Assembly (NCBI GenBank): GCA_023898465.1
Contig: CP060223.1
Coordinates: 96,001 to 160,000, forward strand
DNA length: 64,000 bases
Direction: 5' to 3'
From: Candidatus Nomurabacteria bacterium
GTDB taxonomy: Bacteria; Patescibacteriota; Patescibacteriia; HK-STAS-PATE-3
Positions within the stretch are counted from its first letter, which is position 1; every line of letters starts with the position of its first letter. Below are positions 1 through 64,000 of the stretch, piece by piece. The translations under genes were made by a program, and so were the position numbers. The notes beneath the pieces are model-generated. The model was not told the origin of the DNA, made no database searches, and was given only the letters and a program-made list of their open reading frames with translations.

Positions 1-2
1 TA

Positions 3-728
3 CTACGCCGCAAAGGCGTGGTCAGCATCGTGGTGTTATTGGCTCTGGCGATGAGCTACGGCGTGCTCTTAACTCAACCTTTTCTTTATCAGGCACGTGT
101 GGAGCTGCTTATTATTCAGCAGCAGTCAGAGAATCAAGATTTACTCTCTGCACTTCGCGCCACTGAACAGGTTGGTAAAGGCTTAGTTGATGTTATTAGC
201 ACCAGTTCATTCTTTGATAAGGTGCTGGCAACCGACTTTCCAATTACTGATGATTTCGGCACAAATCCGGAAGAGCGTCGCTTAGCTTGGCAAAAAACTG
301 CCCATGCATCTATTTCTCAGCAATCTGGAATCTTAACAGTCACCGTGCTGCACAAGAATAAAGAGCAGGCAGCGGTGATTGCCCGCGGCGTGGCGCAAGT
401 ACTTACCACCGAGAGTCAAGAGTTTCACGGTAAGGCAAATATCATTGTGAAGGTAGTAGATGATGTCTATACCAAGCAATGGCCTGTGCAACCAAACATT
501 CTTGGTACTACCGTAGCCGCGCTTTTCTTTGGCATCATTGCCGGTGTTGGAATTGTCGCCCTCCTTCCTTTGCCAAAAGCAAAAGAAGCCGCGCCAGCAA
601 TTCGTCGTACTGAAAATGATATGAGTGGAGCAGCGCCAAGTGCGCGAAAGACTTTGCATGAAATACGTATGAAGTCGACTCCGCCTCCGAGCCTACCGGG
701 CATCGATGAAGAGGAAGACGATCTCTAA
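3..728 (+). CDS. Polysaccharide chain-length determinant-like membrane protein (Wzz/CpsC-like). 5' end probably runs off the window, because the frame is open to nt 3.
   Basis: N-terminal TM followed by a PfLYqArveLLI motif typical of Wzz/CpsC, a long soluble segment, and a C-terminal TM (VAALFFGIIAGVGIVALLPLP). Reading frame is open from the window edge. GC is about 47%. Confidence 0.5.
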   Translation, partial: LRRKGVVSIVVLLALAMSYGVLLTQPFLYQARVELLIIQQQSENQDLLSALRATEQVGKGLVDVISTSSFFDKVLATDFPITDDFGTNPEERRLAWQKTAHASISQQSGILTVTVLHKNKEQAAVIARGVAQVLTTESQEFHGKANIIVKVVDDVYTKQWPVQPNILGTTVAALFFGIIAGVGIVALLPLPKAKEAAPAIRRTENDMSGAAPSARKTLHEIRMKSTPPPSLPGIDEEEDDL

Positions 729-861
729 CACGTCGTGCATTCTCAAGGGATGGAAGAGCTTCCATCCCGGAATGAGTGCGAGACCCGTACTCTGAACGTT
801 GACAATTGAACGTATCAGGACTGGTTCCTGCATACGACGAGATAAACTTGGAGGTTTCCGT

Positions 862-2085
862 ATGCGCTGTTTGACCATGGCGTTGTGCCTTTGGCTCATC
901 TTCGTGGCCAATGCGGCGCATGCAGGTGAGTATCAGAATCTCCGACCCGGTCCGCCGGTGTTGGAGCTGGGTGCGTTTTTCGCATCAACCTTTCCCGAAG
1001 CTCTACCACAGCTGCCAGCTGGCACGGTGGTAGCACACTTCCCGTGTCCGGTGCCGGCGACATTCGTGTTTGCCGATCGGAGTCTCCGCACCTACTCACT
1101 TCCGAGTGAGGCAAAGGTGGTGGCGACGGAGCTGCGTCGGGACGATGGTGGAGCGTACTACCAGTTGCTCTATCTCCTCTCGAATAAGCAGGCGAGCTAC
1201 GCGGAGCGATTCGCGTATCCGATCTGGCTGAATAGCGATCCGGTCTACGTCCCCAACAACACCAAACTCTTGGTATTGGAACGTGGTCCCGAGCAAGCGA
1301 CGGTTGTCACTTCTGCTCCTGTGACTGCGACACCGCAGCAGCAGGGTGAAGCGATCAAGACGACGCCGGTGGTGAGAAACACGCCCGTGTCCTCTGCGCC
1401 ATCGACTGGACGGGTTGAGGGTGAGCACATCATCCATCACCCCTTCATTCGCGGGCAGCTTGATTTGAGGACGGAGTTCCTCGGTGTGAAACCCGAGAAC
1501 ATCTTCACTCATCAAGTGATTCCATCGCTTTGGCTGAACCAACACCTTGGTTTGACCGGACGTTGGGAGCGGCACGAAGCGAAGGATCTCGATCCATCGC
1601 AGGGCTGGGGAGTCGGGCTCTGTTACCGGACAGCTCCTATACATCGATTGTCGGTCGAGTACGCTCGATTGACATTTGGTGAGATGAGTTCGTCCGGGCA
1701 AAGCATTCAGCTCGTGCATTTCGAATCCAGGCTACAAACCTGGTTCCTGCATCACGAGTTGGAAGCAGAGCAGCGGGATAACGACGCGAAGGAAGTTTGG
1801 ACTCGACTACGGTCGGGGCTTGCTTTCCAAGTCGGCTATCGTAGCCGGCTGCAGATGGGCGGAGAGTTAGCTAACCTGAACTACGAACTCGTAGCACAGG
1901 ACGGCTACTACTACGTGTCTGCACTTGGGACGCGCTTCAATCGATCTCACTACGGAGCATTTGCCAGCTTGGATACCCATCTGGGTGATCACTTCCCACT
2001 ACGACTTCTGGTCGGCGGCGGGAAGGGCAGTGTTCCAGAATGGAACTACATCAATGCCGAGCTGAGACTCGGAGTTGATTTCTGA
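862..2085 (+). CDS. Outer-membrane beta-barrel-like protein: signal peptide, N-terminal domain, Thr/Pro linker, C-terminal barrel ending ...LGVDF.
   Basis: ATG at 862 lies 8 nt after GGAGG. Signal peptide MRCLTMALCLWLIFVANAAHA. C-terminal Phe and alternating hydrophobic pattern. Paralogous to the protein at 4011-5207 (shared W-VGL-YR block). GC is about 60%. Confidence 0.6.
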   Translation: MRCLTMALCLWLIFVANAAHAGEYQNLRPGPPVLELGAFFASTFPEALPQLPAGTVVAHFPCPVPATFVFADRSLRTYSLPSEAKVVATELRRDDGGAYYQLLYLLSNKQASYAERFAYPIWLNSDPVYVPNNTKLLVLERGPEQATVVTSAPVTATPQQQGEAIKTTPVVRNTPVSSAPSTGRVEGEHIIHHPFIRGQLDLRTEFLGVKPENIFTHQVIPSLWLNQHLGLTGRWERHEAKDLDPSQGWGVGLCYRTAPIHRLSVEYARLTFGEMSSSGQSIQLVHFESRLQTWFLHHELEAEQRDNDAKEVWTRLRSGLAFQVGYRSRLQMGGELANLNYELVAQDGYYYVSALGTRFNRSHYGAFASLDTHLGDHFPLRLLVGGGKGSVPEWNYINAELRLGVDF

Positions 2086-2335
2086 TGTACGAATCCTGGC
2101 CACTTGGTCAGTACTCATAACTCGTCGGGTGGTCAGGAGATCCGTAAGGATTTCTACAAAAGGACCTAAGGGTCCGCGACCTGTGCCGAACGCACACGGA
2201 GGACAACATGCGAAAGCGTGCTCCGCCGACTATCTGATGAGCTTGTGTAACTGACCATGCCCCAATCAACTTGTTTGGGGCTAGGGATTAACCTGCCCCG
2301 ACAACAAAAAATTGGGGCAAGCCAAGGAGGAAGCC

Positions 2336-3625
2336 TTGTTCAAGCTTCGCATCAGCGCGATCTTCGCGCTTCTCATCCTTCTGGGTGCCGGTCTCTATGG
2401 CTGCGCTCAGGAGCCCATCGTGTTCCAGCCCGATCAGGATGTGCCGACCGATCAGCTGCCGGGCGATGGCACAGCCACGCTCAGTCTGCAGATCGGCGGC
2501 GTACCGGCCCAGCACAATGGAGGCGCTTCGAGTGCTTTCATGGTGACCAATACGGTGCAGGTGATCGGCAACATCTTCCTCACCGGTGACCGACTGGACA
2601 CCGAGTGGAAGATGCAGAACTGGAGCAGCGGCGATGTCCAAATCCAGACCATGAACGGTCGTTGGTATTCGGTCGCTCCTTCGGTCGACGGCAACGTCCA
2701 GATCACCAACTTCCTCATCAACGACATCCAGCCGCAGCATTTCGTGCAGCTGGATGAGATGAAGGGGATCTTCGCCCAGGTCAAGCTGTTGCCGGATTCG
2801 TCTGGCTTCCAGTTGTATCAGCTCGAAGACAACCGGGATCAGCTGATGACGGTGCACTACCGAGTCTACGATCCTGCCCCGGCTGACTTCCAGGGACTCC
2901 AGATCGTGGGAACTTCCACGAACTGGAATCAGATGTATCCGGAGGCGATCTACAGCTCCGACTACGGTATCTGGGAGTGGTGGGGTCCGGCGTTGAAGGC
3001 GAGCGGCAACAAGGTCGCTTTCCGGATTCGCGGAAGTGGGGCTCTGCCGACCTCGTATTTGATCACTGCCCAAGGCGAAGTGAACGGTACGCCGGTTGGT
3101 GAAGAGGTCCAGCTCGACTGTACGGAGTTGGTGGAGAACGTGAATACGTACTTCGCCAGCACGACCTGGTTCACCGACCGCGGTTGGTTGGCTGGGAAGC
3201 GAGTCTACCGACTCATCATCCACGAAGATGGTGGTATCGAACAGGGATGCGGAGGCATCCCGATTCAGACGACCATCTCGATCACGAACAACCGCATTCC
3301 GCAGGATCACCACCTGATGTGTGTCTACGACGGCTACAACGACAATCAGCCGTTCGAGATTCCTCGGGTGAGCGGCAAGTGGGAAACCACGCAGATCACG
3401 CTCCATTCTGGTCCGGCGGCTCTGTCGGTCTGGGATACGAGTGACGGAGACAAGCCGATCATCACCACGGTGAAGATCGGCAGCCAGGAAGTGAAGCACC
3501 TCGAAGTGTTTCAGGATCCTGGTTCGGAGCCGACGGTTCACTTCACCTTCGTCCTTGGCGAGGGTCCGACCCTGCAACAGGGGACGGACAATCGCACTGG
3601 TACGATCGGAGGAGAGAACTACTAA
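2336..3625 (+). CDS. Lipoprotein (lipobox LYGC) with a possible CBM/starch-binding-like segment.
   Basis: TTG start 6 nt after AGGAGG. Signal peptide plus LLGAGLYGCAQ lipobox. Segment QIVGTSTNWNQMY...WEWWGP...VAFRIRG resembles CBM20/48-type glycan-binding modules. Confidence 0.55.
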   Translation: MFKLRISAIFALLILLGAGLYGCAQEPIVFQPDQDVPTDQLPGDGTATLSLQIGGVPAQHNGGASSAFMVTNTVQVIGNIFLTGDRLDTEWKMQNWSSGDVQIQTMNGRWYSVAPSVDGNVQITNFLINDIQPQHFVQLDEMKGIFAQVKLLPDSSGFQLYQLEDNRDQLMTVHYRVYDPAPADFQGLQIVGTSTNWNQMYPEAIYSSDYGIWEWWGPALKASGNKVAFRIRGSGALPTSYLITAQGEVNGTPVGEEVQLDCTELVENVNTYFASTTWFTDRGWLAGKRVYRLIIHEDGGIEQGCGGIPIQTTISITNNRIPQDHHLMCVYDGYNDNQPFEIPRVSGKWETTQITLHSGPAALSVWDTSDGDKPIITTVKIGSQEVKHLEVFQDPGSEPTVHFTFVLGEGPTLQQGTDNRTGTIGGENY

Positions 3626-3663
3626 TCGCCAGCCCTGGGAACGCTGACGATTGCACATTCTTG

Positions 3664-3702
3664 CCCCGCCCGCTACAACACTTTGTGTTGAAGCGCGGCG
3701 GG
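3664..3702 (+). terminator. Rho-independent terminator.
   Basis: GC-rich hairpin ccccgcccgc...gcgcggcgggg followed by cTTTCTTTT. Confidence 0.6.
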
Positions 3703-3781
3703 GCTTTCTTTTACCTTGGCAGGATGGAAATGTAACTAGTCTTCAAGTTCTGATGTTTGTTGAAGCAATGTTTCGTAGGGC

Positions 3782-3810
3782 TTGACAAAATAGCACTTTT
3801 CCTGCTAAAG
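3782..3810 (+). promoter_or_regulatory. Sigma70-like promoter. Its -35 context gcTTGACAaaat is shared with the promoter at 7944.
   Basis: TTGACA at 3782 with a 17 nt spacer to cTAAAg. Confidence 0.4.
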
Positions 3811-4010
3811 TTCGCCGTTAACCAATGCGTAAAACCATCTAAAAAACGAACATTTTTACCACAACGACCTTAGTCGTTTGTGCTACTTATGGACATGAAT
3901 GGCTTGAGAAATGCCTAGCATTCCTCAACCGATTCTGGACCGGAAGTACTGCAGTAATTGTCATTCTTTGACAATTGAATTCAGAAGTCATTCTCACAGA
4001 GGAGGGTCTC

Positions 4011-5207
4011 ATGCGGACCTGGTATGTGGTTCTTGCGCTACTGGCGCTCGTCTCCTTTGGGTCCGCTCGGGCCCAGGTCATCGAAATCCCGATCGACTAC
4101 GTCGCGACGGATTCGGTGATTGCGAACTGGCCGCATCTCAACATCGGGGGCAACCCGGTGTACAAGAGCGGCTACCCGGCTGATTCCTTGGCAGTACATG
4201 CTGCTCGGGACGGCTGGTTCAAGACGACCTTCAACTTTCCCGTCGGGATCTACTGTCTCGATAAGGATGGGAAGATCATCAAGGGACGTGTCGAACCCGG
4301 ACAAACCATGAAGAATGGTGCCCGGGCCGATACGCTGATCGTGTCTATTCTAGCTGAGACGCCGGAGCAGACGCTGTATCAGATCCACGTTATTCAGGCG
4401 TGCGGTAACCCCGTGCTCTGGTCAGGCGTCGGTGTGTTGAAAGCACCGAAGCCGACTGGCCCACTGCCGCCGCCAACCCTGACTGTTCCGAAGCCCCCAG
4501 CACCACCTCCCATTGCGGAGACGGAGCCGCCGATCGTAGTAGAGCCTGAAAAACACTTCAGGCTACCGATCGATGGTTGGGCTGGAGTGGCAGGAAGTAA
4601 GTCACTCGAGTCCAAGGCTTGGTCGCTCTTCGAGGGCGTCTACATCGACTTTCCGTTGATCGTGGACAAGCTCACGTTCAAGTTTGGGGCGGCAACGTCT
4701 CAGGCAAACTACGAGAAGCTCCGTGGTCGGACGAGTTACCGAGGTGTTGGCGGCGATATGAGTCGCTGGCAAGTCGGCCTCTTCTACCGGCCTTGGGACA
4801 ACATCCAGGTTACCGGCCTGATTGGTCAGCAGTATGACCATAAGGCTGGCGACTGGCAGGATGGCGTCCAGCTGGAAGGAGTGCTGGGTTTCCCCATCGG
4901 TCGCTGGTGGAACGATGAGGATGTCAGCTACGGCACTACGACCAAAGCACTTTGGTTCCGCACTCGACATGCCTACAAGCTGTCGGGTGAAGGAATGCAT
5001 TGGTGGTCGATCGGCGGCGAGTTTGTCTATGACTCGTTCATGGACAACGATGGTCGATTCTACACTTCGCGCGTTCACGTATTTGGGAAGCGAGAGTTTC
5101 CCGGATTCTGGAATCGCGAGGCTGTCTTCATCTTCGGTGGCGGAAGAGGGAGTAAAGACGAGGCTTGGGGCCTCATAGCAGAACTAGGGCAGCGGCTCTG
5201 GTTCTAG
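4011..5207 (+). CDS. Outer-membrane beta-barrel-like protein, paralog of 862-2085; Pro-rich linker; ends ...GQRLWF.
   Basis: ATG lies 6 nt after GGAGGG. Signal peptide MRTWYVVLALLALVSFGSARAQ. PPPTLTVPKPPAPPP linker. C-terminal Phe. Motif RWQVGLFYR aligns with GWGVGLCYR of the paralog. Confidence 0.6.
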   Translation: MRTWYVVLALLALVSFGSARAQVIEIPIDYVATDSVIANWPHLNIGGNPVYKSGYPADSLAVHAARDGWFKTTFNFPVGIYCLDKDGKIIKGRVEPGQTMKNGARADTLIVSILAETPEQTLYQIHVIQACGNPVLWSGVGVLKAPKPTGPLPPPTLTVPKPPAPPPIAETEPPIVVEPEKHFRLPIDGWAGVAGSKSLESKAWSLFEGVYIDFPLIVDKLTFKFGAATSQANYEKLRGRTSYRGVGGDMSRWQVGLFYRPWDNIQVTGLIGQQYDHKAGDWQDGVQLEGVLGFPIGRWWNDEDVSYGTTTKALWFRTRHAYKLSGEGMHWWSIGGEFVYDSFMDNDGRFYTSRVHVFGKREFPGFWNREAVFIFGGGRGSKDEAWGLIAELGQRLWF

Positions 5208-5221
5208 AAGGGAGATTCCTG

Positions 5222-6385
5222 ATGCGTTTTCTCCGTTTCATGGCCGCTGCGCTGTTGCTGCTCGGTGCCTTCGGGTGCCAGAAGCTCCCCAGCGAGCCGA
5301 TCGACACCGGTGGCAGTCAGCCGCCGCAGGAGTACAACGGACCTGAGTCTGGTCTCGCGCTCAACTTCGAGCGTGGCGCCGGACAATACGAATTCGTTTC
5401 CGACATGTTCATCCATCAGGGTGGCGTGACGGATTGGGCGACTGTAACAGTCAACCCGGATAACTTCTTCCTCACCACCTACGCTGGACACTGGTATAGC
5501 GACATGCTGACCAGGGACGGTGTGCCGGTGCTGGGAGACTACACTCTGGCCGGTTCGACTCCGTCCAACTACTGGATGGATGAGAACCGCGGTGTTTTCG
5601 CGAGCCACATGGTTCTCGTCAGCGACGCTGACAGTGCCTGGGTCTGGCAGTGGCCCTCCAATGCCAGCCAGTTGGTCGACCTCGACATCGAGGTGCTCAA
5701 CTGGTCATCGGCAACGGATCTTGGCGTGGTCGGTACGCCGACGTGTTACGTCGTGCACCCGGCCATGTTGAACCACTTGCATGACAACGTCTACGGACGC
5801 TCGCTACGCCTCCTGCCCGGTGATGCCAAAATCGCTGTGATGGATATGTACGAGCGAGTTGGTCTGGGTGATGCAGTCACGGTCCGTATCAACGGCACCG
5901 AGCTGGTCGCCTACGTCGATGACTTCACGCATGACAACCAGCCGACGGTACATCGTTACTTCCGCTTTCACGTGAACGCGGATGGGACGGTGAGCTCGAT
6001 CGGTACTGAGAACCGATTCTCGTATGGGAACACGGTCTCGGTCAGCAATTCCAATATCGATCCCAGCGCTACGGTGTATCTCAACGGCACAGGCCTCACC
6101 AACGGTGAGATGATGCCGATGACCTATGTCGGCAGCTGGACCTGGCAGCTCACCGGTCTCACGACCTGGGTGGGCGAGCAGGATTTGAGGGTGAGTATGG
6201 AAGACGGGACTGGTGTGTTTCGTACCGTTCGCTTGAACGGAACGGAGTTGCACCACCTGGCTGCCGTGCCGCTCGACCCGGATCCTCCGATCCAGGTCTT
6301 CCGATGCACGCCCATGCATGACCACACGGTGATGCAGGGCGAGGACAACCGGGCCGCTGACATCGGCATGGAGACCGGCGGATGA
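5222..6385 (+). CDS. Lipoprotein (lipobox LGAFGC).
   Basis: ATG after AGAAGGGAG. Signal peptide MRFLRFMAAALLLLGAFGCQ. High GC. Confidence 0.55.
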   Translation: MRFLRFMAAALLLLGAFGCQKLPSEPIDTGGSQPPQEYNGPESGLALNFERGAGQYEFVSDMFIHQGGVTDWATVTVNPDNFFLTTYAGHWYSDMLTRDGVPVLGDYTLAGSTPSNYWMDENRGVFASHMVLVSDADSAWVWQWPSNASQLVDLDIEVLNWSSATDLGVVGTPTCYVVHPAMLNHLHDNVYGRSLRLLPGDAKIAVMDMYERVGLGDAVTVRINGTELVAYVDDFTHDNQPTVHRYFRFHVNADGTVSSIGTENRFSYGNTVSVSNSNIDPSATVYLNGTGLTNGEMMPMTYVGSWTWQLTGLTTWVGEQDLRVSMEDGTGVFRTVRLNGTELHHLAAVPLDPDPPIQVFRCTPMHDHTVMQGEDNRAADIGMETGG

Positions 6386-7869
6386 GCGAAGAAGGTGATG
6401 CGACAAGTCGTGAGGTGCCTCCCCAAGTAAGAGAGGTACTTCGCCAAATGCAACGAGTCGCGAAGAGAGATCGCAAAAAGAAGGCGAAGCATCGAGCCCG
6501 CAGAGAGGAACGGAAAAAACAGGCAAAGGCAAGAGTGAAAGCTCGAACGGGTGAGCAGTCAACAGGTTCTCCAAGGAAAGGAGATGAACCTCGTCGTCCT
6601 GTTCCGCCGCCTCAGCCTGCACCAAGTGCTTCGCCGTCCTACGCATCTCTACTGGGAGATAAGCTTGGGGGAATTCCTCAAGTAAGACGAAATCCGAAGA
6701 GAGCAGAAACAAACCTGGGAGGCTCGCCGAGCTTCCCCCAAGATGAGGAGGGTCATGTAATGCCCGAGGTGTCCATGCGCGAAGAAGGAGGATCGAGGAA
6801 GCTTTTGATTGCCACTGTGGCGATCTTGTGCGTCCTCTTGGTCGGGGTGCTGATCTACACGCATCCCTGGAGTCCTCAGCAAGGTCTGACGGAGACCGAG
6901 GTGTCGGATATGATCAGGGAGTTCGCTGATCAGATGCCGGCTCCGGTCGCTGAAATCCCCGATGACGTGGTACGCAAGGGTGACCTTGCTTCGATGCAGC
7001 CGGCGGCGATCACTCTCAGCGCTTTCGACGAGACCTATCTCGATACGCTGTGGGCGACGGTCAAGGATCCGGTGACCGGGAAGATCGACTCGACGATGGT
7101 CGTGAAGACCCGGACGAGGAATCCCATCACTGATTTGCAGAAGGACGTGAAGAGTACCAATGCCGAGGCTCGTGCAGCCAAGGTTGCGGCACGGAATGCG
7201 GAGAAGCGTCTCAAGGAGACGCCGACCCAATTCGCCGTGACCGTGCCTTCGACTTCCACATCGACTTCGCTTCACCAGCCTGGTGGAGTGCAGTTGGGTG
7301 GTACCACGACCACGACGGCGCCTGTGCAGATGACGACTCGAACGAGTACGCAAGCCGGGCTGGTGGCTGGTACGATCGGAGGTGGTTCGCCGCCCCCGCC
7401 GCCGGCTAGCAACGTCGCTGTGTCCATGACTACCACGATGGTTCCGGCCGGTGAACAGGTGATGGGTGGGGACGGCTTGATGAAGCAGGGTCCGGCCGTT
7501 GCCTTTGTCTACAACGGTCAGACCTACGTTCGTCGGGATCTGGTGCAGCGCAACAAGTACGGCGACCCGATCAACCCCAGTCGAGCTGACCAGAACTTCT
7601 ACGTGATGGCCGGCGAGCAGGGGATGAACTGGAAGCTCGTCAATCCGGCCAAGCAGAAGATGACGGTCCAGGGCGACTATTTGGTCTGGCCTGGCGTGAT
7701 CAAAGGTCCTTTCCAGGTCGGCTGGGTGGATCCGAACGACCCGGCCTACATGCCTGAAAGTGGCGTAGTCTGGGCTCCGATCGCTGAGTTCTACTCCGGC
7801 TACGACGGGACCTTCTGTCGTGACCCCGACTATCAGTTGAGGGCTGTGGCGATCCAGCAGATGCCGTAG
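6382..7869 (+). CDS. Membrane-anchored protein with a Lys/Arg-rich N-terminal tail, one TM, a Thr-rich linker and a conserved C-terminal domain shared with 8047-9225. An alternative start exists at 6760.
   Basis: ATG at 6382 overlaps the upstream stop. An in-frame ATG at 6760 has a very good GGAGGG RBS. TM LLIATVAILCVLLVGVLIY. C-terminal about 120 aa shares ~45% identity with the 8047 protein. Confidence 0.55.
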   Translation: MSEEGDATSREVPPQVREVLRQMQRVAKRDRKKKAKHRARREERKKQAKARVKARTGEQSTGSPRKGDEPRRPVPPPQPAPSASPSYASLLGDKLGGIPQVRRNPKRAETNLGGSPSFPQDEEGHVMPEVSMREEGGSRKLLIATVAILCVLLVGVLIYTHPWSPQQGLTETEVSDMIREFADQMPAPVAEIPDDVVRKGDLASMQPAAITLSAFDETYLDTLWATVKDPVTGKIDSTMVVKTRTRNPITDLQKDVKSTNAEARAAKVAARNAEKRLKETPTQFAVTVPSTSTSTSLHQPGGVQLGGTTTTTAPVQMTTRTSTQAGLVAGTIGGGSPPPPPASNVAVSMTTTMVPAGEQVMGGDGLMKQGPAVAFVYNGQTYVRRDLVQRNKYGDPINPSRADQNFYVMAGEQGMNWKLVNPAKQKMTVQGDYLVWPGVIKGPFQVGWVDPNDPAYMPESGVVWAPIAEFYSGYDGTFCRDPDYQLRAVAIQQMP

Positions 7870-7897
7870 TCCGCGACTGCAACGTTCTTTACTTCAA

Positions 7898-7936
7898 CCC
7901 CCGCTATATCTACGGATGTAGCGGGGCTTTCTTTTT
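7898..7936 (+). terminator. Rho-independent terminator.
   Basis: Hairpin ccccgctatatctacggatgtagcgggg followed by cTTTCTTTTT. Confidence 0.7.
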
Positions 7937-7943
7937 ACTATGC

Positions 7944-7972
7944 TTGACAAAATGCCAAAAATAGCATACTAT
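7944..7972 (+). promoter_or_regulatory. Sigma70 promoter.
   Basis: TTGACA, 17 nt spacer, TACTAT. Confidence 0.55.
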
Positions 7973-8046
7973 AGCCGGTTCTTTTTGCACCTCACAATCT
8001 AGTTACACAAGCGAGAGACACTACACATCCCAACCGGGAGGACTAC

Positions 8047-9225
8047 ATGCTCCAACGTTTCTTTGCGTGGTCTTTGCTGGCGCTCTTCGCCTTCGGCTGT
8101 GCCGGAGGTAGTGCCACGCTGAAGCAGCATCAGCAGCCCGTCGGGCAGGTCTACGTGGGCGACTGCGTGCCGTCGGATGGCATTCATCCGACTGGCTACC
8201 TTCGCCTGACCAAGCCGCCGGAGGACTTCAACTCGATGCTGTCGATGTGGCACGCTGTTCAGGCCGAGGGTTCATCCGAGCCCTCGAAGATCGAGGTCGA
8301 CTACATCCGGGTCTACGCCCACGTAGCCGGCCGCGATTCACTGCTCGACAGCGACGAGTACAACGACATGATCGGGGACGGAGGTCTCTATCTTCGTCAT
8401 CCCTCGTGGTTCTACAACGATGACCATACGAGTCTGCCCTGCGAGTTCGACATGGTCAACGGTTACTTGGTCTTGCGACCGAGCGACTACCCGGATCGAG
8501 TCTTTCACTGGTGGAATTCCTACCATCCAGCGGAGGATGTCTGGCGTGTCACTATTCCGGCCGGTGCTACCAACTGCTGGGCAGAGACTCGGATTCGGAT
8601 TACGGGTCCAGCCTATGTCCAGGGCGGCATTGACTACTGGCGTTCACTCACTGCTCCGTACGGCGGCGTCGAAGTGAACAACCGGGAAGCCTGCATGTCC
8701 AACTGGACTTGCTCGGCTGATCCGGGTTGGCAGACCATCGTGGTTGGTAAGGACAAGCCGCAGGGCGACAGCGCTGTGGTCGATGCCGATGAGAACGGGA
8801 AACCGAAAGTCGTCCAGGCTCCGGTCTACGATCCTTTCGAGAGCAAGGCCGACGGTCTCCTCAAGAAAGGCGCTGCTGTCTGTTTTGTACAAGACGGACG
8901 CACCTACTTCCCGAAGGAGATCGTGGCGACGAACAAGTACAGCGATCCGGCTCGCCCCAAGAATGGCAAGTACTACTTGCTGGGCGGGGTGAAGCCATGG
9001 GCTATCGCCGGCGACGATCAAGAGCTCCGGGAAAACGGGGATTACCTCTACTATCCCGGCGTGGTCGACAAGGTGTGTCAGGTGGGCTGGGAGGATCCGG
9101 CCGACGCTTCGGCCGATCCGTCCGGAACCGTATGGAGCGCTTCAGCGGAACTTTTCTCGGGTCGCCCGGGATCAGTTTCGAAGAACGGTCAGTACGGCTA
9201 CCTGCCAGTCAATCTCTCCAACTAG
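8047..9225 (+). CDS. Lipoprotein carrying the same C-terminal domain as 6382-7869.
   Basis: ATG lies 7 nt after GGGAGG. Lipobox LFAFGCAG. C-terminal block GLLKKGAAVCFVQDGRTY...NKYSDP...GDYLYYPGV...QVGWEDP...GTVW...AELFSG aligns with the 6382 protein. Confidence 0.6.
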   Translation: MLQRFFAWSLLALFAFGCAGGSATLKQHQQPVGQVYVGDCVPSDGIHPTGYLRLTKPPEDFNSMLSMWHAVQAEGSSEPSKIEVDYIRVYAHVAGRDSLLDSDEYNDMIGDGGLYLRHPSWFYNDDHTSLPCEFDMVNGYLVLRPSDYPDRVFHWWNSYHPAEDVWRVTIPAGATNCWAETRIRITGPAYVQGGIDYWRSLTAPYGGVEVNNREACMSNWTCSADPGWQTIVVGKDKPQGDSAVVDADENGKPKVVQAPVYDPFESKADGLLKKGAAVCFVQDGRTYFPKEIVATNKYSDPARPKNGKYYLLGGVKPWAIAGDDQELRENGDYLYYPGVVDKVCQVGWEDPADASADPSGTVWSASAELFSGRPGSVSKNGQYGYLPVNLSN

Positions 9226-9240
9226 GAGAAGGTGATTCAC

Positions 9241-9277
9241 CCCGGTGCATGCAATGCGTGCGCCGGGTTTTCTTATT
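9241..9277 (+). terminator. Rho-independent terminator.
   Basis: Hairpin cccggtgcatgcaatgcgtgcgccggg followed by TTTTCTTATT. Confidence 0.7.
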
Positions 9278-9304
9278 GACCATGGGCAATATTTTTGCTA
9301 TAGT
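9276..9304 (+). promoter_or_regulatory. Sigma70 promoter.
   Basis: TTGACC, 17 nt spacer, TATAGT. ATG at 9335. Confidence 0.55.
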
Positions 9305-9334
9305 CGCCTGTTCACTTTCTTTTACTGAGTTGTA

Positions 9335-11107
9335 ATGTTACGCAATATTCTTGTCATTCTCGGACTCGCCATTTCACTCACCAGCTTCACGCCAAAGCAG
9401 GAGAGTCGCGATGGCGTGTATGCGTTTACCACGCCTCCTTTAAGTATTGGTCAAGGAGTGGTGGTGACAAATGATGGCATTGTGATTGGCGATGGCGTGA
9501 CTGATTCCCGGCAAGGAATACAGGAGCTGCTTAGTGGTGATGACTTGGAACATTTTCTTGACCAAAGCTCTCAGCAGTTTGATGCCGTAGAGCTGCGTAT
9601 CTGGACATGGTTCCTGGGTCAAAACGATTTTACTATTGGCACGGTGAATAATTTCCTTGCCCGTGCTCATGCCCACGGCTTGCAAGTGTACTTAAATACT
9701 TGGGAATATCCTGGCACACATCCCGACCTTCTGCCTGCTGAGTATCAGGCATATAAACTTGCTGACACCGGACAACGCGTGCCGGCCCTAGTGAATGATG
9801 GACAAATCAGCGCGCAGCACATTGATAAAGCAAACCCCGCTGCACTGGAATGGATGAGTGGGCAACTGCGGAGTGCGCTGACTTCTTTTGACGTTTTCGA
9901 TGGATACCTCATTGTTGAGGATAGGGTTTCCGATTGGGTGCATGGGTCTTTCCCACAGTATGTACGTTATTGGGATTCACCGACCTATTCCGATGCAGCG
10001 CTTGATTCATTTCAACATTATCTCCTACTGCATGGTCAGGATGCAACACAGCGATTCCCAGTGGATCGTCCGGAGTTAGTTTCTCAATTCACCCAGTATG
10101 TTCCTTCAGCCCCAGAAAGTGCTTTATGGAAGTATTGGTATCAATGGCGCTTTGAACTTTTTGCTGACTATGTGGAGAGTCTGAGTAATGCGGTGAAGTC
10201 AGTGCAAAGGGTGCCAGTGCTTTACATGCCTTGGCAACGTGTGGTGGATGAATTTGATTACGCCTACGCTGATGATTGGTCAGCCAATCGTTGGGATGTT
10301 GGATACGGTCCGGGCAATCCCGAGAATGCCATCTTCGGCGTCTCGCTTCACACCCTGGCAAAACGCGGATCAATTGATGCCTACGTGCATGAATTTGGAG
10401 AGGATGGTACGCATGAGCTCTGGCCAATGTCTTTTAATGCGCTGCAGTTAGAAAAAGCCAAAATTGCTTTGTCAGATTCTTATGTTACCCTAGGCAGCTT
10501 TATTCAATTTTTTAATTACGAAGGTAGAGAAATAGTTTCCCCTGAACTACTTCAAGATGCCTTAGCCATCGGACGGCAAAACGAGGCAAAGATTTTTGTA
10601 GCTTACGATGTTGCCACACTGTATGATCGTTCAGGTCGCTATGATGCACATACCTCAGCGCTTTGGCAGCAAGCAAGAACACATGCATATGCCATTGATG
10701 AAGAGGAAATCCGAAACGCAAGTCAGCTAGCGCCAGCGCAGGTTTTTGCTCGAAAATTACCTGAACAGATTCCAGAAGGAGTGGCCGCCTGGACTGCCGA
10801 TGATGGGTATGTGTATGTGCGGACCGAGGCTCTGCCCGGTAACGGACCATACTATGTCGTATACGATCACTGGAATGCACCACTACTTGATGCGCAGCAC
10901 CTTATGGAATACTATCCAGAGCATGGTTTAGTCGCTATACATGCTGATGGGTTAAAAGGCGCTGCTTTTCAAATCATTACTCCGGGACCGCAGGGTAGCG
11001 TCGCGTGGTCAGAAATTCGTGAACAGCTTTGTGAGCTGGGGTATCAAGGGATCGTATGTAGCCCAAATAGTTGGCTTTATCAACCAGTGGGGCTTCATTC
11101 CATGTAG
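9335..11107 (+). CDS. Secreted hypothetical protein, 590 aa, possibly a glycoside-hydrolase-like TIM barrel.
   Basis: Signal peptide MLRNILVILGLAISLTS. No family recognised with confidence. GC about 50%, intermediate between the island and the host. Confidence 0.5.
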   Translation: MLRNILVILGLAISLTSFTPKQESRDGVYAFTTPPLSIGQGVVVTNDGIVIGDGVTDSRQGIQELLSGDDLEHFLDQSSQQFDAVELRIWTWFLGQNDFTIGTVNNFLARAHAHGLQVYLNTWEYPGTHPDLLPAEYQAYKLADTGQRVPALVNDGQISAQHIDKANPAALEWMSGQLRSALTSFDVFDGYLIVEDRVSDWVHGSFPQYVRYWDSPTYSDAALDSFQHYLLLHGQDATQRFPVDRPELVSQFTQYVPSAPESALWKYWYQWRFELFADYVESLSNAVKSVQRVPVLYMPWQRVVDEFDYAYADDWSANRWDVGYGPGNPENAIFGVSLHTLAKRGSIDAYVHEFGEDGTHELWPMSFNALQLEKAKIALSDSYVTLGSFIQFFNYEGREIVSPELLQDALAIGRQNEAKIFVAYDVATLYDRSGRYDAHTSALWQQARTHAYAIDEEEIRNASQLAPAQVFARKLPEQIPEGVAAWTADDGYVYVRTEALPGNGPYYVVYDHWNAPLLDAQHLMEYYPEHGLVAIHADGLKGAAFQIITPGPQGSVAWSEIREQLCELGYQGIVCSPNSWLYQPVGLHSM

Positions 11108-11135
11108 GGAGTTCTTTGTCAGAGGAGGAGTGAAT

Positions 11136-11600
11136 ATGCAGTGGAGGTTGTGGATCTACGTGTTGGCTTGCGTACTGTGCGCATCGCAGTCTGCGTACGG
11201 TCAGTCTGAGCAATTCCAGCCAATGTACAGCATAGCGCCAGAGTATCCACTTTCAGCGTGGATTGCTGGTGAGTCTGGGTCGGTGATGGTGGGAATGCAG
11301 ATTGACCCGGTCGGCCGTGTGGAGGAGGTCTGGGTTCAGTCTTCAACAAGCTCGTTGTTTGAGCGGTATGCGCTCGAGGCGGCGAAGCAGTGGGTTTTTG
11401 TACCGATCATGCCCATGGTGGATCTGATCGACGCGGTGGATGGCGTTATGGTCTTGCGTAGAATTCCGGAGCTTGAAACAGCGAGTTACCTGGAAACACA
11501 TCCGGGAATCATTGACAGTCTCGTCTACGAGTGGACGGAAAAACAGGACCAACCGTCCCCGGTCCGTAGCGTCAGTATCCCTTTCAATTTCAACCACTAA
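11136..11600 (+). CDS. TonB C-terminal-domain protein, short form.
   Basis: ATG 7 nt after AGGAGG. Signal/anchor MQWRLWIYVLACVLCASQSAYG. Block SIAPEYPLSAW..GESGSVMVGMQIDPVGRVEEVWVQSS..LFERYALEAAKQWVFVP matches the TonB_C fold signature (PxYP...G.V.v.f.id..G.v.dv.v..S....LD.aAl.av..w.f.P). Confidence 0.5.
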   Translation: MQWRLWIYVLACVLCASQSAYGQSEQFQPMYSIAPEYPLSAWIAGESGSVMVGMQIDPVGRVEEVWVQSSTSSLFERYALEAAKQWVFVPIMPMVDLIDAVDGVMVLRRIPELETASYLETHPGIIDSLVYEWTEKQDQPSPVRSVSIPFNFNH

Positions 11601-11634
11601 GTACGAGCCGCTTATCCTCTGGGTAGGCGGCTTT

Positions 11635-11832
11635 CTATATATTCAAATCAAGCGATTGAATCAAGACAGGCAGAAGAAGCAGTACGCCAATCAAGGGGAG
11701 TAAGAATAAGAGAAGGTTGGCAACTAAGGACCATAGGAAATATTTCCGCGTTTTTTCTGTTGACTGATAGATGGCCTTGAGTAAAGCATCTTGATCATCA
11801 AGTCGTTTTTTTAGTTCGTCGTCCATATGCAT
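11635..11832 (-). CDS. Small membrane protein, hypothetical.
   Basis: ORF with hydrophobic C-terminal half, immediately downstream of 11832-12221. Confidence 0.3.
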   Translation of the reverse strand: MHMDDELKKRLDDQDALLKAIYQSTEKTRKYFLWSLVANLLLFLLPLIGVLLLLPVLIQSLDLNI

Positions 11833-12221
11833 TAACTTAAGAAATCAAGGTAAATGCCAATAAGAATGGCCAGTGTTGAAGAGGTAAATATGACAATATA
11901 GTTCCAGCGTTCTTTCGATGAGCCAAGCGTTGTAAAGATATAACGCATTGCAGATCGCTCTTCCTCTGATAGGTTATCAAGTGATTGAATACGTTCAGCG
12001 AGCTTATATTCAGCAATGACACGCGCTCTTTTTTTCGCAACTTGGTAACGATGCAAAAAATAGAGCACAAAACCGACCGTACCAAAATACCAGACCACTT
12101 GCACCCAAACTGTTCCGATATTGTTCAGTACAATAATACTGCGATAGGCGATGGTGGCAAGTATGCCTATCCAAAAAAAGAGTAAGCGAAGTCCTGCCGA
12201 ATGAGGTTTCAAGGTTTCCAT
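11832..12221 (-). CDS. Membrane protein, hypothetical (3-4 TM).
   Basis: ORF with several hydrophobic helices, adjacent to the flavodoxin gene. Confidence 0.4.
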   Translation of the reverse strand: METLKPHSAGLRLLFFWIGILATIAYRSIIVLNNIGTVWVQVVWYFGTVGFVLYFLHRYQVAKKRARVIAEYKLAERIQSLDNLSEEERSAMRYIFTTLGSSKERWNYIVIFTSSTLAILIGIYLDFLS

Positions 12222-12700
12222 TACTTGCTGTTTGCTTTATCTAGTACATGTGTAGCCCAGGCCTGTACACGCTGACGATTTTTATCCAAATCGTAGAAAT
12301 AATGAAGCAGCCGAAGTGTTGCGCCTATCTTTTTTCCACCTACATCAGTAACCAATTTTTCGAGGTGGTCAGCAGCCGCGCAAGTTTCTTGATACGATTC
12401 GTCACCTAATCCGTAGACAGCAAAATTTTGCTTATGCAAGGAGACGCCATGAAGTTTTTCAACCAGTTCCCGCATATGTTGTTGCAGTTGACCTTCTAGA
12501 CGTTTACCATCTTCAGTAATATGTTCCCAGGTACAGGAGCCTAGGAAAACAAAATCCGGCTGGCGAAGCTCCTCTGCTTGTACAGAATCGGCCCGGCGGA
12601 TATGTACGGTGTGTCCAGCTTCTTGCCAGACTGATGCGATTTGTTTGGCCACGTCCAGCGTGCCGCCGGAATTCGTGCCATAGACAATGAAAACCTCCAT
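12221..12700 (-). CDS. Flavodoxin, short-chain.
   Basis: MEVFIVYGTNSGGT... C-terminal portion of the 232 aa six-frame ORF. The N-terminal part of that ORF overlaps the tRNA and is not coding. Confidence 0.75.
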   Translation of the reverse strand: MEVFIVYGTNSGGTLDVAKQIASVWQEAGHTVHIRRADSVQAEELRQPDFVFLGSCTWEHITEDGKRLEGQLQQHMRELVEKLHGVSLHKQNFAVYGLGDESYQETCAAADHLEKLVTDVGGKKIGATLRLLHYFYDLDKNRQRVQAWATHVLDKANSK

Positions 12701-12792
12701 ATATATATAGTGTACGGTATTTTCTCGCATTCGGCTACTGTAGGATGTTGTAAAAAAGAAAAAGAACGGACACATAGCCCATTCTTTTTCTT

Positions 12793-12867
12793 TGGCTCCG
12801 GGGACAGGGATCGAACCTGCGACCAAGTGGTTAACAGCCACCTGCTCTACCACTGAGCTACCCCGGA
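12793..12867 (-). tRNA. tRNA-Asn (anticodon GTT).
   Basis: Reverse complement TCCGGGGTAGCTCAGTGGTAGAGCAGGTGGCTGTTAACCAC...GGTTCGATCCC...CCCCGGAGCCA. Anticodon loop CTGTTAA. CCA is encoded. A promoter (TTGCCA, 17 nt spacer, TACACT) lies on the minus strand at 12883-12919. Confidence 0.9.
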
Positions 12868-13047
12868 ATACACCCACTTGAACGAAGCCTAGTGTAGCGT
12901 GCTCAGCCTTTCTTGGCAACTATAGGCTTGAAAGAATAAGGCATTGACAAATGTATCATATATAGTATGATGGAATTGCTTGTTAGCTCTTTGCATCAAC
13001 GAGACACGTTGTTCGGCAAAGCTGACATCTAGAAAAAGGAGTATGAG

Positions 13048-13230
13048 ATGAGTGAAGGTAGCTCTGGGGGCGGACTCGCTTCTTTGTTGGGCCTTCTTTT
13101 CGGCGCTCTGATTTGGCAAGGACTTGCTGAGCGAACGCACGCGAAGGACAAGCCGCCGCCCGTTCAGAAGCCTGAACCTGCACCAGCCCCAGCACCGCGT
13201 CCAGTCATTCCGTTTCGGGAGCACAAGTAA
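13048..13230 (+). CDS. Small Pro-rich membrane protein, hypothetical.
   Basis: AAAGGAG RBS 7 nt upstream. Promoter TTGACA, 16 nt spacer, TATGAT at 12944-12971. Hairpin terminator at about 13259-13300. Confidence 0.4.
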   Translation: MSEGSSGGGLASLLGLLFGALIWQGLAERTHAKDKPPPVQKPEPAPAPAPRPVIPFREHK

Positions 13231-13347
13231 CCAAGGGGTAGGGAATGCGTGTCTTATCAAAGATCCGTCACAGGGATATGACGGATCTTTTCTTTTACAC
13301 AAAACGGAGCCCGTGAGCTCCGCTTTGCCTTCGCCTGAGTATTGCGA

Positions 13348-14580
13348 CTAGTAATCTTTGAGTTTACGCATGCCTTCATGTGACTGGATTTTTTCCAGTG
13401 CCTTAGCTTCAATCTGTCGGATACGCTCACGGGTCACGCCAAATTCCTGACCCACTTCCTCCAGGGTATGTGCGACACCGTCAGTTAGTCCGAAACGCAT
13501 CTCCAGGATTTTTTGCTCGCGAGGTTGTAGCTCGCGAATGATTTGCTGCACGTGATCTTTCAGTAGTTGCATCGCTGCAACACGATCCGGCGAAACCGAT
13601 TTCACATCTTCAATGAAATCGCCCAGGGTTGAGTCTTCGTCACCTTCACCCACGGAAGTTTCCAAGGAGACAGTGTCTTGGCTGATTTTGATGATTTGGT
13701 GAATTTTCTCAACCGGTTCACCCATTTCCGCGGCGATTTCTTCTGGCAGTGGTTCACGACCCAGATCTTGGATAAGCTGCCGTTCAATCTGCTGGAATTT
13801 ATTAATCGTTTCAACCATGTGTACCGGGATGCGGATAGTTCTTGATTGATCAGCGAGAGCGCGAGTAATGGCTTGGCGAATCCACCAAGTAGCATAGGTA
13901 GAGAATTTATATCCTTTACGATAATCGAATTTCTCTACTGCGCGGAAGAGTCCAATGTTACCCTCCTGAATGAGGTCAAGCAGAGAAAGTGATCGACCAG
14001 TAAACTTCTTCGCAATGGACACGACGAGACGTAGGTTTGCTTCAACCAAGCGACGGTGCGCTTCTTGCTCACCTCGTTCTTTACGTTTTGCTAAAGCCAC
14101 CTCTTCTTCAGTGGTTAACAAAGGCACCTTGCCGATTTCTCGAAGGTACATCTGGATAGAGTCGTTGGAGATATCACCCAGGTCGAAGTGTCGTTCCTCA
14201 GTGCTGAGGCCAATTTTTTCTCGAATGCTGGATTGATCGTCGTTGAGATTGAGAATGCTTTCTCCAGTTTCCACCACACTGATGCCTTGCATCTCGAAGC
14301 GATCAAGGAGCGTATCGTAGTAGTCCAGATACTCTTCTAATTCAGGTAGGGCAAAAAGAATCTCCGTTTCAGTTACAAAACCGCGAATACGTCCCTTGTG
14401 CACAAGCTGGTCTACTGCTGCAGCATCTGGTTCAATCGGCGCCTTAGCTTTTGCGCGTGGCTTCGTAGTGGTCTTTGCTTTGCCTGTAGTTTTTTTCTTT
14501 GCTACCGCTTTTGTGCTCTTTACTTTTTTTGTTTTTTTTACACTTTTGGTCGACTTCTTGGCAGGAGACTTTTTCTTCAT
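13348..14580 (-). CDS. rpoD: RNA polymerase primary sigma factor RpoD, with a Lys-rich N-terminal tail.
   Basis: Regions 2-4 motifs present ([40 protein letters not shown]). A terminator hairpin cggagctcacgggctccg followed by TTTTG lies downstream on the minus strand. Confidence 0.95.
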
Positions 14581-14623
14581 ACGTAAAAAGTTGCGCTAGA
14601 GAGTGAGAAATGAGAGCGATGTC

Positions 14624-16411
14624 TTATTCAGACAAGGCGTTGCGGCGAGCGCTTAGCTCACTAAATTGTTCGAGCAAGTGCTGTACCTGCTCCTGATTTT
14701 GCTCTGTCTCTGCCTGACGAAGGGCTGCTTGGACTGTTGCGATGGACTGCTCGATGCTTCGTTTGAGGAGGAAATGTGCGCAAGTGCGCAGCTCTTTTGA
14801 GAGCTCTCCAGTTTGGCGTCCATCAAAATATTGTGCAGCGAATAATTGAAGCTGCGGAATCTCAGAAGCGAGTTCCGGTGCTCGGCGTGTTATTTCGCGT
14901 TGCAAATCGTCAAGACTGACAGAGTGGTTACTAGTATACTGATCTCGTAGTATCTTGTAAAGGGTGTGATAGGGGGGGTGAAGCAGCTCAGCCTGGAAGT
15001 CCGCTGGCAGCGAGTCAAGGAATTCTAGCTGATGGATGAGTAGGGCGGCGAGAAGTTGACTGACCTGCCAATGGCGACCTTGGCGTGGTTGCGCTACTTG
15101 CGCGGGATTTACTGTGCTTGCTTTTGGTCGAGGCGTTTTTCCTTTTTGCATTTGTTCTCGTAGCAACTCCTCATTCACCTGGACGGCCTGCGCAAGTTTC
15201 GAGAGATAGTGACTCTGCTCAACGGGATTTGCCACCATGGTAAGTAAAGGAAGGAGATTTTTTACTGCCTTCTTTTTATCATCAACCTTTGTCAGATCAA
15301 GCGGGGCAAAAGTGCTGCGAAGCGCATAGTCGAGATAAGGCTCTGCTTTTGCCACTGCCTCGGGCCAAGCTTTTGGATCTTGTCGAATTAATTCATCCGG
15401 GTCTTTGCCGCTTGGTACGCTGATGACCTTAATGGTAAATTCTTGCTGCAAGGCTAGCTCAATACCGCGACGGGTAGCTGATTGTCCGGCCATGTCAGTA
15501 TCAAAGCCGATGAGGAGAGTATCAGTGAAGCGTCGGATAAGCTTCAATTGATCAGTGGTAAGCGCTGTTCCACTAGCAGCGATCGCCTGCGTGACGCCAA
15601 CGCGATGTGAGGCAATCACGTCCAGATAGCCTTCCACAACAATTGCATAACCAGCACTTCGGATTGACTGCTTCGCCAGATGCAGGCCATAGAGCACTGT
15701 GCTTTTGTTATACACGTCGCTTTGCGGGGAGTTCACATACTTTGCCGCATCCTCAGGTGCTGGCGGCATTACGCGACCACCAAAGCCAATCACATTGCCG
15801 TGCACATCAGCAATTGGAAACATGAGTCGGTTGCGGAAGCGGTCATAATAGCGAGCGCTACCTTCTTTTTGCTGGAGTAGGCCAGCTCGGGCCATGTCGA
15901 GGTCCTTGATATTTTTTTTGGCTAAAGCGTTTTTTACATTTTCCCAGCCCTCTGGCGCAAAGCCGATTTGGAAGTTTTCAATGTCCTCGCTCGTAATACT
16001 CCTCTGCTCTATATACTGCCGCGCCGAGGCTGCTTCTTTCGCCCGCAGGAGGACTTGGTGATAAAAACGAGACGCAGTAGCCAGGATATCCAGCAGGTGC
16101 GTTCGTTGATCTTGCAGTTTGGGGTCAAAGCGAGGAATCTCGACATTGGCCTTCTTTGCCAGCAGGCGGAGTGTCTCAGGGAAGTCCATACCTTCCATCT
16201 CTTGGATAAAGGTAAAGAGATCACCACCTTTACCACAGCCAAAGCAGTGCCAGATGCCATTTGCTCGATCCACCATAAAGGAAGGTGTCTTTTCATGGTG
16301 AATAGGACACAGAGCCTTATGATACTTCCCGGATGGTTTGAGCGTGACGTACTCGCCAATCAGCTCAACCAGGTCCAGACGCTGCTTAATTTCATCGGTG
16401 ACTTGGGCCAT
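14624..16411 (-). CDS. dnaG: DNA primase DnaG.
   Basis: CHC2 zinc finger CPIHHEKTPSFMV..WHCFGCGKGGD, followed by TOPRIM region. Immediately upstream of rpoD, which is the classic operon arrangement. Confidence 0.95.
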   Translation of the reverse strand: MAQVTDEIKQRLDLVELIGEYVTLKPSGKYHKALCPIHHEKTPSFMVDRANGIWHCFGCGKGGDLFTFIQEMEGMDFPETLRLLAKKANVEIPRFDPKLQDQRTHLLDILATASRFYHQVLLRAKEAASARQYIEQRSITSEDIENFQIGFAPEGWENVKNALAKKNIKDLDMARAGLLQQKEGSARYYDRFRNRLMFPIADVHGNVIGFGGRVMPPAPEDAAKYVNSPQSDVYNKSTVLYGLHLAKQSIRSAGYAIVVEGYLDVIASHRVGVTQAIAASGTALTTDQLKLIRRFTDTLLIGFDTDMAGQSATRRGIELALQQEFTIKVISVPSGKDPDELIRQDPKAWPEAVAKAEPYLDYALRSTFAPLDLTKVDDKKKAVKNLLPLLTMVANPVEQSHYLSKLAQAVQVNEELLREQMQKGKTPRPKASTVNPAQVAQPRQGRHWQVSQLLAALLIHQLEFLDSLPADFQAELLHPPYHTLYKILRDQYTSNHSVSLDDLQREITRRAPELASEIPQLQLFAAQYFDGRQTGELSKELRTCAHFLLKRSIEQSIATVQAALRQAETEQNQEQVQHLLEQFSELSARRNALSE

Positions 16412-16492
16412 ACCTGCATTCTGTCTTAGCTGAGCAAAAAGAACAAGTCAAGCTTCCTTGACAGCAGGGTGATGCTACAGTAGGCTCTGAAT

Positions 16493-16700
16493 ACGCACAT
16501 TAGTATCTCACTTCATAGATGAGGAACTCCGGTGAAAATCCGGGGCACTGCCGGTACGGTATCCTACCTTCGCTAAAGCTATGGTGGGGAGCCCGATACT
16601 CAGCTATGTTGTTTCAATCGTTCTTCCTCCGAGCAGAGGACAAGGCGTGCAAGTGCACTGTGCGTTATGACTTCTGCTCGAAACAGAAGTTTTATTCTTA
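16493..16700 (+). ncRNA. Candidate cobalamin (B12) riboswitch leader ending in an intrinsic terminator.
   Basis: Promoter TTGACA(16458), 17 nt spacer, TAGGCT. Leader contains gAGGAActCCGGTGAAAATCCggggCactGCCggtACGGTA, which resembles the B12-element core. Terminator acttctg-ctcgaaa-cagaagt followed by TTTTATTCTT at 16670-16700. The downstream gene is DUF4430. Confidence 0.45.
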
Positions 16701-16712
16701 TCTCAAAAAAGT

Positions 16713-17555
16713 ATGCGAGTATTTCAGGTATTCTTGTTTGTCCTCATGATGAGTTTCAGTTTGCCCGTAGTGGCGCAGACGAGCGCTCCTCAAGTAAATG
16801 TAAGAGTTGAATCCGCGGATTCCACCTTGTTCAATAGTTCGGTGCTGGTCGACGCCTGTACGGTGACTGATACCAGTGGAGATGTGCATGAGTATGCTGC
16901 TGGCGCAGGAGTTTGTGCAATGGTGGCAGCGGCCGATCAAGCGGGAATCAGCTACAGTTTTCAAAATTTTGATTTTGGTCTTTTGTTGGCTGCGGTGAAT
17001 GGTGTAGATAATGGAACTGATGAAAACTGGATCTATTGGGTGAATGATAAGGCGGCAACAGTTGGGATGACAGACTATGTATTGCAAGAAGGTGATGAGT
17101 TTCTATTAGCGTACGTGCCCTGGACTGCCTCACCACTTCGCTTAACGCTTGAAGAAAGTGCAACACAGGCAGGTGAAGCTATCGCGCGGGTGACTGCGTA
17201 TTCGATTGATGATGATGCTTTTCTCCCAGTCGATGGAGCAAAGGTGAAGGTAGGAGAAGTCGAGGGTGTAAGCAACGCAGCTGGTGAAGTAACCCTGCGA
17301 GCAAGTGCAGCTGGTCGCTATATGGTGCAAGCGGAAAAAGAAGGATATGTCCGCAGCACTATGCAAGATTTTCATCCAGAGGATGTTGCGACAGATGCCG
17401 AATCTGATGAAGAAGGTGTAGTGGTGCTCAGCTCAGCCGATGCTACGGCCTCAGAGTCTGATCAATTCTCTACTACGCAAAGAACCGTGCTTTGGTTAGC
17501 CGGAATCGGCGTCCTACTTGCCTTTAGTATTGGCTTTTTCCGTCGAAACGGATAA
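16713..17555 (+). CDS. DUF4430-family surface protein (B12-binding BtuG-like family) with a C-terminal TM anchor.
   Basis: Signal peptide. Core ...LVDACTVTD...ENWIYWVNDKAATVGMTDYVLQEGDEFLLAYV matches the DUF4430 signature (W.Y.VNg..a.vG...Y.l.dGD.i.f.Y). C-terminal hydrophobic anchor. Confidence 0.6.
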   Translation: MRVFQVFLFVLMMSFSLPVVAQTSAPQVNVRVESADSTLFNSSVLVDACTVTDTSGDVHEYAAGAGVCAMVAAADQAGISYSFQNFDFGLLLAAVNGVDNGTDENWIYWVNDKAATVGMTDYVLQEGDEFLLAYVPWTASPLRLTLEESATQAGEAIARVTAYSIDDDAFLPVDGAKVKVGEVEGVSNAAGEVTLRASAAGRYMVQAEKEGYVRSTMQDFHPEDVATDAESDEEGVVVLSSADATASESDQFSTTQRTVLWLAGIGVLLAFSIGFFRRNG

Positions 17556-17600
17556 GGGTTTGGTCAGGGCAGTATCAACTTGATATACTGATACTGCCCT

Positions 17601-18599
17601 ATGACCACCTTATCAAAAAACGAACAGGGGATACTCGCCACCTTGGCATATTTTGATGTATTTGATTATCCTTTGCGTGAAGAGGAAATACTGCGCTGGT
17701 TTTACGTCACCTCTCCAAGCGAGCATTGGGAAAAGTCGACCGTCCAAGAAACCCTACGACACAGTCAGGCTTTGTCCGAGTATATTGAGCAGCGTGAGGG
17801 TTGGTATACCTTAAAACATCGAGGTCAGCTCATTGAACGTCGAGTTCAGCGAAGGAGGATAAGTATGCGAAAATGGCGAATCGCTCGTTTTGCTACTCGC
17901 TTGCTTCGGGTTATTCCTTTTATTCGCATGGTGGCGGTTTGCAACACGCTGGCTTTAAATAATGCCAGAGAAGAGAGTGACATTGATTTTTTCATTATTG
18001 CGCGTCAGGGTCGTATGTGGACCATGCGTTTCCTCACAACGACCCTGCTTGATTTTGCTCGCATACGGCGCAAGGGCGCGGCGATTAAGGATAAAATTTG
18101 TCTGAGTTTCTATGTAACTGACGCGGCTATGAATTTGGAGCCTTTGCGTTTGCAGCCGGTTGACCCGCACTTTGTGTATTGGGCTGATCAGTTTGTCCTG
18201 TTGTATGACACTGCCGCAGTGTTTCAGGACTACCAGCAGGCGAATGTCTGGGGCAAGCAATATTTGCCCTTTGCCTTTTCTCAGTCTTCCCAGCCACAGA
18301 TACGAGATACCTTATTGACCAGCATGATGAAGCAAAGCGCGGAGTGGATTTTAGGTGGGCGTATTGGCGATTGGTTTGAGAAGTTCTTCCGTCGCATTCA
18401 GCTGCGCAAGATGGATCGGAATGTGCATAGCCGAGCATGGGAGAATGACAGTCAGGTGATTATCTCTGACAACATCCTCAAATTTCATGAGCAAGATCGA
18501 CGCGAAGAATATCGCCGTCTTTTTGAAGGCCGCTTATGGGAAATTTTGCGCAAGCCACGACCCGTAGTAGGGGAAGAGCATAGACCGCCTTTGGAGTGA
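17601..18599 (+). CDS. Hypothetical protein with a nucleotidyltransferase-fold-like motif.
   Basis: CNTLALNNAREESDIDFFII resembles the pol-beta NTase G[SG]..(D/E)h(D/E)h motif. No confident family assignment. Confidence 0.45.
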   Translation: MTTLSKNEQGILATLAYFDVFDYPLREEEILRWFYVTSPSEHWEKSTVQETLRHSQALSEYIEQREGWYTLKHRGQLIERRVQRRRISMRKWRIARFATRLLRVIPFIRMVAVCNTLALNNAREESDIDFFIIARQGRMWTMRFLTTTLLDFARIRRKGAAIKDKICLSFYVTDAAMNLEPLRLQPVDPHFVYWADQFVLLYDTAAVFQDYQQANVWGKQYLPFAFSQSSQPQIRDTLLTSMMKQSAEWILGGRIGDWFEKFFRRIQLRKMDRNVHSRAWENDSQVIISDNILKFHEQDRREEYRRLFEGRLWEILRKPRPVVGEEHRPPLE

Positions 18600-18619
18600 G
18601 TTTTCAATTATCTCTTAAC

Positions 18620-18648
18620 TTGACAGGGATTTTGCTTTTTCTTATACT
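18620..18648 (+). promoter_or_regulatory. Sigma70 promoter of groESL.
   Basis: TTGACA(18620-18625), 17 nt spacer, TATACT(18643-18648). Confidence 0.7.
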
Positions 18649-18661
18649 GCGAACGCAGTAT

Positions 18662-18688
18662 TTAGCACTCTATAAATTTGAGTGCTAA
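18662..18688 (+). promoter_or_regulatory. CIRCE operator (HrcA binding site).
   Basis: TTAGCACTC-N9-GAGTGCTAA, a perfect match to the CIRCE consensus, between the promoter and groES. Confidence 0.9.
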
Positions 18689-18734
18689 TTTACTCCCTTA
18701 GATACTTATCTCATTAGTAATACCGTAATCTACT

Positions 18735-19010
18735 ATGCAATTACGTCCTCTCGGAGATCGGATTGTAGTGAAGCCTTCCACCGAGGAAGAAGTCACTAAG
18801 TCCGGTATTGTCTTACCTGACACTGTTGAAAAAGAAAAAAAGGAGCAAGGTGAAATCGTTGCCATTGGCAGCGGTGAAAAAATTCAAAAGCTCGGCCTCA
18901 AAGTTGGTGATATGGTCGTCTTTGGTAAATATGCCGGAGATGAATTCGAGCATGAAGATGTCGAATACAAAATCCTCAAGGAAGAGGATGTCTTAGCCGT
19001 ACTAGAATAA
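18735..19010 (+). CDS. groES: Co-chaperonin GroES.
   Basis: 91 aa with the characteristic sequence; immediately followed by groEL. Confidence 0.95.
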   Translation: MQLRPLGDRIVVKPSTEEEVTKSGIVLPDTVEKEKKEQGEIVAIGSGEKIQKLGLKVGDMVVFGKYAGDEFEHEDVEYKILKEEDVLAVLE

Positions 19011-20678
<1,668 letters not shown>

Positions 20679-20702
20679 TTTTGCTCTGACGAATTGAATA
20701 GA

Positions 20703-20740
20703 CATAGGCGAGGATGATCATCCTCGCCTATGTTGTATTT
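20703..20740 (+). terminator. Rho-independent terminator after groEL.
   Basis: 12 bp stem cataggcgagga/tcctcgcctatg followed by a T-rich tract. Confidence 0.65.
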
Positions 20741-20786
20741 ACTCCTTCAAGCACTTCACGCTATACTGCAAGTGAAGCGGGGAAGT

Positions 20787-21266
20787 ATGGAACAAGCAAC
20801 ATCACAAAATACATCCGAGCAAGAAGTCTACGTAGCTGGTCTACGTTTGAGTGATTATTGGCGTATGGCTAGATGGCCAGTAGCCGCCGCAACGCTTGTG
20901 AACGCGGCGCTTCTCGCTGCCCAGCAGCCCTGGCCTTATCTCTGGGGAATAAATGTCCTAAGCTTTCTAGGTTTAGCCTATTGGCTGCAGCTAAAAAAGC
21001 GTCTTACTTTTGGCAGCGCCAGTGCGATGGGAATTGTCGCTGGTCTCAGTTTAGGTTTCTTTGTTGCGATATTCCGCTTAGTGATTGAGCGACACGCCTA
21101 CCTCTTCTTCAATCTGATTACCGAGCCGCTACTCACCGCGGCTGGCGGCTTTCTTTTTTCTACGCTACTCTATAGTCTCTTACATCGGAAGCCAAAAAAA
21201 CCGGCCACCGATGTCAAAATGCGAAAGGAGGTGAAAACGAATGAGCGAACCAATGACCAAGAATAA
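20787..21266 (+). CDS. Hypothetical membrane protein.
   Basis: ATG after a GCGGGGA RBS. Several TM helices. The ORF start at 20730 overlaps the terminator, so I used the later ATG. Confidence 0.4.
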   Translation: MEQATSQNTSEQEVYVAGLRLSDYWRMARWPVAAATLVNAALLAAQQPWPYLWGINVLSFLGLAYWLQLKKRLTFGSASAMGIVAGLSLGFFVAIFRLVIERHAYLFFNLITEPLLTAAGGFLFSTLLYSLLHRKPKKPATDVKMRKEVKTNERTNDQE

Positions 21267-21540
21267 TAATGACGACCGACTGCTTGCTTTAGCTTCGTAT
21301 GTTTGGATACTCAGCGTGTTGATCTTATTGTTGAAGAAGGACAGTGACTTTGTACGTTTTCATGCGCGACAGGGTTTTGTTCTCTTTATTATCTCAGTAA
21401 TCTGCTCCATCTTGGCAATTTTCTGGTGGGTGAATCTTATTGTCGCCGTGATGGCGTTAATAGGTATGTACAAGGCCTACCAAGGCGAGAAATGGAAAAT
21501 GCCTTTAGTTGGCATGTTAGCAGAAAAAATAAATTTCTAA
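21241..21540 (+). CDS. Small membrane protein, DUF4870-like.
   Basis: Perfect RBS AAAGGAGGTG. LALASYVWILSVLILL...DFVRFHARQGFVLF pattern. Confidence 0.5.
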   Translation: MSEPMTKNNNDDRLLALASYVWILSVLILLLKKDSDFVRFHARQGFVLFIISVICSILAIFWWVNLIVAVMALIGMYKAYQGEKWKMPLVGMLAEKINF

Positions 21541-21687
21541 CCCAAGCTTTATCAAGGCAATCAGCGTCCTTATCGATTCTCTGTGTGCGTAGAATCGTTC
21601 GGGGCGCTTTGGGTTTGACTCCGTTGTTGCTCAAGCGATTTTCGCGTATACTAAGCATGTTTCTACTATTGAGATTATTAGGGGACT

Positions 21688-24099
21688 ATGGCACAACGCG
21701 CAAAAGAACACATCCTTTGGTTCAACCAGGTAAGTAATAAGGACGTAGGATTAGTTGGAGGCAAGAATGCAAGCTTGGGTGAAATGTATCGTCGTTTAAC
21801 CAAGAAGGGCGTGTATGTGCCAAATGGCTTCGCTATCACGGCTGAGGCCTACCAGCATTTTATTACCAAGGGCGGCATTAAGAAGGAAATTCGCCGCATT
21901 TTAAAGACCCTCAATACGCGAGATACTCGTAACTTGATGGCGCACGGTGAAAAAGTGCGTGCACTGTTACTAAAGACTCCAATGCCAGCTGACCTGGAGG
22001 AGGAGATTAAGCTAGCCTATGACAAGCTTTCGAAGGAGTTTGGGACGGCTAACGTGGATGTCGCCGTCCGTTCGTCGGCAACAGCTGAGGATTTGCCTGA
22101 TGCTTCTTTCGCTGGCCAACAAGAGACCTATTTGAATATTCGAGGTCATGAGGCTTTACTCGATGCCTGCCGCAAAGGTTTTGCCTCACTCTTCACTAAC
22201 CGTGCAATTTCTTATCGCGAAGATAAGGGCTTTGATCACTTCAAAATCTCCCTTTCCCTTGGCGTGCAAAAGATGGTCCGATCTGACTTGTCATCCTCTG
22301 GTGTGATGTTCTCGATTGATACCGAGTCTGGTTTCCGCGATGCTGTATTGGTCAGCGGTTCCTACGGTCTAGGTGAAAACATTGTCCAGGGCGCTGTGAC
22401 GCCAGATGAGTGGTATGTATTTAAGCCAACCCTAGCTCAAGGCTATCAGGCGATTATCTCCCGCAAGTTGGGCGATAAGAAGATTAAAATGATCTACACA
22501 AAGGATTTGAAAAATCCAACTAAGAATGTTCCTGTTCCAACGGTAGATCGTCCAAAATATTGTTTAACAGATAAAGAAGTCACGCAGTTGGCAAAGTGGG
22601 CCGTGCTCATTGAAAAGCACTATAAGAAGCCAATGGATATGGAGTGGGCTAAGGATGGTCAGACTGGTCAGCTCTATATTGTGCAGGCTCGACCGGAAAC
22701 GGTTATGAGTCAGCGTGATACCAGCGTGCTTGAGGAATACAGCATTGGCAAGCGTGGCCGTGTCCTAAGCGAAGGTACGAGCGTCGGCAGTAAGATCGGC
22801 GTGGGTAAAGTACGAGTCATTAAGGATGTTTCCCAAATTCACAGCTTCAAAGCCGGCGAGGTTTTGGTAACGCGCATGACAGATCCGGACTGGGAACCAA
22901 TTATGAAAATCGCCAGCGCGATTGTTACTGAAGAGGGTGGACGCACTTCGCACGCGGCAATTGTTTCTCGTGAGTTAGGTTTACCAGCTGTGGTTGGTAC
23001 AGGAAACGCCACCAAGAAGCTGAAGACCGGCCAAATGGTCACGATAAGCTGTGCGGAAGGTGAGCGTGGATATATTTACGCTGGCAAGCTTCCTTTCACG
23101 GTGAATACAACCAATTTGAAGAATCTCAAAAAGCCAAAGACCAAGATACAAATTATCTTTGGTACGCCGGAATTCGCCTTCCAGACCTCGCAGATTCCAA
23201 ACGATGGCGTGGGGTTGGCTCGTGAAGAAGTAATCACTGCTTCACACATTCAGGTCCACCCGCTTGCTTTGATTCACTTTGCGAAATTGAAGGACCAAGA
23301 GGCAAAGAAGAAAATTGAAGCGCTGACCGTAGGCTACGACAACAAGAAGCAATACTACGTTGATACTTTGGCGCAAGGTATTGCCATGATTGCGGCAGCC
23401 TTTTATCCCAAAGAAGTTATTCTACGTTTGGCTGACTTCCGATCAAACGAATATGCTGAGTTAATCGGTGGGCATGAATTTGAGCCGGAGGAGCGTAACC
23501 CGATGATTGGTTGGCGCGGCGCTTCCCGCTACTATGATCCAAAATACCGACCAGCCTTTGATCTGGAGTGTAAGGCAATTAAAAAAGTGCGTGATGAGAT
23601 GGGTCTGAAAAACCTCAAGATCATGGTGCCGTTCTGCCGTACCGTAGAAGAGGGTAAAAAGGTTATCGCTATTTTGAAGGAGAATGGCCTGGTCCAGCAC
23701 AAAGATGGTTTGGAAATCTTCGTCATGTGTGAAATTCCTTCCAACGTTGTTTTAGCTGATAAGTTTGCTGATATCTTTGATGGCTTCTCCATTGGTTCGA
23801 ACGACCTGACGCAGTTAACTCTAGGACTCGACCGTGACTCCGCCCTGATTGCGCACGTGGGGAATGAAAACAACGAGGCAGTGCATCGACTCCTCGCTCA
23901 GGTGATTGAAGTAGCGAAGCGCCGTAAGAAAAAGATCGGTATTTGCGGACAAGGTCCATCAGACTATCCGCAGCTAGCTCGCTTCCTGGTTGAGCAAGGT
24001 ATTGATGCGCTCTCGATTAACCCTGATACGGTTTTGAAGACCATGGTTGATATAACAAAGTTTGAGAAGCGCAAACGCGGGAAGCGCCGTAAGAAGTAA
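21688..24099 (+). CDS. ppsA: Phosphoenolpyruvate synthase (pyruvate, water dikinase).
   Basis: About 800 aa with N-terminal ATP-grasp, a central phospho-His swivelling domain, and a C-terminal PEP-utilising TIM domain (GGRTSHAAIVSRELGLPAVVG). Confidence 0.92.
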   Translation: MAQRAKEHILWFNQVSNKDVGLVGGKNASLGEMYRRLTKKGVYVPNGFAITAEAYQHFITKGGIKKEIRRILKTLNTRDTRNLMAHGEKVRALLLKTPMPADLEEEIKLAYDKLSKEFGTANVDVAVRSSATAEDLPDASFAGQQETYLNIRGHEALLDACRKGFASLFTNRAISYREDKGFDHFKISLSLGVQKMVRSDLSSSGVMFSIDTESGFRDAVLVSGSYGLGENIVQGAVTPDEWYVFKPTLAQGYQAIISRKLGDKKIKMIYTKDLKNPTKNVPVPTVDRPKYCLTDKEVTQLAKWAVLIEKHYKKPMDMEWAKDGQTGQLYIVQARPETVMSQRDTSVLEEYSIGKRGRVLSEGTSVGSKIGVGKVRVIKDVSQIHSFKAGEVLVTRMTDPDWEPIMKIASAIVTEEGGRTSHAAIVSRELGLPAVVGTGNATKKLKTGQMVTISCAEGERGYIYAGKLPFTVNTTNLKNLKKPKTKIQIIFGTPEFAFQTSQIPNDGVGLAREEVITASHIQVHPLALIHFAKLKDQEAKKKIEALTVGYDNKKQYYVDTLAQGIAMIAAAFYPKEVILRLADFRSNEYAELIGGHEFEPEERNPMIGWRGASRYYDPKYRPAFDLECKAIKKVRDEMGLKNLKIMVPFCRTVEEGKKVIAILKENGLVQHKDGLEIFVMCEIPSNVVLADKFADIFDGFSIGSNDLTQLTLGLDRDSALIAHVGNENNEAVHRLLAQVIEVAKRRKKKIGICGQGPSDYPQLARFLVEQGIDALSINPDTVLKTMVDITKFEKRKRGKRRKK

Positions 24100-24104
24100 G
24101 GGTT

Positions 24105-24809
24105 ATGCCAACTCAATCTGAACATATTCATGAGCGATACGGGGATGACTCGTATCGCTCAGTGGAATTACGAAACCCGGAAGAACTTCGAGAGTTTGCA
24201 TTAGCATTTCGTCAGTACTACGGTAAGTCTATAGCGGATGTGACACAGGAAGAGAAAGAGGTAGATGCTTTGACTGAGCGTTTACTTGAGCAGCAAAAGG
24301 ATTCGGCGGCGAGTGTGCGTTTCTATGGTATGCGATACGGCACGAAGTTGGTTGCTACTGGACGCTTAAAAGTGAGCACTGATCCAAGTACTGGAGAGCG
24401 AGTTGCTTTACTTTCGCATTTGTCAGTTGATCCAGATCATCGTGGCAAAAAAATAAGCACTCGATTAAGTGTTGAACGTATTGCAGAAGCGCAGCACCTA
24501 GGGGCAAGTCGTATCCTGGCTCATGTAGCGCAGCATAATGTTGCCTCACTAAGCTTGAAGCTGCGTGAAGGATTTCAGGTGACCGGATTTGTCTATTATG
24601 ATGCAGCGAAGCAGCACGGTCGTTTTGAGCTATCGCAAAACCTTCCCAGCAATAAGGCCGGCTCAGTTTCATTTGAACAACGTGAAGTGTTGCTGAGCGA
24701 CACAAAAACGCTTGATGAGCTATTACACTCGGACTGGGTGGGGATTGCGCTTAGGGGCACTAGAGAGGAACCAAGCCTGGAGATTCGCAAACATCTCTCT
24801 TCCCAATAG
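24105..24809 (+). CDS. GNAT-family acetyltransferase-like protein.
   Basis: LLSHLSVDPDHRGKKISTRL resembles GNAT motif A. Confidence 0.45.
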   Translation: MPTQSEHIHERYGDDSYRSVELRNPEELREFALAFRQYYGKSIADVTQEEKEVDALTERLLEQQKDSAASVRFYGMRYGTKLVATGRLKVSTDPSTGERVALLSHLSVDPDHRGKKISTRLSVERIAEAQHLGASRILAHVAQHNVASLSLKLREGFQVTGFVYYDAAKQHGRFELSQNLPSNKAGSVSFEQREVLLSDTKTLDELLHSDWVGIALRGTREEPSLEIRKHLSSQ

Positions 24810-24812
24810 ATA

Positions 24813-24902
24813 TGGCGGAGAGGGGGAGATTCGAACTCCCGAAGGGCTTTCACCCTTACTTGCTTTCCAAGCAAGCGCACTAGGCCACTATGCGACCTCT
24901 CC
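24813..24902 (-). tRNA. tRNA-Ser (anticodon GGA), class II with a long variable arm.
   Basis: Reverse complement GGAGAGGTCGCATAGTGGCCTAGTGCGCTTGCTTGGAAAGCAAG-TAAGGGTGAAAGCCCTTC-GGGAGTTCGAATCTCCCCCTCTCCGCCA. Anticodon loop TTGGAAA. Confidence 0.9.
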
Positions 24903-25207
24903 ACGAATTATTTTTTTCTTATCGTGCCGTTCAGTAAGGCGTGAAATTGCACACCGCCTTTGTATTTCTTTATTCTTAACTCTGCTTTTCGTGCCTCGCT
25001 CCTTGTTCCATACTTTTCCGCATATATTATTTCCAGGGAACTCCAGACTTCGTTGATCGAACACGAGACGCATTGTGCTCAATTATTCTTGTGGATATAT
25101 TTTCACAATGGCCTATATAATACCTTCCTGTTTTTTCGCTTTGTAGAATATATGTTATAAACATACATTTTGCTTTCTGCCGCGGAGCGGCATCCCGCCC
25201 CGCGGGA

Positions 25208-25242
25208 CAAGCAAGCGCACTAGGCCACTATGCGACCTCTCC
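25208..25242 (-). repeat. 35 nt direct copy of the 5' half of tRNA-Ser, a pseudo-tRNA fragment.
   Basis: caagcaagcgcactaggccactatgcgacctctcc is identical to 24868-24902. The match continues upstream (ttgctttc) across a 30 nt GC-rich hairpin insertion at 25178-25207. Confidence 0.8.
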
Positions 25243-25346
25243 AGGTTGCGTGATTTGTAACGGGACAATCCTAGCGAAAAATTACCTATTTGGCAAGGCG
25301 AAAATACAGAGTAAAATTCGACAAACAGGTCCCGCTCGGCTAGGAT

Positions 25347-25922
25347 ATGGATATGCGCGTAGAAGCAAGTCCAGAAACCCAGGTAGTAAAAAAGAAAAAA
25401 GGGAGCTGGCGGAAACTCGTCCTTTCGCTCTTTGTGTTGACCGCTCTAGTAGTAATCGTGCAGCAAGCTTTTGACACTTCCACATCCTCAAGCGAAACAG
25501 ACACTCAGGAGCAAAACGTCTTAGGTGAGAGTACGAGTCAACCCGAAAATACTGTTCGAGTACGTTTGAGTGAGGAAGAATTGAATAACCGTTTACAAGA
25601 ACAGATTGGACAGAGTAGTCAGGGAAATACTTTAGCTGATGCACATATAGAGATCCAAGACAGCCTCGGCATTTTACGTATGCGCTGGGAGGGAGGACAA
25701 ACTCTCGAAGCGCAAATTGTGGTAGGTGATTCTCAAAAGGAATTAGTTGTACGTAATGCGAGAGTTGAGGGTGCCGGAATTCTCAATAGCGTTTTTGAAA
25801 CGCTGGCCAAAAGTACGATTGATCAAGCATTGAAGATTATTACCAATAAGCAGGGAGATCGATTGGTTTCTCTGGCGATGGTGGATGGTGCACTTCACGC
25901 GTATTATCGCTTAGCACAATAA
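25347..25922 (+). CDS. Hypothetical membrane-anchored protein.
   Basis: Lys-rich N-terminus followed by a TM helix. Confidence 0.4.
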   Translation: MDMRVEASPETQVVKKKKGSWRKLVLSLFVLTALVVIVQQAFDTSTSSSETDTQEQNVLGESTSQPENTVRVRLSEEELNNRLQEQIGQSSQGNTLADAHIEIQDSLGILRMRWEGGQTLEAQIVVGDSQKELVVRNARVEGAGILNSVFETLAKSTIDQALKIITNKQGDRLVSLAMVDGALHAYYRLAQ

Positions 25923-26185
25923 TGCCTCGCACATTGCCGAAGGACGTGTTGCTAGAAATCCCCGGTGTAGGAAAAAGTATTGCAAAGGATTTACACGAAT
26001 TAAACATCCATAAGGTAGAAGATTTGCGCCGGCAAAACCCGGAACAACTTTATGAAAACCTGCAGCGTCAGCAAGGAGCGCCAATTGATCGTTGTATACT
26101 CTATGTATTTCGTTGTGCAGTGTATTACGCGAGTCATACTCGTCACGATGTAGAAAAATTGAAATGGTGGAATTGGAAAGATTAA
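25922..26185 (+). CDS. Helix-hairpin-helix protein, Cdd1-like (PF11731-type).
   Basis: LLEIPGVGKSIAKDL...NPEQLYENL pattern. Confidence 0.5.
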   Translation: MPRTLPKDVLLEIPGVGKSIAKDLHELNIHKVEDLRRQNPEQLYENLQRQQGAPIDRCILYVFRCAVYYASHTRHDVEKLKWWNWKD

Positions 26186-26189
26186 AAAT

Positions 26190-27395
26190 ATGTGGAAGCA
26201 TTCATTTATAGTTATCCTTACCTGCCTCTTCTTCCTTTTCGGTGTAGGTTTTGCAATACAAACTTCTACCTTTAACGCCCCAGATGAGCGAGGGCATTAT
26301 TTATATGTGCAATACGTGCATGAGACCGGGTTATTGCCGGTGCTCTCGGCTGATTCACCAAATAAGGAGGCGCATCAACCACCCTTGTACTATTGGCTGA
26401 GTCAGCCAGTCTTTTCTTTGACCCAGCATTGGTCAGAGCGGGCGCAGGTACTAGCACTTCGTTTTTGGTCGCTTATACTCAGTAGTGGTGTGGTCTTGCT
26501 GACCTATGCGGCAATTCGCCGACTCCTCCCAACCCGTCGACTCCTTGCCTACCTCGCCACGGTTTTTGTGGCCCTAAATCCTCAGTTTCTTTTCATGAGC
26601 AGCGTGATTAATAATGATGCGCTCACAAATCTTCTGGGTGCAGCATGGGTCTTTGCCATTGTTTTTCTTTTTACGCGACAAAGTGTTTTATTAAAAAAAT
26701 CTACCAATGTTTGGATGGTGCTTTTAGCTGCGGCAATGTTTCTCACAAAAGCATCACTCTGGCCATTAGTCGCGCTTCTTGGTCTTGTGCATTTTTTCCG
26801 AGTGCCCATCTCAGAGCGTAAACGTGTAGCGTTGTATTGGATACCCGCCCTTCTGATTATGCTTTGGTGGCTGACTCGAAATACTCTTATCTACGGTGAT
26901 CCGACGGTACATCAAGTGCAGCATGATTTGTGGTATGCTGAGCAGCATCGAAATTTTCTTAGCCCTTCAGGTGTATGGCAGTGGCTAGTTACCCTGGTTG
27001 AAAGTTTTTGGGCGAGATTTGCCTATTTTAATATTGCCCTGCCTGGGATTTTTTATCTTTTTATCAAGCTAGGTCTCATGATGGGGGCGATTGGTTTTCT
27101 GCGCTACACCTTCCAGCATTGGAGTGAAAAATGGCAGCCTCGAATGCAAGCGATCTGGATACTTTGTTTGGGCGCGCTGAGTGTTTTTGTCGGTGTGTTC
27201 TGGTATAGCTTGAGTTTTTATCAGCCACAAGGGCGTTATCTCTTTGCTGTCCTGCCCGTTTTTAGTGCGCTGCTTAGTCTGGGTCTCCTGGTATGGTTGC
27301 CAAAAAAACTTCAATGGTTAGTATTTGCTCTTATCGTTGTTGCTCTCGTCCTGGCTGATGTGAAGAGCTATGCATTGCTCAGTAAGTACGGATAA
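26190..27395 (+). CDS. Membrane glycosyltransferase, GT39/GT83-like (PMT/ArnT family).
   Basis: Multi-TM protein. NAPDERGHYLYVQYV...PPLYYWL matches the family's conserved N-terminal loop. Confidence 0.6.
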   Translation: MWKHSFIVILTCLFFLFGVGFAIQTSTFNAPDERGHYLYVQYVHETGLLPVLSADSPNKEAHQPPLYYWLSQPVFSLTQHWSERAQVLALRFWSLILSSGVVLLTYAAIRRLLPTRRLLAYLATVFVALNPQFLFMSSVINNDALTNLLGAAWVFAIVFLFTRQSVLLKKSTNVWMVLLAAAMFLTKASLWPLVALLGLVHFFRVPISERKRVALYWIPALLIMLWWLTRNTLIYGDPTVHQVQHDLWYAEQHRNFLSPSGVWQWLVTLVESFWARFAYFNIALPGIFYLFIKLGLMMGAIGFLRYTFQHWSEKWQPRMQAIWILCLGALSVFVGVFWYSLSFYQPQGRYLFAVLPVFSALLSLGLLVWLPKKLQWLVFALIVVALVLADVKSYALLSKYG

Positions 27396-27525
27396 ACTTC
27401 GAAACCTCAATACCGAAATACTAAGCAAATTCTAAATAAGAACTTCAAAATACGCCAAATTACTTTGGGAAGCATGTTTAGATATAGTTTTTGTTTCGAG
27501 ATTCGAACTTAGAATTTAGGAATTA

Positions 27526-28661
27526 TTATTCGCATTCCGGATCGTCGTAGCGATGTACGATTCCATGAATAACTTGTCCCAGCATGAGTAGGCTAAGTGC
27601 GAGAAGGAAGAAAGTGGCACCAAGTCGTGGAGCAAAAGTTCCTACGAGGATAATAAGCAGTGCGCCACCAAAGCGAATGCCGCGATCGCTTTTTTTATGC
27701 TCAACATCGTGTTGGTCAGGCACCAGAGTCAGCTCTAGTAAGCCATTAAAGAGGAGAGTAATAGCTGCTCCGCCACAGAGGAGCCATATGATTTCGCTGC
27801 GCAGGAGATTAGCCCCATTTGCAATGATGGCTAACATGGCAGCTCCAATTGCGCCAGTGCCGATATGCAAGGGCAAATGTCCATAGCCCCAAGCTGCCTT
27901 AACCCATTCGTTCTGTCTCACTCGGCGTACCGGTATGGTATTGAAGTAGAGCCACCATAATCCAAATGCGAGTAACATTCCTAGACCGCCAATGAGGAGA
28001 GAGTGAGTAGTCATAACAGGAAGGTCAGCAATTTTTTCTGCTGTTGCGATAATGGTCTCACCTAGGACAATAATCACTAATAAACCAAAACGTTCAGGTA
28101 GATGAGAGTTGCTGAAGCGTGGAAGCTTGCTTTGCTCTCCAAAGGTAAGCGCTGGAGTAAACAGGTCGATAGCGAGTCCAAGTCCTCGTAATATAAGTTG
28201 GAGTGGGGCTGGGACAAAGAGTGAAATGGTCCACAGGATAACTGAGGTGCTGAAGCCAATGGAATAGATACCGGTAGTTTTTCGGATTTCTGGATTATGA
28301 TATCCGCCCCGTATCCAAAGGAAGATGAGTACAAGTCGGGCAAGAATATATGAGACCCCGAAGCCAAATGCGGTACTATCGAGTCCATCGCGTGCAAATA
28401 TTGCCAATCCAGCGATCGGCAGCATCATCAGGAAGGTCAGGAGCTTGTGACTCACATCGTCTGTCTCAAAGCGATCGTTGTAGAGCGTGTGTCCAATCCA
28501 AACCCACCAGATTGGGATAAAGAGTAAAACAAAGCGAAGTACGCCGCTCCAGTCTGGCTGGTCAGCGAGAGCATGGATAAGCTCTCTGATTGCCGCAACA
28601 AAAACAAGGTCAAAAAATAGCTCTAATCACGTTGCTCGACGCTCTTGATTTTCATCTTCAT
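27526..28661 (-). pseudogene. ltrA: Low-temperature-requirement LtrA-family membrane protein gene with an apparent 1-nt frameshift near its 5' end.
   Basis: The long frame LELFFDLVFVAAI...FIPIWWVWIGHTLYNDRFETDD...ERFGLLVIIVLGE carries LtrA signatures. It has no in-frame start before an upstream TGA at 28627-28629. The predicted N-terminus MKMKIKSVEQRD sits in the -1 frame starting at 28661. Confidence 0.55.
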
Positions 28662-28807
28662 CACGCCGTAAAACCGGATGTTGCCACCAGTGTTTGTGAG
28701 GATTCCATTCGTGTCCCGTATGCATTGCGCGCCGATTGTAGCACATATTTTTAAGCTTGTCATGGCTGGCCTGAGCGATAAAAATGTGTTAAAGTTGTGA
28801 TGAAAAT

Positions 28808-29194
28808 ATGCCACGAGTCATTCATTTTGAAATTCATGCCAGTGATCCAGAACGAGCTGCGCAGTTTTATGCACGCGTTTTTGATTGGGATATACAGAAG
28901 TGGGATGGTCCAGAAGAGTACTGGCTAGTAAACACCGGTGCAGATACGCAAGCCGGTATCAATGGCGCAATTTTTAGGCGTCAGGGTGAATTAAGCCAGC
29001 ATGATGCGGTGATCGCCTTTGTGTGTACTATTGATGTGCCGAATGTTGATGCGTATATAGAGAAAGTGAAGCAACATGGTGGACATGTCGAATTGCAAAA
29101 AATGGCCGTGCCCGGAGTGGGCTGGATGGCATATTGCAAAGACACCGAAGGAAATATTTTTGGGATGATGCAAGCTGACCCGGAGGCAGTTTAA
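28808..29194 (+). CDS. VOC/glyoxalase-family protein.
   Basis: 128 aa, beta-alpha-beta(3)-like. FYARVFDW...GNIFG. Confidence 0.7.
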   Translation: MPRVIHFEIHASDPERAAQFYARVFDWDIQKWDGPEEYWLVNTGADTQAGINGAIFRRQGELSQHDAVIAFVCTIDVPNVDAYIEKVKQHGGHVELQKMAVPGVGWMAYCKDTEGNIFGMMQADPEAV

Positions 29195-29195
29195 G

Positions 29196-29774
29196 ATGCA
29201 ACACGAACTACTCGATATTATCAATGAAGAGGACGAGGTAATAGGCCAAGCAACTCGGCAAGAGTTGTATGATAAGGGCCTTACTTGTCGCATCGTGCAT
29301 GTGTTTGTGCAAAATAGCCAAGGCCAGTTTGCCATTCAGAAACGCAGTGAAGTGGTGAGCTTTCTCCCGGGCCACTGGAGCTCCTCGGCCAGTGGACATG
29401 TCAAAAAAGGCGAGTCATATGACGAAGCGGCTGCACGTGAACTGCAAGAAGAGTTAGGCATTGAAGCACCTTTAGAAAATGCCTTAACAACTTGGTACAC
29501 CGTGCCAGACCGAAATATCCGCCGTCGTATTGGCGTTTACCTTGCTAAGCACGAGGGACCTTTTGAGCTTGAGGCAATTGAAGTGGCTGAAGTTGTTTGG
29601 CATGAGCCTGAAGAAGTCTTAGCAATGGCCAAGAAAGGCGAGCCATTCCAACCGGAATTGGCAATTAGGAAATCATATTCACCCTATCGAAAGAGTATCT
29701 GGTCATTACATTGCTTTATTGCTCGTAATTGTCAGAAGGCAGGCGAACCACAATTGGACGGGGGAGAAAAATAG
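29196..29774 (+). CDS. NUDIX hydrolase. Its last ~39 aa are specified by the adjacent AT-rich insertion.
   Basis: Nudix box GHVKKGESYDEAAARELQEELGI. Nucleotide identity with the copy at 30595-31061 ends at 29659. Confidence 0.8.
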   Translation: MQHELLDIINEEDEVIGQATRQELYDKGLTCRIVHVFVQNSQGQFAIQKRSEVVSFLPGHWSSSASGHVKKGESYDEAAARELQEELGIEAPLENALTTWYTVPDRNIRRRIGVYLAKHEGPFELEAIEVAEVVWHEPEEVLAMAKKGEPFQPELAIRKSYSPYRKSIWSLHCFIARNCQKAGEPQLDGGEK

Positions 29775-30596
29775 AAGACCAGCTTATTACTTTTGAAGAC
29801 TTCTCGCGTGTAATGATTATGTTTACTGAGCGCGAGACTTGTTCCAGGTTTTACCAGATGCGACTGGATCCACAGAAGAAGAAAGAATTCTATAAGATTC
29901 TTTTAATACCTAAAATGGAAGAATCCGGAAATATTAAAATATTCGGCATGGATTGGCTGAAATTTGCACGATCTTTTAATTTTCACTTGCAGGGGCTGGG
30001 TGTGATGTTATTTTACAATCAAAAACTCATAAAGATAAACGATTGAATATTGATTTTTATCTCCATCAATTCTTTTTAACATTAAACATTCATTAGAGTT
30101 GTTTGTAAAAATGACAATGGAGATATTAGATCAAAAAGTTAAAAGACAACACAATACATTAAGCAATTTAATAATAGTCGAAGGTGTTATAAGGAAGTTG
30201 GATAATATCGTTTGTAGATATTTGGCTTCAAAGCAGACTAAGTAAATCAAAAGGTAAGTATGATACGTATTATCTAGACACATGGAGGAACGGATGGAGG
30301 GAAATTCGAGTGATGGTGGAGTACTACAGCAATTTAAACTTTTGAAAGATCGTGGACTTTCTCAAAAATTATTAAAAGATACTGAGAACACCTTATTTCG
30401 ATATCCTGATTCCAGCATGATAAAGAAGTTGAAGTATAATGAGGTTTTTGCAAAAATTAATATTCTTGACGTTAAAAACTTTAAGAAAGACGTTAATAAT
30501 TCCGGAACACTATTTACAGATCTTTTTCTCATACTTTTATTTTTTCGATACGAGATAGTCGAAGGTGTTGATTAGAGAGTTATTATATAAATATGT

Positions 30597-31110
30597 ATGC
30601 AACATGAACTACTCGATATTATCAACGAAAGGACGAAATGTCAGGCCAAACAACTCGGCAAGAGTTGTATGATAAGGAGCCTTACTTGTCGTATCGTGCA
30701 TGTGTTTGTGCAAAATAGCCAAGGCCAGTTTGCCATTCAGAAACGCAGTGAAGTGGTGAGAGCTTTCTCCCGGGCCACTGGAGCTCCTCGGCCAGTGGAC
30801 AGTCAAAAAGGCGAGTCATATGACGATGCGGCTGCACGTGGAGTGCAAGAAAGAGCTAGGCATTGAAGCACCTTTAGAAAATGCCTTAACAACTTGGTAC
30901 ACCGTGCCAGATCGAGATATTCGTCGTCGTATTGGTGTTTATCTTGCCAAGCACGAGGGACCATTTGAGCTTGAGGCAATTGAAGTGGCCGAAGTTGTTT
31001 GGCATAAGCCCGAAGAAGTCTTAGCAATGGCTAAGAAAGGTGAGCCATTCCAACCAGAATTTCTCGACATGTTTAAGCTTGTTATTGAGAGGGACACCAA
31101 TGAAAATTAA
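30597..31110 (+). pseudogene. Frameshifted second copy of the NUDIX gene.
   Basis: About 93% nt identity to 29194-29659 with several indels (+1, +2, -2), which splits it into ORFs 30597-30866 and 30820-31110. Confidence 0.8.
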
Positions 31111-31750
31111 AAAGTATCTTCATTCCTGTCTCCTCATTGAAGAAAATGGAAAGCGCTTGTTGATTGATCCGGGCAAGTTTTCTTTTGGAGATGAGGGGAT
31201 AAAAGCTGAAGAAGTAGGTGCAGTGGATGCAATACTAATCACGCACGAACATCAGGATCATTACTTTCCCGAAGCACTACGCGCTTTTAAAAACCTAGGC
31301 GATTGCGAGATTATCACCCATGCAGCAATTGGTAAGCTGCTTGATGAGGAAGGAATCGCTCATACACTTCTACAGGATGGTGAAGAAAGGGAGGTGGTTG
31401 GTTTTCATGTAAAGGGCTTTGCACGAAGTCACGGTCCTCTACCTTTACCTGTGCCAGACAACTTTGCATATCTTATTAATAGTAGATTATTGCATCCAGG
31501 TGATTCCTATGAGGCAAGTGATATTAGCTGCGAAGTGCTCGCCTTACCAGTCGTCGCGCCCTGGGCCAAGCTGACCGAAACAGTGGAATATGCAAAAGCG
31601 GTTGGCGCAAAAACAGTTATTCCAATTCACGACGCCTTTCTCAAAGACTTTATGCGTCACGGCGTGTACTACAATGTAGCAAAGATGAAGCTTGAGGAGC
31701 AGCATATTGCTTTTCAGGTTTTAGAAAGCGGCGACGAATTCGAGATCTAA
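31100..31750 (+). CDS. MBL-fold metallo-hydrolase.
   Basis: ILITHEHQDHYF (HxHxDH) motif. Confidence 0.75.
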   Translation: MKIKKYLHSCLLIEENGKRLLIDPGKFSFGDEGIKAEEVGAVDAILITHEHQDHYFPEALRAFKNLGDCEIITHAAIGKLLDEEGIAHTLLQDGEEREVVGFHVKGFARSHGPLPLPVPDNFAYLINSRLLHPGDSYEASDISCEVLALPVVAPWAKLTETVEYAKAVGAKTVIPIHDAFLKDFMRHGVYYNVAKMKLEEQHIAFQVLESGDEFEI

Positions 31751-32043
31751 AATGAGTTAAAAAGACGGCAGTTGAGACAAGCCCAACTGCCGCGTGGACG
31801 CCTTCTCTGTGTTTCAGAGATGGTGTGGACCTGTTTGGTCCAACTCGACTGTAGTACAGTTGAGGGGATTTGTATAGCGGCATTTTTATTAGAAAAAGTC
31901 CCATACCACACTGGAATGTAAGGTATCTTTTTAAGCGGGACAGGAAACGCTGACATTTTTGCTTGACGACTTCCTTCTTAAGGAGTATGTAAAGAAGGCT
32001 AGTTTTTTGTTCTTTGCATTTCAGAGTAACAGGAGGTTGGGGA

Positions 32044-32369
32044 TGCATATATGTGGGGTACGTCCGGCAGCTCAAGTTGTGAGAGAGGCTCCTGGAGCAC
32101 GAGTGCCTGTTGGTCGGAGCGTTTACTACTATTCTCAGCTGAAAGTAGCGGCGCTTTCCTTGGATCCAGGTGCTATGGTCAAGGTTGGTGATGTGATCGA
32201 ATTCGAGGCGAGCAGGAGACGAAGGTTGTGTATTGTGGTTGGAGAAATGGAGGTCAACGGAAGACGTGTCGAGGAAGTTTCAGGCCCTTGCGAGGTCGGT
32301 GTCCAGGTCGGAAGGTGGATTCGCTGGGGTCAGCATCCGATTTACCGTATCGATGCTCCCTCCGCATGA
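32044..32369 (+). CDS. Hypothetical small high-GC protein.
   Basis: CAGGAGG RBS 7 nt upstream of ATG. 58% GC. No confident family. Confidence 0.35.
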
Positions 32370-32446
32370 AGCGCGTACGAGCCGTCAGCATTTTGTTGGC
32401 GGCTTTTTCATTGACTAAGCTTAGGGAAAACTGCTAGCGTGCACAT

Positions 32447-34192
32447 ATGGAAATTTTCTTTCGTGCCCTCAAACAATACAAAAAGATTGCTATTAGCGCG
32501 CTTGTGCTTGCAGCTATTAATCAGGTTTTTTCCTTACTTGATCCCCAGATATTCAGAATCCTAGTTGATCGCTATGCCAGTCGACCAGAGGAATATAGTT
32601 CACCTGACTTTTTCCGAGGAGCTTTCCTGTGGGCGCTCGGCATTATCGGCGTTGCGTTTATTTCTCTAGTCGCGAGAAGCTTCCAGGATTATTACGTCAA
32701 TGTTATTAGTCAGAGAGTAAGTACCAATCTTTACGCACAGAGTGTAGGATATGCCTTTGCATTGCCTTTTGCCGTGTTTGAGGACCAGCGTTCCGGTGAG
32801 CTGCTTCAAAAGATGCAGAAGGCAAAGACCGACATTGAAAAGGTGATTCGTAGTTTTGTAAATGTGGTTTTCTTGTCAGTCATCGGAATGCTCTTTGTAC
32901 TTGTCTATGCCTTTTTTGTGCATTGGCTGGTTGGTTTGGTCTATACGCTCATTATTCCGACGATTGCTTTCTCTGTGTTAACGCTTAGTCGTCGTATTAA
33001 GAAGGCGCAGTCAGCTATTGTGACAGAGACCGCCGCATTATCTGGGTCCACCACGGAAACATTGCGCAATGTTGAGTTAGTAAAGAGCTTGGGATTGGAA
33101 GAGCAAGAAGTGAGTCGATTGAATCAAGTGAATGATCGCATTCTTGATTTGGAGCTTAAAAAAGTGCGCCTCGTCCGAGCGCTGAGTTTTGTGCAAGGCA
33201 CTTTATTGAATGCTTTACGATCCGGACTCATCCTGCTTATGCTTTGGCTTATCTACCAAGGCAACATTTCCATTGGCGAATTTCTAAGTTTATTTATTTA
33301 TTCCTTCTTTGTATTTCAACCGTTGACTGAGCTTGGCACTGTTATAACTGATTTCCAAGAAGCTCGGGCCAGCAGTGAAAAGCTGCAGGAGATTCTAGCC
33401 ATGCCCGAGGCGCCTAAGCCCGAGCAGCCGGTTTCACTGAATGCGCTGCAGTCAATTATTTTTGACAATGTAGTATTTCAATATCAATCTAATAGCGTGA
33501 GTTCAGTCGAGCATATTCACGCGGAGGTTCACTCGGGTGAAACCATTGCTTTTGTCGGTCCGTCTGGCTCGGGTAAGACGACGCTCATGAAATTAGTCTT
33601 GGGTTTATACCAACCAAGCCAAGGACAACTTCGTTATAATGATATACCCGGATCGGCTATTCAGATTGATGAGCTGCGGAAGAAAATTGGTTTTGTCGGG
33701 CAGGAGACGCAACTTTTTGCCGGGACCATCCGTGAGAATTTGCAGTTTGTCCAGCCCGAGGCTGATGAGGTTACGTGTTTGGAGGCGCTTAAAAAAGCCG
33801 CGGCCATGAATATTATTGAGCGAGGCAAGCAAGGGCTAGACACAAAGATCGGCGAAGGTGGTTTGAAACTTTCCGGTGGCGAGCGTCAACGTCTAGCCAT
33901 TGCACGGGCACTGTTGCGTAATCCAGAGCTCCTCATTTTTGATGAAGCTACCAGCAGCCTTGATTCCCTGACTGAAAAAGAAATCACCCAGACTATCCAG
34001 GAGCTCGGAAAAGAAAATAATCAGCGCATGACTTTATTGATTGCGCATCGACTCTCAACAGTTGCTCACGCTGATCGCATTTATGTTTTAGAGAAGGGGA
34101 AGATTGTTGAGCAGGGTAAGCATGAGGAATTGGTCCAAGCTGGCGGATTGTATGCAGCGTTGTGGCGTCAGCAAAGCGGCGCGACTGAATAA
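32447..34192 (+). CDS. ABC transporter, fused permease and ATPase (type I exporter, MsbA-like).
   Basis: Six TM helices followed by Walker A GPSGSGKTT, signature LSGGERQRLAIARAL, and Walker B LLIFDEATSSLD. Confidence 0.9.
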   Translation: MEIFFRALKQYKKIAISALVLAAINQVFSLLDPQIFRILVDRYASRPEEYSSPDFFRGAFLWALGIIGVAFISLVARSFQDYYVNVISQRVSTNLYAQSVGYAFALPFAVFEDQRSGELLQKMQKAKTDIEKVIRSFVNVVFLSVIGMLFVLVYAFFVHWLVGLVYTLIIPTIAFSVLTLSRRIKKAQSAIVTETAALSGSTTETLRNVELVKSLGLEEQEVSRLNQVNDRILDLELKKVRLVRALSFVQGTLLNALRSGLILLMLWLIYQGNISIGEFLSLFIYSFFVFQPLTELGTVITDFQEARASSEKLQEILAMPEAPKPEQPVSLNALQSIIFDNVVFQYQSNSVSSVEHIHAEVHSGETIAFVGPSGSGKTTLMKLVLGLYQPSQGQLRYNDIPGSAIQIDELRKKIGFVGQETQLFAGTIRENLQFVQPEADEVTCLEALKKAAAMNIIERGKQGLDTKIGEGGLKLSGGERQRLAIARALLRNPELLIFDEATSSLDSLTEKEITQTIQELGKENNQRMTLLIAHRLSTVAHADRIYVLEKGKIVEQGKHEELVQAGGLYAALWRQQSGATE

Positions 34193-34907
34193 GCTTGCCT
34201 CACTATAGGTATCTTGCTAGGCTCTAGATACCGTTCTTTCGTATTGAGTGATGATCAGCTCAGATTCTGGCTTTCTTCCCCGAGCCGTTCAGAGTCAGCT
34301 TATCATTACTCATACCGCGCAGTCTCAACTTGCACCTCCTCATGCGGCTCCCGCCCATGTCGCAAGAACCAGACTGCGCGGTTTTTTCATACACCAAAGA
34401 AGAAGAGGCGGCTGAATCTAGGAGATCCAGCCGCCGAGAGAAGCTCGCACAGATCTGCGCGAGCGCCATTGTTCCCCGTACGTAGGGGAGTTAGGCGCTA
34501 TTGCAGAACCGACGAGCCAGTTTCGGGATCTTCATCGTGCGTCTCCTTGTGGATTGCATCGAGTCTTGTCCCTCGCTTTTGTTCAGAGAACGCAAGCGGT
34601 AGTGCCTAAGGTACACTGCATAAAAGTAGGTGTCAAGTGTGGGTGTGTTTCTTGACTACACCTCTTTTTTCAACTAGAGTAGCACAGCACATTAATCAAC
34701 GTGGGACTGCGTCATGGTGGAACGGGTGTTGAGTCCACTGCCGCCAGCTCAGCGCCTTGTTACGCAGTCCCACCCCTTTCCCGCCGCGCAGCTTGTTGTG
34801 AGTCTACCTACCGACACGCTCCTTAGACTCATGACACTGCGCGGCTTTTTCTTTTCCACTTGAATTATTGCGTCGGAGTGCTATACCAAAAGAGTTAGGA
34901 AAACATT

Positions 34908-35975
34908 ATGCGCCAAGTACTACTTCTCCTCACTTTGATTTTATTATGTACAGGAGGATTGTATCTAGCGAATACTGCGCAAGCCCAGGAAAAGCCCGAG
35001 CTGTTGTTTTTTTACGGCCAAGGTTGTCCGCACTGCGCTGTAGTTGAGCAATATATTGAGGATGAAAATCTTGACGAGCGTTTTCGTATTATAGCGAAAG
35101 AGGTGTATGGAGACCCGGAAAATGCTCGCGACCTTACCCAGCAGTTTCAAGTTTTTCACGTGCCAGAGTCAAAGCAAGGAGTTCCCTTTATGGTGCTTGG
35201 GGCTAAATATTATGTTGGGGACGTGTATATTATTGAGGCAATAGAAAACTATGCGGATTCGGAAATTATTCATACCGAAGCGCCGAATGTTGCTGAAGAG
35301 CAAGGAGACGATCAGCTTCATTTTTTTCCGGTAGTTGGCGCCGCCTTGGTTGATGCTATCAATCCATGCGCTTTTGCTGTTCTGATTATTCTTATGGCTA
35401 CAGTGATTGCCTCGCAAGACAGGCGACGAGCCTTGCTGGCTGGCTTAAGTTTTTCTTTCGCTATATTCCTTTCATATTTGGCAATGGGCTTTGGTCTGTA
35501 TTCAGCAATTGCCGCAGCCAGTGCGACGACTTGGGTCACAAAGCTGGCCGCCGGGATGGCAATCTTGCTCGGGTTATTCAATCTCAAAGATGCGCTTTGG
35601 TATGGAAAAGGTGTGTTGATGGAAGTGCCAATGTCATGGCGACCTCGGATGAAAAAATTAATTCGCTCAGTCACGCATCCGCTGAGCGCCTTTGGAGCAG
35701 GCATTTTGGTAAGCTTATTTCTCTTACCCTGCACCTCTGGTCCCTACATTGTTATTATTGGTATGTTGAGCTCTACGGAATCAATAAACGCGGCAGTCCT
35801 TTGGTTGATACTCTACAATGTTATTTTTATCTTACCGATGTTGGGATTAACCTTAGCAGTATATTTCGGATTACAACCGAGTCGGCTTGAAGAAATACGG
35901 CAAAGTCGCCTGCGCCTACTTCATGCCATTGCCGGAATCATTTTACTAAGCTTAGGTTTGTATTTGTTGTTGTAG
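34908..35975 (+). CDS. Thioredoxin-like domain fused to a CcdA/DsbD-type membrane thiol-disulfide transporter.
   Basis: Signal peptide, then a YGQGCPHCAV CxxC motif, then TM domain with ..INPCAF.. and ..LLPCTSGP.. conserved Cys pairs of CcdA/DsbD. Confidence 0.75.
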   Translation: MRQVLLLLTLILLCTGGLYLANTAQAQEKPELLFFYGQGCPHCAVVEQYIEDENLDERFRIIAKEVYGDPENARDLTQQFQVFHVPESKQGVPFMVLGAKYYVGDVYIIEAIENYADSEIIHTEAPNVAEEQGDDQLHFFPVVGAALVDAINPCAFAVLIILMATVIASQDRRRALLAGLSFSFAIFLSYLAMGFGLYSAIAAASATTWVTKLAAGMAILLGLFNLKDALWYGKGVLMEVPMSWRPRMKKLIRSVTHPLSAFGAGILVSLFLLPCTSGPYIVIIGMLSSTESINAAVLWLILYNVIFILPMLGLTLAVYFGLQPSRLEEIRQSRLRLLHAIAGIILLSLGLYLLL

Positions 35976-36023
35976 ATAAACCAAAACCGACCTGAGCGGC
36001 CGGCTTTAGTTTTGACGCGAGAC

Positions 36024-36212
36024 TTAGTAGAGCCCAGCCAAATGGAGCAGGAGGATGAAGACTCCGATAGAGATCAGAAAGAGTCCGAGCCCCGTGGCTG
36101 ATCCCCAACTGTACCAGGAGCCCCAGGCGCGCCAGGGGAGTTGCGGGTAAGCCTCTCGGTAGCGCTTCCAGTCCTCGAGTTGCTCTTCTTGTTTTTTATC
36201 CATAGTTGCCAA
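36024..36212 (-). CDS. Small membrane protein, hypothetical.
   Basis: 62 aa ORF with a C-terminal TM helix. Weak evidence. Confidence 0.25.
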   Translation of the reverse strand: MATMDKKQEEQLEDWKRYREAYPQLPWRAWGSWYSWGSATGLGLFLISIGVFILLLHLAGLY

Positions 36213-36393
36213 TGTTTGCTTGATAAGTCGACCTTTGGCAACCCATCTGTGCGGAATGATGTGCCCGTCTGTATGTTCAGGGTTGGAGAACGCGGGCGTG
36301 GTGTCAGTTCGCGCATTCGGAGTATAGCGGATGGCAATATTCTGTCAAAAAAGGATAGTAGCGCAGAAGGGGAAATAAGGCTATGCTTCAATC

Positions 36394-37086
36394 ATGAGCT
36401 ACTATGCTGAGCAAAAAAAGGCTTTTGAAAGGGTAGAAAATGCTGTAAAAAAAGGAAAGGCAGAAGGATCGGTAGTTGACCCGGTACAAGACTATGTTCA
36501 GGATAAGCGCTTATCGCTTACGAGCTTGAGTTTTTTGCCTCCGGCAGTGCAGCAAAAAATCTATCATACACTCATTATTCCGCTTCAGGTGGTAGACTCG
36601 CAGCAGGCGTATTTTGAAGCACGTAGTCTCCATGTCACGGTGCAAAATATTCGGACAGTCGCTGATCCGCCTCTGTATACTTCAGCTGACATAGAAAAAG
36701 CACGCGAGATATTTCATAACATAGTTCCTAAATACCCATTGCTAAAATGTCGACTTGAAGGTTTAAATATCTTTCCTGCAAGCGTTGCGATCCGTGCATT
36801 CGTGAGCGAGGAGTTTCGGGATCTGGTGCTTGAGCTGCGCGAAGCTCTACGACGTAATGGTGTGCCAGATAATAAAGTGTATGCTTCTGGAAATGTTATT
36901 TTTGGTAATGTTACTTTTGTTCGTTTTACGACTACTCCTAACAAGGATTTTTTTGCCAAAGTCGAGGAGTTAAAAGAGTGTTCATTTGGCGAAGTGCATT
37001 TAGAAAAAGTTTCCCTCATGGAGGTCAATGCGCTGTGTCATCCGAGCAGTATGCGGGTCATTGATACTTATTCTTTCCAGAAATAA
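36394..37086 (+). CDS. Hypothetical protein, possibly 2H-phosphoesterase (LigT)-like.
   Basis: One HxTx motif (SLHVTVQN). The second motif is not clear. Confidence 0.35.
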   Translation: MSYYAEQKKAFERVENAVKKGKAEGSVVDPVQDYVQDKRLSLTSLSFLPPAVQQKIYHTLIIPLQVVDSQQAYFEARSLHVTVQNIRTVADPPLYTSADIEKAREIFHNIVPKYPLLKCRLEGLNIFPASVAIRAFVSEEFRDLVLELREALRRNGVPDNKVYASGNVIFGNVTFVRFTTTPNKDFFAKVEELKECSFGEVHLEKVSLMEVNALCHPSSMRVIDTYSFQK

Positions 37087-37090
37087 ATAC

Positions 37091-37624
37091 ATGCTATATA
37101 TCACATACTTTGTTCATGGCACCACAACTGACAATGAGCATGATCTTTGTATGGGTTGGGCGCCGGGTCAACTGTCTGAATTAGGGAAGCGGCAAGCAAA
37201 AGATCTTGGAGAGCAGGTTGACGCGTCACAGTTTGCAGTCATGTTTTGTTCTGATTTGCAACGGGCAGTTGATTCAGCTGAGCTAGGTTTTGGAGGGATG
37301 TTGAAGATAATTCAAGATCAGCGTTTGCGTGAATGCAACTATGGTGACTTAACACAGAGGTCTGAGGATCTTGTGGACTACGCCAAGCATATTGCAGAAC
37401 CATTTCCAAATGGTGAGAGCTTACATGACGTTGAGCAGCGGATGCGGGAATTTTTAGAAATGCTTAACACTGGCTATGCAGATAAACATGTGGCCCTTAT
37501 GGCCCACAAGGCACCTCAACTTGCGCTCGAAGTGCTCCTGAATGGAAAAACGTGGGAGCAAGCGATTACGGAAGACTGGCGTAAAAAGAAAGCTTGGCAA
37601 CCGGGGTGGAGCTATTTGTTTTAG
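37091..37624 (+). CDS. Histidine phosphatase family protein (phosphoglycerate-mutase-like).
   Basis: N-terminal ITYFVHGTTTDNE (RHG-like motif) plus a downstream His. Confidence 0.6.
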   Translation: MLYITYFVHGTTTDNEHDLCMGWAPGQLSELGKRQAKDLGEQVDASQFAVMFCSDLQRAVDSAELGFGGMLKIIQDQRLRECNYGDLTQRSEDLVDYAKHIAEPFPNGESLHDVEQRMREFLEMLNTGYADKHVALMAHKAPQLALEVLLNGKTWEQAITEDWRKKKAWQPGWSYLF

Positions 37625-37672
37625 TTGCTATTTTTTTCATAGAGCGCATAATAACATAAGGAGGAAAATTAT

Positions 37673-38026
37673 ATGGAAAAAATATTTGGGGTCGACCCGA
37701 AAAGTAAGTTCACAGCAGAAGATGTTCGAGACGCTATTGTGGAGTGTTTCTATCAAGCCCATAAAGAGGTGGCTGAGAAGCAATTCCAATTTGCAGGCGA
37801 GGATTTTGGTGAAGAAGCATTGAAGAAGATGACCTCTAATTTCACTGAAGGCATAGTACGCCGCGCGTTTACAGAAACAAGTGGTGACTTTTCCCAGCCT
37901 ACTAAGGCATCTCTACAGAAGGCCATAGATTATATGAAGGAGTTTGCTATGGAATTTCGCACTAAGGAAATTATTGACGCGAATTATCAACAGATTAAAA
38001 GCTTGATAGACGGGTTGTCGGAGTAG
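37673..38026 (+). CDS. Hypothetical protein.
   Basis: 117 aa ORF preceded by a GGAGG RBS. Confidence 0.4.
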   Translation: MEKIFGVDPKSKFTAEDVRDAIVECFYQAHKEVAEKQFQFAGEDFGEEALKKMTSNFTEGIVRRAFTETSGDFSQPTKASLQKAIDYMKEFAMEFRTKEIIDANYQQIKSLIDGLSE

Positions 38027-38091
38027 CCTTGGGAGCTTGCGAAAAAAGGAAAAACAAGTATACTTCGCATACGTAGTGTTCTGATTTTGCT

Positions 38092-39075
38092 ATGCCATAT
38101 TTTTTCCGTGGACCATTTCTCATAATGATTGCGGCTATGCTGTGGGCCTTAGACGGTTTACTGCGCTCACAGCTTACTGCGTCAATTCCCTCCACCGCCA
38201 TTGTTTTTTATGAGCACCTGGTAGGCTTTGTCCTTCTTCTCCCTTTTTTCTGGAGAGCTCTACCTAAAGTAAAAACATTGCATCGAGCTGATTGGTTTCG
38301 ACTCATTTTACTTACCATAGTGAGTAGTGTGCTTGGCACTATTCTTTTTACCGAGGCATTTGCCCGGAGCGCTGTTTCTTATGACTTCATCACTCCAACC
38401 TTACTGCAAAAACTCCAACCAGTTTTTGTGGTGCTACTCTCAGCTATTCTCTTACGCGAGCGAGTGACATGGCGTTTCATTGGTTTAGCCATACTCGCTT
38501 TAGTAGGTAGCTATATGGTTACTTTTGGATCCGAATCTGTTTCGCTAAGCTGGAGCGGTAAAGAGATAGTGTTTCTCTTATCTATCGGCGCTGCCTTAGC
38601 CTGGGGATCGGGTACTATTTTGAGCAAGAAGATTTTAGAGAAGCTTTCATTTAGCGAGGCGACTTCCTTGCGTTTCTTATTAGCCATTCCTATTAGTGCT
38701 ATCGCGATGCTAACACTTAATCATGGCTATAGTCCGGTGGAAATTTCCGGGGCTTCTTGGCTCCGCTTCGTCGCTATTGGTTTGACTACTGGAGCAGCGG
38801 CGATTCTTATCTACTACCGTGGCTTGCGAATTACACCAGCGAAAGTCTCCACTTTTGCTGAGTTGATGTTTCCCGTCACAAGTATTCTCATAGCCGTGAC
38901 AGCGCTTAATCCCTTTGGCGCGCCGCAGCCCATTAGCTTTGGCCAGGGCCTAGGTATTCTTATCCTCATCGTTTCCATTTTACTTATTGGAACGAGTGAG
39001 CTACCCGCGCCTAAAGTAAAAGAGAGTGAAGCATATGAAGGAGCTACCCAGTCCGAGCCAGTATCTACAACATAA
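38092..39075 (+). CDS. EamA/DMT-family transporter.
   Basis: Ten TM helices in two EamA-like halves. Confidence 0.7.
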   Translation: MPYFFRGPFLIMIAAMLWALDGLLRSQLTASIPSTAIVFYEHLVGFVLLLPFFWRALPKVKTLHRADWFRLILLTIVSSVLGTILFTEAFARSAVSYDFITPTLLQKLQPVFVVLLSAILLRERVTWRFIGLAILALVGSYMVTFGSESVSLSWSGKEIVFLLSIGAALAWGSGTILSKKILEKLSFSEATSLRFLLAIPISAIAMLTLNHGYSPVEISGASWLRFVAIGLTTGAAAILIYYRGLRITPAKVSTFAELMFPVTSILIAVTALNPFGAPQPISFGQGLGILILIVSILLIGTSELPAPKVKESEAYEGATQSEPVSTT

Positions 39076-40078
39076 ACTTGAAACCTGCGGTCAGTATACA
39101 TTGACCGAGTCTGATCACGCTCTTCTCAAAGAAAAAGGCATGGAGGAGTTTTTGTACGCAAAACTTACTTCCAAGAAATTTCGGAAGTGGAGAATAACTC
39201 AAAAAGCAGAAGACCGCATCCGTAATGCACTTTCTGTCACGGTGCCAAAGAATAAGCCACTACAGTTACGTTTTCCCTTTGGGGCATATAAACTTTGGCG
39301 CTTGCCATCAAGTCCAGAAGTGGACTGGGCTGAGTTTTTTACCTTGGCGTATTTCTCAGAGTTCCTCGCACCAATTTTAGCCGCATATCAACCGGGGGTG
39401 GAGTTGTATTTTTCTTCAGATGAGGTAATTGTCGAACCTATGAACAATGTATCTCGAGAAGAAACAGATGCATACCAAGAATCATTCAGGCGTTTGTTGG
39501 CAGAATTTAAAAAGTATTGGCCAAATAATTTCATTGTTGATATTCGACCTGTGCGCAATCTCTATAACAATGCAGAAGAAATTTTCAATGAAGCTCAGCA
39601 AATGATTCCGATAATTGAAGAAAGATATGCGGCCATGTCAAAAGAGGAAGTCGCTTCTGCTGAAAAAACCTCAGCCATGAATATTCGCTGGGATGGAGTT
39701 CAGGATTGGCAGAAGCTTACTGAGGATGAAAAGAAGGAAAAAATTCACTACGGCACAATATTACACGATGCCTATTGCGCGATTAGCAAACGACAACAAT
39801 TCATGCGTAGTGACGATACGATTTTACTTTTTGTAAATAGACAAGTTTCTGATGGTATTCCACTAGGTAGCACTAAGAATTCAATTGCGAAGTTTTGGCC
39901 GGGCTACGGAGTGTTGGAACAAAAAGAAGCAGGCTATATAGAGAGAGTGCTGACCCCGCAACAACTTACTTCATTGCAGCATGAGAAAGCTCAAATTGAA
40001 GCAATCGATTGGCTGCCAATGAAAAACTTTCACGAGATCCAAGTGTATCCTGAGCTGAATTTTACGCTTACTAAATAG
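39035..40078 (+). CDS. Hypothetical cytoplasmic protein, paralog A of a tandem pair.
   Basis: The N-terminal ~45 aa and the C-terminal 25 aa (QIEAIDWLPMKNFHEIQVYPELNF) are nearly identical to those of 40141-41181. Confidence 0.55.
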   Translation: MKELPSPSQYLQHKLETCGQYTLTESDHALLKEKGMEEFLYAKLTSKKFRKWRITQKAEDRIRNALSVTVPKNKPLQLRFPFGAYKLWRLPSSPEVDWAEFFTLAYFSEFLAPILAAYQPGVELYFSSDEVIVEPMNNVSREETDAYQESFRRLLAEFKKYWPNNFIVDIRPVRNLYNNAEEIFNEAQQMIPIIEERYAAMSKEEVASAEKTSAMNIRWDGVQDWQKLTEDEKKEKIHYGTILHDAYCAISKRQQFMRSDDTILLFVNRQVSDGIPLGSTKNSIAKFWPGYGVLEQKEAGYIERVLTPQQLTSLQHEKAQIEAIDWLPMKNFHEIQVYPELNFTLTK

Positions 40079-40140
40079 TTCTAGACAGGATCCATCAGAA
40101 CACTTAGTATGCACTAGGAGAACTTTCTTATTGCAGTCGT

Positions 40141-41181
40141 ATGTCACATTTTAGTCCGAGTCAGTATTTACAACATAGACTCGAAAGTTGTGGTCACTAC
40201 GAGTTGACCGCGTCAGACCATGTTCTACTCAAAGAAAAAGGCATGGAAGAGTTCTTGTACGCCAAGCTTACTTCCAAGAAATTTCGGAAGTGGAGAATTC
40301 AAGAAAGTTACCAAAAAGAGATTCGTGAACAGATTCGCTATTGTGTAGAAAAAAATATTCCAATAGAGCCAACTTGGTTTTTTGGTGGATATAAATTATG
40401 GAGCTTACCCGGCTCGCCTGAACCAAACTGGGCTGAGTTTTTTACTATCGCATATTTTCTACAATTTATTTCTCCAATCGCGGCGGCTTATTCTCCCGGT
40501 GTGACTTTCAAATTTTGGGTTGCTCATGCTTCAATTATGCTGCAGCAAAGCAATATACCCATTAAAGAGTGTATAAAATATAGAGAGGAATTTAATCGAT
40601 TGCTTTCCTTTTTTAGAAAGTACCTTCCCTCAAATATTGTTGTAGAGCTTCATGACTATTCTGAACTTTATCCAGATCAAAACGAATACGAGCAAGAATT
40701 AGAGCAATGTATCCTAAATACAGAAAGAAAATATCACGAAGAATGGACTGAGGATAGAAAAAGAATTAAGAGAACAACTTCAGAATTAAATATACAGTGG
40801 TCTGGAGCAGAGGATTGGACCAAGTTGGGTGAAAGTGAAAGAGAAGAAAAGATTTTTCGTGGACCATTGGTTCATGATGGGTATTGTGCTTTATCAAGAG
40901 TGAACGAAGCATTACGCGGGTCAGGTAAACTTGACTTGAGTGCTACGCCTTTGCCTTCAGGATCAATTCCAGTTGGCACAAGTGCAAGTTCCGTGACTAA
41001 ATTCTGGACCGGAGTTGGTGTGCTTGAAAAACATGATAGTCGCTATGTGGAGCGAATTTTATCCCCTCAGCAATGGAATGCTGTTCAGGGTCTATCTGTT
41101 CAAATTGAAGCAATCGATTGGCTGCCAATGAAAAACTTTCACGAGATCCAAGTGTATCCTGAGCTGAATTTTTCTCGCTAG
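40141..41181 (+). CDS. Hypothetical cytoplasmic protein, paralog B of a tandem pair.
   Basis: See paralog A. The middle region is divergent. Confidence 0.55.
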   Translation: MSHFSPSQYLQHRLESCGHYELTASDHVLLKEKGMEEFLYAKLTSKKFRKWRIQESYQKEIREQIRYCVEKNIPIEPTWFFGGYKLWSLPGSPEPNWAEFFTIAYFLQFISPIAAAYSPGVTFKFWVAHASIMLQQSNIPIKECIKYREEFNRLLSFFRKYLPSNIVVELHDYSELYPDQNEYEQELEQCILNTERKYHEEWTEDRKRIKRTTSELNIQWSGAEDWTKLGESEREEKIFRGPLVHDGYCALSRVNEALRGSGKLDLSATPLPSGSIPVGTSASSVTKFWTGVGVLEKHDSRYVERILSPQQWNAVQGLSVQIEAIDWLPMKNFHEIQVYPELNFSR

Positions 41182-41237
41182 ATAAGACTGGACAATTTTA
41201 TCCTCTCTACGTACTATGCAAGTAGTCCGTCTTCAGA

Positions 41238-41966
41238 ATGGCTGTACACAATATTAAGGGGCATAGCATGTTTTCTCGTAATATCTTGATCGCCCTTTCT
41301 CAACCTGAGGATGGGGACATGCGGGCGCAAGCGTCCGATGGAAACGGCCTAGAACGCCGTAGGATTTTTTTGGAGTCCGAGGGCTTTAGGTCTGATCAGG
41401 CTGTCTACGCTGGACTTGATCATGGCACGAATGTGATTGCAGTCCGCGGGACAGACGCTGGTCAAACTGTTCCAGACGTGGACGGTTTAGTAACGAACGA
41501 AGCAGGTCTAGTCCTGGGTCTGACCGTAGCTGATTGTTTGCCAGTTTATTTGTATGACCCAAGGACCGAGGCGATTGGACTCCTCCATGCCGGGTGGCGC
41601 GGCTTGGAGCAAGGTGTGCTGAGGCAGGGGATTGAACGAATGCAGCAAAGCTTCCGAGTGCACCCAGAGGATGTATTCGCAGCAATTGGTCCGAGTATCC
41701 GATCCTGCCACTATCAAGTAGGCGAGGAAGTGGCGAGACGATTTCGGGCACGCTATTCACTAGCTTTGGAACAGCGGGGACTCGAAACAAGACTGGATCT
41801 TACCAGGGTTGCTCGTATGCAGCTCGGTGAGGTAGGAGTCATTGCGCGTCACATCGAGGTTCATCCTCATTGCACCTACTGTCGGCCGGGTTTGTACTTT
41901 TCTCGTCGGAGGCAGGGCACAGGCTTTGGTCTGATGCTTGCTACAATCGCACGCTTACCAAGTTAG
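41238..41966 (+). CDS. PgeF/YfiH-family (DUF152, laccase-domain, purine-nucleoside-phosphorylase-like) protein.
   Basis: ADCLPVYLYD...GLLHAGWRGL motif. Local GC about 57%. Confidence 0.75.
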   Translation: MAVHNIKGHSMFSRNILIALSQPEDGDMRAQASDGNGLERRRIFLESEGFRSDQAVYAGLDHGTNVIAVRGTDAGQTVPDVDGLVTNEAGLVLGLTVADCLPVYLYDPRTEAIGLLHAGWRGLEQGVLRQGIERMQQSFRVHPEDVFAAIGPSIRSCHYQVGEEVARRFRARYSLALEQRGLETRLDLTRVARMQLGEVGVIARHIEVHPHCTYCRPGLYFSRRRQGTGFGLMLATIARLPS

Positions 41967-42188
41967 TCCACCTCAGGTAAAAGCAATCCTTCGGGATTGC
42001 TTTTCGCTAATCCTAGCAGAATTTTTTTGGCGTCTTTTCCATTTTGCTCTTTTATTTTTGCACTCTCTTGACAAAGTTTCGTACCGTAGAGGGGCTGTGG
42101 ATGATTTTACCCCTATAAACATTGGCGGAAATTAACTTTTCGGTTATACTATCTCAAGAACTTTCGATAATTAATTTAAGGAGATGCT

Positions 42189-42470
42189 ATGGCAAAAATG
42201 ACCAAATCTCAACTCCTCACCATGTTGGCTGAAAAGAGCAACATGTCAAAGAAGGATGTTGGCGAGTTTCTCGACATGCTGGCCCAGATGGCCTATGACG
42301 AGACCAAGCGAAATGGCGAGTTTACCCTCCCAGGTCTTGGTAAGCTGGTGAAGAAGCACCGTGCTGCTCGTTCCGGTCGTAACCCTGCTACTGGCGAAAC
42401 GATCCAGATCCCGGCCAAGACCGTGGTGAAGTTCCGTGTTGCCAAGGCAGCCAAAGAAGCAATTCTGTAA
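42189..42470 (+). CDS. DNA-binding protein HU.
   Basis: 93 aa, GFGKF-arm-like region RNPATGETIQIPAKTVVKF. Confidence 0.9.
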   Translation: MAKMTKSQLLTMLAEKSNMSKKDVGEFLDMLAQMAYDETKRNGEFTLPGLGKLVKKHRAARSGRNPATGETIQIPAKTVVKFRVAKAAKEAIL

Positions 42471-42495
42471 TTTCAACAAGATAGTTTCTGATCAA

Positions 42496-42519
42496 GATCC
42501 CCGCGAGGGGATTTTGGTT
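42496..42519 (+). terminator. Rho-independent terminator after the HU gene.
   Basis: gatcccc-gcga-ggggat followed by TTTTGGTT. Confidence 0.65.
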
Positions 42520-42533
42520 ATGTAGAATAAACT

Positions 42534-42561
42534 TGATACAAAGGAATTTTTGTGGTATACT
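42534..42561 (+). promoter_or_regulatory. Sigma70 promoter with an extended -10.
   Basis: TTGATA, 16 nt spacer, TGgTATACT. Confidence 0.55.
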
Positions 42562-42659
42562 TTATGTGAAATAAAAATATGCGGGGGATTTGCAGCTAAC
42601 AATCAAAACTTCCGAACTCACCAAATGGTGGGGTTTTCGTTCTGTGATAGTAATTTTTT

Positions 42660-44894
42660 ATGCCAAATAAATCATTAAAAAAATCTATGCCAAGTACAAA
42701 AGGATCACGCACGGAGGAGGTTGGAGTAAAGACTCGCACTCGAGTTGATACCGCATTTGGTTTGTTGTTGATAGGTGGAGCACTTAGCGTTGGTATGTTT
42801 GCCTTTTTCTTCTTTAGCCAGGGATTCTCAAAGGAAGCTACTTCATTTGGCAATAAGGTGAACGAGCAACATCGCGCATCAAGCCTTTGGCCACATGTGA
42901 GAACGGCGATTCACTTCAATCATCGGCCTGTAAATAGCACAACAGAGGCAAATTTCTTAGCCACGCACTTTGACTATTATGTTGGTCAAGTCGGTACTTA
43001 TGCAAATTATTTACGTCAGGTTAATCCAAACATCAATCTGGCCTTTATGCGCAGCGTACGAGCTATTAACAGCGTGCCGGAATTAGAAACTTGGCTGGCA
43101 GATCATCCTGAATATGATGAGGAAGAATTTTTCTTGCACTACACCCAAGATACCTTGGTTGGACCTAGTGGAAATCAGATTCTCGTAAAGGGTTGGCGAG
43201 AGGAGTGCTCACCAAATTGTGAGCCAGCCGCAACGGCAACTACACGTGAAGAGAGTCGAGTGCCAGATTCTGGTGAGTTTGCCCGGGGTTGGTATGTGCC
43301 AAATCCAAACTATGAAGGTCTGCCTGTTTTTCAAGCTGACATGCTTGCTTTGCGACAAAGTTGGTACGGAATTGATGGCACTTTCTTTGATTGGTGTGCT
43401 GGAGCATCTGTACAAAGCGAGAATCACCTGAGTCGCACTGCTGAGTATGCCGACATAGATGATTCAGATAATTTTCGCCATCCTTTTGTAGGTGATTCAA
43501 TCGCTATCATGGATAAGGTTTTGGATCGCTATAACGAGGAATATGCCGATCAGTATGGATCAATTGATTGGATTCCTTGTAACACGGTAGCTGGATATTG
43601 GACCTATGATCACGGCAACATTGAAAACAATGACTACCGAGACGCTTTACTTGCCAGCGAGTCAAACAGCGAGTTTTTCTGGGAAGTGTGGATGCAATAT
43701 AATGATACTTATCCACTTACCTCAGGGCCAAGTCGAGATGTGCATTTGAAGTATCTCAAAGATACCATTGCGCTATCAAACCAGAAACAAACTGGACTCG
43801 AATTGGTTGCCCTGGGTGATCAGGCTAGCGATCGAACAAACACCTTCTTACTCGGCTTAGCGTATCTCGTCCAAACACCTGATCGCTCGGTAGTGTCATA
43901 TCGACTTGATGTGCCAGCTCATAATTCAGATGAGCATCTACAAAATTGGGCCTGGTTACCACAGTTAGCTTACGACATTGGCCAACCTGCTCAGAACCCA
44001 GCTGGTATTCGAGATGTCTTTGGCAATCAAAACACCAGTGAATTCTATGAATGGGCGACCGGAGCTGATCCGGGAAATTCAGGACATACCTATTCGATTT
44101 ATGCTCGACAATACGAGAATGCATTGGTGCTTACCAAAATGCGTCAGGCTCGTGAGGATGCTTGGGGAGATGCAACCGCGACCACGCATGAGCTTGATCA
44201 GCCATATCGAGTCTTACGGGCAGATGGAAGTGTAGGAGATGAAGTGAGTCAAGTTACTTTGCGTGATAACGAAGCAGTTATCCTCATTCGTACAGAAGCT
44301 CCATTAATCCAAAATGTGCAGACCGACCGTGTCTGGAGCACCCGAGCTTTAATTAGCGCTAAGGTGCAGGACGCACAATCAGTTGTTGTGCAGTACGGTA
44401 AGACCACCCAGTATGGCAATGAACTGGTTTTGAAGCGCTCACGGGTTGATGGTACTTACTCCGTCAATATTAATCGCCTCACTCAAGGCACGCTCTATCA
44501 CTATCGAATAAAGGCAACGGGTCAAAACGGCGCGACAGTGTATTCAAACGATTACAACTTCCGCACGCTGCAGAATTCCTTATCTTTGAAAGATGTTATT
44601 CATGTTTTACGAGATGATGGGACCATCGATGTCACCGTGGAATCGCCAAATGCGGATTTAGTCCAGCTGACGTATAACTCAAAGAAAACACCAAACGTTA
44701 CTGTTACCCTTGAGGAAGCGAGTGAGGGCGTCTTCACCACAACACTTTCTGGATTATTGCCTAATGAGCAATATACCTACAAGGTGCTCACACAACAGGG
44801 AAAAACAAAAGCGTATGCCTCGGGCAGTTTTACCCCTCGGAAGATAGATGAAGATATGTTCCCCAGCATCACACGCACGACAGTAGAAGAATAA
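42660..44894 (+). CDS. Large secreted/anchored hypothetical protein with C-terminal FN3-like beta-sandwich repeats.
   Basis: N-terminal TM. Two C-terminal FN3-like modules (VQYGKTTQYGNEL... and ...YTYKVLTQQGKTKAYASGSF). Confidence 0.55.
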   Translation: MPNKSLKKSMPSTKGSRTEEVGVKTRTRVDTAFGLLLIGGALSVGMFAFFFFSQGFSKEATSFGNKVNEQHRASSLWPHVRTAIHFNHRPVNSTTEANFLATHFDYYVGQVGTYANYLRQVNPNINLAFMRSVRAINSVPELETWLADHPEYDEEEFFLHYTQDTLVGPSGNQILVKGWREECSPNCEPAATATTREESRVPDSGEFARGWYVPNPNYEGLPVFQADMLALRQSWYGIDGTFFDWCAGASVQSENHLSRTAEYADIDDSDNFRHPFVGDSIAIMDKVLDRYNEEYADQYGSIDWIPCNTVAGYWTYDHGNIENNDYRDALLASESNSEFFWEVWMQYNDTYPLTSGPSRDVHLKYLKDTIALSNQKQTGLELVALGDQASDRTNTFLLGLAYLVQTPDRSVVSYRLDVPAHNSDEHLQNWAWLPQLAYDIGQPAQNPAGIRDVFGNQNTSEFYEWATGADPGNSGHTYSIYARQYENALVLTKMRQAREDAWGDATATTHELDQPYRVLRADGSVGDEVSQVTLRDNEAVILIRTEAPLIQNVQTDRVWSTRALISAKVQDAQSVVVQYGKTTQYGNELVLKRSRVDGTYSVNINRLTQGTLYHYRIKATGQNGATVYSNDYNFRTLQNSLSLKDVIHVLRDDGTIDVTVESPNADLVQLTYNSKKTPNVTVTLEEASEGVFTTTLSGLLPNEQYTYKVLTQQGKTKAYASGSFTPRKIDEDMFPSITRTTVEE

Positions 44895-44901
44895 GCTAAT
44901 C

Positions 44902-44934
44902 AAAAAAACGCCTCGGTCATCCGGGGCGTTTTTC
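44902..44934. terminator. Bidirectional intrinsic terminator between convergent genes.
   Basis: A-run, then hairpin acgcctcgg-tcat-ccggggcgt, then T-run. Confidence 0.6.
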
Positions 44935-44937
44935 GTA

Positions 44938-45465
44938 TCAAACTTTGGGAAGAATGCGTAGAGCGAGTAATACTAAACCTAGACTCAGACTTACAAAAAG
45001 CAATTGATCAATGAACCCACCAGTACGAATCCGCAGCATTTTTGGTGGACGCACCCGTAACTTCCATGGATAAAAAAGTGGAATGCCTGATGGCGTAACT
45101 CCATCAAGAAGTAGGTGGCTTGCATATCCTATGGCAACCGCAATGATGATAGCAATGGGTGGCTGCCAGAGGCTTGTCAGCGCGATAACTATGCCGAGGG
45201 CGAGAAGTGAATGCAGTAGGCCACGATGACCAAAAAGCGCATGGAGGAGCATTCCAAGAGGTCGCAAAAGTGGCAGACGTGGTCCTCGTCGACCAAGCTG
45301 AATACTGCTTTGTTGGAGCATTGAATTCGAGGCATCGAGATCAGGCAGGAGTGCGGCCACCCCTCCTATCAGCGTAATGAGAGCGACCTCCTGGCCAGGA
45401 AGGCTTGCAGCAAAAGTCCAGGCCGCTGCATTCGCGCCAGCTAAGAAGTGCGTTTTACCGGTCAT
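44938..45465 (-). CDS. Membrane-bound metal-dependent hydrolase (YdjM/DUF457-like).
   Basis: MTGKTHFLAG... with several TM helices and His residues. Confidence 0.55.
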   Translation of the reverse strand: MTGKTHFLAGANAAAWTFAASLPGQEVALITLIGGVAALLPDLDASNSMLQQSSIQLGRRGPRLPLLRPLGMLLHALFGHRGLLHSLLALGIVIALTSLWQPPIAIIIAVAIGYASHLLLDGVTPSGIPLFYPWKLRVRPPKMLRIRTGGFIDQLLFVSLSLGLVLLALRILPKV

Positions 45466-45467
45466 AC

Positions 45468-46412
45468 TTATTCGTGAGAAAGATTGTTGAGGTAACTCAC
45501 GGCTGAGAGGGCGGCGGCAACTCCTTGACCAACTGCCACGCCGATTTGCTTGTACGGAGTATTTGTTACATCACCAGCAGCAAAAATGCCAGGCACGCTT
45601 GTTTTCGCAGCCATGTCGGTGATAATCTCTCCGGCCTTATTTTTCTCAATATCCTGGATAAAGTCAGCATTAGGAATAGTGCCGATGTGAATAAAGACGC
45701 CATCAGCCTCAACGGTTTTTTCCTCACCACTTGCACTGTCTGTATAGCGTACACTTTTTACCTGAGCGTCACCTTCAATTGCCTGAGTAAGTGCGTTATA
45801 GCGAATATCTACATTTTGACATTTACTAAGCTTATCAATGAGGACTTGCTCACCTTTAAAGTGGTCGTTCTTATTAATAACAGTAACCTGACTGGCTAGT
45901 TCGCTCATCATCAGTCCTGACTCAAGGGCTGAGTTGCCGCCGCCAATAGTTACGACGCGCTTACCTTTAAACAGTGGGCCATCGCAGGTGGTGCAATAGG
46001 TTACCCCTTTGCCGCGCAGTTCAGTTTCACCTGCCACACCGAGATGCCGTGGATGAGCTCCTGTGGCAATAATAATTGCTTTGACTTGCCACTGAGCTGG
46101 GCCCTGTAGAGTGTCTGCTTCAACTAGGAATCCTTTATCCTGTTTTTGGATGGATTTCACTGTCACGCCTTCTTGTACAGGAATATTGTTATGCTGCAGC
46201 TGTTTACGAAATTGTTCAGTCAGAGTGAATCCGTCTGTCGAAGGGAATCCGGTATAGTTTTCAATCTCGCCACTAGTAAAAACCTCACCGCCAATATCCA
46301 AACTGACATGAGTGAATTTTAGAGAACGTCGAGCAGCATAGACTGCCGCGGTCACGCCGGCGGCTGATCCGCCAATAATCAAAAGGTCGCTTTGGGTTGG
46401 GGTTGAGCTCAT
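45468..46412 (-). CDS. trxB: Thioredoxin-disulfide reductase.
   Basis: GGSAAG FAD motif, redox CTTC, GGGNSA NADPH motif. 314 aa. Confidence 0.9.
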   Translation of the reverse strand: MSSTPTQSDLLIIGGSAAGVTAAVYAARRSLKFTHVSLDIGGEVFTSGEIENYTGFPSTDGFTLTEQFRKQLQHNNIPVQEGVTVKSIQKQDKGFLVEADTLQGPAQWQVKAIIIATGAHPRHLGVAGETELRGKGVTYCTTCDGPLFKGKRVVTIGGGNSALESGLMMSELASQVTVINKNDHFKGEQVLIDKLSKCQNVDIRYNALTQAIEGDAQVKSVRYTDSASGEEKTVEADGVFIHIGTIPNADFIQDIEKNKAGEIITDMAAKTSVPGIFAAGDVTNTPYKQIGVAVGQGVAAALSAVSYLNNLSHE

Positions 46413-46558
46413 ACAGGGTAAAACTAAGGAATGAAGCAGTAGGAGTATAGCAGATACTTCCCACCTAATCGAGCGAAAGCAGCACTTTCACTAGTAAAGT
46501 AAGGCTTTTTCTGCTATACTACTTATATCAATCATTGATTTTAAAGGTAAGGAACGAT

Positions 46559-46918
46559 ATGGACAGCGCAACTCTTGAACAAATCAAAGCCAAATTATTG
46601 CAACAAAAGGAGCAGCTACAATCTGAGTTACAGCGAGAATCTTCGCCAACTCCGGATGAGGTAGATGGTCGCACCGCATCTTTCCCTGACTATGGCGATC
46701 ATGATGATGAAAACGCCTCTGAGGTAGCAGATTATGCGACCAATATGCAGGTGGAGGAAAACCGGGAGGAATTGCTTGCTTCGATAGAAAAAAGCTTGAC
46801 CGAAATTGAGCAGGGTAGCTATGGGAAGTGTCAGAGCTGCGGCAAAGAAATTGCAGCTGAACGGCTCTTAGCAAATCCAACCGCGCAAACGTGTCTGAGC
46901 TGCGCCAATCAAGCTTAA
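46559..46918 (+). CDS. DksA/TraR-family C4 zinc-finger protein.
   Basis: Coiled-coil N-terminus followed by CQSCGKEI...CLSC. Confidence 0.7.
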   Translation: MDSATLEQIKAKLLQQKEQLQSELQRESSPTPDEVDGRTASFPDYGDHDDENASEVADYATNMQVEENREELLASIEKSLTEIEQGSYGKCQSCGKEIAAERLLANPTAQTCLSCANQA

Positions 46919-47376
46919 GTCTCTTTAGCAGCACACATCGGTTTAGCATAGTACTAGGCCTTTGCCTTTTGGTGCTTGATCGTTTTTTTAAAGCCCTAGT
47001 GCTGCATGGGTTTACTTGGCCAAACCCTGATGCTTGGTTAAGTATTGGATATTATCCAAATCCAAATTTTTTTGCAGATACTAATTTAGCTTACCCGCTC
47101 ATCATTGGTATTACCACAGTTGTTCTCTTGTTCGTCATTGGACTATTTGTGTATGGCATACGCTATCGTTATCCAGGGATTGTGGCAGCTGGTGTGTGGA
47201 TTATTCTGGGAGGAATGAGCAATTTTTGGGATCGACTCAAGTATCAGCACGTGCTTGATTATGTTGGTGTCGCACATTGGCCGGTATTTAACATTGCCGA
47301 TATCCTTATTTTTATCGGCGTGATTTGGTATGGTGTGATTATCCTACGTAGTTGGAAAAGTCAGGGGATGCGTTGA
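46891..47376 (+). CDS. lspA: Lipoprotein signal peptidase (signal peptidase II).
   Basis: GGMSNFWDR plus VFNIADILIFIGV, which are the LspA C-terminal motifs GNxxDR and FNxAD. Four TM helices. Confidence 0.65.
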   Translation: MSELRQSSLSLFSSTHRFSIVLGLCLLVLDRFFKALVLHGFTWPNPDAWLSIGYYPNPNFFADTNLAYPLIIGITTVVLLFVIGLFVYGIRYRYPGIVAAGVWIILGGMSNFWDRLKYQHVLDYVGVAHWPVFNIADILIFIGVIWYGVIILRSWKSQGMR

Positions 47377-47442
47377 CATCCTCGCCAAGTTAAGGTTAAT
47401 GTATAGACAGACAAGACGGTGGCGCAAAAAGGCCATCGTATT

Positions 47443-48957
47443 ATGTTTCAGAGGATTCGTAGCGCCGCGGTCTATGGTTTAGACGCAGAGTTGGTTGAGG
47501 TAGAAGCGTATATTGCGGCAGGGTTGCCGAAATTTTTAGTTGTGGGCTTGCCTGATGCCGCGGTGCAGGAAGCTCGTGAGCGAGTCCGATCAGCAATACT
47601 GAGCTCGGGTTTTGATTTTCCCAATCATCATGTGATTGTGAATTTGGCGCCGGCTGATATGCGTAAGGCAGGACCGGCCTATGATTTACCGATTGCTCTG
47701 GCTATTCTCTTAGCCTCAGGTCAGATTCCAGCACCTGAGGGTGAGTTGTGCTTTATAGGTGAGCTTGCGCTGGATGGTAGTCTCCGCTCAGTACGAGGCG
47801 CTTTACCGATTGCTGAACATATATCTCGCTCAGGTATTCGTGAATTGTTTTTACCAGCTTGTAATGCCCGAGAGGCATCAATCATCTCCGGTTTTGCTAT
47901 CCGGCCGGTTACAACACTTCAAGACATTGTCGCACATATTCGTGGACAAAAAGAGCTTCCGGTACTACGCGAGCATCTCGACTTTGCTCAGATTCGGAGT
48001 GAAGAAAGTTTCCCAGTTGACTTTAGTGAAATACGCGGTCAGCAATTTGGTAAACGAGCCCTAGAGGTCGCGGCAGCCGGCGGCCACAATGTGCTCTTCA
48101 CCGGTCCACCAGGGTCTGGAAAAACTATGTTGGCCCGCGCTTTACCGAGCATCCTCCCGCCCTTAGAATTTACCGAAGCACTGGAAGTAACCAAGCTCTA
48201 TAGCGTTGCCGGATTACTCGACGAAAAAGAGCCGCTCAAAATTACCCGGCCATTTCGCCAACCGCATCATACGGCTTCCTCAGCAGCAATTGTAGGTGGA
48301 GGGAGGATTCCTAAGCCCGGTGAGATTTCCTTAGCGCATCGGGGAGTGTTATTTCTTGACGAGTTGCCTGAATTTCCTCGACCCGTTTTAGAAACTTTGC
48401 GACAGCCCCTAGAAGAAGGTCGAGTTACTATTGCACGTGTTTCAGCGACCTTACAATATCCAGCTGCACATATCTTCTTAGCAGCTCGTAATCCTTGTCC
48501 CTGCGGTTTTGCCGGTGATCCTGAGCGTGCGTGTACTTGTCATCCTAGTGCTCGTGTACGATATGCCAAGAGAATTTCCGGCCCATTACTCGATAGGATA
48601 GATTTGCACGTGACTATTCCCCGCTTACCAGTTGAGGAGCTTCTCCACACTGAAAAAGGTGAGTCATCGTCAATTATTCGTTCGAGGGTAATAAATGCCC
48701 GGAAACGGCAGCTTCATCGGGCTGCGCGCACGCAGGTACAAACAAACAGTGAGCTTCGAAACCGACAGCTAGAAAAGCTCGTGCAGGTAGATGCAGATGC
48801 TCGCGCTTTACTTGAAACGGCGGTACAGCGTTTCCAACTATCAGCTCGGGCTTATTACCGCCTCTTAAAAGTAGCACTCACCATTGCAGATTTAGCCAGC
48901 AGTGATGAAATAAAAAGTGAACACGTAGCAGAAGCGGTGCAATATAGAGGAAATTAA
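47443..48957 (+). CDS. comM: YifB/ComM-family Mg-chelatase-like AAA+ ATPase.
   Basis: N-terminal Lon-like domain and AAA+ module GPPGSGKTMLA. Confidence 0.85.
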   Translation: MFQRIRSAAVYGLDAELVEVEAYIAAGLPKFLVVGLPDAAVQEARERVRSAILSSGFDFPNHHVIVNLAPADMRKAGPAYDLPIALAILLASGQIPAPEGELCFIGELALDGSLRSVRGALPIAEHISRSGIRELFLPACNAREASIISGFAIRPVTTLQDIVAHIRGQKELPVLREHLDFAQIRSEESFPVDFSEIRGQQFGKRALEVAAAGGHNVLFTGPPGSGKTMLARALPSILPPLEFTEALEVTKLYSVAGLLDEKEPLKITRPFRQPHHTASSAAIVGGGRIPKPGEISLAHRGVLFLDELPEFPRPVLETLRQPLEEGRVTIARVSATLQYPAAHIFLAARNPCPCGFAGDPERACTCHPSARVRYAKRISGPLLDRIDLHVTIPRLPVEELLHTEKGESSSIIRSRVINARKRQLHRAARTQVQTNSELRNRQLEKLVQVDADARALLETAVQRFQLSARAYYRLLKVALTIADLASSDEIKSEHVAEAVQYRGN

Positions 48958-49058
48958 ATGAGAAATAAGAATTTACAAATGCGAAACAAGCACTAATGAC
49001 ACAATCACTAAATTCAAAACTCCTATTTGTTTAGGAATTCGATTTTCTTATTTAGAGC

Positions 49059-50402
49059 TTAGAAGTAGTTGAACGGATTGGTGCGTCGGCCGTTTACCCA
49101 GACTTCGAAGTGCAGGTGGTCGCCAGTACACCAGCCAGTACAACCGGAAATGCCGATAGTTTCGCCCTTGCTCACTGTTTGGCCTACGCTGACATAGGAC
49201 TTGCTTAGGTGAGCATAGAGGGTTTGCAGACCATTACCGTGGTCGATGATGATGTTATTGCCGTAGCCAGTTCCCCAGTTTGTGCGGACAACTCGTCCTC
49301 CATCTGATGCATAAATAGGTGAGGTGCGAGTATGAATATCAATACCGGTGTGACGTGCGCTATAACCCTGGTTAATTTTGTGACTGACCGTAGGCCAGAA
49401 CATTCCAGCACCAACGTTGGTGGCGGAGGCTGGTCGAGGACCACTGCTGACGCTGCTGGCAACTTGAGTGGAACTAACAGTTGTTTTAGGCGCTGGAGGA
49501 GGTTCAATTTTACCGCCCGGAATGATGAGTTGCTGCCCAACTTCAATAGCACTTGCATCAGCCAATTGGTTAAACTCTAGGATATCATCAGCGTTTGCTT
49601 CGTACTTCTTTGCGAGCGATGCAATGGTATCGCCGCTTTGTACTGAGTGGACAACACCGCTGACCGGAGGGATTTTTAATGTTTGACCAGGCTTAATGAC
49701 TGAGGAGTCGTTAAGGTTATTTGCCCAGAGGAGCGTGTTGGTGCTGACAGAAAATTGTGAGGCAATGATACTGATAGTATCGCCACCCTCAACGACATAT
49801 TCACGGACCTGGTCGCGGGGCACTCCTAATTCGCTGGTGCTTGGGATATTTGCCTTGGCTAGCGCTTCACCACTTCCTTCATTTCGGGCGATAGCTAAGA
49901 GCTGACGCTGCTGTTCAGATTCCTCGGTATTTCGATGATAGCGGTCAATTGCTCCGTCGCGGGTGATTGAGCTCAGTGCAGAATTCGGCGCCACCACCGC
50001 GTACTCGACATATTCTTCGTCAGTTTCTTGATTATGCAGAATAGTATTTACTAAAGTGCCACTGGCAAAGTCTTCAATAGCGGCTTCTCGAGCTAATACA
50101 TTATTAGTAAGTACTCCGAAGATTACGACAATAACGACCACGTGAAGCAAATAGCGCGTGGTGATTGGATACCACCATGAGGACTTACTTCCGGCAAGAG
50201 ATTTCTCAAGCCGTTGGGTTACACGTAAATATTGTCGATAGATTGGAACTGCCAATACCATAAAGGTGGCATTCCAAAACCACGCCAGAGGTTTAAAAAT
50301 TCCGTAGATAACAATAAGCACGACCAACTTCCAAAGATAGCGGACGAGATGGTAGACGCCAAAAGCTAATTTGAGTACCTGCGATTTGAGCTGTAAACTC
50401 AC
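49059..50402 (-). CDS. M23-family metallopeptidase with two LysM domains and an N-terminal TM region.
   Basis: LysM motifs (GDTISIIASQFSV..., GDTIASLAKKYEA...). M23 HxxxD/HxH (GIDIH...GDHLHFEVW). Confidence 0.85.
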   Translation of the reverse strand: MSLQLKSQVLKLAFGVYHLVRYLWKLVVLIVIYGIFKPLAWFWNATFMVLAVPIYRQYLRVTQRLEKSLAGSKSSWWYPITTRYLLHVVVIVVIFGVLTNNVLAREAAIEDFASGTLVNTILHNQETDEEYVEYAVVAPNSALSSITRDGAIDRYHRNTEESEQQRQLLAIARNEGSGEALAKANIPSTSELGVPRDQVREYVVEGGDTISIIASQFSVSTNTLLWANNLNDSSVIKPGQTLKIPPVSGVVHSVQSGDTIASLAKKYEANADDILEFNQLADASAIEVGQQLIIPGGKIEPPPAPKTTVSSTQVASSVSSGPRPASATNVGAGMFWPTVSHKINQGYSARHTGIDIHTRTSPIYASDGGRVVRTNWGTGYGNNIIIDHGNGLQTLYAHLSKSYVSVGQTVSKGETIGISGCTGWCTGDHLHFEVWVNGRRTNPFNYF

Positions 50403-50613
50403 GCGGGGCCTATGTGCCGATCCAGTGTCGACTTGCTTGCAACCGTTTTTTTTCTGCGCAAGGATTAAGGGAACAGCTTACGGGAAAACGCAAAGAACTA
50501 TACCAGTCTAGGCAATAACTGTCAATCGTATATCGTATGACCTTTTTCCTAAGTTTAGCAGCCGTACTATATAGTTGCGAAAACAGGGGATTTTCAGGTA
50601 GACTGAGCCTAGT

Positions 50614-53600
50614 ATGAGTATGAAAAACGTTGTACCGGAAGGGGAATACAACCCAGCAAGTATTGAAGCAAAATGGCAGGAGCACTGGAACAAAAAACCA
50701 GATCAGGCTAAGGATTTTGCGCATGATCCAAAGCGCTATCTTCTCATTGAATTTCCTTACCCCTCAGGTGATGGACTGCATGTGGGGCATGTGCGAAGCT
50801 ATGCCGCTCTCGATGTGTTGGCGCGTTATTCTCGCTTAAAGGGTTTTAATGTGCTTTACCCCATCGGCTGGGATGCTTTTGGTTTACCCACCGAGAATTA
50901 TGCGATTAAGACTGGCGTACACCCACGTGTTGCGACTGATAAGAATATTGCCACCTTTCGCCGCCAGCTTAAGGCGCTAGGCCTTTCATTTGATTGGTCT
51001 CGAGAAGTGGATACAACAGATCCAAAATACTATCGATGGACACAGTGGATTTTTTTGCAGTTCTATAAGGCAGGCTTAGCCTATCAGGCAGAGATTCCTA
51101 TTAACTGGTGTCCAAAAGATAAAATCGGTTTGGCCAATGAAGAAGTGGTTGATGGCAAATGCGAACGCTGCGGCACTGAAGTAACGCGTAAAATGCAAAA
51201 GCAGTGGATGTTAAAAATCACCGCCTATGCAGATCGCTTACTACGTGATCTCGATACAGTTGAGTACGTTGAAAAAATTAAAACACAGCAGAAAAACTGG
51301 ATAGGTAAGAGCGAGGGTGCTGAAATATCTTTTCAAATAGCTAGTAAGGAGTCGCAAAAACCTCGCTTCGTACTTCTCCATGGTTTTCAGGGCTCAGCTA
51401 AAGGTAACTTTTTCCCATGGCTAAAAGATGAGTTGGTCGCAAAGGGCTATGAGGTGGAAGTACCTGAATTACCAAACAGCGCTCATCCGACTGAAGAGGA
51501 ACAGGTAAGTTATGTACTTGAACATTGTCGCTTTGATGAAAACACCATCGTGTTTGGTCATTCGCTTGGTACAGTCGTGGCCATGAAGGTTATAGAAAAG
51601 CTTCCCACAAAAGTAGCTGGCTTGGTTATGGCCGGTGGATTTACCCAGGCTGATTTTTCTGATCACGATCGACCATTCCGCGATACCTTTACATGGAATT
51701 TTGATTTCCAGGCGATTCGAGATAAAGCAGGTTTTATAAAAGTGCTACATGACGTGCATGATGATGCCGTGCCCGAGGGAGCTGGAGAGGCTTTAGCAAA
51801 AGCGCTCGAAGTGCCGTGCTACAAGGTGACCGCAAATGAAGAGCATTTCTGCGCAAAGCAAGAGCCTTATCTATTAGCGCATCTCATGCCAAACACACTT
51901 TTGGTTGGTACGCAAAATCAGGCAAAGGTGGAAATGCTTCGACGAGCATTGGCCCCTTACCCAAATATTCACCTCATCAGTTTAAGTGATATTGGTAAGG
52001 TCGATGATCAGGCTTTAGTAGAGGGCGATGACTTTCGTGCTAATGCAAAAATGAAAGCAGATTTTTATCACCGAGCCACAGGTTTACCAACCATATCGAC
52101 GGATCATATTCTTTGGATAGAGAAATGGCCTGAGGATAATGGCTTCATTACGCATATTCGCAAATTAGCAAATCCGAAATCTGGACGAGCAACAGATGAA
52201 GAACTAGCAGAATGGATAAAAAAATTTATCGATAAAAATGGTGAGTCGCGTACAGCCTTTCATTATGCTATTGGTTATGCCGATGAGAAGGGAGTGCAGG
52301 GCTTTGTGAGTATTCAGCGCGAATACATGTTGAAGGCTAATCCGGCTAAAGCACGATGGGAAGGCTATGCGGTCGGTGCATTTTTGCGTGACCCCGTGAC
52401 TGATGCGTATCGAGAAGAGATGCCCGCAGAGATCGCTTTTGATCGCTTCTTCGCCACAGTGCGCAATGAAATTGTGCCGCAGGTTTTCGATATGAGCACC
52501 TTGACGGTCTTTACCACACGACCCGATACCATCTTCGGTGTCACGTATATGGTTGTAGCCCCTGAACATGAACTCCTTGCCAAGTATCAATCACACATTA
52601 CAAATTGGGATGAAGTTCAAAAGTATGTGCGAGAGGCCGCCAAGAAATCCGATATGGAGCGGACCGAGTTGGCCAAAGAAAAAAGTGGCGTTGAGCTCAA
52701 AGGTATTCAGGCAGTAAATCCGGCAAATGGTGAAGTAATCCCGATTTGGGTAGCTGACTATGTGCTGAGTTCTTATGGCACCGGAGCGATAATGGCTGTG
52801 CCGGCGCATGATCAGCGAGACAATGAGTTTGCAAAAAAGTACTCCCTGCAAATAAGAGAAGTAGTAAGAGGTTTTAATCGTGTAGGAGAGAAAAAAGATA
52901 TTGTATATTCTGGCGAGGGGGTCCTAGTAAATTCTCAGGACTTTGATGGAGAAAAAAGCGAAGACGCAAAAAAGAACATTGTAAGGTGGTTAGAAGAAAA
53001 AGGACTCGGTCATTCAGCAGTCAATTTTAAACTTCGCGACTGGGTATTTTCACGTCAGCACTACTGGGGCGAGCCGATTCCGATTATTCATTGTCCTAAG
53101 TGCGGAGCTGTTCCAGTGCCGGAGAAAGACCTACCAGTGGAATTGCCTCATGTAGAAAAATACCAACCCACTAATACTGGGGCTTCACCATTAGCTGCGA
53201 TCGAGGATTGGGTGCAGGTGAAATGTCCGAAGTGTAAGGGCGAAGCGAGTCGAGAAACCGACACCATGCCGAATTGGGCCGGGAGCTCGTGGTATTTCCT
53301 GCGCTATTCGGATCCGCACAATAGTAAAGCCTTTGCTGATAAGAAAAAGCTAGAGTATTGGCTGCCGGTGGATATTTACAATGGTGGCAATGAGCACACC
53401 ACCCTCCATTTACTCTACTCGCGTTTCTGGCATAAGTTTTTATTTGATCAGGGCTTGGTACCAACTCCAGAACCATACCAGCATCGTCATTCGCATGGGA
53501 TTGTGTTAGCTGAGGATAATCGCAAGATGTCAAAGAGTTGGGGGAACGTGGTCAATCCGGATGATTATGTGCAGGAGTACGGTGCAGATAGCGTGCGCAT

Positions 53601-54198
53601 GTACGAGTTATTTATGGGACCATTTGAGGATATGATTCCGTGGTCAACCAAGGGTATCGTGGGTGTGCATCGCTTCTTAAATCGTGTGTGGGAACTTTAT
53701 CGTAAAGTTACAGAAGAGACGGCCCAAGTAACAGAAGAGAGGGACATTCACAAAGCTGTGAAAAAGGTTGGGGAAGACCTCGAGGCTTTTCGTTTCAACA
53801 CCGCGGTGAGCACTTTGATGGAATATTTTAATCACTTCCGTGATGAAGTGCAGCAGGGTAGGCTCGATAAAGAAGCAGCAGAAAAGTTTCTCGTGATCCT
53901 TTTCCCATTTGCGCCGCACCTTGCCTCAGAGCTCTGGGAGCAGTTAGGAAAGAAGAGCGATATTCGCGAACAATCATGGCCAAACTTTGATCCAAACGCT
54001 TTACAAGCGGAGACCGTCACGATCGGTGTGCAGATTAATGGCAAAGTGCGCGCCTCCATAAGCCTTTCACCAGAAGCAAGCGAAGCAGAAGCGCTGGAGC
54101 TAGCCTTAGCCGAAGAAAATATTCAACGCTATCTTCAAAAGGGACAGCCCAAGAAGGTTATTTATCGTGCAGGAAAAATTCTCAATCTGATCGCCTGA
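50614..54198 (+). CDS. leuS: Leucyl-tRNA synthetase carrying a ~385 aa insertion (YdeN/RBBP9-like serine hydrolase plus Ham1/ITPase-like domain) at about aa 243-627, nt 51340-52495.
   Basis: HIGH (HVGHVRSY), KMSKS, CP1 editing domain TTRPDTIFGVTYMVVAPEH, C-terminal tRNA-binding domain. The insertion lies between KNWIGKSEGAEISF and TVFTTRPDT, where E. coli LeuRS has about 9 aa. Confidence 0.93.
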   Translation: MSMKNVVPEGEYNPASIEAKWQEHWNKKPDQAKDFAHDPKRYLLIEFPYPSGDGLHVGHVRSYAALDVLARYSRLKGFNVLYPIGWDAFGLPTENYAIKTGVHPRVATDKNIATFRRQLKALGLSFDWSREVDTTDPKYYRWTQWIFLQFYKAGLAYQAEIPINWCPKDKIGLANEEVVDGKCERCGTEVTRKMQKQWMLKITAYADRLLRDLDTVEYVEKIKTQQKNWIGKSEGAEISFQIASKESQKPRFVLLHGFQGSAKGNFFPWLKDELVAKGYEVEVPELPNSAHPTEEEQVSYVLEHCRFDENTIVFGHSLGTVVAMKVIEKLPTKVAGLVMAGGFTQADFSDHDRPFRDTFTWNFDFQAIRDKAGFIKVLHDVHDDAVPEGAGEALAKALEVPCYKVTANEEHFCAKQEPYLLAHLMPNTLLVGTQNQAKVEMLRRALAPYPNIHLISLSDIGKVDDQALVEGDDFRANAKMKADFYHRATGLPTISTDHILWIEKWPEDNGFITHIRKLANPKSGRATDEELAEWIKKFIDKNGESRTAFHYAIGYADEKGVQGFVSIQREYMLKANPAKARWEGYAVGAFLRDPVTDAYREEMPAEIAFDRFFATVRNEIVPQVFDMSTLTVFTTRPDTIFGVTYMVVAPEHELLAKYQSHITNWDEVQKYVREAAKKSDMERTELAKEKSGVELKGIQAVNPANGEVIPIWVADYVLSSYGTGAIMAVPAHDQRDNEFAKKYSLQIREVVRGFNRVGEKKDIVYSGEGVLVNSQDFDGEKSEDAKKNIVRWLEEKGLGHSAVNFKLRDWVFSRQHYWGEPIPIIHCPKCGAVPVPEKDLPVELPHVEKYQPTNTGASPLAAIEDWVQVKCPKCKGEASRETDTMPNWAGSSWYFLRYSDPHNSKAFADKKKLEYWLPVDIYNGGNEHTTLHLLYSRFWHKFLFDQGLVPTPEPYQHRHSHGIVLAEDNRKMSKSWGNVVNPDDYVQEYGADSVRMYELFMGPFEDMIPWSTKGIVGVHRFLNRVWELYRKVTEETAQVTEERDIHKAVKKVGEDLEAFRFNTAVSTLMEYFNHFRDEVQQGRLDKEAAEKFLVILFPFAPHLASELWEQLGKKSDIREQSWPNFDPNALQAETVTIGVQINGKVRASISLSPEASEAEALELALAEENIQRYLQKGQPKKVIYRAGKILNLIA

Positions 54199-55385
54199 TG
54201 TCACATCATTTTCCACATACGCAAAGTTTAGAGTATTCGCTTCGACGAGAAGTGACCGAAATTTATCTCAGCGTGACAATCAAGCACTTTGGCTTGGCGC
54301 TTTTGTCAGTCTTCGAGGTCATTTATCTTTTCGAGTGGTTTGGATCTTCTCTAGCTTTATTGCTCTTATTCTACGGCATGAATTATGTGCTGCACGCGCT
54401 TTTTACTCCTTTTGCTGCCATGCTCGTAAATCGGATTGGCGTGAAAAAGAGTATCCTCCTGGCCAATCCATTTATTATACTGTTTTTCGTTTCATTACTT
54501 TTTCTACCTAGCTGGCCCTGGTTAATTATTCCTGCATTACTCAGTATCGCGATTTATCACGCGATTTTTTGGTTGGCCTTTCACATTGATTTTTCGCGAT
54601 TTGCCAATCCAGAGCACCGAGGTCGGCAGACGAGCATGCTCCTTGCTATACCAATGATTGCGCACGCCATTGGGCCTTTGCTCGGGGGCTTTCTTATTAC
54701 AGAGTTCGGCTTCTCAGTGCTTTTTCTCGTTGTCATTATTTGTTTAGGAGTTTCCGTTCTTCCGCTTTTCTTTTCTCGAGAGGTACATGAGCCATTTCAC
54801 TTACACTGGCGACAGACTTTTCACTACGCTTTTTCTTTTCGTCATTGGCGCCGGAATCTTGTTTTTATAGGCGATGGCATTAGCGGAAAGATTAGCGTTG
54901 TTGTGTGGCCGGTTTTTCTTTTTCTCGCCATTACAAATTTTGTTGACTTAGGTGTTATTAATTCCGTAGCCTTTTTACTCACGCTATTGATGGGTTTATA
55001 TATTGGACATTTGACTGATTCGCCACGTCGCCGAGTGGTTTTGACTCTTGGGGCAATTTTTACTTCCTTTGGCTGGCTTGCCCGAATTTTACTCAAAACA
55101 CCTTGGCAACTTTTTGCCTTTGACGCATATGGTCGGGTTTCTCGCCGGATCATTGATGTACCCTATAATGCACTTTTTTATAAAAGCGCCTATGAACATG
55201 GCGAAAATAAAGCAGCTTTTATTGCTTCCTACGAAATAGTAACAAATCTTTTCGGTGGATTTTTCCTTATTCTCCTCGCGGCATTAGCAAATATGGTGGA
55301 TCCCTTTATTGCCGCTTTTGTTACCGCTGGTATTTTTACGGCCTTTTTCCCAATTATGCCTGACAGTAATAAGAAGGAAAAATAA
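54198..55385 (+). CDS. MFS-type transporter.
   Basis: About 12 TM helices. ATG overlaps the leuS stop (ATGA). Confidence 0.6.
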   Translation: MSHHFPHTQSLEYSLRREVTEIYLSVTIKHFGLALLSVFEVIYLFEWFGSSLALLLLFYGMNYVLHALFTPFAAMLVNRIGVKKSILLANPFIILFFVSLLFLPSWPWLIIPALLSIAIYHAIFWLAFHIDFSRFANPEHRGRQTSMLLAIPMIAHAIGPLLGGFLITEFGFSVLFLVVIICLGVSVLPLFFSREVHEPFHLHWRQTFHYAFSFRHWRRNLVFIGDGISGKISVVVWPVFLFLAITNFVDLGVINSVAFLLTLLMGLYIGHLTDSPRRRVVLTLGAIFTSFGWLARILLKTPWQLFAFDAYGRVSRRIIDVPYNALFYKSAYEHGENKAAFIASYEIVTNLFGGFFLILLAALANMVDPFIAAFVTAGIFTAFFPIMPDSNKKEK

Positions 55386-55999
55386 TGCGACGCTTGCTAA
55401 TCCATGACCCAGAAGCATTATCTACTGCTGTTCGTGCGCTCAAAAACGGACAACTTATTATCTATCCTACTGACACTGCCTATGCTATTGGCGCAGATGC
55501 GACAAATGCGGCGGCTGTCCGGGCAGTCCAACAAGTGAAACAGCGTAGCGAGGCAAAACCACTTCCATTAATTGCTGCTGATAGTGCCCAAGTTGCTCAG
55601 GTGGCTATTTTACACCCTGATGAAGAGCTGCTGGCGAAGAAACATTGGCCCGGTCCGCTCAGCCTCTTACTTGACCGGAAAGGTGGATTACCAGAAGAAG
55701 TCACGTTAGGCCTGCCAAAAGTAGCCATTCGAGTACCACATATGCCGTTTGCTCGTGAGTTAGCCTTGCGACTCGGTCATCCAGTTGTGGCAACTTCAGC
55801 AAATATGGCTGGCATGGGCCCAAAGTATGATCCTGATGAGGTGCTGCATGAGCTAGTAAATAATAACCACAGCCCGGTCGTACTGATAGACGGAGGAGTA
55901 TTAGCAGAAGTACCGCCCTCAACCATTGCGGAGTGCCATAACGGAGAAGTGAAGATACATCGTCAGGGGCCAATTGTGATCCCGGGCGCCACAATATGA
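55385..55999 (+). CDS. tsaC: L-threonylcarbamoyladenylate synthase (YrdC/Sua5 family).
   Basis: LIIYPTDTAYAIGADATNAAAV...KPLPLIAAD motif set. Confidence 0.8.
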   Translation: MRRLLIHDPEALSTAVRALKNGQLIIYPTDTAYAIGADATNAAAVRAVQQVKQRSEAKPLPLIAADSAQVAQVAILHPDEELLAKKHWPGPLSLLLDRKGGLPEEVTLGLPKVAIRVPHMPFARELALRLGHPVVATSANMAGMGPKYDPDEVLHELVNNNHSPVVLIDGGVLAEVPPSTIAECHNGEVKIHRQGPIVIPGATI

Positions 56000-56823
56000 G
56001 CGTGTATTCGCCAACTCAGTTGCAAGCCCTTTGCCGTCAATTTGGCATACGGCCTCAGCGACGTCGCGGGCAAAACTTTGTTATTGATCAACATTTGATT
56101 GATCGTATGCTGCAAGCGGCTGAAATAGACTCCGAGCATCCGATATTAGAAATTGGGCCGGGTTTTGGCGTTTTAACAGAAGCATTAGTGCAAAAAGCGT
56201 CTCAGGTAATAGCAATTGAACTAGAAAAAAAGCTAGCTGAACATTTGCAAAAGCGTTTTTCTTCCCAAAAAAATTTGACCATAGTGCAGAATGATTTTCG
56301 TTTTACTGATCTTGCTGCGCTGGGTCTCCAAGAGGCGGCATATGATGTAGTGGCTAATTTGCCGTATCAAATAACCTCCTTAGTTATTCGGCGTTTATGT
56401 AGCACGCATCCTCGTCCACGTCGTATCACCCTGCTCGTGCAAAAAGAAGTAGCTGAAAGGATTATTGCGCCATCAGGAGAGGCAAGCACGTTAAGTATTG
56501 CGGTGGCTTTTTATGCTCAGGCAAAGCTGGTCAGAACCGTTTCTCCGGCAGCTTTTTGGCCGCGGCCTCAGGTGAAATCAGCTATTCTGCGTCTTGATTT
56601 GCATAGTACCATTCCAAATGTTGACGAAAAACGCTTTTTCTCCATTGTGCGTTCGGCCTTTCAAGGTAAGCGCAAAAAATTGCGCAATTCACTTGCTTCA
56701 GTACTCGGAGTTGAACCAATAAAAGTCGAGGAAATATTGAGAAAACAGGGTATAAATCCAGAAGTACGAGCTCAAGATCTCTCACTTGAGAACTGGTTGA
56801 CAATCGCACAAGAAAAGCTTTGA
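55996..56823 (+). CDS. rsmA: 16S rRNA (adenine1518/1519-N6)-dimethyltransferase.
   Basis: GQNFVIDQHLIDRM...ILEIGPGFGVLTEAL SAM motif. Confidence 0.9.
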   Translation: MSVYSPTQLQALCRQFGIRPQRRRGQNFVIDQHLIDRMLQAAEIDSEHPILEIGPGFGVLTEALVQKASQVIAIELEKKLAEHLQKRFSSQKNLTIVQNDFRFTDLAALGLQEAAYDVVANLPYQITSLVIRRLCSTHPRPRRITLLVQKEVAERIIAPSGEASTLSIAVAFYAQAKLVRTVSPAAFWPRPQVKSAILRLDLHSTIPNVDEKRFFSIVRSAFQGKRKKLRNSLASVLGVEPIKVEEILRKQGINPEVRAQDLSLENWLTIAQEKL

Positions 56824-56848
56824 CGTAGCGGGACGAAAGTGCTATAAT
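56820..56848 (+). promoter_or_regulatory. Sigma70 promoter upstream of the 56887 and giant-protein genes.
   Basis: TTGACG, 17 nt spacer, TATAAT. Confidence 0.6.
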
Positions 56849-56886
56849 GATGGGGATTTCAAAAGGATTTTTTTCACTACACGATT

Positions 56887-57759
56887 TTGGCTTTTCAGGG
56901 GGAACAACCAGGGGAGAATGACAATACAAAGCTTTTCAATAATGCCCCAGAGCAAGGTAATCAGGTTCCGCCTGAGCAAAGTGGCTCGCGGGGCTTTTTT
57001 ATTGCGTTAATTTCCTTTGGCGCAGTTGGGCTTTTGCTCGGAATTGTGAGCTTGGCAAAGAATATTCAGTCACCTTTTGTACCAAATGCCAACCTCATTG
57101 CGGTGCAGCAGGACACCAATCAAGAAAACATCTCTGATTTGCAGCAAAGAGACACGGATGGAGATGGGTTAAGTGATTACGAAGAACTTTATCAATACAA
57201 CACTAGCCCGTATTTAGCTGATTCTGACTCGGATACCATTGATGATAAGAAAGAAATCGAGAGTGGAAACGATCCGAATTGTCCAAGTGGCCAGGATTGT
57301 ACCGGATTAGGCGTAAATACAAACACGAGTACAGTTGACGATGCATTGGGGCTTACTAATAGCTCCACCAATACATCCGCGACAAATACCAGTACGAGCA
57401 CGAGTGCGGTTGATATGGCACAGTTGCGTGAAGTGTTAAAGGCCTCGGGTGCTCCTGCCTACGTCGTGGATTCAACCGATGATGCTACTTTGCTTGAGCT
57501 TTACAACGAATTAGTAGCTGAGCAGGGTGGTGACTCGCTTGATACCAACTCGACAGATACAAATGCGAGTAACACGTCGACTGTTGATGACGCTACCACC
57601 TTACAACTTCTGCAAAGCTTATCAGCCAGCGAGATACGCGCACTTCTCATTCAAAGTGGCGTTGATCAATCATTAATCGATCAAGTAGACGATTCTGAGC
57701 TGCAGCAAATATTCCTTGATGCAGTGCAATCCGAGTTTTCCTCTGACTCCTCATCATGA
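56887..57759 (+). CDS. Secreted/anchored acidic Ser/Thr/Asp-rich protein with a thrombospondin-type-3-like Ca-binding repeat.
   Basis: TTG start. TM FFIALISFGAVGLLLGIV. DTDGDGLSDYEELYQYNTSPYLADSDSDTIDD. Confidence 0.5.
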   Translation: MAFQGEQPGENDNTKLFNNAPEQGNQVPPEQSGSRGFFIALISFGAVGLLLGIVSLAKNIQSPFVPNANLIAVQQDTNQENISDLQQRDTDGDGLSDYEELYQYNTSPYLADSDSDTIDDKKEIESGNDPNCPSGQDCTGLGVNTNTSTVDDALGLTNSSTNTSATNTSTSTSAVDMAQLREVLKASGAPAYVVDSTDDATLLELYNELVAEQGGDSLDTNSTDTNASNTSTVDDATTLQLLQSLSASEIRALLIQSGVDQSLIDQVDDSELQQIFLDAVQSEFSSDSSS

Positions 57760-60700
57760 TTCTGCCTTCTGAGCAATCAAAGAAGAAAAAGAGCGTGCGA
57801 GCAATCGCTAGTTTTCTGTTGCCAATGGTTTTACTGGTGACAGTGTTGGGAGTTGCCTTACCACGAGAAAGCAAAGCTCAAATTGGCGCAGTTGGCAGTT
57901 TGGCGGGATTTATTTGGAAGGAAGTAAAAGATTCAGCCCGTTATATTGCCACGCAGGCAAAAGCTGCTTTTGAAAAAGCTCAGGATACCAGTTACGCCAT
58001 TGCGTTTAAGAATAGCTTACGAGTTTTCTTAGGTAAGGTGGCAGAAGATACCGCCGTGTGGGTTTCCAGTGCCGGGACGGGCCAAAAGCCGCTCTTCATC
58101 ACTGATCCGCATTATTGGCGAAATTTGACCGATGCGGCTGGCGGCGACTTTTTGGATTCTATTTCCAAAGATGTTTTTGGAGTAAGTCTGTGTGAGCCGC
58201 TCGATGTGCAAAAGAAGGTTCAACTAGAAATTGCCACCCGCAATCTTATCAATCCTTTAAACGTGTGTGAGAACAGTTGTAACACGACATACAACAATAC
58301 AGCCGAGCAGCTAGGGAACATGAAATCGTATCTTGATCTTCAAGAACGTAAATCACAAGCAAGTCCGAATGCGCTTACCTATTGTCCTGATGAAGAGTTT
58401 CTGCTTGGCATTAGCACTCCAGACAATCCGAATGATCCCTCAACCTATGGCACACAGATGTCAGAGCTTGAGTGTTTTCAACTCATCTCAAACAACTACA
58501 ATCGTCGAAGGCAGCAGGCGACTTCAGAATTGACCTCATGTTTGCAAGATTGTAATCGCGGATCTCGTAAGTCATCCTGTACCGCAACCGCAGTATGGGG
58601 AAACATTCGAGACATTCAGGATTTCTCAGTAGAATTTCAAACTTACTTTAAGCCTGAGCAAAATGATATTGGTCAGATTCTTACCCTTTTCGGCTTGACT
58701 CAGCAAGCAGAAGAAGAGGCGAAGATTGCCGAAGAGACAATTCAGAATAGTAAGTTAGGCGCGGTAACTTCAACGCTTCGTACAGACATCCTTACCCCGG
58801 CCAGCTTGGTAGAAGAAAAAGCAGCCCAGCCTATTCGAGAGTCTTCAACAATTGATACTACGCAAACCGGATCCTTACTCGCTGATGTGGGTAATATTTT
58901 TGCGAACACCTTAACGCAGCGTTTAATGGAGAGATTCTTCCGCAGTAAGTGTGGATTAAATCCAAGCGCATGCGAGGGCCCAGGCCAAACAGACTCCAAA
59001 CTCGGCTCCTTACTCTTTAGCACACGGACTCCAAGCGGTCTGGCAGCTGCGCGACTCCAGTTCGCCAGCTTAGCTCGAATCGATTACACAACAGGAGATC
59101 CAGGTCGTTCACAAATAGCAGTATCAAATCAATTAGAAGCGCAAGGTATAATTAATTCCGGTTTCCGACAGGCTATTGATGAGCACATGACAGTGCGAGA
59201 AGCGTTGAACGCCGGCTTGCTAAATGCCAGCGCAACCTTTGGCTACGACGAAACAGACAATGAAGCGGAAAATGGAATTCCATACCGCTCCATCCTTTAT
59301 CTGCGTAAATATCGAGTCGTCCCTGTTGGCTGGGAGTTGGCCGCTGTGTATATCGGTTCAGATGCAGATAGACAGTCACATGGCTTAGGCGAACTCGTCG
59401 ACCTCTATGATTGGTGTGGACAGGACGCTGCACATGGTTTACCAAATCCAGATGATCCAGAGACACCATTGCCTTCACCATTCTGCGGATTGGTTGACCC
59501 GAGTTGGGTATTAAAAGCTCCTGACACGTACTGTCGACGTCAGGGCGCTGGTGATGAAATTATCCAACGTCGCTATGTGTGTGACACTGATACCAATGGC
59601 GATGGTCGAATTAATTGTAGCCTGAGCGATTTGGGTGGAGGGGATATTGGCTCCTGGATTATTTCACGAAATCAAGATACCTGCGTTGATGAGCCTAGCT
59701 GTGTGGCCGAAGATAGTGATGGGAATTGTCTCGCCTATGGATATTGCTATGAAGAAAAGCCGATTTGGCGTTTCGGCGGTGAAACCTGTAACGGGTACTA
59801 TGCTTCTTGTCGATCTTATACAAATTCAAGTGGCATTCAACTCGCTTACTTAAAAGATACCCTTGATGAGGGCGATTGTAATCCAGAGAATGCCGGTTGT
59901 CGCGCGTACTGCAGCGATGGCGAATACAATGCCGTAAATCAGACCTGGAGTTGTCGCTCTGATTCAGGTGATACTATATACTTTGATCGGGACGCGAGCT
60001 CATGTCCAGATGGTGCGGTTGGATGTACTGAATTAATTCGCACCGAAGCTGGATCAAACGTTTTAGCAAACGCTGGATTTGAATACTATACAGGTACCAG
60101 CGATGACGGCACTCGAGATACTTTTGGCTTCTGCAGTAATAATGGCGCTGCCTGTCAAACCAATGGAGACTGTGGACTCGGGGCAAGTTGTGAAGGTTGG
60201 AAAACTGATAACGGTGCCGTCCAACTACAAGCAGTCAGCGATGATGTGAGTGGCGTTGGTTCACCAGACACCATTGCAGTGCAAATGAGCGCCGGGGTTG
60301 GCAAGCTCATTCACGAAGCTGATGCCTATCAAGATTTGAGCGGCATGCAGATGACTTTCTCATACTACGCAAAAGCGCTTGGAGCAAGTTGTAGCGGCAC
60401 CTTTGGCGTACAAAGCGCTGATGCAATTTATGTGCCAGCCGCTGATGAAGAGGGTAGCGCTGAGTACACCGATCTCTGGCAGCAATATGCTGGAGTCTTC
60501 ACCTTCCCAGAATCAGCTTATACTAAGAGTAAGGTGCAGGCGTACATAAATAATCCGGGCTGCGGTATTTTGGTTGACTCAGCTAAATTAGAATTTAGTG
60601 CTGCGCAAACAGTGTACTCGGATTATCAGACGGTGAATGAAATTTCCATGCAAGTTCCACAGACCACTCTGCTGTCCAACGGAGACTTCAGCTTAGATGA

Positions 60701-63700
60701 TGGAACTGACTTCTTTAGCTACCCAGCCCCAGTTGATGGAGATAACTCTACCGCAGATGACAATATTCCAGACGGCTGGACACCACGAGCAGTAGGAAGT
60801 ATCGCAATTGATCGCACGCAAGGCCACTTTGATGATGAATCACTTCGGATTGACGCTAGTGGAGTGCGTAGCTATGCGGGCCAGCTTGTTCCAGTTGAAC
60901 AAGGTAAAACCTATGAAGTGAGCGGTTGGGTAAAGAGTCAATTGACTCCAAGTGGTGGTGATACTCCATTTGGCGCACTCATGACCGAATGTGTGTACAG
61001 TGCCAGCCATCCAAATGCTTACGAAACATTTAATCCTTCGGCTGATGAGCCAAGCGAGTGTCTCTTGTCTAACTTCGAAACCTACATTCGTCCTTCAGTT
61101 GAAGACGGTAACAATTATTATGTAACAACTGGGACGAGCGACTGGACTTATCTCCGCTATACCGTGACCGCAAATAATCCTGATATCGGCTTTATGCGAG
61201 TTGCTTGTACAAATGTGTCTCAGGATACAGGAGGCATTCAAGCTGATGGTTCTGGTACGGTTTGGTGTGATGATGTGAAGGTGGTGGAAACTCCACTAAG
61301 TTGTGACCGCGAAGAAGTTGGTTGTCAAAAATATCGACCAGTTGGGGCTGGTGATGCCGTAAATGGCGTAGTGCGTTCCAGCGACATTTGTCCGCTTGAT
61401 CAGGTTGGTTGCCGCCAATTCCGTGAAATGCCGATTGAACATGTGCCTCAGCGTGATGGCATTGATCCAGTCTACATTATTGAAAGTTCGGGAAACCAAT
61501 GTACAGCTGCCAGTGTGGGTTGTGAGGAATACACTAACCTTGACCTGGGTGAGTCAGGCGGAGAAGCCTTAGCGTACTTCTCACAAATTAAACAGTGTGT
61601 GAAGCCGACAGATCCAAACGCAGGTAACTTCTATACTTGGGAAGGTAGCGAACAAGCTGGTTATAACCTTCGTGCATACAAACTTCTCACGAGTAATGTT
61701 GATCAAGGTCCATGTACAAATCTTTCGGTCGGTACAACTACCAGCGATCCAATCTGTGAAGACGATAGCAATCCAATCGCTGAGTGTAGTGTGGATGACC
61801 TAGGCGTGAACCCTGATTGTACTGAATACTTTAACGATTCCGGCGAAGTCTTTTATCGCTTGAAGAGTCGAACAGTCACCGTCTCCAATGATTGTCACCC
61901 ATTCCGTAATTCAATTGACGCAGCTGCAGGTGAGGATAGTGTGTATCACGTGATTCCGAGCGAAGCAGTCACTTGTTCCGCCGCTGCAGCTGGTTGTCGT
62001 CAGTACAAGGGAACAACTGCAGATAGTAGCCGTACCGTCTACAATGAGAATTTTGAAAACGGCTCGGTGAACGGTTGGAGTGGGGGCGTGACCTATTCAA
62101 ATGAGTCAGTTAACTTAGGCGGTCACTCCATGCGCACGAGCGACGACACTCTTTTCTCAATCGATCTCTCAAACACCATTACTAACGGCCGAACCTACAG
62201 TATTCAGTTCTCCTATAAGGCTCGGCAGACCGGTGACCTAGCCTTTCAAATTCGCGATGAGCTAGGCGAGAGCTTTGGCAGCACGGTAGCTATTCGGCCG
62301 GGTGAAGAATGGGCGCAGTATGAGCTCGGACCAGTCTTTGTGAATTCAACCGGCGACCCGACCGAGTTTATCTTAGAATTTACCACTCCTTCAAGCCTAC
62401 CAGGCGGGTGGATCGATAATATTAAATTACGCGAATCAGTTGACAGTATTTATCGTATCAAGGGTACGACCTCGTCCTGTGATCCAGCAAATGCCGGATG
62501 TCGCCTCTATGTTGATAGCGCAAATAGCCCGGTGGCAGTTACCTCATTTAGTCATCTCTGCTCTGATCGGGCAGTCGGCTGTGAGGCAATGACAGTGACG
62601 CAAAATTCAGATTATCCTTTTGTGCAGGATGTACAAGATAATCCTGATAAGTTTATTCAAGGTGATCTGACTCTCGCGTATGTAAACTCCTCAAGCGCTT
62701 ATTGTCGGGCAGAGTACCAGGGCTGTACTGAGTATGGCGTTGCTTCCTATGATCAAAATAATGAAGTACTTGCATGGTCAAGCACGAATTTGATTAATGA
62801 TCCAGACACTTATCCGGTAGCACTTTGTCATCCGAGTCAGAATCGCTGTGAAGAGTACACCGAGAGTATTAGTGGCAGTAAGGCCTATTTCCGCGATCCA
62901 GGCAATCAAACCTGTGAATATCGTGAATCAGCTGCCTATGCTGGATTATTAGTAGACGGTTGGTTTATCACGGGCACAAATGAGCCATGTCCATCACAGT
63001 CGTTGACTTGCTTCGGCGGCACTCTGGCTGGTGAACCGTGTATGACGTCGGATCAGCAGCAAGCTTGTCTAAACAATAATGGCTACTGTATCGCCTATCC
63101 ATTAGACGGAGAAGTGAAAGAGGTAAATCTTATCTGTGGTTCAACCTGTTCAACTGGTGGATCAGTTGGTCAGGCTTGTGTGAATAATGGTCAATGCTCG
63201 AATGTGTGTGTAGGCGGCACGAATGCTGGTGCATCTTGTCTACGCAATGATGATTGTGGTGGAGGTGGTACCTGTGAGATAGGGCAGTGCGGTGATGGTG
63301 GTGTGCGGCCTTTCTGTGATGGTCGTCAAACCGGATCAACTCGACAAGATCAGGAAAATTGTTTGGCTGATGATGGGCTCTGTACGGCCATTCCTCAGGT
63401 AGGTCAGCCAGGGCGAACCTGTCAGGGTGGTCCAAACGACGGCCTGTCTTGTGCCAATGATGCATACTGTTCCAGTGTTTGTGCTGGTGGTACAAATGCT
63501 GATAACGCTTGCTTTAACGATAGCGATTGTCCAGGGAGTACCTGTGGCGTGGAAGCGAGTTGTGCAAATTACTGGGTTGGCACCTGCGAGCCGGCCGCTG
63601 CGGGATGTACGGAATTCCGTGACCCTCTTGATCCGCCGCAACAAGGAGCCTATCCAAATGGTTGTCAGGTGAATTGTACGCTGGCCACTGACCGTAATGA

Positions 63701-63896
63701 TAATCTCATTGAGGTAGATGCTGAGTGTCGACCTGGCTCAACAGCAGCGTCACAACCTGGCTGTCAGCCTTACTACATCTTGCGGCAAAGTATTACTTCG
63801 CAAGTTTCCGAATGTAATTCAACTATTGATTTCACTACCGGGTGTCAGCCATTCTATGACACCGCTAATCCAAATGCTAATTTTATAGGGGGTTAA
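57756..63896 (+). CDS. Giant (2046 aa) secreted Cys-rich protein with a reiterated C-x4-GC-x2-[YF] motif and at least two CBM/galactose-binding-like beta-sandwich domains.
   Basis: Signal/TM at the N-terminus. More than 10 copies of the motif (CDREEVGCQKY, CPLDQVGCRQF, CTAASVGCEEY, CSAAAAGCRQY, CDPANAGCRLY, CSDRAVGCEAM, CPDGAVGCTEL, CNPENAGCRAY...). CBM-like segments around nt 60050-60900 and 62040-62430. Cys-dense C-terminal 350 aa. Confidence 0.85.
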   Translation: MILPSEQSKKKKSVRAIASFLLPMVLLVTVLGVALPRESKAQIGAVGSLAGFIWKEVKDSARYIATQAKAAFEKAQDTSYAIAFKNSLRVFLGKVAEDTAVWVSSAGTGQKPLFITDPHYWRNLTDAAGGDFLDSISKDVFGVSLCEPLDVQKKVQLEIATRNLINPLNVCENSCNTTYNNTAEQLGNMKSYLDLQERKSQASPNALTYCPDEEFLLGISTPDNPNDPSTYGTQMSELECFQLISNNYNRRRQQATSELTSCLQDCNRGSRKSSCTATAVWGNIRDIQDFSVEFQTYFKPEQNDIGQILTLFGLTQQAEEEAKIAEETIQNSKLGAVTSTLRTDILTPASLVEEKAAQPIRESSTIDTTQTGSLLADVGNIFANTLTQRLMERFFRSKCGLNPSACEGPGQTDSKLGSLLFSTRTPSGLAAARLQFASLARIDYTTGDPGRSQIAVSNQLEAQGIINSGFRQAIDEHMTVREALNAGLLNASATFGYDETDNEAENGIPYRSILYLRKYRVVPVGWELAAVYIGSDADRQSHGLGELVDLYDWCGQDAAHGLPNPDDPETPLPSPFCGLVDPSWVLKAPDTYCRRQGAGDEIIQRRYVCDTDTNGDGRINCSLSDLGGGDIGSWIISRNQDTCVDEPSCVAEDSDGNCLAYGYCYEEKPIWRFGGETCNGYYASCRSYTNSSGIQLAYLKDTLDEGDCNPENAGCRAYCSDGEYNAVNQTWSCRSDSGDTIYFDRDASSCPDGAVGCTELIRTEAGSNVLANAGFEYYTGTSDDGTRDTFGFCSNNGAACQTNGDCGLGASCEGWKTDNGAVQLQAVSDDVSGVGSPDTIAVQMSAGVGKLIHEADAYQDLSGMQMTFSYYAKALGASCSGTFGVQSADAIYVPAADEEGSAEYTDLWQQYAGVFTFPESAYTKSKVQAYINNPGCGILVDSAKLEFSAAQTVYSDYQTVNEISMQVPQTTLLSNGDFSLDDGTDFFSYPAPVDGDNSTADDNIPDGWTPRAVGSIAIDRTQGHFDDESLRIDASGVRSYAGQLVPVEQGKTYEVSGWVKSQLTPSGGDTPFGALMTECVYSASHPNAYETFNPSADEPSECLLSNFETYIRPSVEDGNNYYVTTGTSDWTYLRYTVTANNPDIGFMRVACTNVSQDTGGIQADGSGTVWCDDVKVVETPLSCDREEVGCQKYRPVGAGDAVNGVVRSSDICPLDQVGCRQFREMPIEHVPQRDGIDPVYIIESSGNQCTAASVGCEEYTNLDLGESGGEALAYFSQIKQCVKPTDPNAGNFYTWEGSEQAGYNLRAYKLLTSNVDQGPCTNLSVGTTTSDPICEDDSNPIAECSVDDLGVNPDCTEYFNDSGEVFYRLKSRTVTVSNDCHPFRNSIDAAAGEDSVYHVIPSEAVTCSAAAAGCRQYKGTTADSSRTVYNENFENGSVNGWSGGVTYSNESVNLGGHSMRTSDDTLFSIDLSNTITNGRTYSIQFSYKARQTGDLAFQIRDELGESFGSTVAIRPGEEWAQYELGPVFVNSTGDPTEFILEFTTPSSLPGGWIDNIKLRESVDSIYRIKGTTSSCDPANAGCRLYVDSANSPVAVTSFSHLCSDRAVGCEAMTVTQNSDYPFVQDVQDNPDKFIQGDLTLAYVNSSSAYCRAEYQGCTEYGVASYDQNNEVLAWSSTNLINDPDTYPVALCHPSQNRCEEYTESISGSKAYFRDPGNQTCEYRESAAYAGLLVDGWFITGTNEPCPSQSLTCFGGTLAGEPCMTSDQQQACLNNNGYCIAYPLDGEVKEVNLICGSTCSTGGSVGQACVNNGQCSNVCVGGTNAGASCLRNDDCGGGGTCEIGQCGDGGVRPFCDGRQTGSTRQDQENCLADDGLCTAIPQVGQPGRTCQGGPNDGLSCANDAYCSSVCAGGTNADNACFNDSDCPGSTCGVEASCANYWVGTCEPAAAGCTEFRDPLDPPQQGAYPNGCQVNCTLATDRNDNLIEVDAECRPGSTAASQPGCQPYYILRQSITSQVSECNSTIDFTTGCQPFYDTANPNANFIGG

Positions 63897-63897
63897 T

Positions 63898-64000
63898 ATG
63901 CATAATGCGCAGAAAGGAATTTTTACTCGATTCTCGATAAGCTTGGTTGCGGTTGCTACCCTCGCATTATTTGGAATTATAGGGTGGAGTGCGCCTACGC
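63898..64000 (+). CDS. Start of a further secreted/membrane protein, truncated by the window end.
   Basis: MHNAQKGIFTRFSISLVAVATLALFGIIGW... has a signal-peptide-like N-terminus. Confidence 0.4.
   Translation, partial: MHNAQKGIFTRFSISLVAVATLALFGIIGWSAPT

Follow-up and report, generated by a model that had tools for sequence, protein, structure and literature searches.

The leucyl-tRNA synthetase (LeuRS) gene of a Candidatus Nomurabacteria bacterium carries an in-frame insert of about 380 codons inside the first beta-hairpin of its CP1 editing domain, and this insert encodes two enzyme folds in tandem, a YdeN/RBBP9-type serine hydrolase and a divergent Ham1/RdgB-like domain. The gene is located in the window, by which we mean the whole stretch of 64,000 nucleotides of contig CP060223.1 that was analysed (Table 1). 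The best overall explanation, to which we assign a probability of roughly 0.55, is that the insert is a dedicated hydrolase cassette tethered to LeuRS, which would act as a clean-up station beside the synthetase. The architecture and its authenticity, on which this explanation builds, we consider virtually certain.

Table 1. Features of the leuS locus, in window coordinates.
Feature	Position	Strand	Basis
Divergent LysM/M23 peptidase gene, synteny marker	49059..50402	-	Pfam on orthologous genes
leuS ORF, 1194 aa + stop	50614..54198	+	continuous ORF; TIGR00396; 1h3n match
HIGH motif, H56-V-G-H59	50779..50790	+	no variation at H56, G58, H59 across 112 aligned LeuRS
First CP1 beta-strand, aa 232-247, 'SEGAEISFQIAS...', N-side of the interrupted hairpin	51307..51354	+	alignment, model
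Insert (two-hydrolase cassette), aa 248-627, in frame	51355..52494	+	gap between LeuRS HMM matches
YdeN/RBBP9-family alpha/beta serine hydrolase (domain 1), aa 250-425	51361..51888	+	PF06821; 1uxo; model
Ser317 codon, nucleophile of G-H-S-L-G	51562..51564	+	Ser in 103/103 embedded copies
Asp383 codon, triad acid	51760..51762	+	Asp or Glu in 99/103 embedded copies
His411 codon, triad histidine, E-E-H-F	51844..51846	+	His in 98/103 copies, gaps in the others
Divergent Ham1/RdgB (ITPase-fold) domain (domain 2), aa 430-625	51901..52488	+	PF01725; profile vs PDB; Foldseek
S495-T-D-H-I-L500, counterpart of A-D-D-S-G-L, D497 invariant	52096..52113	+	alignment to 3tqu/6wwd
Rest of CP1 editing domain, aa 628-794	52495..52995	+	PF13603 positions 18-185 = aa 626-794
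Thr-rich editing motif, F633-T-T-R-P-D-T639	52510..52530	+	residue conservation in 112 LeuRS
Editing-site motif, H732-D-Q-R-D736	52807..52821	+	D733, R735, D736 invariant in 112 LeuRS
KMSKS, K971-S975	53524..53538	+	K971, S973, K974 invariant; M972, S975 at least 90%

The host synthetase and the site of the insert

Judging from its sequence, the window protein is a bacterial-type LeuRS that is predicted to work. It scored 1014.3 bits against the TIGR00396 leuS_bact model (cutoff 548.4), in two pieces on either side of the insert, and matched Thermus thermophilus LeuRS (1h3n) with E = 3.9e-232. The editing domain, with the Thr-rich motif and the conserved Asp by which the amino group is anchored, reached 205 bits against PF13603, the anticodon-binding and C-terminal domains are also present, and the alignment runs from end to end except for the insert. 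Within the Thr-rich editing motif, T634, R636 and T639 are invariant among the 112 aligned LeuRS and F633, T635 and D638 are conserved in at least 90%. The preliminary description of this gene as a canonical and complete LeuRS is thus borne out, with HIGH, KMSKS and the editing residues all invariant or nearly so. A search of Rfam returned no leader and no T-box 5' of leuS.

The insert is flanked by two LeuRS HMM matches (model position 243, then 242). The 1h3n sequence aligned to residues 11-251 and 630-1193 of the window protein, and about 380 residues therefore sit between T. thermophilus residues ~241 and 243. The first CP1 strand of the window protein aligns to 'SEGAEILFPVEGKE' in T. thermophilus LeuRS and is modelled as a strand (E232-244), and the cassette re-enters CP1 six residues ahead of the Thr-rich motif. 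An in-frame insertion of about 385 residues had been reported to lie before CP1; the insertion stands, at about 380 residues, but its site needs correction, since only positions 18-185 of PF13603 align after the insert and since the 1h3n alignment places the first strand ahead of it, so that the insert lies inside the first CP1 beta-hairpin. The earlier coordinates of the two domains (51355-51890 and 51895-52490) agree with the limits found here.

Three observations might raise the suspicion of an artefact or a selfish element, that is, of a chimeric assembly or of an inserted element, intein-like or mobile, that lacks function or is taken out: a free-standing cassette exists beside leuS in a relative, the recorded gene call of one ortholog starts at an internal ATG, and one low-coverage contig is probably chimeric. 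The window gene itself, however, forms a single frame of 1194 codons without any stop codon across the insert, base composition is unchanged through the region, and two further assemblies from this population have exactly the same sequence. Moreover, the search for orthologs with the same insertion that had been proposed recovered two in divergent NCBI genomes, L011 (region identities 76/56/66/62%) and P0012 (66/34/42/56%), both with the same tandem cassette in the same hairpin and with a preserved ORF. All 13 of the catalytic or invariant residues checked are kept in L011 and P0012, and only G543 varies. Thirty more embedded examples were found in metagenomes.

The junctions likewise agree with the earlier statement that the insert is not an intein. 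It begins with KPRF and terminates with VFDM, the next residue being Ser, and thus has neither a Cys/Ser start nor a His-Asn end. In Pfam, no Hint, intein or endonuclease family matched with an E-value of 1 or below, and no terminal or boundary repeats were seen at the insert. We have therefore rejected an intein, a transposon and an assembly chimera, and consider this whole class of explanations, the mis-assembly of separate genes included, refuted for practical purposes.

The serine hydrolase domain

The assignment of the first domain to the YdeN/RBBP9-type hydrolases held up in profile and structure searches. The insert alone scored 32.6 bits against PF06821 (Ser_hydrolase; gathering cutoff 22) and matched Bacillus subtilis YdeN (1uxo) with E = 2.5e-16 and RBBP9 with E = 1.3e-7. 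This domain is predicted with pLDDT above 90 in the full-length AlphaFold model and shows a beta-alpha-beta topology. The Ser317-Asp383-His411 triad is intact. Its members come after the modelled strands E311-316, E375-380 and E402-405, with Ser317 at the canonical elbow between strand and helix (E311-316 followed by H318-329), and Asp383 aligned to the second Asp of the RBBP9 motif STDDP, which is D138 when counted along the RBBP9 sequence.

In RBBP9, residues S76, Y99 and E108 anchor the free alpha-amine of the substrate (PMC8866121). These anchors are not conserved in the 103 embedded copies, which have Leu (83/103), Phe/Ala/Pro and a non-conserved loop at the aligned positions, and the aromatic, aminoacyl-specific aminopeptidase activity is therefore not transferable to domain 1. 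We rejected a transfer of the RBBP9 specificity for this reason. For YdeN, we know of no substrate.

The Ham1-like domain

The second domain is more divergent. It matched PF01725 (Ham1p_like) at 27.5-28.8 bits, a modest margin above the cutoff of 22.5, and 23 of the 28 members of its family match the same model (best E = 8.2e-23). A family profile of domain 2 retrieved Ham1/RdgB structures from PDB with E = 2.8e-14 to 6e-12. In a domain-only AlphaFold model the fold was predicted with pLDDT 96.3 and pTM 0.88, and the top 32 Foldseek matches of this model in PDB were all Ham1/RdgB/ITPA (best TM 0.78); the pLDDT of the domain was below 50 in the full-length model. Taken together, the above-threshold PF01725 match and the profile and fold matches support the Ham1/RdgB-like assignment made earlier.

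Alignment to canonical enzymes also upheld the observation that the DDSGL motif has been changed to STDHIL. In T496-D497-H498-I499-L500, the first acid of DDSGL is replaced by Thr and Ser-Gly by His-Ile, while the second Asp is kept. In domain numbering, alignment A2 shows no variation at N6, N48, K52, Y56, D68, R87 and G114, and at least 90% conservation at K9; D68, which corresponds to window D497, is invariant in A4 as well, and E41 is invariant in A4, the alignment of the window-type subfamily. The triphosphate site of RdgB is formed by K13, K53 and R87 (PMC3899018), and the counterparts in domain 2 are K9, K52 and R87, or K438, K481 and R516 of the window protein. We suggest K438, E470, K481, D497 and R516 as candidate catalytic or binding residues. 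Across the alignments, the altered motif is a conserved trait of the whole LeuRS-linked subfamily and not a sign of decay.

The substitutions could nevertheless be read as those of a pseudoenzyme: catalysis would have been lost from the Ham1-like domain, maybe from the hydrolase as well, and the domain would regulate LeuRS as a nucleotide sensor or as a structural, tRNA-binding or partner-binding module. Consistent with this, the C-terminal S-H-R motif is not recognisable in A2 (at the equivalent place the window protein reads FDR), domain 2 scored far below the cutoff of the RdgB equivalog model TIGR00042 (19.3 bits versus 145.35) and below that of PRK14822 (30.9 versus 234), and a single-sequence search of PDB with the Ham1-like half returned only noise (RdgB at E = 1.7) and reached no solved Ham1. 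The conserved ligand-binding residues would also suit a sensor. A non-catalytic role is nonetheless improbable in our view, given that embedded and free members alike keep, with few or no exceptions, the two Lys, the Arg, the Glu and the second Asp, that some 100 copies of domain 1 preserve the triad, and that Maf enzymes, which share the fold of RdgB, employ a single Asp as general base (PMC3899018). On the pattern of conserved residues, we think it likely that both domains are catalytically active hydrolases.

Hydrolase modules in other LeuRS

The architecture of the window protein is one rare combination within a large family of hydrolase-bearing LeuRS from the CPR. Of the 121 nearest LeuRS homologs, all from the CPR, 116 contained Ser-hydrolase, Ham1-like and/or NUDIX modules, counting inserts in LeuRS homologs that were classed by profiles with coverage filters. 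The modules sit at about four hot spots (sites A-D) in CP1-proximal loops. Their order varies, with the Ser-hydrolase preceding the Ham1-like module in the window and following it in L031 and L032, and site, order and combination turn over fast on the LeuRS tree, with some close LeuRS lacking any module. A word-index search with the whole insert has low sensitivity and recovered only 3 relatives; searching with full-length LeuRS told us much more. A contig scan of genomes with the insert gave one locus, a free YdeN-like gene in Uhrbacteria.

The preliminary description had not recognised this as a described architecture. We found no description in the literature on LeuRS or other aaRS insertions and fusions in CPR/Patescibacteria, Meheust 2019 included, no solved or curated LeuRS with such an insert in PDB and NCBIfam, and no comparable NCBIfam model for LeuRS with hydrolase modules. 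The protein is not a one-off. The embedding of hydrolases in CPR LeuRS genes, or their placement next to them, is widespread and apparently undescribed.

Three further candidates were set aside. P0124 was rejected as a split LeuRS, as it represents a truncated gene call of a continuous ORF, the class II aaRS Pfam match of P0132 was discounted, as it comes from a probably chimeric contig with 1.09x coverage, and P0130/L012 was uninformative. The annotations of the hydrolase-bearing leuS genes vary between LeuRS, 'alpha/beta fold hydrolase' and 'class I tRNA ligase family protein', and the internal ATG start mentioned above comes from a precomputed gene call. These inconsistent names, and the mis-calling of at least one gene from an internal ATG, are a practical warning for annotation.

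Free-standing relatives and gene neighbourhood

In the nearest relative that shares the gene order, the cassette is a free Ser_hydrolase-Ham1 gene (P0125), located 41 nt upstream of an uninterrupted leuS gene (L005/L006). It encodes 405 residues that are colinear with residues 248-624 of the window protein (35% identity over 395 aa). The locus is syntenic with the window, the N-terminus of the adjoining LeuRS is 75% identical to that of the window, and the LysM/M23 peptidase gene is common to the L005, L011 and L002 loci, the window copy being 53% identical to the upstream gene in L005. Free Ham1-like genes are also found 25 nt (P0128) and 12 nt (P0131) upstream of insert-free leuS genes, which means that all three free close relatives with readable loci are located at leuS. 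Among 34 close Ham1-like relatives in metagenomes, 30 are embedded in LeuRS and 2 lie directly upstream of leuS; a tie to leuS was thus seen in 32/32 loci with a readable position, and none was shown to be unlinked.

Other relatives are distributed differently. PF06821 proteins are abundant as free proteins of about 185 residues in CPR and DPANN genomes, some of them encoded away from leuS (L001, P0299), and those free Ham1-like relatives that are distant have no link to leuS and are fused to further domains of nucleotide-related type (NUDIX, GNAT, AAA_33). Along with the rapid turnover of site, order and combination and the close LeuRS that have no module, these cases would fit a scenario of moonlighting or co-expression, where house-cleaning enzymes are parked in an essential and constitutively expressed gene of a tiny CPR genome, sharing expression with LeuRS without any chemical or physical interplay with aminoacylation. 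We hold this to be rather unlikely, for it leaves unexplained the consistent tie of the window-type Ham1-like domain to leuS in metagenomes, the proximity of P0125, P0128 and P0131 to leuS, the presence of a free cassette immediately upstream of leuS in a syntenic relative, and the recurrence of the same three module types in CP1-proximal loops of 116/121 LeuRS.

The gene neighbourhoods favour a LeuRS-coupled role of the cassette. Because modules occur in 116/121 homologs, P0125 lies beside leuS and the Ham1-like subfamily is linked to this gene, the cassette is best described, on comparative sequence evidence, as a pre-existing LeuRS-dedicated partner that is now covalently tethered, and not as foreign ballast. 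A dedicated functional link between the cassette and LeuRS is in our judgement highly probable.

Possible functions of the cassette

The chain exits CP1 at the tip of the first hairpin, passes through the serine hydrolase and the Ham1/ITPase-fold domain and returns into CP1. The two domains would probably serve as a clean-up station next to LeuRS and complement the tRNA-dependent editing by CP1. The serine hydrolase would cut an acyl bond (ester, anhydride or amide), while in a nucleotide-type compound the Ham1-like domain would open a phosphoanhydride bond. The possible targets are made in error by LeuRS or are poisonous to it, and include mischarged products or misactivated aminoacyl-adenylates, ATP analogues of the non-canonical kind and aminoacyl-nucleotide antimetabolites. 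Any one specific role in clean-up or proofreading can be put forward only tentatively: the variable site, order and combination of the modules argue against an exact geometric coupling with the active sites of LeuRS, and since the CP1 editing site is fully intact, additional proofreading is not obviously needed.

A broader proposal, which we offer as speculation, is that the YdeN-type hydrolase, the Ham1-like pyrophosphatase and NUDIX may constitute a LeuRS-dedicated kit in the CPR, with genes immediately 5' of leuS or with modules nested in loops near CP1, that serves as a new quality-control layer of aminoacylation or in antibiotic self-protection. For self-protection, the targets would be antibiotics that mimic aminoacyl-adenylates. 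The aminoacyl bond would be cut by the serine hydrolase, and the pyrophosphatases would dismantle the nucleotide part. The kit would then function like trans-editing factors and microcin-C-type detoxifying enzymes, the folds of which are unrelated.

Few enzymes have been studied as thoroughly as the aminoacyl-tRNA synthetases, and the CP1 domain of LeuRS is both the textbook case of an editing domain and a target for drugs. It would be unexpected to find complete and apparently active hydrolases nested in CP1, to see the same three hydrolase types recur in the majority of LeuRS from a huge radiation of uncultured bacteria, and to meet one cassette now as a gene upstream and now as an insert in frame. 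Should the modules act on substrates, products or inhibitors of LeuRS, they would represent a new kind of proofreading or self-protection and provide the first physiological context for the YdeN/RBBP9 family and for a divergent branch of Ham1. Should they not, the locus would still be a striking case of domain nesting and of rapid module shuffling in reduced genomes.

Comparison with known systems

The window protein has all domains and motifs of canonical bacterial LeuRS (T. thermophilus 1H3N/2BYT; the Escherichia coli 4AQ7 family), from which it differs in that the tip of the first CP1 hairpin bears about 380 extra residues with two enzyme folds. A curated precedent for an additional enzyme domain that modifies small molecules in a class Ia synthetase is IleRS with an N-acetyltransferase domain (NF040702, ileS_w_GNAT), although both the synthetase and the enzyme class are different, and the window protein scored 67.6 bits against this model (cutoff 1999).

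Domain 1 resembles YdeN (1UXO) and human RBBP9 (2QS9) of PF06821 in being a minimal alpha/beta hydrolase of about 175-190 residues with G-x-S-x-G, Asp and His, but unlike them it is nested inside another protein. Domain 2 has the same fold as RdgB/Ham1/ITPA (PF01725; 1K7K, 3TQU, 4BNQ) and shares with these enzymes an N-terminal T-x-N-x-x-K, N-A-x-x-K, the Glu, the second Asp and the Arg, in line with the triphosphate site of RdgB. In contrast to them, it has Thr for the first acid of DD/ED, His-Ile for Ser-Gly and no recognisable SHR, and the subfamily to which it belongs is a distinct one, with a physical tie to leuS. The free-standing counterpart of the cassette, P0125, has the same two domains in the same order and in the same gene neighbourhood, but it is a separate polypeptide with a Ser-hydrolase of a different subtype ('AVIVHGSPSKPKYP...') and adjoins a LeuRS in which the hairpin is uninterrupted.

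The insertion in leucyl-tRNA synthetase

The leuS gene of the window is one open reading frame coding for 1194 aa, and neither GC content nor skew changes across the insert (see table). The bacterial LeuRS equivalog model TIGR00396 matched this ORF in two pieces (1014 bits against a cutoff of 548) and T. thermophilus LeuRS (1h3n) aligned to residues 11-251 and 630-1193, from which we conclude that LeuRS is broken up by about 380 residues, placed between T. thermophilus residues ~241 and 243. The site is the turn of the first CP1 beta-hairpin (AEISFQIAS, insert, LTVFTTRPDT). Since the Pfam editing-domain model was also split into two matching stretches, with only positions 18-185 aligning after the insert, the insertion lies within this hairpin; a preliminary description of the sequence had recognised the in-frame insert correctly, while placing it before the CP1 editing domain. 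The Thr-rich editing motif begins six residues past the insert end. Across 112 aligned LeuRS, the HIGH, KMSKS and editing residues (H56/G58/H59, K971-S975, T634/R636/T639 and D733/R735/D736) either did not vary or were conserved to at least 90%, so that the remainder of the enzyme is canonical and complete, as first described, with both its synthetic and its CP1 editing site apparently intact. An Rfam search of the 64-kb window matched only two tRNA genes, with no leader or T-box upstream of leuS.

Features of the window and insertion sites in LeuRS
Feature	Position	Strand	Details
tRNA gene	12796-12867	-	Rfam
tRNA gene	24816-24902	-	Rfam
Free NUDIX protein	29169-29771	+	PF00293, 66.7 bits
leuS	50614-54198	+	1194 aa
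Insert in leuS	51355-52494		aa 248-627
Domain 1, Ser-hydrolase	aa 250-425		PF06821
Domain 2, Ham1-like	aa 430-625		PF01725
MFS transporter, Sua5/TsaC, KsgA/RsmA	54198-56823	+	gapless after leuS, overlapping stop/start codons
290-aa ORF	56887-57759		precedes the 2046-aa ORF
2046-aa ORF	57756-63896	+	CBM_4_9 at aa 1427-1547
Site A	profile ~212		after DLD; NUDIX (n=6), Ham1-like (n=2)
Site B	profile ~243		first CP1 hairpin; Ser-hydrolase (n=84), Ham1-like (n=17), tandem (n=3)
Site C	profile ~368		NUDIX (n=47)
Site D	profile ~445		Ser-hydrolase (n=7)

Authenticity and conservation of the cassette

The window leuS and the same neighbours were assembled in two separate runs, SRR12358675 and SRR12358676, on contigs 99.99% identical to the window. 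Such identity indicates the same population and therefore backs the continuity of the ORF, not its evolutionary replication, which is provided by two NCBI genomes. In one of these (GCA_030699685.1, locus L011), a continuous ORF of ~1240-1254 aa contains the same tandem cassette in the same hairpin and the gene order is that of the window (ComM, LysM/M23, leuS, MFS, Sua5, KsgA), while a LeuRS of the other (GCA_039739875.1, P0012) has the same tandem arrangement. Identities to the window for the LeuRS N-terminal part, Ser-hydrolase, Ham1-like domain and LeuRS C-terminal part were 76, 56, 66 and 62% in L011, and 66, 34, 42 and 56% in P0012. The 13 catalytic or invariant residues checked are kept in all three; only G543 varies. 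The gene call on record at L011 (JAUYLJ010000065.1, 2251-6015) is a 1004-aa protein, P0124, that starts at an internal ATG within the cassette, whereas the true ORF takes in the LeuRS N-terminal catalytic part; we attribute this annotation error to the unusual architecture.

A mis-assembly was rejected because the same gene was recovered in two runs and its architecture is shared with L011 and P0012. Also rejected was an intein, in agreement with the preliminary description: the junction residues do not fit, there was no Hint, intein or endonuclease family among the Pfam matches up to E=1, and no terminal repeats were found at the insert. A LeuRS with a nested two-enzyme cassette is authentic and conserved.

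Downstream of leuS, the order leuS-MFS-Sua5/TsaC-KsgA is kept in L011. Sua5/TsaC belongs to the threonylcarbamoyl-AMP synthase family and KsgA/RsmA was assigned from sequence motifs; both are RNA-modification enzymes. The sole Pfam match of the giant 2046-aa ORF, probably a large surface protein, was a carbohydrate-binding domain, and in the 290-aa ORF a bacterial TSP3 repeat fell just under the Pfam cutoff (24.9 versus 25 bits).

The two embedded domains

Domain 1 scored 32.6 bits with PF06821 Ser_hydrolase (cutoff 22) and matched B. subtilis YdeN (1uxo; E=2.5e-16) and human RBBP9 (E=1.3e-7), which bears out its initial reading as a YdeN/RBBP9-type serine hydrolase. The full-length AlphaFold model shows this domain with pLDDT values >90 and the strand-helix pattern of an alpha/beta-hydrolase, Ser317 lying at the strand-helix elbow. 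Ser317 is present in all 103 LeuRS-embedded copies and His411 in 98, the remaining copies having gaps; position 383, which aligns with the second Asp of RBBP9 STDDP (D138 by our own residue count), is Asp or Glu in 99. The aminopeptidase RBBP9 depends on a free alpha-amine (PMC8866121), whereas its alpha-amine anchors are not conserved in the 103 embedded copies; judged by this alignment, the aminopeptidase specificity cannot be transferred to domain 1. PF06821 also occurs widely as free proteins in CPR and DPANN genomes, where their genes do not generally adjoin leuS.

Domain 2 exceeded the PF01725 Ham1p_like cutoff of 22.5 by a modest margin (27.5-28.8 bits), and as a single sequence it reached no solved structure in a PDB search. 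A profile built on embedded together with free relatives (alignment A2) matched the Ham1/RdgB structures 3tqu (E=2.8e-14) and 6wwd (1.7e-13), and E. coli RdgB 1k7k over nearly its full length (6e-12). With the domain modelled alone (AlphaFold pLDDT 96.3, pTM 0.88), the top 32 Foldseek matches in the PDB were all Ham1/RdgB/ITPA, led by S. aureus Ham1 (TM 0.78), and Maf proteins ranked after these. Both the Ham1/RdgB assignment and the reported change of DDSGL to STDHIL were thereby upheld, T496-D497 aligning with the D-D pair. In domain numbering, N6, N48, K52, Y56, D68, R87 and G114 are invariant among embedded and free relatives, conservation reaches at least 90% for T4, K9, G42 and A49, and E41 does not vary in alignment A4 of the window-type subfamily; in LeuRS numbering, the conserved residues include T433, N435, K438, E470, N477, K481, Y485, D497 and R516. 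The triphosphate site of RdgB consists of K13/K53/R87 (PMC3899018). As the form S/A-x-D is common to the whole subfamily, free members included, the altered motif is characteristic of the family and does not reflect decay. The chemistry need not be abolished where the first Asp of canonical DDSGL is lost, by analogy with Maf enzymes of the same fold, in which a single Asp is the general base (PMC3899018).

Linkage of free cassettes to leuS

When 1.84 billion cluster representatives were searched exhaustively with HMMER, the Ham1-like half gave only 206 matches at E<=1e-3, 9 of them at E<=1e-30. Six close matches are embedded in LeuRS (P0124, P0126, P0127, P0129, P0133, P0003), and the other close ones are free proteins of ~200-405 aa. 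One of the latter, P0125, is a complete 405-aa Ser_hydrolase-Ham1 gene found on two contigs (PF06821, 61.5 bits; PF01725, 41.6 bits), colinear with window aa 248-624. It sits between a LysM/M23 gene, 53% identical to that of the window, and leuS, which starts 41 nt downstream and encodes the LeuRS N-terminus that was found closest to the window's (75% identity) with an uninterrupted hairpin (AEIDFQILGSESKIKVFTTRPDT). Two further free proteins, P0128 and P0131, are encoded upstream of a leuS without insert, at distances of 25 nt (from the gene of a 787-aa LeuRS) and 12 nt, respectively. The same cassette occurs either ahead of leuS, as a gene of its own, or within it, inserted in frame.

A metagenome scan with the subfamily profile yielded 39 loci. 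In 34 of these the identity was 39% or higher: 30 lay within a LeuRS ORF, at site A or site B, 2 were separate ORFs directly upstream of leuS, 2 were cut by contig ends and none was demonstrably unlinked to leuS; the five distant matches (28-37% identity) were free-standing, on loci that lack a LeuRS. The Ham1-like subfamily is physically tied to leuS.

The more distant P0135 does not adjoin leuS, and the ORF downstream of it looks MazG-like on inspection of its sequence. Other free relatives are fused to NUDIX (P0148), a GNAT acetyltransferase (P0211) or an AAA_33 kinase-like domain (P0251), or are extended at the N-terminus by 100-315 aa that match no Pfam family (P0138, P0145, P0151, P0182). 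Two ORFs, likewise without Pfam match, may be partner domains as separate genes: one of 177 aa lies 3 nt upstream of P0128 (JGI 3300050046 contig) and one of 194 aa overlaps the free Ser-hydrolase gene P0275 at its end (JGI 3300075153 contig).

Hydrolase modules across CPR LeuRS

The best 120 LeuRS homologs were, where named, from Pacebacteria, Doudnabacteria, Taylorbacteria or Patescibacteria, and were mostly oversized with precomputed PF06821, PF00293 (NUDIX) and/or PF01725 matches. Mapped on a LeuRS profile from five insert-free members, only 5 of 121 full-length proteins had no insert and the inserts fell at four hot spots (sites A-D). In terms of LeuRS structure, site C would be a CP1 surface loop and site D the second zinc-binding region. 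The commonest architectures were a Ser-hydrolase at B alone (48) and this module combined with NUDIX at C (25). A Nudix-box-like consensus (GG.E.GE.....A.RE..EETGY) is preserved in the embedded NUDIX modules.

Set against core identity, the distribution of architectures is patchy: those cores closest to the window (65-70% identity) have a Ser-hydrolase at B with NUDIX at C, a Ham1-like domain at B with a Ser-hydrolase at C, NUDIX only, or no module. As the nearest cores differ in their modules, the window tandem is, on these alignments, a rare variation on a theme that is itself common and quickly reshuffled. Nor is the domain order fixed, since two metagenome loci (L031, L032) have the reverse tandem, Ham1-like then Ser-hydrolase, in the same CP1 hairpin.

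By its Pfam matches, the module kit exceeds three types. Five CPR LeuRS (P0054 of 1722 aa, P0116, P0034, P0099 and P0074 of 1558 aa) contain HAD-like PF13419, methyltransferase PF13489 or PF13366 domains and, in one case, a 571-aa N-terminal extension without match to the Ser-hydrolase, Ham1-like or NUDIX profiles. A recurrent insert of ~128-130 aa at site D in P0042, P0094 and P0111 likewise matches none of the three. The window LeuRS is without the site-C NUDIX of its nearest core relatives, and the free NUDIX protein of the window is only weakly similar to the embedded modules (15 bits, local profile). At locus L013 (ENA ERZ4902888 NODE_71419, 58-843), a LeuRS fragment with a site-B Ham1-like domain is followed directly by class II aaRS-like sequence (PF00152, P0132); the contig (coverage 1.09) is most likely chimeric, a genuine fusion being less probable.

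Interpretation

Catalytic signatures are conserved in the aligned sequences of both insert domains, and we infer that both are active and work with LeuRS. Their likeliest role would be a hydrolytic clean-up beside the editing domain, acting on acyl- and nucleotide-type by-products or inhibitors. Because the site, order and combination of modules vary, we argue for loose tethering over an integrated active site; the same variability keeps alive a moonlighting explanation, in which the hydrolases are purely co-expressed with LeuRS.

Architecture-directed searches of a literature library found no description of nested hydrolase modules in LeuRS, and module-bearing sequences are public, unremarked and inconsistently named. 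No LeuRS-with-hydrolase model was among the NCBIfam matches listed for the window ORF, whereas for IleRS with a GNAT domain NCBIfam provides a curated exception model.
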